A DNA stretch of 64,000 nt. It comes from Bugula neritina (lineage: Eukaryota > Animalia > Bryozoa). The stretch spans positions 18,382,259 through 18,446,258 of the forward strand of contig OZ037767.1 of the NCBI GenBank assembly GCA_964035545.1, written 5' to 3'. The stretch's first letter is position 1. Every line of letters starts with the position of its first letter. The translations under genes and the position numbers were made by a program. The notes below the pieces were generated by a model. The model was not told the origin of the DNA, searched no databases, and saw nothing but the letters and a program-made list of their open reading frames with translations. Shown here piece by piece: positions 1-64,000 of this stretch.

Positions 1-899
1 TTTTTCACTTGGTTTCAAAACGTTCAAACAATTGAAAACTTTTAATGCATAAAACATGGTGCTTCAAATGCAACAATTTGAAAAAAGGTGACAATGTAAA
101 ATGGCCAAATTTTCCATGGAAACCTGTCATTGTAGACAGACCTTTCGCAAGCTTACTACCTGGCCTTCTCTTTCTAAGGTTGGCTGGATAGCCTATAGAG
201 CAAAAACCTCCACCTAACAGCAAAGTATGACTCACCATATTTATTTACACCCGAAAGCTTTATCTGCAGTCATAAATTAGAATAAACAAGGTTTATCACA
301 GAAATGCTACACTCTGTGTAATAAAGAACGAATTTGAGTCACAAAACCACAATTTGCAAAAAAAAAAGATTTTGGCTTGGGAAAAATTACTGAAACAATT
401 ATGTTTATAAGAGCTAAAAACAAAATTTATTTAAGAGTGCAACAGCACTAGATTTACAGAGTTCATTAAACTCTTCAGAATCAAGATGATACTACAATGG
501 AAGCAAATTAAAAGAAAACTGAAAATAAAACTGAAAAATTGAATGAATTCTTATGCGTTGGGACTACAATCGGAGTTACTTACAGTAACTTTAATTGCAG
601 CAAAAATTTTGCTGAGTACAGCTAAACCTGTTTTATAATTTACAGCTTATAAACAGTTATTTATAACTTAGAATTATTGGGGTGGTTTCAATTTGAAACT
701 TTTTCCCAAAGTTTGGATAATCTCGTGGTTTAGTGAATACCTCCAATACCAACCATGCATAAAGTCAGGAAATAGTTTTGTGCTATATAAAAACAATAGA
801 ATACATGTGTCAATATCATCACGATTATCAATTACAAAAGTTATAATTGTTTTACCGGAAGCTCACTTTACAATTAGTAATATTGATTCATACTATAAA

Positions 900-1310
900 G
901 ATAGAAACCTACATAAACTTAAATCTATACTACATAAACTTAAAGATATAATACATAAACTTGAAAATATAATACACAAACTTGAAGATATAATACATAA
1001 ACTTGAAGATATAATATATAAACTTAAAAATATAATACATAAACTTAAAGATATAATGCATAAAATTGAAGATATAATACATAAACTTGAAGATATAATA
1101 CATAAACTTGAAAATGTAATACTTAAAATTGAAGATATAATACATAAACTTGAAGATATAATACATAAACTTGAAGATATAATCCATAAACTTGAAGATA
1201 TAATCCATAAACTTGAAGATATAATACATAAACTTAAAGATATAATACATAAACTTGAAAATGTAATACATAAACTTGAAGATAGAATACATAAACTTGA
1301 ATATATAATA
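900..1310. repeat. 21-bp minisatellite (consensus AAACTTGAAGATATAATACAT), ~19 copies
   Basis: Tandem array visible directly; it produces the repetitive ORFs 693..1379, 893..1321 and 930..1292. Confidence 0.95.
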
Positions 1311-3234
1311 CTAGCATGCACAGCTGACTACTGTCACGTTCACTTTGATTTATGGCTGCCAACTATACCAAAAGATTAAAGTAGTTTAGGCAGTTTATAT
1401 GAATTGTAACTCAAATTTTACGGTGGTTTGGCAGTTGCCCAGCTTACAGTTGTTCATAAAATGAAATAAGCTTCTACACTGTAAAATCCAGGCTTTTTTA
1501 ATTTTTCATCTGAAATTAAGGAGTAAAATCTTTGGTCTTTTAATTAATCTAGCAATTAAGTTGTAAGATGTTTAGCCCCATTAAATACTTCTAATAATTA
1601 ATGTTCTTTTCTAGCTATACAAAATTTACAACCAGAAACCTTCAACTGATTGCCATTGTTCGAATAGGACTTAAAAATTTTGTTAGTTTAGACTAAACTG
1701 GTGATTATTAAATATAAGAGATAAAATTTTGTTGAATTCAACTATTCAATGAGCCATCAAAGCAATATAATTTTAAATGAAGTTTTCATTAAAAATTCAA
1801 CTGACTTAATATACAGTGCAACCCTAACTGAATTTGTTAACAGGTTTCAACATAAAGAAATTTCATAGGATATTCGATCTATTCCATATGGCAACACAAT
1901 AAAAGCAGTACTGACTGAAGTTTTCCGGTAGAAAATTTCTACTGGAAAACTTCTACTAGAAATGTTTTGAAACTCATGCCATTCAACAAGGTGTAATAAT
2001 ATGAGATTAATGATTGAGAATAGTTCAAAACTTTTATCTAATTATCATTACTAAACATGAACCAATTAACAACCAAACTGACTTTGACCAATGAACAAGA
2101 AGCTACTGAGAACAAAAAGATTATTCTATTCTGGCCAGACATGATTTAAATGGAAGTTATATTAGAAAAAAGTGGAGAAGCATTTATATTTTGTTTTTCA
2201 ACAAATTAAAGGTAAAGGTAAAGAAAATGTGGTTATTGACATTTAAAAAGAAACTGTCAAAATAAAACCATGGGTCACTACTATAAAATTGAATTGAATT
2301 TATACTTGCATTATCTACATATGTATTTTACTAATGTACGCATGATATGCACCTTTGGTACTGACTTTAAACTAATATCCAACATGAATATTAGTTGAAT
2401 AATTTTGTATGACTGGATGAGTAAGATAAAGTTACGTTGACAACATATAACCTCAAGCAAGCATCAACACTTCAAATAAACAACATGATTTGCCATCATT
2501 CTTCCATTTCTAATGCTTTCAACCAATTTAAAGCAACTCCAAACAAATGTAAATACATAGTAATTGGTCCAACTACTTAAATGCTATCACTGTCTCTTAT
2601 ATTACTCTATACTTGGAAGAAATTTGAGCTGCACGCCATGATATATGTGAGAGGAAACAGGTTGTCACATGACTAGAACGTCTGCTTGAGACTAGGTCAC
2701 AGGTCACATGGTATTGTCTGAAGGAACTTTAGATCCTGTAGATAATAAATTGGTAATAAGCAAATTTACAAAGCAATTATAAACTGTAAAATATGTTTCT
2801 TTTAAATTTACCTTTCATTAAACATTGTATACAAAGTGCCAATATTGAGTGTCTAAAATGAGCTATTAACTCAAGTATCTAATCACATTCAACTTTTAAA
2901 AGCCTAGCTTTACTTCACATCATCAGAAAACAAGAAGGTTGCTCAACCTGCCCAGCCTATAGAGCTACATACATTCTAAAGACTGTAACATAAAGCAGCA
3001 TGTACACAGGCTGATTTTTTTTCAGCCGATTTTGTACTTGCCGATTTCGCTATTGCTGATTGAAAAATCAGCGATAAATCCAAGCTATTTCTATATCTAT
3101 TGTAGTGAGTCATGCAATGTACTAATATGAGAATCGTCCTCTCTCCGTTCTGGGAATACTAAGGCCCCTATGTAGTAACCAATTAGAAGAACCGGAAGAT
3201 ATGCTTCCGACTCATGTGACAGTTCCCGGGCAAT

Positions 3235-6200
3235 AGGCCATGTAAAACTCAGCCAATCAGCGAAGTGTACCAGGTCAATGTCTTACCATTGTAACTGATA
3301 TAAAATTCTGCAAGTTCAATTGCAAAATGCATGCTTCTAAAAGCTAGTTGTGCAACTTTTGTTTCATGCATTATTTAATTTCATATCTTAAATTGATGAC
3401 TCGTGAAATGATTTTTTAAAATGTCTAAATTAAGTGTTTATGAAATGCAATTAAAAATTGCTTGTCTAGAAAAATGACCTGGTACGCTTTTGCAACTTAA
3501 GGCCAATTATTACATAACTGCCAGCTTAGTAGTTATTTGTTGTTGCAGCTTGAATGGGTTATTGTTTAGCATTGGAAGCTTGCAGTAAACATCTGTGAAT
3601 TTGGTACATGACTTTGATTGGCTGGTTTTTGAATGGCCCTTTAATATATGCATCTGGATGGCTGGGTAGTGTAGACTCCGCCTACATCTAGCTAATGTAC
3701 AGTAGCCAATCCACAGTAGTATTACAAAATTTCTGTTTAACAAATGAAATGTTCTGGTCATTCGTTTTGTACTTTACAATAGTAAATATTCTATTCAACT
3801 AGAATTTTATTGTATGTAAGCCATGGGAACTACTAAGAGGTTAAATCAACCACCCATGCTGGTAATATTGTAGCACGCGGTAATAGCAAGTCCACACCAT
3901 ATAAATATACACATAAGCTATTATGTGCAGCTTATGAATGCTGAAATGACTCCATTTCTTACTTTCAATTTGAAAAAAATTGTATTACATATTCTGCCAC
4001 TTCTGCACCAGGAACTTGTTTTCCTTTTAAATTTTGAAAATAGTAGGCAGTTTCTGCAGCAGTCAACATCCACAATAAACAACGTAAGCTTTCAAATAAA
4101 CTATAAATATATGAAATATTAGTGTGGAAACAATGTAATTTATTCATTGCTATGATGAAAAATTACAAGAATATTATATAAAAGCTAGATATAGATTTCT
4201 AGTAAAATGGCACAGGTAAAAATAACACATTTTTACTTCAAATTCTAAATTTCATCAGTCACCAATGGTGGCTGTAGATTACAGAGAGCACAGCAAACTA
4301 TCATAATCTTGTCTAATAGAGGTGCCAACACCAAGTTCACACCTCCAGGACCATTTAAAATATTGAACTCCTTTATCCTTTTGATTGCTCTTTCGACATG
4401 GATTTGAAGGTTAGCAATCAACTTTGTTTGCAGTAACTGCATTTTAATCATTTGCAAATGGCCTCTTTTCCCAGGCGGTATGGCCAACTTGGCTCCAGCG
4501 CCTATAAGTTCTTTTTCAATAAGAAAGCCTCTATCTGCCATAACCACATCACCTGGGTTTATGAAGTCTAAGAACCCAGAGTCATTCACTACACACTTGT
4601 CTTAGGCTCTACCTCCCATTCCATGCGAAATAAAGCAGATAGTGCCCCTGGGTGTAATTGCAACCAAATAATTGATGGTGTTGGTCTTTTTATACTCACT
4701 CCATGTTAAAGATTGAGCCAGCTTTGATTGAGGCTTGCAAATGAATATTTCTGTGCAGTCTATAATGTACCTAATGTTAGCATATTGGCTTTTTAAGCTC
4801 AGAGGGATGTTCAGCTTCTCTCTTGTTGGAAAAACTATTAGATTGTTTAGTTCTCTTGCTAAAATATCTAATGTGTCTTTGAAGGTTTTGCTTGCTAGCA
4901 ATCTAGAGATATAAAAAAGGCCAGCAAGCATTTGAAACTGTAAACCCTGACGCAGCTTCATCAAAGCCAATAAAAGTTTATCTTGTCCTGTTAACTTTTT
5001 TCTGAGAGTGAGAACTTTCATCTTCGGACATATAAATCTAAATACAGTAAATAAAAAATGAAAATTAAATTATGATTCAAAATTATAATGTACAGTATGT
5101 GCTAAATAAATTTTGTGCTTAGTTTGTATTCATTCAGCAGTTTTTACCCTCTGGTAAGTAGCTTCAGTTATATTTTGCAAGAACTATGAAGTTCAAGAAC
5201 TGCTAGTTGAAGGCTTGACTCAATATATCACCATCCAAACAGAATGTAATGTGTGTCAACATGTGTTACGTAATACTGTAACAGTACATAATAAGCTAGC
5301 TGTCAGTACATGCTTTGAATGGAGTCATGAGTTTAAACAAATACTGTTGACAAACAATTATTACTTCATTTTATAATTATACTATAACTAATTCAAACCC
5401 ATATTATTTCTAGAATAGCATTTAATAATGTTTGTGAATAAGTGAAACTAGTAACAAGTGTAAACCATTTTAGTTTTAAACACTGAGTTAGTTTCAGCTA
5501 AAAATTAGATTAGGAGGCCACTTTTGATAAGCTTTAAAATAACCAAGGAAAATTTAAGTCAAAACAATTTACTTTTCCTGGAGAAAGTGAGTCAATTTGT
5601 CCACAAATAAAAGACTGCTGCTGGTTTAAATAAAACCCTAAACTAAATAAGTCAAAGCACACAGATGACCACTGTGGTATTTATGAATATCTTACATAAA
5701 ACAACATCTTTAATAAAAAATGTATGAATGATGCACTCATATTGTAACAAATTTAATTAAAATGACAGTTTTACTACACATCAAATTTAATCAATGTACA
5801 AATTTTAGCATAGTGAGACTTGCATTGTTTATTTGTAATAAACCGTAGTCTATCTTTGCAATAAGAAAATCATAATTTTTACCTTGCTAAAAAATAGTAT
5901 AGAGAACAAGTAGGTATTCCAGTATAGAATTTAGTTCGTTCATCTGTAGTGGTGAAAGTTTTAAAAACTTTTACTTTTTCAATAGTTGCTTTTTGTTTAA
6001 ACGTGGAACTTTTTGAGCTTTTTCTTCCAACTTTTGATTTTCGTCTATCAATAGAATGTGCAGATCTTTTTTTTTGAGTAGTTGATGATTCTGGTAACTC
6101 AGTTACTTCTGATGAAGTCTGACTATGAGGATGGCTGTCAGATGAGTTCTGTTGCTCTATATCAGCTGACTCTGTTGAAGACGTTTTCTGTTCGCTTCCT

Positions 6201-7400
6201 TCACATGTTTCATTAAAACCACTGTTTTTTGTGCGTCTTACATTATATGCATTAGTGCGTTGGTAACCCAAATGAAGGGTTGGAGTTGGATTTTGCTCAG
6301 TGGGCTGACCATCCTTATGATTATGATTATGATAGTCTGCTATGCTCTCTGTAATCTACAGCCACCATTGGTGACTGATGAAATTTAGAATTTGAAGTAA
6401 AAATGTGTTATTTTTACCTGTGTTATTTTATAGAAATCTATATCTAGCTTTTATATAATATTCTTGTAATTTTTTCATCATAGCAAGAACTAAATTACAT
6501 TGTTTCCACACTAATATTTCATATATTTATAGTTTATTTGAAAACTTACGTTGTTTATTGTGGATGCAGTTGACTGCTGCAGAAACTGACTACTATTTTC
6601 AAAATTTAAAAGAAAAACAAATTCCTGGTGCAGAAGTGGCAGAATATGTAAAACAATTTTTTCAAATTGAAAGTAAGAAATGGGGTCATTTCAGCATTCA
6701 TAAGCTGCACATAATAGCTTATGTGTATATTTATATGGTGTGGACTTGCTATTACTGTGAGCAACAATATTACCAGCATGAGTGGTTGATTTAACCTCTT
6801 AGTAGTTCCTATGACTTACATACAATAAAATTCTAGTTGAATAGAATATTTACTATTGTAAAGTACAAAACAAATGACCAGAATATTTCATTTGTTAAAC
6901 AGAAATTTTGTAATACTACTGTGGATTGGCTACTGTACATTAGCTAGATGTAGGCGGAGTCTACACTACCCAGCCATCCAGATGCATATACTAAAGGGCC
7001 ATTCAAAAACCAGCCAATCAAAGTCATGTACCAAATTCACAGATGTTTACTGCAAGCTTCCAATGCTAAACAATAACCCATTCAAGCTGCAACAACAAAT
7101 AACTACTAAGCTGGCAGTTATGTAATAATTGGCCTTAAGTTGCAAAAGTGTACCAGGTCATTTTTCTAGACATGCAATTTTTAATTGCATTTCATAAACA
7201 CTTAATTTAGACATTTTAAAAAATCATTTCACGAGTCATCAATTTAAGATATGAAATTAAATAATGCATGAAACAAAAGTTGCACAACTAGCTTTTAGAA
7301 GCATGCATTTTGCAATTGAACTTGCAGAATTTTATATCAGTTACAATGGTAAGACATTGACCTGGTACACTTCGCTGATTGGCTGAGTTTTACATGGTCT
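3235..7400 (-). mobile_element. ISL2EU/Harbinger-superfamily DNA transposon derivative with ~1.07-kb inverted arms (3235-~4308 and ~6325-7400)
   Basis: Termini AGGCCATGTAAAACTCAGCC / GGCTGAGTTTTACATGGTCT; AT TSD (3233-3234, 7401-7402) inferred from the intact LTR; DDE_Tnp_4-type transposase inside. An AT TSD with RR..YY ends is typical of ISL2EU. Confidence 0.88.
4245..6316 (-). pseudogene. ISL2EU-like transposase pseudogene (THAP tail + HTH + DDE), 2 exons (~6316-5883, 5037-4245), 5'-truncated, premature stop at 4602
   Basis: Motifs IIDCTEIF, VMADRGF and IHVERAIKRIKEFNIL; THAP C-terminal-like KDGQPTEQNPTPTLHLGY; GT-AG intron 5882-5038 joins in frame (FLAR/FICPKMK); GGRA*DK where GGRASDK is expected. 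Confidence 0.88.
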
Positions 7401-8368
7401 ATTAGCAATCATTACGTTGTTGTAAGCGAGGGCTTGAAGTAGAAACATGTGTTAGTAGTGACTGATGTTATAGTGTAATTTGATGTAATGTTTGTTTTGT
7501 ATTGCATTGTGGATAATAAAAGTAATTACTCGTCAGCTACCCTAGAAATTGCTAGTAGAATAGCCAACTAAATACGCAAGTAGAAAACTCACGCACAGTA
7601 ATTGCACAAATTACTACACTATAATTATCCATAAATTACTAAGCTACACTATTAACATCACTTACCAATTTTTTAAGCTATTTAGTTTAAAACTAAACGT
7701 TTAACTCAAGCATTATTGTTTATATAGTTAATGAAAACTCTAGAGTCTAGATCATGGCAAATCTGCTCTCCAAGAAAATATTTAAATTGTGAAATTGAGA
7801 TACCCGTACTAATACTGGTTACATGAATATAAAAACAACAACATATATACTAAAAGTTATAAATTATATTATACATGAGTAAAAGTTAAGAAAAATACTA
7901 ATTTTCTATTTTAAAAAACGAGCAATATTTAAGGAGTTTTCATGAATGTGAAACTAACTTTCTCAGAGTTACACAACAACCAATGCGTTATTACTACTAC
8001 TGCTATTGATAGTTATTTTTATAAATTGTATTTCATAAATGATGTGTCGCAGTGATAGCAATGTATTAATTACTTCCAGGTTGTATTTCAACAATGGCGT
8101 TAATTTCGCTCGCTGTTATGATTTTCTGTCACCTTTAGATTGGCTGGTTGAACAGAAAATCAGCCGATAAATTGAACATATTCAATTCTGAAAATCGCTT
8201 CAAAAATCAACCAAAAATCGGCTGATTTTTGAAAAATTGCTAACATTTTATCGGCCGATTTTCATGAAAAACCGGCCTGTGTACATGCAGCTTAAGAAAT
8301 CAGAATTTCATCAACAAGCATTATGAAGACACAATGTATACCAATGTGATGCATTACATTATAAAAAC

Positions 8369-11300
8369 TTACCATCCAGCAAGGTAATGTGGGGTAAGTG
8401 AGAACTTGATGACATAAGTAGGGTAGGCAGCGGCATCGTGGTACACAACAAATATGGTGGGAGAGTCAAGTTTATTAACAGTAGAGTGAAACCTCTCCGG
8501 AAGATTAGATCTATCAGTACTACTGTTACCAAGTTGGTACCTCCCTGTGGCCACTTGTGCTAGGATGATAGACTTGGTGGGCTCACTTTGTGAACTGTAT
8601 TGTATGGAATACTCTGACGTGGTGGAGAAATAACTCCCTTTACCATACACAGTCGCTAAAATAGTAGTCACCTAGTAGCTGTATACTAGTAGTAGTAACT
8701 GTATACTAGTAGTAGTAACTGTATAGTGGTAATAGTAACTGTATAGTAGTAATAGTTACTGTATACTAGTATCAGTAACTGTGTACTAGTAATAGTAACT
8801 GTATAGTAGTAATAGTAAACTCACCATTCTTGCCACAGTAGCTTCTATTGAACTCATACGTGCAGATTTTAGTCACACTGTCACAGTCTGTACCATGCCA
8901 CAACTCTCTCTCCACTGTCACCGGCCAGTCTGTTATCATATCATTCGCAATCTTCTCTTTCTGCGCTTCAAACTGCTGGTAAAGTCTGGCATTTTGAACT
9001 CGTAATATCTGTAGAATGTAGACATATATTAGATTACTATCTGTAGAATGTAGACATAGACTATATTACCATCAGTAGAATGTAGACATAGAGTATATTA
9101 CCATCAGTAGAATGTAGACATAGAGTATATTACTATCTGTAGAATGTAGACATATATTAGATTACTATCAGTAGAATGTAGACATATATTAGATTACTAT
9201 CAGTAGAATGGAGACATATATTAGATTACTATCAGTAGAATGTAGACATAGACTATATTACTATCTGTAGAATGTAGACATATATTATATAATAACACTT
9301 CTGTACATGGAATGAATGCCTAGCCAGTTTGATGCAATCCATACTTTTATCTTGTAGTAGACATGCCAAGTATCTCAGAATGTTACATTGAGAGACTGAC
9401 ATACTTAGACCGAATACCTCAGAAATGCTTAGTCTCCTGCTAAATGCACCAGATGTCACCAGGAACTTAGTCTTAACCCTCTGGTACTCAGAACTCTGGC
9501 TATAGAGCGCCACCATCAGTAGGCCAGTGTCCATATGCTCATCCTCCCAGTGTGAAGGTAATCCTAGGAATTAGAGTAACTCCTTATGATAGTCATGTGA
9601 CACCTGTCCGCTAATACTAAGCTGTTCAGAGTAGGAACTACTGGTTAAACAAGTATTCTGAAAAGACTAGAACTATAGACTATATACAGATGGAACACAG
9701 ACCTAAGGGCACAGCTATATACAGATGGAACACAGACCTAAGGGTACAGCTATATACAGGTGGAACACAGACCTAAGGGTACAGCTATATACAGATGGAA
9801 CACAGACCTAAGGGTACAGCTATATACAGATGGAATACAGACCTAAGGGTACAGCTGTATACAGATGGAACACAGACATAAGGGTACAGCTATATACAGA
9901 TGGAACACAGACCTAAGGGTACAGCTGTTGCTTTACGGTGTAGGATCTGCTGAATCTCATCCCTCATAGAGAAAGCATCTGCTTGCAGCCCTTCTATAAG
10001 TATGTCATTGTCCTCCAACTTAAATGTGACCTCCGTATTACATGACCTTGACATCTTGTAAATCCTGTTCACCTGAAGAAATTCAACTCTAAGTACTAGA
10101 CCACACCTCTAAGCCTAGGGCCACACTGTGCGTATTTTCGCATGCGAAAATTGAAACCACAGGTAGCAAAGGTGTCCACTGTAGCGTCAGTGATGCGTGA
10201 TAAATAAAGCTTTCATTTTTAAATCGCACTCGCTTTTAATAAAACGCAATTTACTGGAATATAGCACTAAAACAAAATTGGGCTCGCTAAATAACTACCA
10301 GCCAATTAGGTGACGACGACAGAGACGATTCGCACTTGCGTTCAGAATGCTGAGCGACAAGTGCGAATGATTTATCAACGCATACAGTGGACACCTTTGC
10401 TACTGGTGGTTTTAATTTTCGCATGCGAAAATACGCACAGTGTGGCCCTAGGCTAAGTACTAGACCACACCTCTAACTACTAGACCACACCTCTAAATAC
10501 TAGACCACACCTTCAAGTGCTAGACCACACAAAGTACATAATGCTAATTAACTAGTTGCATAGCAAAGTACATAATGCTAATTAACTAGTTATATAGCAA
10601 AGTACATAATGCTAATTAACTAGTTGTATAGCAAAGTACATAATGCTAATGAGGTAGTCATATAGCATAAATTCAGTGCTGACTGTCTATTTCTGAAAAT
10701 CTCTCAATTGAAAAAATGTTTGTAGAAATACATAAATGCTTCATTTGATAACATAAAAATGCTTGTTTAAAGTGTGAGAAGTACCTCAGCCTGAGTTAGC
10801 TCGGACACCAACTCTCTCAAGGGAGACAATTTCGTATCACATGTCACAAGACACTGATCTACATCACGGAGTAGTTTAACTGCCTTCTGCACGTCATCAT
10901 CTTTGAAACCAATCACCTCCACCCTGATTTCTCCAGTTGGCTCATGACTCGGGATAACAACTTTGGGTAAAACTTTTCTCGGCTGTTGAAGGATTGCAGA
11001 CGGCTGGGGTTGGTAACGAGCCAGCTCTTTCATGAATGCCTGGCATTTCATGTAGAATACATCAAATTCTTAGTAACTATTGTGCGTGTTGAGAAATATT
11101 GAAAGATTTTATTTTTATTTTAACTGGTGCCCAGCTCGAGGAATTTGATCCCCCAATTTGCAAGAAGACAAAGGTTCATTTAACCTTATAGCACCTACAG
11201 GCAACAGTGCTGTGGAAACTTAAGCGCACACACTTTAGTTCATGATTTAAAAAAAATAAGTGTTCAGTAATAAGAGACCTTTAAAAGAAAAACTAAGCCA

Positions 11301-14300
11301 CACTGCTTAGCTTGCTTTGACTTGGCATGTTGACCTGCAGATAAGACTGGGAATGGCAACAAACTCCTATCAATATCAAATTATCAACATAATAAGTTCA
11401 AGAGCTGAGACCGCGTACTCATGCACTTAAGTACCAACGTTACAGACACAGCTATACGAGTCAAGGAGTACCTGGTAAACAGCGCCATCTGTAGGATGAA
11501 TAACAAACTTCACTCGCTTATCAGTGCTGAATCTGTGATACGTGTTTAGGCAGGTCAGGACAGTTTCAATCATGGTAGATGCCACTAAATCTGGTGGGTA
11601 CTTCAAGTTTCCTGTCCCAATGGCTGGATAGCTGACCACCTCGGAGTCTTTTAGACAGAAGTAAGATTTCTCAACAAGATCTCTCAAAACTGAAGCCTGA
11701 AACACCATTAAATCATTGCATTTCCATGACTGCGTATTATGCGAATGAATGCCTTTACCGTTCAATTGTGGGTTGTGGTTTGCATCAACTTATAGTTGTG
11801 ATTTCATTCAATGTAACTATTTCCATTAGCCAAATGAAAAAATATATTCGCATAATGCGATAATGGAAACGCAGTGCATGATAGTGATTGTGAAGAGAGT
11901 TAAACTACGGAGGTAATGCAAAAGCCAAAGGAGATACGACTAATAACATTCTGATTAAACCATTCTAGCATTGAGGAATAATTCAAGAAATCATTTATGC
12001 AAAGAATACAATTGTCTAAAGGTCTATGTTATCAACACTTTTTTTACAAGCAATTACCCTTTCATTTAGAGTAGACATATTCCATTCTGGGGTGTTATCA
12101 GAGTGATAAATGGACAGATTAGAACCAGACTTGGTTTGAACACACTGATGGCCACTCACGATTGTAGCTCCACATGCTGTTTCCAGTGCAGCTTTGATGG
12201 CGCCCTGACTACTAACAACTGCACCAGTCTACAAAATGAGCTTTAATGTCTATTAATTAAGAAACTATAGATAGAAGATAGAATATACTGTTATAGACTC
12301 CATGAAATAAAAGGTAGAGAAGAGTAGTATGTAATACTATGAGCTAAAATGCCGAGTACAGTAATTCAACAACATAAATAAAAACAAGTAATATTTCAAA
12401 ATAGGCAGATAACATCTAGTACTTGTGATTGGTAGAGATAGACAACATAAGGCTAGACTGTTGACAGTGAAACATGTCACACCTGAACACTGGAAATATC
12501 CCCTTCAACAACTTCTACCATAGCAAGAATCTCAGGTGCAATTGTTTCAGGTGTAACGGGGCGTGTGTTTAGCACAACTTTAGCTGGCGAAATATCAGTA
12601 TTCCCTGTATCTTGAACAAAGATGGAGGCAGCTCCCACAATAGCTGAGACAGCAACAGCACCAGATATAGCGCTTGCTGATTTTGTAAGTGAATCTTTAT
12701 TGAAAAAACTTCTGAAAACTGAAAAGAGTGATGCAATTTTTGAGGGCATGCAAGAGGTGCTTGTTTTACCATCTGTTGATAAAGTGCCAGTAGTAGCTGG
12801 TTTTGAAAGTTGCTGGGTAACCTTTGGAAACCTTTCTAACTTTGAACGGCGCCTACTTGAATGAGAGAAGCTAGAAAAAACAGGACTACCCTTAGATACC
12901 TGCAACAATACATTGAACAGATGTTCAATTTCGAGTAATCTATCTTTGCCAGTTTGAGACTTGAGCCAATGAGCGATACCAGGCTTTGAGCAAGCAATAG
13001 TTGCAGTAACTTTGTTCAATAGAAAATTGCTAAACTTATCAGCAAATTCTTCTAGAGACTCCACGGAATCGGATTCTATTTTCAGTTTCTCGGAGGTGAT
13101 AAGATCAGCAAAATCAACTTTGACTCCATTAACAGAGCATATTTCTGTAACAAGATCTTGACTTTTCGAAACAAGTGAAGCCAAACTACCAGGAATTTCA
13201 AGGCTCTTTTTAACCGGGAGAAAAGAAGCAAAACATTCACTCAAGACTTTGTCCGCAGAAGACAAACCTTTAGTTGAACGAATAGCAAACTTGATCTTTT
13301 TCTCAGATTCATCAAAATGAGTGACTAAAGTTTTACACTGATACTCAACAGCCAGACTACGAAACCTGTCTTGCCACACATACTCCGATGCAAGGAAATG
13401 TTTTTCGGTTAGAGACAATGATCGACCTTGTGGGTAATCACCTTCAGTTATCAAACCAAGTATTACATTTGAAGCCTTTTTAGCAGTTTGCAAGCGGTTG
13501 CTGCACACAGAGAGTGAATTAGCACTTACATGCCAACCGGCAAACAAGTTATACTGCTTAAATTCGTGAATAATTTCTGGTGCTTCAATACTTTTCATCA
13601 CAACATAGCAAACATTTGTCAAAGGCACTGTCTGAACCACAAAGGCACTGATGAGCTTTGTTAGACTCTCAACCACCTTAAGAACATTTTCTCTGTGACC
13701 TTGCACTTGTAAACATGATTCACTAAAAAAGACTTTAATAGTTACATTACAATCAGTTTCATAAGCTTTGACTGCATGCTTTTGACTGTAGATATATCTC
13801 AGCTGTTCCATGCTGAACTGTCTTTTTTCTCGGTGAAACACAAATGGGTCAAGACGAGAGAGGTCGAGATTCAATCTTTCTAACTGACTTGGATAAATCC
13901 ACCCAAAATTTTTAGGGTTGCTGGGCCGAGTTTTGATATTTTTTTCTGATGTTTTATGACTAGAGGTATGGTTTTCTGAGCTACCCATTTGTTGCAAAGA
14001 ATGGGAAAGCTCATTATTGCTTTCATTTGGCAAACAGCTTGAGTTTAAATGTTTCATATGTTCTCCCAAATTAGACTGCTTCAAGCTTGAATTTGAAAAA
14101 ATTAAGGTTTTGTTCAGCATAACATCCTCCTCCTCATCAAAATCAGAAGCTGCATCTCGTAGTTCTTTGTCATTTGTGTTAGCGCTTTTCTTTCCATGGT
14201 GACTAGTTAAGTTCCTTGATCTGCCATAAATACTAGAAAATTTAGTATGTTTTGTTTTCCGGACTCGAACTAGGTTTGTATTTTTTACGCAAACTTTAGA

Positions 14301-15168
14301 AGGGTTATGAGCACGAGAGCCTTTAGTTGAAAGTCTCCTACGACTTGGAATATGGTTAACTTTATCATCTGCTAAATTCAGGTCTTGGTGGTGACCACCA
14401 GCGAATTCACCTTGAGATTCCCCAGAGTTCTCTTGGTCATCATGACAAAATGTAGATAGATGCCTGACAGAGTCATCTGAAAGTCTAGGAGAGTGAGTTA
14501 AATGGCGTTCCAAATTTGTGTCATCTAAATCATCAATTGGCAAATTTGGTGAGGGTAATGTTGGTGGGTTCTGTTGAAAAGATTTGGCGCTTTTTGAAGT
14601 TTTCGTTTTAAATGCAACTTGTATTTGGCACCCGTGTACTAATGTTCCATCAAAGATTTCAATGCCCTACAATGAATATGTAAGTTTAGGTAAGCCTTTT
14701 AATGTTTCTACAATGAATAAACACTGAAACTAAAACAAGAATGCTACAGGTTAATATAAACAACACTACAAACCTTCTCGGCGTGTTCTTGACTACAGCA
14801 AAACACAAGAGCAGCGGTAGCATTTAGTCTGCGTATATTTTCTACGCAAATTTCTCTTTCAAGTATTTCTTTCAGTTCATTATCTTTAAGGCCTTGTTTT
14901 ATTCCACTTATGTATAAACTCTTCAAATACAAAAGCATCAGTATAAAGTACAATTTTACAACTACTAATATCCTATTAACTATATCCTATATGAAGCATG
15001 GAAATAGCAAAAAATGCACAATAAAGAAAAGCAATTATAATACTATAAAATTTAGGGGTGTCAGGCTACACAGTTGAACTTACTTATATCCATTCCAACA
15101 TTAGGCAATTAAAAATGTTTATCATTAGCACATAGCCTAACAGAACTTACATGCTTGTCTTCTGCCAT
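8369..15168 (-). CDS. PARP9/14/15-like macrodomain mono-ADP-ribosyltransferase (~1260 aa; RRM - low complexity - putative KH-like region - macro - ART). Exons: 15168-15151, 14920-14774, 14666-12483, 12228-12058, 11696-11472, 11039-10785, 10072-9913, 9563-9418, 9008-8825, 8655-8369
   Basis: All junctions GT-AG and phase compatible. ART motifs LPSHW, ILRVQN, LWHGT, FNRSYCGKNATVYGKGSYF, IFVVY and AYPTYVI; macro motifs VVEGDIS and YPAIGTGNLKYP; RNP2-like SLYISGI. The KH-like assignment is inferred from PARP14 architecture. Confidence 0.9.
8672..8818. repeat. 20-bp minisatellite (TAGTAGTAGTAACTGTATAC) filling the last PARP intron
   Basis: ~7 tandem copies between exon ends 8655 and 8825. Confidence 0.9.
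9005..9285. repeat. ~32-bp minisatellite whose unit contains the PARP splice acceptor
   Basis: Unit ATCTGTAGAATGTAGACATATATTAGATTACT, ~9 copies; minus strand reads TTCTACAG/AT. Confidence 0.92.
9680..9926. repeat. 35-bp minisatellite whose unit contains a PARP exon end and splice donor
   Basis: Unit ACAGATGGAACACAGACCTAAGGGTACAGCTATAT, 7 copies; minus strand reads GCTGTACCCTTAG/GTCTGT. Confidence 0.93.
10113..10453. mobile_element. Harbinger/Tourist-like MITE (341 bp) inserted in a 20-bp minisatellite in a PARP intron
   Basis: ~70-bp TIRs starting GCCTAGGGCCACACTGTGCG; TAA TSD at 10110-10112 and 10454-10456; flanking repeat CTCTAAGTACTAGACCACAC resumes after the insertion. Confidence 0.93.
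10531..10668. repeat. ~34-bp minisatellite (AGCAAAGTACATAATGCTAATTAACTAGTTGTAT) x4
   Basis: Direct tandem copies. Confidence 0.88.
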
Positions 15169-16269
15169 ACTAGCAGATATTGAAATTCATCAAAGTACTG
15201 GCTGATCCACCTACAAAATATTTTTTGTAAAATGTAAACTTGTTATTTAAAAAAAACAGTATACTTCATTATAATAGGCACGCTAGATTGATAACCTGCT
15301 ACAGCGTACAAAATAGCTGGTATGTCTTAGGTACCAACAAATCAACACCAGAGCAGTCAATATAACCGACTGATCATTATAAAAGGACAACAGCCATCAG
15401 TGTTTACTAAGTGCGCAATAAATGCATAAGTTATTTATTGATATACACTTACAGTAGATCTGGTAGGCTCGGTTAGGTTGATACAGCATAGTCATATATT
15501 TAATATAACTTACATATATTAGATTATTTTTGTTGAAGTGTAGAAAAACATAAAAACTAACAACTTTATGTTTGGTTTTAATTAGCATTCGATTGTAAAA
15601 AGTAGATATGATATATTAAGTTTTACTTCCATTTTTTTGGACCAAGTGTAAGCATTATGATTATTATTTATCATTATTAACATCGTCATTCACTCATTGT
15701 AATACTAATAGTAATCCTTATACTTATAGACTATCACTATAGTTATACTAACGTCTAATGTTATACAGTACGAGTATGAGTACAAGTTGAAGTATTAGTA
15801 ATACTAATACTAATACTTAATCTGAATCTAATGGCTATAGCAATACTCACTAATACCTCATACTTCTTACTGATATTGGGGTACGTGTTTCAGTATTACA
15901 CTCACAGTCCCACTGACACTCGCTTACACTGTGACTGTCACCGTGACACTCAGGCTCAGCACTGACAGTGACTCAGACTGAGTCAGCGTGATAATCAATT
16001 TCATAATATTGTAATAGTGATTCACTTATAAATTCCAAAACTAAATGAAAAAGCTCTAATATACTACTACTACTACTGCCTGAAGACTTTGAAAAGTTAT
16101 TGCTGATTGAAACTCCTCCAAGTTTTAACAGAAAACGTAACGCTTGGCACCTAAAGCACTCCTTTCTGCGAAACTACTTTTATCCTTGCAGAACAATATC
16201 AGAAAGTAATAATTACTGTTGATCTTTGAAGCTCTCTCGTAGAAAATGTCATTTTGAAACCTAGGCTAA

Positions 16270-16280
16270 GGGGAGTCCCC
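16270..16280. promoter_or_regulatory. Candidate NF-kappaB/Rel site GGGGAGTCCCC upstream of the PARP gene
   Basis: Matches GGGRNNYYCC on both strands; near-palindromic in AT-rich context, ~1.1 kb upstream of the PARP ATG. Confidence 0.4.
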
Positions 16281-16408
16281 GTCAAAAATATCTTTCGGCA
16301 TGGTGGAGATAATTCTCTATACGACATTAGGGTTCGAAGTTATTATTATATTATACATATACAAAGTATAATGTTGAATTTACATCACACCATGTCATGA
16401 ATGCTTTC

Positions 16409-16574
16409 CTAGTAAACACGAGGTTGTGGGTTCGAGCCTGGACATAGGCCATTGGTGATGTTAGGAAGAGCATCCAGTCATAATTGCTCCTGTGCCTCAT
16501 TTAAATAAGTCCTTAGCCTGCTTTAATCACATTTTAGTCACACCCGGATAGCGACTATAAACTTGCGTGAGTGC
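16409..16574 (+). mobile_element. 5'-truncated tRNA-derived SINE with 15-bp TSD
   Basis: B box GGTTCGAGCC; TSD GTCATGAATGCTTTC at 16394-16408 and 16575-16589; homologous to 35750-35915. Confidence 0.85.
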
Positions 16575-16713
16575 GTCATGAATGCTTTCAGTATAGGAAA
16601 TTAAAAGTAACAGCGATTGGATGGAAAAATTATCATGCTCAGTAAACTTGCTTAATTGGATATTGTAGTAACTTTGTGGGTTGAATGAAACTTAAGTGCT
16701 GAACATATCTCTT

Positions 16714-16964
16714 TGTAAGAAAGAACAATATGGATGATATTCTTCAGTAGTAGCAATCTTTATTGTAGCGTAATAGAGTGGTCTTCAACAGGCGAGCTCC
16801 AGTGGTAGACTGAACTACGCTAGAAACTCGCCTGCTTTTATACACAAGAATTCACACTCTAGAATGTTCCAACAGACAAAAGAAAGTTAAGCTTGACAGA
16901 AACAAAAGAAAAGTAGACAAAGAAGAATGAATAATTCAATAAGCCAAGAGTTTAGCTATAATAA
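16714..16964 (-). mobile_element. Possible fragment of an unrelated LTR abutting the Gypsy element
   Basis: TGT end, minus-strand AATAAA (~16760) and TATAAAA (~16840) in LTR-like spacing; no TSD found. Confidence 0.3.
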
Positions 16965-17604
16965 TGTAGTAATTCGTGCAATTACTGTGCGTGAGTTTTC
17001 TACTTGCGTATTTAGTTGGCTATTCTACTAGCAATTACTAGGGTAGCTGTCGAGTAATTACGTTTATTATCCACGATACAATACAAAACAAACATTACAT
17101 CAAATTACACTATAACATCAGTCACTACTAACACATGTTTCTACTTCAAGCCCTAGCTTACAACAACGTGATCATTGTCAATTGCCCGGGAATTGTCACA
17201 TGAGTCGGAAGCATATCTTCCGGTGCTGCTGATTGGTTACTACATAGGGCCTCAGAATTCCCAGAACGGAGAGAGGACGATTCTTATATTAGTACATTGC
17301 ATGACTCACTAAACCCCCCCTCCCCCAGCAGGAAGTCCTACTTTCTGATAACACAAAAAAACCACATACAAAGAAAAACAATACAATAATCCAAAAAAAG
17401 AATACATAATCAAACCCACAAAAAGGAAAAAGAGAAATAGTTGAGTACACAAGCATTTATAGAAGTAAACAGGGTGGTCGAACACACACAGCTAGTCAGC
17501 TATAGAGAGAGAGGGTGCTTACCAGCACGCGGGCCAATGTCGGGGAGCTCGTCACTTCACAGACGAGGATACATTCCACCGAAAGGTGCCTACTCCAGGC
17601 ATAC

Positions 17605-18662
17605 TCATTGGGTGGGCTCTGACTCTTGTAGTGAGCGTGAACTGTGTCGAGCCTGTCGGGCACGTAGCCTCCGCTTCAGTCGCCCCACTGAGTCCTTCAG
17701 CTAGTATAGGCCTGTCGTCGTATCCAGCAGGTCAGGGGCAAGTTGTGTAAACTCGGCTTGTAGTTTTACAAGCCGCTCTTCTACACTAGCCAATCGGCTA
17801 GGTCCTAGTGAGGTTGTAGCAGTCTCTGATATTGGGGGTATCGTCGTTCCTTCTGATTTGGGGGTGTTGCTAGGGTTGACGGGGGCAGTGGACGGGGCCT
17901 GAACCATAGGAGACTTATGGCGGGCGAATAACAGTAGTACTTGGAACCCTGACGCTAGTGCGGCCAGGGTGATAGTGTTCTTGATGACCGGCTTGATGGT
18001 GTCTAGGTACTGGGAGAAACTGTCCTCATCTATGATATGGCCTTCTCCGGCGAAGCAGCTCAATTTATGGACGATCACAGGGTACGGGTATACATCGTGG
18101 AACCCGCATGGGCAGAAATGTAGTAGAAAGTGTGCGTCTACATGCAGACGCAAGGAGCGGTGTGACGGGCACTCCTTGAAACAGACCTGGCGGGCCCGGT
18201 GGGGTCCGCTTGGTCTCCAGGCTTCCTCAATCCTCCTTTCCGTCGTGGGTGACACCCATCGGTGTCGTCGACGAAGCACCACGGGTAGGCCATTTTCCAT
18301 CACAGGTTCTTCCTCCATAGGTATAGGGGTTGGCTGGTCCTGTGACCGGGAGGTGGTCACTCGAGTGTGATCTGAAAGAGTAGCAGTGTTAAAAATTATA
18401 CACTGAGGTACCGCCGGCGTGTACAGCCTGACAGGTACTCTGTTCAGTTACACTCGTGAGATTCAGGCTAATGAATAGTTGATCGAGAACACACTCGCTA
18501 TGGCAGATTATTTAAAATCAAAATCGACGTGTGTTCCCACCACTGTGTTTCATTATCGAATCTCCAGCTCGCTAACTGGTGTAGCTAGAGCTGACTGATG
18601 TAGTCTAGTTCTCGTACCAAAAACATAATTAACTCACCCTTCGATTCAGAATAGTAAGACAT
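17605..18662 (-). CDS. Spliced accessory ORF3 of the Gypsy element: C2H2-like + C2HC zinc fingers and C-terminal coiled coil; exons 18662-18638 and 18371-17701 (probably to 17605 ancestrally)
   Basis: AAAATG start; MSYYSESK then G/GTGAGT donor; CTCTTTCAG/AT acceptor; phase-1 join in frame with ORF 17701..18360. (R)x2C-x12-Hx3H and CxC-x12-Hx3C spacing; heptad pattern continues 31 codons past the TAG at 17703-17701. Confidence 0.75.
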
Positions 18663-18685
18663 TTTGGAATGAGAGCGGTAAATGA

Positions 18686-19534
18686 TTAATGTTTAGTGGC
18701 ACGTCTACTCTTGACTGCATCAACGTAGGAAAAGACCGGGCAGCGTGGTTGTGAAGCGTGACTAGGGCTTTTTACTTCTAGCGGATGAATCTCGTGTGTG
18801 ATTCCGCCGAGGCAAAAGTTGAGATTTTCGTGGTGTTCACAACTCCTACGTCTCTTTGCCTGTTTTCCCATGCGAGACCTCGCTAAACCTTCATAACTGC
18901 TGCTTGTAACGCGGTCACGTACGAAGTCTCCGAGATACGCTGGGGGTTGCCTAGTGTGTGGTCCTGGAGGCGTCGTCACTGTGGGAGGCGGTGTGCTCAC
19001 CCGTGGATTTTTATGTCTCACGGGTGGTTTTTCCAGCCTGTTTGTGACGGTTTTTCCTACGTTGGTATTCCGTATGGAGCCCCTCCCACGAGGGGGTTTT
19101 TGCACTTCCGGACCCGTTTCCGGTTCCGGAAGTGGTGGTGGTGGCAGGCTTGACGTTGGGGGCGGTGGGCGCACTTCCAAGGACGGAAGTGGCCTTTCTT
19201 GCTTCGCCAAGTCTTCCTGAGGAGTCATGGGGGTGTTTCCGGCCAGGACGACAGTCTCCGCTTGCCAAGACCTTCTCGCACAATGCGTCTGCTGCCCCGC
19301 TTCACCAGGGAGACGGCTATGCTTGTTGGTCTGGCAGACTTCGCACCGTCTCACTCTGCGCCGGATGTCCCGCTGCATCTTGGGCCAGTACCACCGGAGT
19401 TGTAGCTTGGTGACCACCCCCTGGACTCCTTCGTGAGTCTGCTCGTGGGTGTCCCGTATCAACTCCCGGTGGATGGCAGCTGGGCAGACAATCCTCTTCC
19501 TGGCTGGTTGTCTGCTGTTGGCGGCCAAAGTCAT
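18686..19534 (-). pseudogene. Integrase remnant (HHCC zinc-binding domain fused to pol C-terminal tail; DDE core deleted)
   Basis: HEQTH...WYWPKMQRDIRRRVRRCEVCQ aligns with the integrase at 23895..24752, then jumps to a Pro-rich tail with PPAYLGDF. Confidence 0.85.
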
Positions 19535-19777
19535 GGTCAGCAGACCATCTGGCCCGACCCGCAGGGAGTTCCAACGTTGACAGTACAGCCGTAACTCGGA
19601 ACATTCCTGTCACCGTTGTCTACCACTGGGTCGTCGCCCTTTCTGTTTCGCTCGGTACACGTCGACTACCACCCCAGGAAGGCTTTCCTGGAGTTTCGGC
19701 AGCTCCCTAACATTACCAGCCCATACAGGTTTGGCGCGGAGGCTCTGGACGGCCTCCGGGGGCATGTCAGCCCTCTG

Positions 19778-21157
19778 TTAGAGTTGGCCCGGGTTCCGTG
19801 TTGGCAACGGGGACCGCGGGGGAACCCTGCTCTTCTTCTTCGGGCCCAACCTCTTCGTGAGCTGCCGAGTAGGGGCGATCTCCGCCGCCCGTGGTACTTC
19901 ACGACGGCCCGCTCTATTTAGGCGAGCGTCATGGTCTGTGTGGCGGAGCGCCTCACTGTACCTGTGTGGCAACATAGCCATAGCATGGCGCTTTCCGTTG
20001 CCTGTGTAGCCACGCGTCCCTGAAGGATGGGAGGCGTGGGTTGGGACGGTCCTCCGCCCTTGAGACGGGCTCTGTTGAGGACCTTCTGTCGTAGCTCCCA
20101 ACGACGGCCCAATGGTTTCCTCCTGGACAGGATGGAAGCGTCCCAGCATGGACCTGGGTGGTAGGTTTACCGTCTGTGAGGAGGGGTTGACGCACTGCAC
20201 TGAGATCTCTCCTTGTCGCGTAAGCCGGCTAAAGCTATGGGCAAGTTGGATTCTTGAGTGCGTACTTTTGACAACTCCCAACCTAGAGGTCTGGCCACCG
20301 TCTACTTTGCAGCGGACGGTAACCCGGGAGTGGCCTGGTATCGTACAGCTCCGTACTACCTGCACTCCTCCCGCTAGAGGACGACCAAACTTATCGACAC
20401 AGGCGAGCTCTCTGTCGCCCATGATCATCGCAGATTTACTGAAATCGATGCGACATCCGTGTCGTTGTAAGAATGGCATCCTGAGGATAGCATCCTCGTT
20501 GAGCTGTTCGACGATAAACGTCTCCCGGATGGCCCGGTTACGGATGTAACCAGTCAGCTCAATAATGCCGTAGAAGGAAATGCACGACCCGTCTGCCAGG
20601 GTGCCACGATCCTCCTCATACGGTGCCAGACAGTCCCTGACCTTAGCGCTGAGAGTGTCAAAGAACTGACGGCTAAGGAGGTTGGTGGTGCAGCCCGAGT
20701 CCAGAAGGAAGTTGGCAGGCTTGCCAGTTTGCTTTCCTGGCAGGAAGTAGCTACTTCCGTGTGGCTGCATCTGTGTGTGCCGTGGTTGCACCTCCCTCGC
20801 TGTGGGTCGAGGGGTCCACGGTTGGCGACGACTATTGACCAGCTGCCGAGGTTGGGGCGGTACGCCTTGCGGCGCCTGTACCGTTTCCCTCGCAGGCTCT
20901 GAGGTCAACCGTCCGTCGGATCCGTGTTGGAGTGGCATAGAGGACCCAGGTGGCGAGTGGCTTGAACAGCCTACTTGCCGTGGGGGTCGCCACTTCACAG
21001 CATCTCCGCGTGGCGCCCAGCGGGGCGGCAGACGTGTTGTCTTCCCTGGGTGATTTACCGGCGGCCCGCAGGAGGTGGGAACATCTGCGGGCCGTGGTAG
21101 TTTAACCCTTGTTGGAGTTGAGGCCAGTTTTTCTGGAAATATCCTGGCCTCCCACAT
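19778..21157 (-). CDS. Gypsy aspartic protease region followed by a degenerate RT N-terminus
   Basis: FLLDSGCTTNLLS active site and DAILRMPFL; then a decayed RT start (PTRQLTKRLGPKK) with no YxDD. Confidence 0.8.
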   Translation of the reverse strand: MWEARIFPEKLASTPTRVKLPRPADVPTSCGPPVNHPGKTTRLPPRWAPRGDAVKWRPPRQVGCSSHSPPGSSMPLQHGSDGRLTSEPARETVQAPQGVPPQPRQLVNSRRQPWTPRPTAREVQPRHTQMQPHGSSYFLPGKQTGKPANFLLDSGCTTNLLSRQFFDTLSAKVRDCLAPYEEDRGTLADGSCISFYGIIELTGYIRNRAIRETFIVEQLNEDAILRMPFLQRHGCRIDFSKSAMIMGDRELACVDKFGRPLAGGVQVVRSCTIPGHSRVTVRCKVDGGQTSRLGVVKSTHSRIQLAHSFSRLTRQGEISVQCVNPSSQTVNLPPRSMLGRFHPVQEETIGPSLGATTEGPQQSPSQGRRTVPTHASHPSGTRGYTGNGKRHAMAMLPHRYSEALRHTDHDARLNRAGRREVPRAAEIAPTRQLTKRLGPKKKSRVPPRSPLPTRNPGQL

Positions 21158-21159
21158 CC

Positions 21160-22017
21160 CTAGCAGAAGTTATGCCCCGTGCCTGGTGATTGTACCTGCG
21201 GCCCGCAAGGCTCACGGGCGGTATCTACCTGACTTGGGGGAGCTAATGTGGCGACCAGTTTGGCTAGCATGTCAGTTATCTGTGCGACTTTCGATGCTAC
21301 CGACATCTGGGTCACATTAGCTACCGCGGAGGGTTCCGCATTTGGTTCAGTATGAGCAGTAGTGTGCTCCGTGGCCACCTGGCGGGAGGCCACGCGGTTG
21401 CGATGCATCTGAGTCGCCAAGAGGTAGGCTTCTCCCACCACGAGTGCATCCTCGACCGTGGCGACTCCCCTCGCTTGGAACTGATGGTGGAGCCCCAAGT
21501 CGTTGATGGACTGCACGAAGGCATCATAAGTATACCCCTCACGGTTCGCTTGAGGCAGATCGCGGAACGCGATCTGCGCCAGCGTCATTACCGTGGTAGC
21601 GTGCTCCTGCAGCGGCGTGTGAGGATCACGCCGCAGCTTTTGTAGGCGGTCTCGCGCATCTATGGCGGAGATACCAAAACGGGCCCGCAGAGAAGCAAAG
21701 ATCCCGTCTATGTCAGGTCCCACTTCGTATGGCTTAGCCTTGTCTGTCAGCGCTATCCTGAGTTTGAGCAACGCCACCCTTAGTGGCCACCGTGCAACTT
21801 TCATCACATCTTGGAATTCCTGGATAAATTGCTCTACGGCTTCCTCGCCTGTGAAGGTGGGCGCCTTCAGCCGGTATCTATCCTCACCAGGCTCTCTAGG
21901 AATTCTTACTTCTTCTAACACTACTGGTTCTACAGGTATATCAACATTATCTTCCTCACCTTCATTTAGTGGAATGGGTAGCTCCGTACCGTCTTCTGCC
22001 ATGACTGTTATACGCAA
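21160..22017 (-). CDS. gag: Gypsy Gag
   Basis: Follows the PBS; motifs LKAPTFTG..VEQFIQEF and FASLRARFG; first ATG near 22002. Confidence 0.85.
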   Translation of the reverse strand: MRITVMAEDGTELPIPLNEGEEDNVDIPVEPVVLEEVRIPREPGEDRYRLKAPTFTGEEAVEQFIQEFQDVMKVARWPLRVALLKLRIALTDKAKPYEVGPDIDGIFASLRARFGISAIDARDRLQKLRRDPHTPLQEHATTVMTLAQIAFRDLPQANREGYTYDAFVQSINDLGLHHQFQARGVATVEDALVVGEAYLLATQMHRNRVASRQVATEHTTAHTEPNAEPSAVANVTQMSVASKVAQITDMLAKLVATLAPPSQVDTAREPCGPQVQSPGTGHNFC

Positions 22018-22869
22018 GATCCCACTGCTGCCACCACTGTAGTAATTCGTGCAACTACTATGCGTGAGTTTTCTATTTGCGTATACTTAGTTGGCTATTC
22101 TACTAGCAATTACTAGGGTAGCTGTCGAGTAATTACGTTTATTATCCACAATACAATACAAAACAAACATTACATCAAATTACACTATAACATCAGTCAC
22201 TACTAACACATGATTCTATTTCAAGCCCTCGCTTACAACAACGTGATCATTGTCAATTGCCCGGGAATTGTCACATGAGTCGGAAGCATATCTTTCGGTG
22301 CTGATGATTGGTTACTACATAGGGGCTTCAGAATTCCCAGAACGGAGAGAGGACGATTCTTATATTAGTACATTGCATGACTCACTACACCAACAACCTT
22401 TTGAAGGCATTCATAAAAGCTACACAAAAGATCCTTTGTGGTCCAAGCCGAAAATCGGATCACAAATTTCCAGTATCAGTATTAATGCAAAATGATAAAA
22501 TAGCAAAAAGAAAATAACTCTGGAATGCGTATTTCATGAAAATTACATTATACTGAAAGCTTTAACAACAATCACAATAATAAGGCATTAGAAAGCTAGC
22601 CCAACTTGGCTACAATTACAGCATTCAAAACGATACGAAACAGTAATTATAATACTGACGCAAGCAGTTACTTCAGAATTAATAGAGGATGAATTCCATT
22701 ACATTCTCCCCCATTGAAAAGCATCCCCTTTTCCATAACAGAAACAAAGTGTTTGTACAACACAGGTCAAAAATAAAACACAACAGTGGAAAATATGTGG
22801 TTAACAGAAAAGTATTATGATTAATCACGCATGTCACAATAAACAATCGTAGTAGTACCCACAATATAT

Positions 22870-25500
22870 ACAGTCCAGGGGGCTAATGCCGGTGGCTCCT
22901 AGTTGTCTGGTTCAGTCATTGGAGGTGGGGCACCAGGCTCTCTATATTTCTTCTTCAAGGATACTGACCAGGCCTGGATTGCACTATCTAGGACGCATTC
23001 TCGGTAAGGAAGTGCCACACTCTGCCGGTGACAGGGCAATTGTGGGTGGGTCGGCTGAGTCTTCTCTTCTATCTGGCTGCCTGGTGCTCCGGGCTCCTTG
23101 CCCAGTCTTGTCAACGCTACCCGAAGAGGCGCTGGGTGGGGGCTGCTGTAGTGCCATCTCTAATCAGCTGGGCAGGTAGCTGGGTCAGGGCCTCATCTTC
23201 CTTCTCCTGAGGGGTTGTTGCTTTTAGAGAAGTCCTGTACTGACAGGGCTATTTTGCAACTGAGGCTCAGATTACTGGGTGTACCACTCTTCTGTTGGGA
23301 CATCTCCATGTGTCCCACGTGATAGTCCGCCAAATATCTGGGGGGTCTTCGTGACCGCTGGCTCCTCTCAGTCTGGGCAGGCCTTGATGGTGCTAGTGGT
23401 TCCTCGGCTGTCATAGTAGGGGGGTCCCCGCCTTCACCCATCACGAGGGTGGGGGTGTCCTCCTCCAGGAGGGGTGGTGGCCCTGGGGCCTGTTGCTGCT
23501 CTTGCTGCCGCTCCTGCCTTTGCTGTTGTTCCAGCAGGGCAGCCTGTTCCTGATCTGCTTCCCTTGGGACAACAATTTCCACCTCTCAGGGTTGGGTGGT
23601 CCTTCCCCGACGATTGGGCTGGCGGTTGGGCTCCAGGAAGGGTGGAACCTGACCCACCGCGTCTGGGCTAGCATGGTAAGGTTTCAGGCGTTGCTCGCTT
23701 TGGACTGAGACCTGTCCAGAGCGCTCCACACGGTACGTGTGGTTGGGCAGCACCTTCACTAAGCAGTAGGGACCGACGAACTCGGGATGAAGTTCAGCCG
23801 ACTGTCCGCGTCGCCTTCAGTGGCTCACCATCCAGACCCAGTCTCCCACCTGGTACAACGGGAGCTCTTCTGAGTCTTCCGTGCGGGTCTGCCACTACTG
23901 GGCACGCAGTGCATCATGAGCTTTGCTCATGATTTCTATCAGACCCCCCATGTATTCATGTACCGGTGACTCGGGGGCAGGAAAATGGTATGTCAGGTGT
24001 TCCGGAACCGACATCTCTCGGCCTAGCATCAGAAAGTTTGGGGTCGCCTGCGTGGCGGAGTGTGGTGTGCTGCGGTAAGCCCGCATGATTTGCGGCAGCA
24101 CCACGTCCCATTCTTCCTGACCTCGACCAAGGAGCAGGCTCCTGAGGGCGTCACCCAACATCCTGTTGTTCTGCTCAACGACTTCGTTTCCTTGCGGGTG
24201 ATATGGGGTGGTCCGACTCTGGTTCATCCCCCATATCCGGCAGAGGTCTCCCATAAGCTGGGACTGGAACTGGGCACCCTGGTCCGTATGTATCTGCTCG
24301 GATAACCCGAGGTAACAGAACACATTTTGGTCCAGGGCCCGGGCCACTGTGGGGGCTGTTGCGTCTGGAATAGCCAGAGCATCTGCCCACCGGGTAAAGT
24401 GGTCCGTGAGCACCAGTATCCAGGTGTTCCCTCTGGCGGATAACGGCATAGGCCCAACGAGGTCTACCGCCACTATCTGCCACGGTCGACCAGCGTATAG
24501 CCGGCGTCGACCAGTGGTTTCCGTGGGGCGGCCATGTTTACTAGCTTGACAGACCTCGCATTGCCGTACCCGCAGTCGTACGTCTCGAGTCATTTCGGGC
24601 CAGTACCAACGCAGCCGCAGACATCTGATGACCCGACTGACTCCAGAGTGAGCCTGTTTATGGGTGTCCCAGATTCGTTCCCGCCAGAGGGCGCGTGGAC
24701 AGACGACGCGGTCCCTCTCCTGTTGACAGTTGTCTGCCGCTAACGTTATCATTAGGAGGCCGTCAGGGCTGACCTTGAAGGCATCCCAGCGACAACAGAA
24801 GAGTTGGAACTCAACGTCTCCCTGCCGCTGCTGTTCCTCGCTAGGTCGTCGGCCTTCCTTCTTGGCTCGGAATATGTTCGCTTCCGCGCCGGGTAGCGTC
24901 TCCTGGAGTCGGCACAGCTCCTTAACATTCTGGTACAGAGTGGGGTTGGTGTGGAGCGCCTGGACGTCGTCTGAGTGGGTTTTGGTCTGAAGATGGCCGT
25001 GCTCTCACCGATAGACGGTGCCCTCCCCTAACTCTGTTTCCACGTCAAGGTGAGCGGGTCTCTCGTCCCGCTTCTCAATGTGCAGGCATTGCTTACAGTC
25101 TTCTACCGGCCGGCGACTCATGCCGTCGGCGTTCCCATGCTTCCGGCCTGCACGGTGTTCTATCAGGTAAGAGAACTCGGCAAGAATCTCTAGCCAACGA
25201 GCCACCTGGCTTGAGAGCTCCGCACGTTTACACAGCCATATCAGTGATGCATGGTCTGTTTGCAACCGGAACGTTCTCCCATACAGGTATGACCGCCTTG
25301 ACTACTGCTAGGAGTTCCTTTCTAGTGGTGCAGTAGTTCTTCTCGGCGGCCGCGAGAGTCTTGCTGTAGTAAGCCACGACCACTTCACTTCCACCCTGAA
25401 CTTGAGACAGAACAGCTCCCACACTGTGGTCGCTGGCGTCAGCGTCCAGGATGTACTCTTTGACTGGATCAGGATATGCCAGAATTGGCGCCTCCATTTG
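22870..25500 (-). pseudogene. pol: Gypsy pol remnant (RNase H + integrase + GPY/F tail) with frameshifts and stops; no LTRs seen
   Basis: APILAYPD..ILDADASDHSVGAVLSQ, TDHASLIWL, HGNADGMSR; integrase HHCC, VAVDLVGP, IHTDQGAQF, TTPYHPQGN; FVGPY near 23770; RRPPRYLADY tail. Confidence 0.93.
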
Positions 25501-25737
25501 CCATTGCTTGAAGAAAGGTCACGGGGAATAGTCCACTCCTTCACTTCAGAACTAATAGAGAATGAAAATCTATTACAATATTGTGTGGTGGCTCGATGAA
25601 CTACTTTCATAATTGAAAAAGGGAAATAGTCTAGAAGTAACTTCCCAAAAAGTGCTCAAAAAATTGACTTATTGTTATAACTTCCACAATTATACTGAGT
25701 ATGGGATCCGGTTATACTATAATTATCCATGTTGCAT

Positions 25738-25987
25738 TGTTAGACACCAGACGAGTAATTAAGAGAGAAGAAGATTTATTTAATACACTAAGTATACGAG
25801 TAAAAGTAGTACAATTCGAATAACACACATACATAAAACTCCTATTCTAACACAATCAGCAGCACGCTCTATCTGAACTATATTATTAGAATACTGTCCG
25901 GAAGCCTTTCTGCTTCGTCGGGGTGATCACGGGCTTAATGAGGATTGGTTTGTGAGCATGTGGCCTTACGCTTTACTGGCCACTACA
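25738..25987 (-). mobile_element. Possible solo LTR of another family
   Basis: TGT...ACA ends with minus-strand AATAAA and a TATA-like motif; flanks do not form a TSD. Confidence 0.3.
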
Positions 25988-26181
25988 TTATTACACTTTA
26001 TTAGGTGGCCACTCGAAGAAAATTGTTTCTAGATCAGGATTTTGTGCTGATTCTGAATCTACAAACTCTAGAATTCTATCTTTACCCAAACTCAAGTTAT
26101 TGTAAAAAACAAATCGACATCTTGGATGAGTGATAAAAAGAAATGTAGAACGTGTGCAAAATAGTATCCAATTTTACCAAG

Positions 26182-26524
26182 TGTTGTGTCTTAGCACAAT
26201 TATTAGCGTGGATTGCCTGCGTATTTAGTGTCAATTTAACTAGCAATTACTAATATAGCTTGCGTAGATAACCTTTATTTAGCTCGATAAACATATTTAT
26301 AACATCACATCAAAATACCACAATACATCAATCAATTACAAACACATGTTACTACTACGAGTCCTTGCTCACAACAACACATGGTTTCTGCTGACTAACC
26401 CGGGAACAGTCACTTGACAGGAAGCTCGCCTTCCGGTCCCTCTGATTGGATAGTAAAACATAGTTATAAGTATTCCCATACAAGAGGGGACGACCCCATT
26501 ATTATACTACGTAATCCCATTACA
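26182..26524 (-). mobile_element. Solo LTR (343 bp) of a sister Gypsy family
   Basis: TGTTG...TTACA termini; CAAG TSD at 26178-26181 and 26525-26528; collinear blocks shared with LTR 22038-22389 (CTAGCAATTACTA, AACACATG, CCCGGGAA, CTGATTGG). Confidence 0.88.
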
Positions 26525-28257
26525 CAAGCTATCTTGAAAAAAAAAATTTGCTGAAATATCAAAAATAATTGCCTCTTAACTGGAATTCTATGCTGATGCT
26601 GAATTTAAAGACTGCAAAATGCTCTCTCAAATTAAAACCAAGTTGGTTACCTAAACATATATTATGTTTGTTATGCATCAAGGTATTGCATGCAGCATAA
26701 GCATACAGAATAATTGTATGACCAAGCTATTTATACAAAAACAAAGTTATGCTGATGTGTGAAAAAACTATATTTATAAAATTATAGCGCAAAATAAATG
26801 TTGAAATGAATAAATATTAGTAGCATGACTTCCCGCGTAGCAGAACAGTTGTTATTAGACAGGCAAACTAGAAACACTGTATTGAGTTGCTGCAGAATAT
26901 CTGAATAGATGTAGATCGTTTTATTTGTGTACTTATTGTGTAAATATATTTTTTATTATCTGAAACTACAATTGCGAAATTGATTGGATTACATGCAATG
27001 CACTAATTTGATTATACACTGAAACCCACAAGAGTAAAAATTATAACAATTGTAGCACTTTTGTGTGGCCTCGAAATAGATCAAGCAGAAAGCATAACCC
27101 TTACTTATAAAGCGGCAAGAAAAGTTGTGTAAGTTTAAATAATAAAGTCTTTATTGATTGTCTAGATGTGTAACTAGCGAGCTCGGGTTGTAGACTAACA
27201 ACCGCCAGCTCTCTTCCTAGCTTATTTAGTAGGAACCATCCTCTTCCACAGCCTTGTCCAACCATTGGCGAAGTCCAGAGTGTCAGAGCTAAATATGACC
27301 GATATTTCAAACATGCCGACTTTCGGCTCAAATGAGGAAGCAATTGACATATATGACAGGAATATTATATATAAGAAAAAATAAAAAGGACAATTCCAAA
27401 AACCAATTCTAGAAAACTACTACAATATTAAAACCATGAAATTATAATACTGACAAAAATTAATGTAATATACTATTATTCTCACCAATCTGTTGGGGAA
27501 GCTGGTATTATATGTTATACATACCTGATATGTATTATATAAAAGTGTGTATTGTTATATGTTGAAAATAATCAATGGACAGGTTGTGCATGCGATTATT
27601 GGCTGGATTAGTTTTAAAAATCGCAAAGTTATATATGCACAATTTACCCTTTGAGAAAGCAAATGCAGGGGAGAAATAATTCGCAACGTCAAAAATGAAA
27701 AATGCATAAAAGTTCACTTTAATTAGCTTTTCAAATCTTAAACTGCTGCTCTTTTAATCAAAAATTAATAGTTTTCATATCTTTAAAGCTGTGAGAGTGG
27801 TTTTAACAGCTTTTGCTAAATTATCCACGATAGACATGAAATAAAAGATTTTTACATATAGGCCTATGCATTGTAAAGTTGAAAGTTGAAATGAATGTTA
27901 TGTATAATATAAATAATTCTACAGGTGTTATACACATTATACGCAATATAATATTCTTATTAATGAAATTGTTTTTAAACATTACTGTGAGCATCTTGGC
28001 ATGTATGATCATTCTGTTGCTATAAAAACTCCATTGTCTGATGATAAAGTAATAACACAGCTTGCTTAAAAATTGTTATGTATTTGAAAATGATTCAAAT
28101 CGTATAATTTGTTACAAATACATTATTTTAGAAATAAATCTGTTGTTGACTTGCATCCCTGACTGTGTTACTCAGCTCATTATAATTGGGCCTGAAAACA
28201 TAAGAATCGATCATTATAAGATTCATGCAGACGGAATGACTCTGACTGGATGAATAA

Positions 28258-28479
28258 CTATTGTGGAGTTTTTTTTCTGTTACCTGTTTTATCAAATAGA
28301 TTTTTCCACCAGCTGCTCCCTTTGAGCTTGGAGGTACCTGAGCCTATGTTCGGATTCAAGGGGTTACCAAAACCAAAATCATCATCAAATGCCACTATAC
28401 GTTTATCCACTGCTGGAGCAGCATCAGCAGCCACACAGAGTACAGCAAACAGCAGGGCAATAGCTGCAAACCACCTCAT
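28258..28479 (-). CDS. Small intronless secreted peptide precursor (73 aa; signal peptide, KR site, acidic then cationic Trp-containing region)
   Basis: MRWFAAIALLFAVLCVAADA/APAVDKR/IVAFDDDFGFG...KLKGSSWWKNLFDKTGNRKKTPQ; AAGATG start context; AxA cleavage site. Confidence 0.75.
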   Translation of the reverse strand: MRWFAAIALLFAVLCVAADAAPAVDKRIVAFDDDFGFGNPLNPNIGSGTSKLKGSSWWKNLFDKTGNRKKTPQ

Positions 28480-30957
28480 CTTGACCACAAGGAGCTTTGT
28501 TGACTGCAGATGTCAGCTCTTCACTACTAAATACTTATGATTCATGTAACTTATCTGCTGTTTGGTGATATGGTGTGGTACATGAGAGTTCACAGCTGTG
28601 CCACGCAGTCAAACTGTTTAACCAAGAGGGTAAGTAAACTTGCCCCATATCAGATATGTCTGCATGAGTTGGATTTCAACTTACACTCAATAAAGCAATT
28701 GAGACAATTACTGCACTAGTCTCTATAGCTGTATTATAGTACGAAGTATAAGATCGTATTGCTATAGCCAATCACAGCACTTTTTTGCTGGTTTTTACCA
28801 TCATTGGTCAGGTTGTATAATTATATGCAGGGACTAGGGAGTCAACTAAGATATATTTATAAGACGGGCACACAGTGTACGTGTTCAGTTATGTTAGAGG
28901 GTTTGGCAGTATGCCTTCTGTTGATAGAACATAATATTGTTATAGTAATTCTGCTAGCATTATGCAACTGTGTGTGATAGATCCACTGTTCACATTGAAG
29001 ACAACATCAGGTACTACACAGGAAGGAATATGATCGGAAGCTTTATTTACTAACATATATGTAGCCTCTGCACATGTTTCTTTGCTGAAGAAACATAAGA
29101 TATGTTATTTTAGTGGTGCTAATGTAGTAAAAGGTAGGACATTTCAAGTTGTGAAAATTAGTTTCACAAAACTCTTGTGGTAAAAATGAAAAGAATAATG
29201 TAAAAACATGCATGGTGTAGTGGTTAGCGAAGCGTACACATCATGCACGTGTAGAATAGCCAATAATACTGAAGCACGTGATTACCCCCTGCGGAGCAGA
29301 ATACTTCCGGAGAACTGAGTAGTTAGTTACGAGTAGTGCATTGATTGATGTAGTAGGCTTGAATAGACTGTAAATGTATTTTAGACACTGAATGTGTCTC
29401 TCTTTTATTCTATACGTATATAACAAGTATAGTTCTTTTATCACCCTATCAGCTGAGTAATCCTTCGAGCTAATAATCAAATAAAGTATCATTGCGCACA
29501 CAGAATCCACCGTAAGCAATAATTGGCAGAATGATTACAATACATTGCTACAAAAAGTGATGGAGAAATGAAGAGAAAAAATTTCTTATAATCTGTAAAA
29601 TCCCTACTGCACCGCATGTGGTTTTTACACAGACAGGGCGGTTCTTAAGATGAAGCTAATTAATTACCGGATTGTTACGTAACTGATAAAACAGAATCTA
29701 GCAAACTTTAAGTAATATTTTGCTTTTTTAACAAATAACTATTTATATTATGTGGCACTGTACGTTTTAGCATTTTGAAAGTGCTTTATGTTCAATTTAT
29801 TCAATAGTATCAACTTTTAATTTAATCCAGTAACTGCTGCTAGGGATTGCAAGCTTGCTGATAGACTTTTTGTACCACAATGCTATTTTAGCAAAATTTG
29901 TTCCATCAGTTTATATAATATAATAATTATTGCATGAAACAGATTTATTGATTGCTTCAACCATCAACATTTTAAGTATAGCTTTGCCATAGCCAGTGTT
30001 CTAACATCATAGCTTTACCATAGCCATGGCCATGTTATATCATCATATAATAAAGCAATATATTTAATCAATTTATATAAAAACACAACGTATTTAGTTA
30101 TATTTATATGTTTTAGAGTAGAGTGGCGAATAATATAAATTTATTTAAAAAGTAAGTATTATAGTTGTATGCTGTTTCAGCTACCAAAATAGTTTTTCTC
30201 CACCATAAGTTATATTTAAATGTATGTATGTAGCACTTATTCATAAAATTAAAATGCAAATAATGGTTTTTATAGGAGTTGTCTGATAGCTGTTATAATA
30301 AACAATGCACTCATTCTGGTGTGATAAGCAAGTTTTTGGAATAGCATAAACGCAGGATGAAATATTTTTGAGAGTTGTCCTCTTTTGTAAAGAGATAATT
30401 AACTGCTTGAATTTTGTAACTTATAGATAATGTAACAATTATAGGCATAAAACAATTCTATCATCTAATATATGAGATTCATAACGGCATACCGTAGTCA
30501 AAATTACTAGCGTCATTAGCTGAGGGCTTCTGTATACATATTTATATTTTTTGTTTTATTTATAAAAGTGCTGCTACCAGTTACCCTAAAAAGCAACTGC
30601 AAATAACTTTCTGACAGTTGAAGTCCATATTTTATTCTTTTTTTATACCAAAGAGTAATAATTATGTACAACATTGCTATAGGACATGGACTAACCAGCC
30701 TTTACAACCTCATTTAGATGATATAATTTAAAGCTACTCATGCAGCTTGGTGTATATCGAATATAACCAATTAGTGAAGCACATAATTTTTATTATGCAG
30801 GCATTTTTTACTAGACAAAAGCAAAAAGTTATTTTTATATTTTGCCAGAGTTGATTAGAACTAAAGATTCATAAAAAAGCAGCTGTCAGTAGACTGAGTA
30901 AGTATCAATGGTTTTATATACAATAGTGTTGCTATGGCAACAAGACTCAGGGGCCCA

Positions 30958-33900
30958 TCACGGAGTATGACTGAGTCGATGGACACCAGTGACAGAGACC
31001 TCTGACAGCTGAGATACTGTGCTGAACCTTCTAGAGGTGAAGAGACTTTCACTTTGCAAGTCACTTTGTAGTTTGAGTTTTCTTCTCTTGACTATTTTTA
31101 TGACAATTACCAGAGCCAGGAGTAGCACTGCAATGGCTGCTACAGATGAGCTGATGATGACGGTTAACTCTGAAGAAAATAGATTCTTAAGTAACAAATA
31201 ATATTATTTAATAACACAGCGTATAATTTAAAATATACAAGGTAGCCTCTTACATATAAAGCATTGAAAGCATTTCAGTAAAAAGTAAGCTGTATTTTAA
31301 GCACTGAAATATAATTTTCTAGAATTGCTTAAAAACTATAATTTCACAAATATTACCATTATAGATTAAAGATTGAGATGATGACCCATTGCTCTCATGA
31401 AGAGACTTCTCATCTTGATTAGACTTGGTGTTTTCAACAGCACTTGTAGCGTCTGCAGTTGTACTGCAATCTGTTACTATAAATTATACATCATCATATA
31501 ATAACTACAGTTCTCCTAACATAGCATTAACCGTGGTAACCAGTTGAACAAGACTGGACTTTAAACATGAAAAGCAGAATAGGATACTCAGGTAGATTAA
31601 ATTATTAGCAAATAAATATCTGAAAGTAAGGAGATAATGTAGTAATATATCCCCTTGTGGCTCCTCGAAGTTTATTTAGGTCTTGCAAAACAGATATTTT
31701 TAGTCTTTATAGCCCTAATATGGCAGATAACAATGACAAATAACCTTTCTGGACTCAAAGTTGGCAACACTCACCCACAATGTGTCCATGGCCAGGAGTG
31801 TAACCATTTGTAGTATCAGTGATCATAGTTGGCTCTGGATTTACTGGGGATGGTGAGGTTGTGGAACTAGCAACAGGATGTGGTGGCAATGGCGGTAACC
31901 GTGGAGACAGTGTCATTATATCGTCTTCTGGGTGAACCAAACTGCTAGAATTCTCTGTTAGTATAACAAGATAAAATTGATTTCTACCTTTGTCAATCCA
32001 TTGATGGAATCTGGGGTAAGAGTAGGTGTCACATGGTGTAGATATGTATCACACAGTATAAATATGTGTCATACTGTATACATGAATACGTGTCACACTG
32101 TATGCATATTATGTGTCACACAGTATTCACTCACACTATATACATATATGTCATACTCTACAGATATGTGTCACACTGTATTTTTTACGCTGTCTGGCTG
32201 CAGAAATCTTTTCTCACAGATTTCTGTTTCAAGTTAGGTTCAAGTTTAAACTAAAAATTCTAAATTAAAATTTCTAGACTAAAGTCTGAGAAAATGTTCA
32301 ACTACACTAAAAAATATAATATTCTCTTTTGAGTTGTTTTAGTTTTAGGAAATTATTTTGAAGTATAATGGTATCAACAGATTTTCCCCAGTTTTGGACT
32401 CCGTGATAAGCATGTGCAGCATTCTCAGCTGTTTTAGAATTTCCAAACTTACCTTTACAAGAGTACACCAGGTGAACTTACCTTTACAAGAGTACACCAG
32501 GTGAACTTACCTTTACAAGAGTACACCAGGTGAACTTACCTTTACAAGAGTACATAAGGTGAACTGCCACAATCTCAGGGATATTGGTTGATTCAACGCA
32601 AGGAAAGGTGATGTTTCTGTTGCTCTGTAGCCTGGTTGTATTAATTTGATATGTCAGCCCAAACTCATCATCAAATTGACAGCCTTCTATGGAGTCTCCA
32701 GTGTATTGGTTTAGACATCCATCAATATCTGACCACAGAGTCGGTGCCTACAAGTCAAAGGTAAGCAATGTGAGAAGCTCTCAGATTACACCTCATTTCT
32801 ATGCAGCCCCATAATTTAAAGACTAAGCATTTGTATAATTTCAACTTCGCGGCATCTAAAGTTTATAAGTTGTTATTGTAAAAATATTAAATAATCAGTT
32901 GAAATTGCATTAACCATGAGGAAGCTGTAGATCTAAGTAGGACCAATAACTGCAGTAGAAAGCTCATAATCAAATATAATAAATAATCTAATAAATTGTC
33001 ATAAATCAGTTTTGATGGTTTAATAATAATTTTAATGCTTTGCATGAATGTGTATGGTTGAAAATATATAAATTAGTCTAAAAGATTATTGCAATAATTG
33101 TGGAAGCAATTTATATTCATTACCTTCAGGGTGATAGCAGATTAGTAATAAATAAAAGGAAATTGGCTTTTACCTTTGTCTAGATACCTCACCTTTATCT
33201 TTGTCACCTCACCTTTATCTATAGACAGCTTACCTTTACCTATAGAAAGCTTACCTTTTCCTAAAAACCTCACTTTTACCTATATATTTCCCCTTTACCT
33301 AAATGCCTTATCTTTACCTATATGTTTTACTTTTACCTACATGCCTCACCTTTATCTATATGCTTTACCTTTATTTAAATGCATTATCATTTCTTACATG
33401 TTTAATTTGTCGAAGCAGGGTGTTTTTAAGCCTAATTTTAATTGAAATACCATCTTGCTATGCATTGCAAACTGTTCTGATGTAATCACAAATCAAATCA
33501 AATTAAGATCTTCTAACACGGTAAGCTGTAGCTATGAAATATGTGATCTATAGTCATTATATAGTTCAGGATTAGAAGGCTTGACTGTTGCAGCTTAAAG
33601 ATGTAACTACTATTTGGGTTTTAAATCTTGTCCTGTGTCAACTATCTGTGAAATGTTTTAAGGGGTTACAATGAGATATCACATCAAGTGTTTCTGTCAT
33701 CTATTTATGCCAATTTTTTATGTTCGTTCTATTTAACGTTTAATAAATCCTGTTTTAGTTTGCAAAGTAGTTAAAACAATTTATATTATAAAATCAATGA
33801 CACTGGTTCAACTATTGCAGGGGGTGGTTCAACTTGCATCCCTACTGGGGCATGTTGTACCAAAATGAACAGGTTACAGTAGAAAAACTGGCTCTATCTT

Positions 33901-36900
33901 AGTGAGCAAAATGTTTATGCAAATTTAGTTTTATTGAACAAAGACAGCAACTTATGATTAACTTTCATAGTGCTAGTCTTTGGATTGTCAAGTTTTTTTC
34001 AAACCTATGTTAAAAGAAACCTAATTTTTGGTTCAACCAGCCCCACTTTCCTGTATTTTATCTAATAATGTTGGTTATATCAGTTGTTATAAACACCAAA
34101 TCATAATTTCTAAAACTTCATCTGAAGCAATAACAAGTTCTGATGTTATCTTACATGATATAATCGATGCAGACTTATTTTACATTCATTTCACAATATA
34201 GAAATATGTTTGAGAATGCAAGTAGCTTGTCAGTTTCCAATCAAAATATTACACAGGCAAGCAAGTGTGTCATGTAATGACAATTGTGCCAACAGAAAAT
34301 CGAAAATTATAGCACCAATTAAAATGATAGACTTTGGGGCAATAACTTATAGGGAGGTATTTATAGATAGAATGGGTACTTAAAATTGCGAGAGGGATGA
34401 AGGTTGGTGTTACCCTGAGAGTGTGCTTAGTGCAGCTAATGATGATTAACGTAGCAGTGCTCTAGAGTATAGATTATAGAATGTTAACTTAACATAGCTG
34501 TGCTAGAGTATAGATTGCAAAATATAGTGTGCAGTGCTGTACAAAGTATAGCATATAAGTTAGGAATTATAAAATGACTATACTGCTGATTTTGTGTCTA
34601 TACAGTTGAGTATTACCACTGCAAACCTTTTAAGCCTACACAGAAGTATTAGTATCTTACTGCAGGTGCTGAATAGAAGTGGGAGTTGGTTTGCAATACT
34701 GCTGCTCTCAATGCACTCTTTGAGCCAGAAGGCTAAGCATAGTTTGGAACTTAAGCTAAGCTTCTCTACGACTGTAATATTATTATTAATAAAGATCAGA
34801 CTGTATTACATGTGTATATTATCGATAATCAGTATGATTATTGTATGTTGCAATTCTCCCAGATTCAGGGACAGAAATGTGTTTTCTTTGGTAGTTTCAA
34901 CCACTACAACTTTTCCTTTACAAAAAAAAGTAAGTGACAAAATGAGTAAAGGTATTACCTATGTTATGGTGAGAAGTTCTAAATAACATTTTTCAACTAC
35001 ATCATACAACATGTAGTTAGTGCTGATCAGGAATTTTGTATGTCTGAGTTTATACTTGCTATCCTGTAAGAACACCTGCATTCGAAAAAAAGTGAATACT
35101 ACTAAAGGTTCCTCCTAACACATGATCACTAACGGCCTTACTGAGATTCGAATCACTGACCTTGTGTTTACTAGGCCAGTGCTCTAACTGCATGCTAGAC
35201 CTATATTGCTGCATGCTAACTGCATGCTAGACCTAACTCTAACTGCATGCTAGACCTACGTTCCTGCTGCCTTTCCCAGCAGTTAAAGTTACCTTTATTA
35301 AAATATTTTCTGTAGATTGTAGATATTGGCACTACTAAACTCTATTCAGATCATCCTACTTTAAAGTTTTCAAGTTGAATCACAAACTGCAGATGAAGCT
35401 GTTGCAGGATGCAGAGCGTTCAGCTAATATAGATCTACTGATTACTGAATAAGACATTCGTATAATCTATTTAAAGGTTGCTGTTATCTTCTAGAATTCA
35501 GACTGTGAACTTACATGAGTGCTGAATAAAACCATGCCACACCCTTCTATAGCTCCAGGGTGAACCTCTATGGCTATGGAGTCCCACAGAATTTCTGTGT
35601 TCTGTTGACATGAAAACTGGCTTCTGATGTAATAAAATGGAGGATGGCTGTTGTGAAAAGATCTGTATTCATCTCCCTTCATCACTACATAATTTTTATT
35701 ATATTATATATGTTACATAATGTTAATTTAAAGAGATACCCCTAATAGAAAGGGTTCTTGCTAAAGCAAGCTAAGAACTTGTTTTAATGAGACACAGGAG
35801 CAATTATGACTGGATGTTTTTCCTAACATCACCAATGGTCTTTGTCTGGGCTCAAACCCATGACCTCGTGTTTACATATAGGCATACGCTCTAACTCCTA
35901 GACCACAGCTGCTCCCTTACATTATATTATATTACATTATATTATATTAAATTGTATCAAACTGTATTATATTATATTACATGATACTATTATATTAAAT
36001 TGTATTATATTATACTATATCATATATTATATCACATTATATGTTTTAGAACTGCTCAAAGTAACATAAAATAGAGTTGATATTGACTAAATATAAGCCA
36101 CAGTCTTGAAACAAACATATCACTGTACGTGGTGTCATGCATTCATATTAGAAGTTGTTGTATAGTTTAAATGAGTCATCAAAACTGCCATGCAGCTTAA
36201 GTGTAACAAAACAACGTACAGTTCAACAATTTCTGGAGCACATCTGTCACATTAGTCAACTATAAACTCAATTTAAATGAAATTAAACTGAACTTTAGGT
36301 GATTATTTCACTTTCAACAGCTGATTACTGCACTCATCAAATTTATAGATTTGATCAGGTTTTACGAAATAGAAATTGAAGAATTTCAGACTCCCTAATG
36401 TGCTTAGATACAATAGTTTGCTAAAATTTGCAATAACAGTCATTCATCATTTTAACTAGCAGCAACGATTAAACTAATTAAATTTAAAACAGATAAGACT
36501 ACTTTCAATTTTGTTTCAAGATCAGAGCTTTTGAAATGACAAAAAAATATGAGCTGTAGAAACTTCTATGGAATTAGTGGGTATAGATATGCAGAAGTAA
36601 GACATAAATCTTGGCTTTGCATAATTAGTCATTGATGTATTCACAGCCTCCAATTTCTTTTTGGTAGTTTTGTGGCTGAATTAGTTGCCAAACAACTTTT
36701 TACCATATTAGTTTCACTTATATACTAAATCATGCCGCAGTTTTAGCTTCTTTTGTTGATATCAGTTTGAAAATAATTCTTATGTCAATGATATGCACAT
36801 CTATTTCTTAATTTCCCTTTGGAAAAAACTAAATGAAGGTTTCAATATTTTTAAAGTAATTGAAAACAACAAAGCTAAAATAAATAGCTTTTCTTTAAAA

Positions 36901-37138
36901 CAAGTTGTTTTTGGAAAACTTTTGAAAAACCCTTTGCTAATGAAATAAAGCGATGGCTATTTATTATAAAAAAACATTGACTTTCAATGTTGAATATCGT
37001 AAAATAGTAACTTAGCTAAAAATGCTGTAGAATTGCTAAACAATGCTAAAAGCAACTCTTAGCAAAAGACTTACCACTGACTTGCAAGGCTATTAAGAAG
37101 ATGCATGATATAAGCCTTAATAAACTGGAGAGCTCCAT
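30958..37138 (-). CDS. Orphan type I membrane protein (signal peptide, Cys-containing ectodomain, Pro/Ser/Thr stalk, TM, short tail); middle exons at 34.6-35.7 kb unresolved
   Basis: Exon 1 MELSSLLRLISCIFLIALQVS/GTAAGT (37138-37075); exon ~32747-32540 APTLWSDIDGC...HLMYSCK; stalk exons ~31954-31774 and ~31468-31358; last exon LTVIISSSVAAIAVLLLALVIVIKIVKRRK. The last four exons join in phase 1. Confidence 0.65.
32446..32564. repeat. 29-bp tandem repeat x4 of an exon end plus splice donor
   Basis: Minus-strand unit CACCTGGTGTACTCTTGTAAAG/GTAAGTT; donors at 32539, 32510, 32481 and 32452. Confidence 0.93.
35135..35200 (-). mobile_element. SINE head fragment (same family as 35750-35915)
   Basis: Minus strand GTTAGAGCACTGGCCTAGTAAACACAAGGTCAGTGATTCGAATC. 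Confidence 0.6.
35750..35915 (-). mobile_element. tRNA-derived SINE with intact head
   Basis: A box TGGTCTAGGAGTTAG, B box GGTTTGAGCC; body matches 16409-16535. Confidence 0.8.
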
Positions 37139-37872
37139 CTAGATGCTTTATAAACATTGAAACTAATAGCTTAAACAAGATGAGAGCTAGTTTCCCTTCA
37201 TCTCTGCTCGATATCTACAGATGAATTAATGGCAGAAGATGCATGCATCACCAGATTATCACTGTAGCACTAGTTGCTATGGTAACAGACTGATGATTCA
37301 TCTCCCAACAATCTGAATACTTCCAGGAGAATAGCTAAAGCATAGAGTAATTGAATTCACAATTTCCTGCAAATTAATAGACAATATTCTTAGCTAAACC
37401 TTCTGATTCTAAATACTAAATGTTTTTTAAGCAATGCAAGTCATTTAATTTCTTATCTGTTGTTTTTATAGTGTTATTTAACATGAAGTGATTCAAAAAA
37501 ATTAGCTTTGATGAAGAATATATTATAATATTTTATAGTTATGTTTTATAATTACTGTAAAATGTAAAATATGTAAGCTAGTACTCTGGTACATATAATT
37601 ATTACATTATATTTACCTGTGTGCAACTTTTTTCTCTACAGCTTATTATAATATTGGTATTTTTTTCAAAATGTTTTTGCCAACACTATGTTAAAGCCAA
37701 TTCCTTAGTTTGAAGAAAAATTTGAATGCATAAAGGAATGTTAGCTTACAGATCAGATTTCCTCCACAAGCTACATAATACTGATCAGCTTTGAGAACTA
37801 ATTGCTTTGATTGATTCATATTTCAAGTCTTTCACAAGACTCCAGAACTTTCTCTGTTTGCCTATTTTATTG

Positions 37873-39091
37873 TAGGGGTAAGGGGGGGCACAATGGATTG
37901 ATTTTTTGAATTTTTTGCTCTCATTCATCTGTTTTTCAAGTTTTTAGTTTAATAATCTTTAGTCTAAATGCAACACCAGTTGTCTATTATAGGCATCAGT
38001 TTGTTGTTTCTATCTCTTTCACAACTTTCAGAATCACGAAATTGCCATGGCGAAAAAACCGGCCCATTGTGCCCCTGTACCAGGGTACATTGGGCCACTG
38101 GGTGAGACACAACAAATATATTGAAACTTTGCTGATTTGATTGTATCTAATCTTTATTTATTTAATATGCACAATTAAATAAAAATACTCTTTCCGATCT
38201 ACAGCAAAAATCATGTTTTAGCTGTACCGTTTGGGCACCCACAGATAGCAGGGGAGGCAAAATGAAATGCACATTACTCATTTCTACGGTGCCATCACCA
38301 TTATTGTTTAGAACTAAAAATGTTTCTTCTATTTCCACTTCACAGGAACTTTCATCAGAAAAAACTTTATTAACATATACTACAAAACTCCAGGTGGACT
38401 TTTTTCTATGAACTATAGCTAAGGTGCATGGCTTCAGTTTATGGCTAGAGTTTGGAAAGGGGCAGGGAGGAGATGAGCAACACAATTTATTTTAGTCAAA
38501 TACATTATGGCAAAGCTATAAGCTCACCAGGTGTATATTTTAAGGCAGCTTAACTTGTAGTTTGGTAGTCTTACTGCGGTGTCTTTGATATTTTATAATA
38601 AAAAGGTTAGAAATGGCTATATCTATAGATATGTTTAACATTTCAACCAACTTTTTGAGCAAACAAACTAATAACAGTGATAAGGGTGCAATGGTCAGGT
38701 GGCTCATTGTGCCTGTGTGGCCAATTTGAAAATAAATGTGGCTCAAAGAAAATTTATCTTAGAGTTTGCTATTATACTAATTAAGCAATGTAGAGAAAAC
38801 ATATGTAAAGACAATGACAACAATATCAGTAAAAATAGGCTTGTTACTTTTGAGTGTAAAAAGTTTTAAAGCTTTAATGACATCTTGAAAACTTTGCAAG
38901 AAGTAGGTAATAACAGTTTTTGACTTGCCTTTTCTACATGCATGCTCCGTAAGTGTTGAAACCACAAAGGCTGAATAATTATATCATTACCTTTTTATTA
39001 AAAAAACTCACAGCTTCAAGTCAATAAGTTCTCTCATAATTTGACCGAGTGTTTGTACCCCTATGACCGTTGTGCCCTTCCCTTTTCCCTA
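37873..39091. mobile_element. Degenerate non-autonomous TIR element (TA-flanked)
   Basis: Left TAGGGGTAAGGGGGGGCACAATGG; right end reverse complement TAGGGAAAAGGGAAGGGCACAACGG; internal CATTGTGCC repeats. Confidence 0.5.
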
Positions 39092-40142
39092 TGGGATAAT
39101 TCATAATATTTTATTTCTCATACATTGAAATATAGCAATTTAATTGGATAAAAGACACTAACAGTCTGATATTGGTGCAGTGTTGAAGAAATCAGGAATG
39201 ACAAGTGTTTGAGATAAAAAACATAGTAAAAGAAGTTGTGTTATCACAATTATCTTATCAACAGCCTCATGCAGACTAAAATTATTTGAAGAAATTAAAA
39301 AATTTGGTGTCATTTATATATTGAGTGAAAGTTTTAAAAATTATTATTGCAGTAGGAATTGAAAAAAATTCTGAGATATATCCAAGCTGCATACTGTTTG
39401 GTGTTAGACATCATAACAGCTTGAAGGCATTTCACCTTACAATTTGAATAAATTATGTATTTGAAAAACCTATGTTAAAGAGGTATATTTTATCTATGTA
39501 TATATTGTGTTGTTATCAAAATGCTTATTATGATACAGTACATATATAAGAAGTGAAGCAAAATGTTTAGAAATTGTATTATGGGATACGTATAATAATG
39601 CATGATTATAACTTAGTATAACAAAACTCAATTATATTTTATAATCTCACACTATAGCTTTCAATTTTTGCTAAAACTCTTTGTTATTTGTAGAGGTTTC
39701 TTCCAATAGCCATGCTTCTTACCAAAAGGTAGCTTTGTACATCAGAGTTTTAGCAAGCTTGTTGGCAGGTTTAGCTGCTGCTGGTATAAAAGATTTATGA
39801 ACATAAAGTGCTTGGCAAGTGAATGTTACTTTTCTCCGTATATGAGTTGAGAAAACTTAAAACTAAAAGTAAACTGTTAAGAAACTAGGGTAAGTTAATT
39901 AAATAACCTTGGTTTTGCTAATCATGTCAGCTTAACACTATATTGAGATCTCACTCATTCTATTAGGTGAGTTACAAATCTTTTTGCTGTATCCCATTAT
40001 TTCAAATAAACTAGACTGAGTTTTAAAGGTATTTGTGCTACTTGTGAGCGTTTATTTTACTTACTAGTAATGAAATTGATGCACCAAGTAAGGAGTTTTA
40101 TATCAAAATAAAATTTATTATAGTGGAGACATTTACAGCAGA

Positions 40143-45591
<5,449 letters not shown>

Positions 45592-46407
45592 ATAAATAAT
45601 GCATATCCCAGTTACCTGCTTTATTTGAGGCATGGTTAAAAAGTACTTATGTTTGCTCATCTTTTGAGGATATTTTGAATTTAGCTGTTGTGTTTTTTTT
45701 AAATTAATTTACAGAATTGTCAAATAAACTTCATTTTTGCTTTTGTTTTAATTCATTTTTTCAGACTGTTTACTGCTTAATAACTAAAAAATTTTGCCTG
45801 TTACAATTTTTATGCTGCTAAAAAAATAAAACACTTTAATTTTGGTTTTGTACTTTGTAAAACGCCAACCTATAAGCCTAAAAGTCAAAAACAAGAGTAT
45901 AGCAGTATTGGTAAAGCTTTTTATAGATGCAGTTTAAAAATTCAAATACAAAGGAATATATTCCAGTTATGAAAAAAGAAATGGCAGTATTTAGATAGTT
46001 TCAGTAGACTATTAACACTAGACCCTGTGACAGCCATGTTTATTAGGTGGGCACAGCTGGGACTTCATTGAAGGTGTAAACACCATTGAATGTTTAATAT
46101 CTTTGATCATAGTATAAGTATTTGTAATGATATAGAAGAATTTGATCTTGTGGATGTCATTAAAGCAGTATAATAACATTAAAGTAACAGAAATCTTTAT
46201 TCCCACAAAGAATATTAATATCTAAATTGAAAATGAAAACATGTCTCTAGTCTACTAAATAGTTTGGTTATATGCACAAATCATATCAATAATATTGGTT
46301 GAGCAATTATTTACAATATTGCAAAATATATTATGTCCTATTTCACGAAAAATGTCTGAAGTATTCAGCTTCATTCATGCTTCTGATTGGTTGAATTTTT
46401 TGTCACA

Positions 46408-49400
46408 TCATATCCTGGTTGTCTGACTACTAACTTGTAATCTGGAATCAGATTCCTAAAATAAATGTTTAAAGGATTAAGTCAGTCAACATTTGCATAT
46501 ATATTTGTTCTAGAGTAACATCATTAGCTATTATTTTATATTGTAAAACTATTAATACAATTTTGACTATAAATAATTTGAAGGTCTCAATCAAAAATTA
46601 GAAAGTCGATTACTGCAGAGAAACAACTGTGTGATCTTTATATCATGTGAATACTCACCACACATACTTTAATATATTACAATTTGTATCAAAGAAGCAC
46701 CTACTAGAGGGCATATGTGTATCACTTTAAATTCTATTTACAAGTTTAGCGGTGTGGTTCACATGTATATAAATTTAACATCCAATGTTAGTGTTAGCCA
46801 CGTAGTGTTACTTGAGAACTATATTAAATATCGAAATCAGTATTCGATGTGAGCTATCTTCATAACTCAATGTCAGAGAATATGCAGAAGGGAAGTCAGA
46901 TTCTTACCAAATCGTCTGAGTGATTCACGTGCTCATCATTTTGATAGGCTGAGTTTGACATGGGGTTAGGGTACCTGTATGTCTCGGATATCTCGTAGTC
47001 GTGGATAGAGTTGGCACCCGCCAAGTAAGACTTTTTCAGTCTGTCTGTCTTCTCTATTCGTCTTTGTTTAAATCTAAATAAAAAGAGAATATTCGCTATA
47101 AAATACTGTTAGAATGCTGTTATAAATTAACCGTTGAGCATGCAGACAACCATATACTTATAAGTTGTCGACTGCTTCATTATATGCACACACACACGCA
47201 CACACACACACACACACACACGCACGCACGCACGCAGTCTTAGTCTTAGTCTTAGTCTTAGTCTTAGTCTTAGTCTTAGTCTTAGTCTTAGTCTTAGTCT
47301 TAGTCTTAGTCTTAGTCTGAGTTGCACTTATAATTCACATACTTGTTGTAGGAATAGTTTATATAAAATAAAGTAAAACAAGAGTTGTCATACCTCACGC
47401 ATAGCACAGTTGAGACCATTATAAGCAGAACTATGAATGCCGCCGTAGGAGCAACAATTACAATTATGAGGAGCTCTCCTTCCCATACAACACCTGAAAC
47501 ACACAAATCAACTATATCAGATTAATTCAATTTTCAGTTTTAGAACAATATTATTAATGGAAATATAAAATGATTATATTATTAATTTAACTCAAGGTAC
47601 CAATTAAAGCCTGTTTAAAATATTGCTTCGTCGTGTTAACAATAGTTGAACAATTGTTATTCTCATAGCTGTTTAATAAAACTCAGTGTAGTTGAATTTC
47701 ATTAGTTTTGTTTTGTTTTTAAACATGTAATGTATTATGTGCTGTATGTAAATCAAGGATAATTTTGGTTTTCATCAACTGTTATAGTAGACTTGAAAAC
47801 TTTTTTTAGACAGTATGGTATATGTATAAGTTTTTCAAATAGCATGCAGCTTGTTTTATTAGATAGTGTTATGTAAATTGGTAAAGTTTAGTGGAAACTT
47901 CTTTTTGTGTTTGAACAAGCCCTGTACATAGTAGTCTGCTGCTAACAGTAATGAGTTGCTATGGAGACCATGGCCATTGCTATGGTTTTTGAATCTAATT
48001 GCTTTGTAATTTTGTACTGCATTTTAATGCTGATTTAAAGCACTGAATATTTATTGTATCAAGTAATCTGTGAGTCAAGGTCATGCTAGGTGTGAATCAC
48101 ATCCTGATATAAACCTACTAAGAACCTAGTTTAGTTTCAACACAACACACCACTAATTACTTGGTCTAAATCCACGTCATATTATCAAGTTGTTTAGTAA
48201 AAACCTCTTCACTAGCAATATGAGAGGAATTTGACTGCTTCATCTTATGTTATTAAAAATTTCATGGAGGCAACAGTCTTAGAAGCGATTGAATAGTGTG
48301 AAAATTGGAAAATTAGTTTCTAATAAGGAATCAAATATTGAAAGCTTCAATTCTGTCTGGATACTTTAAGCAAATCTAATCATACATTAAATTCCTACAA
48401 CCATATATCACTAGAGCACAGTTGTACACACTTATACACACTGGTATCACTATAATGGTATTCTCTTCTCACACAGATAGCATTTGCTTAGTAATGACCC
48501 GGTAGCAAGTTTCTAATACAATTTCACTGATGAGGTCAAATGTGGCCAGTTTTTATTTGAAATGTAGTAGTTGTCATGATCTCATAAATTTTAGTTTCCT
48601 ATTTTTAGAAGCTTGAAAATTATGGCTAACTGGGAACAGGAATCATATAGAATGTGTTGTGAGATTAAAAATAACTTGCTTATCTTTTTGTGATGTTGAG
48701 TCAACATCTTTTCTTTAAATTTATGAATTACTAGCAAACCAGGGTAAAATATAGTAATATCTTAAAACTGATGCAGAAAGATGTAAACAGCAATTAATTG
48801 AATGAATTTATGCCAATGCAATTAGTTTAAGTGAGCGAGTTTACGCACCAGTCTTAGTTCTATCAGTTGCTCCGACATCAACAGATTGGTTGGCAGATTT
48901 AGTGGATGCTACCTCTCCACCAGAGGGAGCTGTCACTCCAGAGGACAGAGGTTTAGTTGGAGTTGGTGACTTTGTGGAAGTAGATGCAGGCATACTTAGA
49001 TTTCTATTTGTTGTAGACGGTTGGGCTGCGGTAGTAGCAATACTAGATGATGTTGTATTTACTGAAGGGGTAGATACTTCTGACGCAGTAATAACAGTGT
49101 CACTAGTTGTAGTAGTTGTTGCAGTAGTTGTCGTTGTTGTAGTAGTCGTTGTGGCAGTTGTTGTAGTAGTTGGAAGAGGTGTGGTGGTGGTGGGCTGGGA
49201 GCTACCTGTAAATATATAACACACTCGTTCAGATTGGTTTAGACATATAACAGCTCAACAACGATATCTATAACTACTCTTCAACTCACTGTCATACTCC
49301 GCAGTGATCTCTAAAGCTGGTAAATATGATCGAGGTATACTAAGGCCTGTTGTAGATGTCACTCGCTCTTCCTCAGTTGCAGCTGCAGCACTATTTGGCT

Positions 49401-52400
49401 TGGCTTTAGAAGAATACCCACCGTAAGTGATCCAGTAATCTGTGATAGCCTGTGGAACACCACATAAACCATAGTCGATTATAATCAATCAATCAATCAG
49501 ACAGTAAAATCAATTATAGTTTAGCAGGCTTCAAATGAAGAAATGCTCTAAGTTATTTTTTTCAAGTTTCTCAAGTGGATGAAGACGTGTTAATTATTTG
49601 CAATATGCCAAATCTTTCACATGAAATGGTCAACTCTGTTCATTAAAGTCATACATTGCTTCTCTTGTGGTGAAAGAGTTATAATTACATTTTAAGTGCT
49701 TAGACTAAGCAAATGTCTAAAACTTTCTTTATTATTATCCAAGTGGTGATAATTGCTCTCGTAATAGTTTTAGTTGATAATTATTGTATGCATTGTTATG
49801 TAGCAGTTTATTTATTATACAATAGCGTGTGCTACATGTTGTTGGAGTTGTGTATCCACCTCTTTAAGTCTCATCAGAGCAAGGAAAACTTATTTAACAC
49901 ACATATCTTTTGTAACCACAGTTTGCTTACATCAGCACTCACAATAGTCACTTAGAGCCTATAATTCAGACTTTTTAGCCCTGCTAAACACACTGCAGGT
50001 TAAACTGCTACTAGTGCATGAATGAGGCTGATGCTTGTTGTTTATCAATAGATTGGTTGTATAGTATAGTTAATAAAACTTACTGACAATGCAACTGTAA
50101 AATGGATATTGGTCAAACTACAAACAGTATATGTATAACTTCAAGAAGTTCTTTACTAACAACTGTGACCAGTGTTTTCTAAATATATATTAATATAAAA
50201 ATCATATCATTGTGGACCCTATTAACAAAAAAATGTTATTAACATGTTTTATATTCAGTTGAATGAAAATTTAGCAATTCTTTTGATGAAGTTATTTTTA
50301 GAGTGCCCCATAATAAAATGCTTCTCAATTAATTAACTAAAATTTTCCCAAGTAGAAGAAGTAATATTCACCATCATATGGTATGACTAAATTTATGTAC
50401 AGTAGGAAAACATTTTAATAGTTTAAGCCCTATAGTTGTCTTGAATAATTTTAGTTTGCAATTCCATTTAAAATACTACAGGGAAAAAGAAGAACATAAT
50501 TTGTTTTGCAGGAGCTATGATCATTCAGAACACCTGATTTCCCAATAGCAGAATGGTAACCATCAAGCATTGCAATTGTTTTGACTAGTTGTAGCAGTAT
50601 TACTGAATGTTATTTAATAAATATCGATGTTTTCTGTCGCTTGTTCTTCTCTCATATCTTTATTTCCTCATTATACTTTGTTTTGAAATAATGTATAGAA
50701 TACTTTAGATTCCCAAATGATAGGATGCAACATCTACCTGTCCAGGGTTCTTCAGTGTTCCAACAGGGTAAGTTATTGGAATCCATAGACCAATAAGGTT
50801 GTCAACATCAACCTCCACTCTGGTGGGTAACGTATATGTGTTTATACTGTCAGCACTGCTGGGGACTACAGTCACTGCTGACTCTATCAGAAGGCTGCCA
50901 TTTGAATATTTCTTCCATATTTGAAGATCAAAGGGCTCTATAGAAGTTGGCAAGTATTTGACTTGTGTCAGGTTCTACAAGTATAATATAGTATAGTTAG
51001 TACAGTTACAACACAGCTACTACTGGCTGGTAACCATGGTTACATACTTATAGATTTAGTTAAATTGATACTTGCCATCTTATGACACCATAATCATAGT
51101 GATCACTGACAAAACAGCAAACATGGTGTGTTACTAATTTTATTTAGTTTGGGATTTTAATTGTGGGTGAAGATTTTAGGTTTCAACACAGGTAACAGTT
51201 CTTAGGTAGAAAACAATCTAATATAATATTATTACATTATGTAGAATTCTGATATAATAATTATATTAAACAAGGATTAAGCTGATGTGTGGTTTTATTA
51301 ACTTTGATCTTAACTAATGTAGAAGTAATCTTTCTAATTTCATCAAATATATCTGACATTTTAATGTTGACATAAATGCTATTATAGCTATTAAAATTGT
51401 CAACTGTATGAACTATTGTTTATTGGAAATGACAAAAATTGTAATGATTGTCGATATATTTAAAATTTAAAGGATCTTTTATCAAAGCTATAACATTTAC
51501 AAAACACTATAAACTTTAAAATAGATCAACTGGCACGCCACCAACCTGTCGCTCACTGGTTGACACCAACAAGTAATTAATGTATATTAATAACAAAACT
51601 AAAAAATTATAGAATCTCTTGGCTCTTGGATAAAGGTTTCCAATATAAAAGCATATAATATTAAGCTGTATTAGCAGGTTGACCTACATATATGATTCTT
51701 TAATAACAATAAATGATTAGGCAAGACTCTGTACAGGACCAAGTACAATTACAAGTCTCTATATAGCAAACAAACTTGAAATGTTTCAAGTATATATACT
51801 CTCCTATAAGCAGCTACTATAATACAAAACATTGTCTCTAGATTCCAGTGAAAAGTGAATGATAATCAGGTGGTGACGCTAACCTTCTATTTATACTTAA
51901 CTTAATCATTAGAATACAATATAATATAGTTATCCACCATAACAGGCTTTGCATGAGAAGTCACCTGTGTGGCTATAGACCCAGATTACCAAGGATTATA
52001 TAGAGAAGTAAGACTTATATCTCATATTATTTGATATACACACGCCTAACATAATATCCTTAGCAACTCACCCCTCTGACTGTTGATCTCAGACTACCAA
52101 ACACATGGGAGTAATAGAGAAAAGATCCAGGGGCTATGTTGTGTGGCTGAGCCTGCACGTCATCCATGCTCTGTAGAGTTGGGTACTTGTCGAAAGTGAA
52201 GTCAGGGTGGGAGATGACTACAGTCTCCAGTTGACTCACAGCAACTGAAATATCAAACTATCAGCTTATCAACACATTATGAATGTTACTCAAAACTGAA
52301 TATTTAGTAGTTATATATTTCATCATTTGACAGTGTTTCAGTAAACCCCCACCCCTCTGCGTGCATGAAGCTGTGCTTTTACTTATAATTATGGCTATAG

Positions 52401-53683
52401 ACGCTTTCTTAGACTCCAATTAATTATAATACAATTGGAAATTTTATCATAATTCTACTCCATAAAAGAAGAAATGTATGTGCTAATAAGTAAATTACCA
52501 TAGTCTATTACATCGTATATTGGCCTACTAAGTGTATTTCATCTCAGAAGTTGAAGCTTACATAGCACCCTATTAGCTAACAGTAAAAAACAATGAGAAA
52601 GCAAGTGTTCCTTTTTCTATCTTTAGTTGACTTACACAACTAGTTTAAGTACCAATATCAGAGTCAGATTACTTATAATTTTATCTAATAAAATTTCACA
52701 GAATGTAATATATCTAATATGATATAGGGCTACATGCAATGATAGTATAATGTCATGATATAATATAGTATGGCATTGTAGTAAAATATATAAAAACTTG
52801 AATGCTGTAAACAAGTATTGCATGCATACTACAAGATATCCACATTATTAATCTTCGATTCTACCATAAAAACTACAACATTTTGTTATATAAAATTGCA
52901 AACTAGTTTTTTGTTGCATCGATTGTTCATTATGTAGTTGAATAATGATTTGTGGAGCTGTAACAGCTTCTCAACATCTGCTGTTAACTGCTAACTGCTA
53001 ACTGAGAGTAATGAACCAGTGAGCATTCGCTTGAAGAGGTGATTGTGACGATAATGGGCTGATTTTGGTACTGCCTGTGAGTCACTGTCTACTGACAGGT
53101 GAGAATAGAGACGGGAACAGGTTGTAACAGGTGCTAGCTTTTTCCAACAGAAGTATAACAAACTGGTGACAACATTAATATCAATATAACTGATGGTATA
53201 ATCTTCCAGGTGTATTTGTGAATTGGCATATCATCACCATACTGAAGAAGGAACAGTGATACGTACAGCACAGATGACTAGTGCGTGTAGAAATATTACA
53301 TCAGTCACATTATAGAGTTGTGTTATGATACAACAGACCAGCAGGGGGGAGGGGAGGGGGAGGAGGGGGTACCTATGCTATTGGTCAAGAGTGCCAATAT
53401 TTTTCAGTTATAGTATAGCAGTTCAACAACACAGCAATGGCAATGTTGAGTATGGTACTACAGTTACTAGCTTCACACGTTGTGATAATTATGTAGAATA
53501 ACCTCAACAGTATAGGCATGAGATGTCAAGTAACTAAAATTACAGCGGACAAGGGGGGGGGGGTTATCATAAGGAAAAATTATTTGAACAAGTTGTTTGA
53601 AATGATATGAAAAAGAATCTGTATCAATGATTAAACTTACCAGATATACCTCCTAGAAAGATTGAAAACCATATCCAGCTCAT
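46408..53683 (-). CDS. Orphan type I membrane protein: signal peptide, ~200-aa ectodomain, Thr-rich mucin stalk, TM, Tyr-containing tail ending TTRI. Approximate exons: 53683-53641, 52244-52072, 50974-50738, 49449-49290, 49206-48848, 47492-47395, 47073-46908, 46455-46408
   Basis: MSWIWFSIFLGGIS/VAVS signal; phase-compatible GT-AG exons; TM LLIIVIVAPTAAFIVLLIMVSTVLCV followed by RFKQRR. Confidence 0.75.
47186..47318. repeat. (CA)n plus (AGTCTT)~14 microsatellite
   Basis: Seen directly. Confidence 0.97.
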
Positions 53684-55471
53684 GTTGACTTCTGTGAGAG
53701 AGAAAAGCTGTGAGATGTGAGATCTACAGTAAGTAACAGCCAAATGGTAAATCAGATGATACACCTCCGAGCAACTGTTACTGTTAGACTGATACTGTAA
53801 TCTGATTTGGTAAATTACACAGTAACTTCACTTGTCACATACGCAGAGAGTGGAATAGCTTTAGGCATTGCATACTTACATCAACAGTTTAAGGGGGCTG
53901 AGGTGAACGCCCCTTAGTATATGCAGCGCTACAGAAAACGGAAGTTTCTGATTGTTATGGTTGGTAAGGTTCTAGGGTTAGTGAAGCAGAAAATAGCAAC
54001 AGAATCTGTGATGAATAAAGTTATAATGTATAATTAGGATGGAGCTTAGATAAACATGTTATTGCAGTTCCAACACCTTAGTTTTATCAGCTGTGTGAAA
54101 TGTGTACAGGAAATGGAATATTACCATTTATACTCAAGTTACTCATTTGTTTAGACTTCCTCCCATTAATTAAGTGTTGTAACCATGAAACTTAAAATAC
54201 ACCACTGTGTGATTACCAATGCCTAAAACAGTGTGTTTCATTCAGTCATGCATATACTTAGTAAGCAATTGCTGTTTCACTTGCCACAATACGTATGGTT
54301 TTGTTAAGTAGCTAATTCTGCTCAACTTGACTATGTTTCACTTCTTAGACTGAGTTAATTTCTCCCAATATGTGACACAGATTAAACATTGACTAGCTGG
54401 AGATTACCTGAGAGTATAATTGTTGTATATAAATCTCAACTTAGCTGAAGGATAAATATGAGAACACATAAAACGTCATTCATCCGTATTAAAAAATTAT
54501 TTGGGTTGGTCAATATTGGTTTCCACCAAAATTAAGTTTGAAGTTGAAAACTCCTCAACCCCCCCTCTGGCTCTCAGACAGCTATACCTCTATAAAGTAC
54601 TGGATAGGTGTTTTATTGATTCCTTGTTAGAACGTGACATATAAAATTGAGACACATTTTCACTAATAACAAGGCTTTCTGGAACACCTGGTCAGATTCA
54701 TACCAAGCCCGAGAATAAGGAATAATGAAGTGTGCAGTGAGTTGTGAGCTGAGCAACTCCAGTGTGTTGACCCTAGACAGCTAGTGTGTGACAAGATATA
54801 TACTATACCACACTATTACATCGTTATAATGTTACTTTATATATATAATGTGAATTTTGCTACTAAACTATACTATTTCATCAGCATACTATTCCCACTA
54901 GCAACTTACTACTATACTATTATATTATGTATTACTATATCTGCATTATAAATGAAGCACCCATGACTACCCTGCTGTTTCTAATGCCTATATATTCCTG
55001 CTAACCTATAATATATGTTAGGATTATATTACTACATAATACTACTATGATACTTCTGCTTGTGGTACACCAGAGAGGAAAAATGACTAGATGAATGCAT
55101 AATTTGTAACAACTTCAGTTTTCGATTGTTTAGTCAAGTATGATTGAAGAAATAGATTATGCTAGTAATGAACACAATTGAAGCCACTAATATGCATTTT
55201 ATTATATATTCTAAACAACTATGAAAGGTAATGTTTATAAATACTCTACAGTGTACAGTATAATGGCTTAATAAAAAGAAAGAAATAAATTTAGAGACAT
55301 TCTAAATGAGAAATTATATAATCATTTGGTGAAATAATATCACTACTGAGAAAGAGTAACGAATTTCTATTTACAAAAGATAGGTAAGAATGTATCACAC
55401 AAAACCATCAACTTATAACAATTCTGGCAGAGTGCCAAAAGATAATAGCTTAAGGTCCAAAGCTACAGAGT

Positions 55472-56770
55472 CTACGTGGTTGAGACGACTTGTTCCACGG
55501 CCCCTTCCTCACAGTCCTCCAGGATACTGACAGTCTGCACGTCTGCGGAGAATGAAGAGACAACTGTGTCCACTACTTCCTCTTCTACAACACTTCCTGT
55601 CTCCACTTCAGTCTCGTCGGGTAGTTTGTCCGGCAGAGACGTGGCCACAATCTTGTTAGGCAGCAGGCTAATCTGTGAGTCAGACAGATTATACTGGTTG
55701 GACTAAGAACATTTTCCAAGTTTAAAACTAAGCAAAAGAAGACAGCTATTAGTAAACTAAACAAACACATCCCGAACATGTTAGGAACTGGGAGTAGCCT
55801 CACCTTGCCGGCAGTTGATGAGACACTCGTGGCCTTGACAATGGTGGGAGGATGCTTGTAGCCTGAGGCCTCTGATGAAGAAATCACCCGGCCTCCACCC
55901 TTTTCTATTGCAGCTGACAGAATTCCTGTAACACAGTCTACAATATAGTCTGCAACTACATGAGTTGGAGAGAAACACCTGTTACTGCACACAAACTAGG
56001 TCAACTGTCACTTCCTCTTCATACAACCAACACCAACTTGCCAAAGCTTTGCCAAAATATTTAAGGCATTTGCAGCTTACAAAGTGTGCGTTGCTATGGA
56101 GACCTTTGGATTGTTTGAAGACATCAGTTGTACTACCAAGGGCTGGAGATATGGGTGGAGATATCTGCCTTGGTGGGAGATGGCCACAAAAGAATTTATT
56201 GTACTTTTAACAATAGCGCATTATGCACCAAAGCAGCTACACAATGTGAATTAGCATTGGAAATGATCCTCTCATTTCTTTCATCTTCCACGTAGGCTAT
56301 GACAACTAAATGAAATCTACTACAGCTGGAAATACTGAACTCAGATAATCTCTTCCTTTAGACTCAGTAATCCCATGATCTGACACAGAGCCAAGAGTTC
56401 GAAGGCTGCAGAGTTGGCCATCAGCTGCACGACTACTGGATGAGTATACAGGTAGCCACTACCTGTTGAGTATCCAGGCAGCTACTGGTTGGCACAGCTG
56501 CACACAGGTAACACAGCAGACATAAATCTGGCCCTGGTGATATGAGAGTGATGACTAGTGACCATGGAGACCAGACCAGAGCACAACAGAGGCCCTTTCA
56601 TACCCTGTTCAGCCAGTGAGAATAAACCACCCGATGCGACGTGACGACAGCAACAGAGGAGACAGTCAACTGACACTGAGTCAACCACTCAACTCCAGTA
56701 TGTGCAGGTACTGGCTCCATCCACTCTACTACCACTACTACCACTACTACTACTACCACTACTACTACTA

Positions 56771-56801
<31 letters not shown>

Positions 56802-59800
56802 CACTACTACTACTACTACCACTACTACTACTACCACTACTACTACTATTACTACTACTGCTGCTGCTGCTACTACTACTACTACTGCTGCTGCTACTAC
56901 TACTACTTATACTACCACTACTACAACTGCTATTACTAGTATAGAGAGAGACGTCTCACAGCTGGAGGTATGCTACTAACTGAAGTCACCAGAAAGCGTG
57001 ACTGACAGTGCGCCTGAAGAATGCATATATTAACAAACAGATTACTAACTATCAGAGGTTCATACTGCGTAAGGAGACTCTAATAGCCCAGCTATCCATG
57101 AGCTGCAGGAGAATCAGTAGAATAGCTCTACCTGCTACAGTTCATAGACAGCATGACATCTCCTGACGCTGCCAAGAGTCAGCAGACACTCACCAGGTTC
57201 CACGGACTGGACGAGCACCATCTCTTCGCCGATGGGTATCTCTATGGTCTCCGAGATGTTCACCACCTGCCCGTCCTCCATGCTGGTTGGTATGCTGCCG
57301 GCATCTTCCTCTGCCAGGTCAGACTTGGCCTGGTTCATGTGCTCGCTGAGGATGTGCACAGCGAGGGCGTGCTGCGACACAAACACCTGGATGAGGAGAG
57401 AAGATACAGAGTAAGTGTGGTGAGGTTATATATAGAGAGAGAAGATACATAGTAAGTGTGGTGAGGTTACATATAGAGAGAGAAGATACAGAGTAAGTAT
57501 GGTGAGGTTACATATAGAAAGAGAAGATACAGAGTAAGTGTGGTGAGGTTACATATAGAGAGAAGATACAGAGTAAGTTTGGTGAGGTTACATATATAGA
57601 GAGAAGATACATAGTAAGTGTGGTGAGGTTACATATAGAGAGAAGATACATAGTAAGTGTGGTGAGGTTACATATAGAGAGAAGATACAGAGTAAGTGTG
57701 GTGAGGTTACATATAGAGAGAAGATACATAGTAAGTGTAGACCAGTAAGTTTAGTAGAAACAGCTGGCATATGGACGTCGTTCAGATAGTTAGAGCATGT
57801 AGAGTGGTCACAGAGGGTGGTATTACTAAGACATAAAATATGAAGAGGTGACAGATATGAAGATGAAGGAGATTTCTATTTCAATAAATCACAAAAAAAC
57901 TAGGTTAGAGTGTAGCCAACCTCATGGCAATGTTCACAGATGTGAGCGTTGATCAGCACTGTCTGTCTCTTTGCTGTTGGAGGTAGAGCTCCAGATTCCT
58001 CGGCAGCTGGAGGCTGACTGTCCAGTTCCTACAGGAGAATCAGAAGTTAGGCTACAGATTTACAGGAAACTAGGCTACAGATTTACAGGAAACTAGGCTA
58101 TAGATTTACAGGAGAACAGGAACCTGGTCTACAGAAAGGAACAAGTGCCAGGGAAAAGAGAGCCAACTTGTAGATGTGTGTGGAATAATACAGATACTTC
58201 AGAGTCTTGGCCTATCGTATTATACAGATGACTATTGAGGAGTTGCCTGACCAGAGCTTGAGTTCTACTTTAATAAACTGACTATGTTTGAAGGGTTCAT
58301 GAGCTAGACTAACAAGGAATATTCATGCATAGAGTAAGTTAGGCCATCTCATGGTATTTATAAACACAGTCTAATGGAATACCATTCATCATAGAGGAGT
58401 TTACAGCATATTAATATCAATAGTATAGATTACAGGTAATTGGTTGGACTAAGTGATTGATGACTTCCAGGGAAGAGCAGAGCCAAACTAATGTTCATTA
58501 GGATTAAATTAGTGCATGAGAAAGCCTAAGTTCTGGAAGTAGTTGACCATATAAACTGGGGTGGGACAGGCACACGTTCTCACTGGCTAAGAAGTCAACA
58601 GAACATGATGGATAAAAATCTGTCTTCACAGCTGCGCAATCTGATGAAGATAAGACAAGATCATAAATTGGACAGTGGTTCTGTGACACCTCCCCTAACA
58701 TATCAGTTTCTTAACACTGATTCCAAACCTATACTCATATCTGTGAGAGAAATTATTTGATAATTTCTTCAAGTATTAAACATCAAGATTTATCTTCCAC
58801 ATCTATGGAACTTCTCTTCCTTATGATGAGGCAAAGCACTACATCTATAACTAGACACCAATTTAACAGCTCAACTACCACTTTACATGGCTGAGAGACA
58901 GACACACAGACAGACACACAGACAGATGGTGAAGCTGCTTACATCTTCGACTTGCTGCTGGGCTATGATCACCTGATCAGATTTAGGCATCTTACTGAGA
59001 AGTTCGACGCCGTGAGACTTCTGCATGTGTTTCTTCAGCAAGTAGTTTGTGTTGAATCCGCGGTCACACATGGTGCAGTTGAAAGTTGTCACCCCTGAAA
59101 ATATTCATAACGGAGTTGTCTTACAATGATTACATGAGTCTTTTATTAGACGGGAAACATACTAGACTGATCAGACCAGCACCTACCTGCGTGTTTAGAC
59201 TTGAGGTGTATCTCCAGAGCCTGTTTCTGCGTGTACTCCTTACCACACCTGCCACACCTGTAAGGCTTCACATCAGCGTGACGGTACATATGCTGCCGCA
59301 GACTGTCTCGCCGCTTCACCGCGTAACCACAAATCTGGCAGACGTACGGCTTGTCTTTACTGTGAGAGATCATGTGATTCTACAATTCACATTTTCACCA
59401 GGTTAGAATCTGAACAGGAGCTACTGTCTAGATAAGCACTTCAAGCTAGAAGGTATGCAGTGGAATCTTACGTTGAGTTGGGCCTGAGTCTTGAAGCCTT
59501 TCTTGCACTGCTCACACATGAAGTCCTTGACATCGGAGTGGACGCTCTTGATGTGCGCATCAAGAGTGGCCTTGAAGAGCAGCACCTTGCCGCAGTGCTC
59601 ACACGTGTGACCTTTCTGGTTGGGGTCGTGCAGCCTCTTATGGGCTCTGAAAACAAGGAACAGAAGCTAGAGGGGATAATCTAGTATATCAGCAGTATGA
59701 TATACTACAATAATATTATGATATACTATAATAATACTGTGATATACTATAATAATATTATGATATACTATAATAATACTGTGATATACTATAATAATAC

Positions 59801-62800
59801 CGTGATATACTATAATAATACTGTGATATACTATAATAATACTGTGATATACTATAATAATACTGTGATATACTATAATAATACTGTGATATACTATAAT
59901 AATACTGTGATATACTATAATAATACCGTGATATACTATAATACCGTGATATACTATAATAATACTGTGATATACTATAATAATACTGTAATATACTATA
60001 ATAATACCGTGATATACTATAATAATACTGTGATATACTATAATAATACTGTGATATACTATAATAATACCGTGATATACTATAATAATACCGTGATATA
60101 CTATAATAATACCGTGATATACTATAATAATACTGTGATATACTATAATAATACTGTGATATACTATAATAATACTGTGATATACTATAATAATACTGTG
60201 ATATACTATAATAATACTGTGATATACTATAATAATACTGTGATATACTATAATAATCCTGTGATATTCTATAATAATACGGCGAGTAACGCACATGAAG
60301 GCAGAGTAGCTGCCGAGGGGCTTAGCGCAAATCTCGCAGCCGAACTGGAAATGGTGGCCCTTCATGTGGGACCGGAGGCTCTCCTTGGTGCTGTACTGCT
60401 TCTCACAGACGTCACACTTGTAGTTCTTCTCGCCAGTGTGCACGTGGATGTGCTGGGAGAGCATGTATTCATTCTTGAACACTCTCTCACAGTGGGGGCA
60501 CGGCACTCCGTCTTCTACAGAACAACAAGAACTCAGGCTATACGATGGAACTCTTAGAGAAGAGTGAAAAATATAATCATATTTTCAAAGATATGTTGAT
60601 AATCAGAGTTATAAGTTGATACTGAGAGTGATAAGGTGATATTGAGAGTTATAAGTTGATATTGAGAGTGATAAGTTGATATTGAGAGTGATAAGTTGAT
60701 ATTGAGAGTTATAAGTTGATACTGAGAGTGATAAGTTGATATTGAGAGTTATAAGTTGATATTGAGAGTGATAAGTTGATATTGAGAGTTATAAGTTGAT
60801 ACTGAGAGTGATAAGTTGATATTGAGAGTGATAAGTTGATATTGAGAGTTATAAGTTGATACTGAGAGTGATAAGTTGATATTGAGAGTTATAAGTTGAT
60901 ATTGAGAGTGATAAGTTGATATTGAGAGTTATAAGTTGATACTGAGAGTGATAAGTTGATATTGAGAGTTATAAGTTGATATTGAGAGTTATAAGTTGAT
61001 ATTGAGTTATAAGTTGATACTGAGAGTGATAAGTTGATACTGAGAGTGATAAGTTAATATTGAGAGTTATAAGTTGATATTGAGAGTGATAAGTTGATAC
61101 TGAGAGTGATAAGTTAATATTGAGAGTGATAAGTTGATATTGAGAGTGATAAGTTAATATTGAGAGTGATAAGTTGATACTGAGAGTGATAAGTTAATAT
61201 TGAGAGTGATAAGTTGATACTGAGAGTGATAAGTTGATGAAGTGAATCAGAGAAACTGCAGTTAGTTGCAGGTCAGCAGAAATATTTTGAAAGAAATCAA
61301 ACCGAAACACAACCACTGGGAGAAACAGAGCATAGAGCTCAAGAATGATATCACAAACTAAACAAAGTTGTTGAATGCCTACCTTCCAGTGGAAGGGACT
61401 GAATATTTGAGAGAAAGTTTAGAGTAACTACACGACCTCTCAAATGTTACCTTTGTCAAAATGGACATTCTTGTTGTGCCGGGAGAGGTCCTGCTTATCG
61501 TTGAAGGCGCTATCACACTTGTCACACTTCCATTCTCTCTTGTTCTCATGGAACTTGAGGTGAAGGTTGAGTTTGTACTTCTGTATGAACCCCTTGCCGC
61601 AGATGGTGCACACAAACGGCCTCTCTTTGGAGTGGAACTTCACGTGCTGGTCGAGATTGCCTCTCACTCGGCCTGTGAATAAAGTCATAATATCCATACA
61701 TAAGTGAATACATAAATATAAGGCTATAACAAAATATTTTAGAACGGAAACACATTCCTTTGGGAACACTCATGAAAGTTGAAGAAGACAAATCCTAAAA
61801 CACAAATTAAATTAAATTATATGCTTATGCAAATAATATAAGCATGGTAACATGACCATAGAGAAAGAAACCGTTTGATGTTATAAACACAAGGAATTGG
61901 CATTGCAAGTGTAGGGTGGTTGAAGCTGCACTCACATCTGTATTCACACTGGTCACACTTGTAGGGTCGAATGTCCTTGTCAGCGTGGTCCTTCCTCAGA
62001 TGCTCACAGAACTGCGTGACGCTGCCAAAGTGCACCTCCATACCTTCCGGACAGACTTTGCACTTGATGAACGCCCTCTGGTGGCGGTCTTAAGCAGAAT
62101 AAAACATTATGCTAAAGTAGTGGACACCAGGGTAGAATAGTCTTATGCACAGTGTATGGGGGTAGACACTAGAGTAGAATAGTGTTACATACAGTGAATG
62201 AGGGTAGAAACTAGAGTGGAATTGCCTTACTTACAGTGTATAGAGGTAGCTATTAGGGTGAAATAACCTTACGTACAGTGTATAGGGGTAGCTACTAGGG
62301 TTGGGGCCAATTACAGGTAAATGTAATTAATTACATTTCTCAATTACGATTATAATTACAGTTAAAAAGTAATGTAATTAATCATAACTACATGGCCATG
62401 TAATCAATTACAATTACTTTTGTTCTCAAAAGAAATGAATAGAAGTTATGCAATCTTACTTCTAGGGTTCAACTATCAAGGGCAATTTTGACAGTGGTGA
62501 ATCTCCTTTGTTCTCAGCAGCGATACTATACTACATTGAATTAATCTGAACTTGTAGGCATGGTGGGAAAAGTATGAAATTTTTAAGATTTAAAAGTTTG
62601 AAGTAATTGACATTTATTTATATATTATAGTAATTGTAAAAATCAATTACATTAGATATGTAATTGATTACAATTACATTTTTATACATCAATTACAAAT
62701 TACAATTACCCCAACTCTGGTAGCTACTAGGGTGAAATAACCTTACTTACAGTGTATAGGAGTAGCCAGTACAGTGCAATAGTCTCGCAGCTCCTTGTCA

Positions 62801-64000
62801 ATAGAATTCATTTTTGATTTTGCCAGCCAATCATTAGAGTCCATATCTTGAGAGCTGAAACACAAACAAACACATTACACTCTCACACACTCGTGTATAT
62901 ACATGTACATATAGACACAGAGAAGGCGAAAGGGTAGACGTGACTCACTTTGAGAGGGCGGGTCTGGCAGTTGACTGTAAGACCGGGGTCAGCGTGGAGT
63001 CTGATGACTTAGAGACGCTGTTTTGAGGAACAGTAATGACGACGTTGATGGTCTCCGGTATTCCACTGTTGTTACGGAACGACACAGGAAGTATCTGCAC
63101 CACTGAGTTGGGGTTGGCGAGCAGATCTGTGAAACAGAGAGAACAACTCCTGTGATGGTAGACGTGAGAGCAATGCATACACAACTGGAGAGTAGACAGG
63201 AAATGAGAGTTCATACCTGATTGGGAGACGATAGAGAGTGGGAGATTTGATTGGCCATCACCTTCAGCTGTGGTTATATGTGGCGTGAGATTATTGTCTG
63301 GTAACTCGGTGATCTGTTGGCAAAGAAGTGGAACAATACATTGTTACGTATAGTATAAGGTAGCATTGAAGGTAGGGTGTTACATCAAACAATACAGTGC
63401 CATAGGAGCCAAATAATACAAAATAGTGTGATAAATCAACTATATATACCACACTACTTATTCCACACAATGATCTCCACAGGCAACGTTACCTTGATAG
63501 AACCATCCTCTACCCTAAAGAGTTGGGAGTTCTTTGATTCAGGAGTTATTCCCCCGTCAGCGCCCTCATCAGCAACAAGGAGCTCTAAAGTGTCAGTTAA
63601 ACTCTCGCGTATAATAGCTCTGTTATCACCTTGGTAGAGGACTCTGTCAGAGTTGTGTCTCCGAGCCACGTGTTTCTACAAGTGAAGGGGACTGGGGAGG
63701 TAGAGAATCCGGCAGCTGCCAATACAGTAGCTCTGCTCATAGTTTAGCAGGGCATTGCAACCAAATCTCAAATGTTTACCAAATTATTTGAAAACTTTTT
63801 TCAAACAAAAAATCTGTCTCTTTGGTAGATTTTTGATTTCATTAGATGAGAACTTGAGCTTCAACATGATTTTACATACAACCTGAGCTTAGAGTACCCA
63901 GAACTACCCCTCACCTCCAGCGTTTCCTGCTCGTGGAATACCAGCTTACAGCTCTCTACAGGACAAGAGTGCTTGGCTACTTCCATGTGGTACTTGATGT
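55472..64000 (-). CDS. Multi-exon C2H2 zinc-finger protein (about 10-12 fingers, acidic Val/Glu-rich C-terminus); 5' end outside the window
   Basis: Fingers with HTGEKNYKC, HSKERPFVC, HSKDKPYVC and HADVKPYRC linkers in exons at 58.9-62.1 kb; a finger split across the ~63917/63675 junction (CPVESC..ETLE/KHVARRH); last exon ends VVSTT* at 55472. Confidence 0.88.
56726..56938. repeat. (CTA/CCA/CTG)n trinucleotide microsatellite, intronic
   Basis: Seen directly. Confidence 0.97.
57396..57738. repeat. ~39-bp minisatellite abutting a ZNF splice acceptor
   Basis: Unit GAGAGAAGATACAGAGTAAGTGTGGTGAGGTTACATATA, ~9 copies; it supplies the pyrimidine tract before CATCCAG/GTG at 57386. Confidence 0.93.
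59697..60280. repeat. 21-bp minisatellite (TGATATACTATAATAATACTG) x~28 filling a ZNF intron
   Basis: Seen directly; explains ORFs 59697..60557 and 59758..60294 and the tail of 59667..60506. Confidence 0.97.
60595..61238. repeat. 20-bp minisatellite (GAGAGTGATAAGTTGATATT) x~32
   Basis: Seen directly. Confidence 0.97.
62128..62766. repeat. ~40-bp degenerate minisatellite of a ZNF exon end plus donor, interrupted by a hAT MITE
   Basis: Minus-strand unit GCTACTCCTATACACT/GTAAGTAAGGTTATTTCACCCTAG; ~5 copies decaying away from the exon. Confidence 0.8.
62296..62719. mobile_element. hAT-type MITE (424 bp)
   Basis: TIRs TAGGGTTGGGG / CCCCAACTCTG; 8-bp TSD GTAGCTAC at 62288-62295 and 62720-62727; GTAATT/AATTAC subterminal repeats. 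Confidence 0.9.

Follow-up and report, generated by a model that had tools for sequence, protein, structure and literature searches.

The window, a 64,000-nucleotide stretch of Bugula neritina DNA, contains on its minus strand a Ty3/Gypsy LTR-retrotransposon with paired LTRs, a primer-binding site and a polypurine tract. The primer-binding site and the polypurine tract were assigned by reading the sequence. An additional gene, called here the accessory gene, lies at the env position. From 5' to 3', the element comprises:

22037..22389, minus strand: 5' LTR, 353 nt, TG...CA
22017..22036, minus strand: primer-binding site, directly after the LTR and presumably of the tRNA-Leu type
21160..22002, minus strand: gag ORF, labelled from its position and a knuckle remnant, stopping just before the decayed zinc knuckle
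21960..22002, minus strand: leader exon of gag, 43 nt, up to donor D1 (AAG/GTGAGG), in phase with the exon-2 acceptor
20630..20737, minus strand: aspartyl protease motif (Pfam Asp_protease_2, E=0.0015, below the curated cut-off)
18686..19609, minus strand: integrase remnant, with an H2C2 zinc-binding domain at 19483-19316 (Pfam Integrase_H2C2, E=1.3e-14) and a C-terminal tail ending at a stop at 18688-18686
18638..18662, minus strand: exon 1 of the accessory gene, 25 nt, with its ATG at 18662 in a CAAAATG context, ending at donor D2; an alternative start
18372..18637, minus strand: intron, 266 nt, GT-AG, ending CTCTTTCAG at 18372
17605..18371, minus strand: exon 2, the main coding exon of the accessory gene, 767 nt
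17314..17326, minus strand: polypurine tract
16965..17313, minus strand: 3' LTR

A preliminary description of this DNA had proposed a two-exon sense gene between the pol stop and the polypurine tract, and its ATG, 25-nt exon 1, donor, 266-nt intron and in-frame join were all recovered when we re-read the sequence. From the pol-tail stop to the acceptor, the sole GT[AG]AG is donor D2 (G/GTGAGT at 18638/18637), which joins exon 1 to exon 2 in frame; the GC content of the intron is 42%, versus 55% for exon 2. The frame of exon 1 differs from that of the pol tail, and the accessory gene is out of phase with the latter. The spliced frame (exon 1 plus exon 2) holds 263 codons with one premature stop at 17703-17701, followed by 31 codons. 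An exon-2 ORF of 219 aa had been announced: the ORF exists, but 222 whole codons precede the stop and the figure of 219 counts from a GTG. Translated with X at the premature stop, exon 2 yields 254 residues, which begin with an acidic linker, continue through two zinc motifs and a Pro/Thr linker, and finish in a heptad helix whose end is Arg-rich. Much further upstream, donor D1 (21960/21959), located 43 nt into gag, is the first of 10 GT[AG]AG sites after the primer-binding site and the only AG/GT[AG]AG upstream of the acceptor. A donor-like site and a strong acceptor-like site were also seen in the 3' untranslated region of the accessory gene, at 17522-17500.

Evidence for splicing came from a natural relative, P0010, in which 14 gag-like residues run straight into the first residue of exon 2, matching the predicted donor and acceptor. 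The acceptor had been predicted beforehand, whereas donor D1 was recognised only after P0010 was seen. P0010 is the single gag-donor product among the close relatives (1/140), and an exon-1-like peptide was found at the start of none of these 140 proteins. Expression from a spliced subgenomic RNA, a hallmark of Env, is thus represented by the P0010 join, in one record only. Across the acceptor, 36 of 40 aligned relatives read S/L and then D/G, a pattern that is compatible with a conserved YAG acceptor but does not prove it.

Contigs of run X1 bear on the second donor. A joint at 18371/18638 skips exactly the 266-nt intron, with CT..AC ends on the plus strand and a depth of 843. It comes from one contig, aligned at 80% likeness, whose short side has 29 letters, under the tool's mark of 31: a 117-nt contig of the same depth (843) places 88 letters on exon 2 with 12 differences, and its remaining 29 letters account for the far side. 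Above-chance support for the exon-1 donor D2 comes down to this one sub-threshold contig joint. A gag-to-exon-2 joint did not occur among the 15 run X1 joints listed (of 57). Contigs that retain the intron reach much greater depths over its 5' half (7,000-22,000 summed, a figure that does not count copies). Run X1 appears to be a DNA run, to judge by piece depths that recur near 50 and 100; if so, some copies have lost the intron through reverse transcription of spliced RNA. The intron is thus not always kept: one contig, with its 29-letter short side, lacks it exactly. Finally, none of the 24 variants listed in 441 nt falls on the ATG, the GT or the AG, which chance also allows.

All together, these observations make it very probable that the accessory gene is expressed by splicing. 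Expression is likely to follow, at least in part, the manner of env, from the donor at the start of gag, because P0010 has exactly the gag-to-exon-2 join. Exon 1 had been taken as the start of the gene without notice of the gag donor; its layout stands, but since the gene is likely expressed from that donor, exon 1 would be an alternative start at best. Its ATG might be reached from an internal promoter, for example.

The product of exon 2 is predicted to contain the following parts:

17914..18288, minus strand: compact two-zinc domain, residues 28-152 (AlphaFold pLDDT 89.3, pTM 0.84)
18192-18130, minus strand: C2H2 finger (finger 1), its first ligand lost in this copy
18114-18055, minus strand: second zinc site, C-x-C-x12-H-x3-C, after a 5-residue linker
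17806..17913, minus strand: variable Pro/Thr linker of low pLDDT and low identity
17635..17793, minus strand: leucine heptad helix with an Arg-rich end (8 K/R in 16 residues), interrupted by the stop at 17703-17701

In the AlphaFold model, residues 24-152 form a single compact alpha/beta domain, after which come a flexible linker and long helices. The protein features initially reported were largely borne out: both zinc motifs have the spacing given for them, with the first ligand missing in this copy, and the heptad coiled-coil pattern is evident from residue 193, with Leu, Val or Phe at 12 of 14 a/d positions and 31 codons following the stop. The reported lack of a transmembrane segment was also confirmed, as the best 19-residue hydropathy (1.63) lies within the predicted globular domain and values above 1.6 occur in only 2 of 37 close relatives. 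The accessory protein contains no N-glycosylation sequon. We therefore rejected the possibility that it is an Env, which the missing membrane segment and sequon both contradict.

The family profile of finger 1 matches solved C2H2 fingers (SALL3, E=9.5e-6), and the classical motif C-x2-C-x3-F-x5-L-x2-H-x3-H, typical of a beta-beta-alpha finger, is present in 32/37 close and 57/62 distant relatives. The second site gave no profile match; with finger 1 alone matched, the protein does not contain a tandem C2H2 array with canonical linkers. In the distant relatives, positions 2, 3 and 5 of the finger-1 helix are Lys or Arg in 73-85% of proteins, and positions -1 and 6 are mostly Ser/Thr and Val/Ile/Leu, respectively, unlike the usual base-reading residues. 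A Pfam scan of 100 family members returned only weak C2H2 matches and no enzyme or chromatin-reader domain. Fold searches at E<=0.001 retrieved no match for the whole model in the PDB and a viral library, and none for the two-zinc domain in the PDB. With VIA-align, the whole model matched generic coiled coils (best Z 5.7, rmsd 1.9, 63 aligned) and the domain reached at best Z 3.8 (rmsd 8.1, 95 aligned), the Kaiso fingers scoring Z 3.2 (rmsd 3.9, 55 aligned); these searches establish neither a new nor a known fold. A predicted two-copy complex of the C-terminal helix scored 0.12, which carries no verdict.

A protein search found 129 relatives, all unnamed, with 46-81% identity among the 120 listed, and a profile search found 123 cluster representatives, many of them distant. 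We aligned 37 close and 62 distant proteins, the latter with 14-37% identity. In the 37 close relatives, zinc-ligand cells hold the commonest residue in 285 of 295 cases, compared with fractions of 0.85 in the helix, 0.76 in the remainder of the domain and 0.53 in the linker; both zinc motifs are intact in 30 of the 37. Mean pairwise identity within the close family is 0.35 in the Pro/Thr linker versus 0.67 and 0.78 in the flanking domains, the heptad helix being the most strongly conserved (0.78). Even in the distant relatives, seven of the eight ligands are kept in 58-62 of 62 proteins, and the eighth aligns as Cys in 40. Moreover, 8 of 30 long-tailed distant proteins end in a strong heptad stretch, versus 0.3 expected from shuffles by an ad hoc score. 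The CGC and TAG codons had been suspected to be defects of this copy, and the family agrees: 36/37 close relatives keep the first ligand and 33/37 have a residue at the stop column.

A more distant protein, P0280, combines RNase H, integrase and, from residue 1078, the two-zinc domain in one 1460-aa ORF, with about 25% identity. This fusion means that a deeply separated lineage holds the domain at the same position as the accessory gene; the element context of the domain is known for this copy, P0010 and the P0280/P0241 cluster only. Close relatives of 446-2000 aa were searched for and none was found, which is a weak test. At the DNA level, pattern searches for relatives returned 344 metagenome-contig stretches, 36 and 18 viral-contig stretches and 31 genome-contig stretches, none of which tblastn confirmed. 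Scanning DNA for a pattern yielded 45 loci, of which three had short tblastn matches confined to the motif; by blastn, no locus matched the window. Conservation of the ORF exceeds what chance would give, as judged from these sequences, and we have little doubt that the gene is real and selected. With 129 close relatives and a distant family that includes the element-borne P0280, it is not the one-off capture of a host exon, an outcome against which the preliminary description had staked its reading.

Related domains also occur in cellular genes. Among 30 clusters that were looked up, all organism-named members are bryozoan genes (Watersipora, Bugula), which by itself points to a likely bryozoan host, and annotated genes of both genera carry the two-zinc domain, some in two copies. 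For this reason an old exchange of the domain between element and host is conceivable and may have taken place; the domain tree, built by a quick method from 103 of 212 domains with most close relatives left out, does not give its direction. P0201, P0277 and P0281 (Watersipora XP_067944745.1; Bugula KAF6040922.1 and KAF6040923.1) have a short N-terminal segment in common, the two Bugula genes have adjacent locus tags, and the three are possibly a domesticated or donor gene family.

The copy in the window is decayed. Its LTRs are 96.3% identical over 350 nt, with 10 mismatches and two gap openings, and its flanks match at 2 of 4 positions of a target-site duplication. The suspicion that the copy is inactivated was justified, as gag stops at the knuckle and the accessory gene lacks its first zinc ligand and has a premature stop. 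The upstream region had been called pol: protease and the integrase zinc-binding domain are indeed there, but Pfam found no RT, RNase H or integrase core (rve) in the three element ORFs scanned, and this pol is a remnant. The gag ORF had no significant Pfam match. Protease comes before integrase in this copy, as does RNase H in P0280 and the neighbouring element; residues 139-313 of P0280 align to 19759-19220. Two overlapping diverged contigs span 19673-20186, between protease and integrase, which suggests a non-autonomous sub-family in which the RT-less layout is shared and the accessory gene retained.

The element is nested in the 3' LTR (16663-16964 and 22390-22701) of a second Gypsy element, whose RNase H-integrase region lies at about 25500-23600 and in which no remnant of the accessory gene was detected. 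Run X1 contigs join 16962 to 22392, the empty site of the nested element. Upstream of the second element, an LTR-like sequence at 26218-26455 is 72% identical to the LTR of the accessory-gene element. A DNA transposon, bearing inverted repeats of 747 nt and part of a DDE_Tnp_4 transposase at 4602-5069, interrupts a solo LTR of the latter's family (3101-7618; 91-93% identical, 4-bp target duplication). A 729-codon host exon (12477-14666, minus strand), which has no significant Pfam match and which we take to be PARP14-like, lies directly downstream of the nested elements on the same strand. A host C2H2 zinc-finger exon at 59667-60584 (minus strand), flanked by 20-21-nt minisatellites, is unrelated to the accessory gene beyond the finger motif.

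What might the accessory protein do? Its features suggest that it is probably a nuclear, nucleic-acid-binding regulator of the element; we infer splicing as the expression route, nuclear location, self-association and nucleic-acid binding. More tentatively, and by analogy to CERV of the Cer1 element and to HIV Rev, we propose that it binds the unspliced RNA of the element and aids its nuclear export. The LTR transcript would be spliced by default, joining either the gag donor (43 nt in) or the closer one at 18637 with the acceptor at 18372 and so producing the accessory mRNA. The Arg-rich tail would then direct the protein into the nucleus, the heptad helix would mediate its self-association and the basic face of finger 1 would grip nucleic acid, so that unspliced gag-pol RNA could escape splicing or retention and be packaged. 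Such a function would explain why most copies keep a removable intron. We favour it because the strong donor near the beginning of gag poses the very problem that such proteins solve, because most copies retain the removable intron, because the finger seems better suited to gripping the backbone than to reading bases, and because CERV, the one characterised Gypsy protein with a similar layout, does that job. On the other hand, most C2H2 fingers bind DNA, and the bryozoan genes with the same domain hint at a general nuclear role.

No response element could be assigned to the intron. Its fold reaches z -2.88 against shuffles, but the background of the element is z -0.98 +/- 1.31 (89 windows), and 120-nt windows inside the intron, at z +0.3 to -1.2, disfavour it as well; an Rfam search for an RNA element gave one chance match only. 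Three of the five most stably folding of the 89 element windows (z -3.5 to -4.5) fall at 18970-19209, in the integrase tail upstream of the accessory gene, which is a candidate RNA element or a composition effect. In a larger scenario, which we regard as doubtful, bryozoan Gypsy elements would have evolved a Rev of their own, in the form of an ancient unnamed two-zinc family that sits at the env position, governs how element RNA is spliced and exported, and is independent of retroviral Rev and nematode CERV. The domain would also have passed between elements and bryozoan host genes, the host possibly holding domesticated copies that regulate or restrict the same elements.

Several of the same features would suit a dimeric DNA-binding LTR transactivator, similar to Tas or Tax, with one finger per chain, pairing through the heptad helix and the acidic N-terminal linker (5 D/E vs 2 K/R) as activation region: finger 1 is a canonical match to DNA-binding fingers, the leucine heptads come with a basic tract and cellular relatives exist in bryozoans. 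However, helix positions -1, 3 and 6 are mostly Ser, Ala and Leu in the close relatives, which are poor base readers, and the single canonical finger is predicted to be packed into a larger domain; we consider a transactivator unlikely, though the next most probable role after export. That the domain occurs in annotated Bugula and Watersipora genes, in some as two copies, could also point to an anti-silencing or chromatin factor, or to a decoy of a host protein with the same domain, in a family that is deeply diverged and in which 6 of 34 members weakly match the SUZ12 zinc domain (best E=0.057). Those matches are not significant, however, the 100 members scanned contain no enzyme or chromatin-reader domain and the strongest close-family conservation resides in the heptad helix (0.78); we consider this role quite unlikely.

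A basic zinc domain with a coiled coil is also what a particle component could look like, either structural or chaperone (an extra nucleocapsid-like protein or an L1-ORF1p-like RNA chaperone) or a guide for integration, and the P0280 fusion, in frame with integrase, could travel in the particle. In this copy, the gene has a frame of its own that is not in phase with the pol tail, and gag carries its own knuckle remnant; we consider such a component improbable. Last, the gene could be a captured host exon, a passive passenger that does nothing for the element. One may cite for this the cellular relatives and the ligands lost in some close relatives (30/37 nonetheless having both motifs intact), but we consider it very unlikely: conservation follows the domains, the linker changes length in frame, two element-borne lineages that separated deeply have the domain in one and the same position, and P0010 uses the in-phase gag donor. 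The pattern of ligand and domain conservation would also imply a dN/dS well below 1 between active lineages.

How LTR elements without Rev export their intron-containing genomic RNA is largely an open question, and in the literature searched CERV was the only Gypsy-encoded solution. The accessory gene adds a second candidate that seems unrelated to the first. Its splice sites are defined, one domain is modelled with confidence, and some 200 related proteins as well as cellular relatives are known, so that the question becomes testable in a third animal lineage. It also indicates that a soluble zinc protein, probably reached through splicing in the manner of env, can occupy the env slot of Gypsy elements. 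In the literature searched, with Repbase, Dfam and subscription journals outside its scope, we found no description of the two-zinc family; the supplements of PMC13524379 may list these elements.

Like the additional ORFs of plant LTR-retrotransposons (PMC7264820) and sORF1/sORF2 of MDG1 (PMC11952523), the accessory gene is a family-wide extra ORF, of a kind mostly of unknown function. The plant sense ORFs are described as env-like and the word "zinc" does not occur in the text (PMC7264820), and sORF2 of MDG1 is a short membrane protein encoded upstream of gag (PMC11952523); the accessory protein differs from both. With the Env of Gypsy errantiviruses it shares the position after pol and the likely subgenomic splicing (PMC13524379), but it has neither the transmembrane anchor nor the glycosylated ectodomain of an Env. 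The bryozoan env-bearing elements are reported in that study to contain an HSV-gB-type Env in the order gag-env-pol, and the terms "zinc finger", "splice" and "accessory" do not occur there (PMC13524379).

Like Rev and Rex, the accessory protein is small, encoded by a spliced RNA, provided with an Arg-rich tract and predicted to self-associate (for Rev, see PMC10309623). A Rev/Rex-type response element was not identified in the intron and element fold windows or with Rfam. The accessory protein has a zinc domain, and Rev is not known to have one. CERV is encoded at the env position of Cer1, a Gypsy element of C. elegans, by a spliced mRNA that shares gag-frame exons; it has a Cys loop and a leucine zipper and is required for export of the genomic RNA (PMC10309623). 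That study describes a 517-aa protein from five exons that has a C4 loop, a G-protein-like domain and a zipper in common with Gag, and reports no homology outside nematodes (PMC10309623). Judged by sequence, the architecture of the accessory protein differs from the H-M-G domains of CERV, as do its size (about 270 aa), its C2H2 and C2HC sites, its C-terminal zipper and its two donors. Like CERV, however, it is encoded by an ORF at the env position and, in one natural record (P0010), by a spliced mRNA that starts in the gag frame, and by analogy it is likely to work as CERV does.
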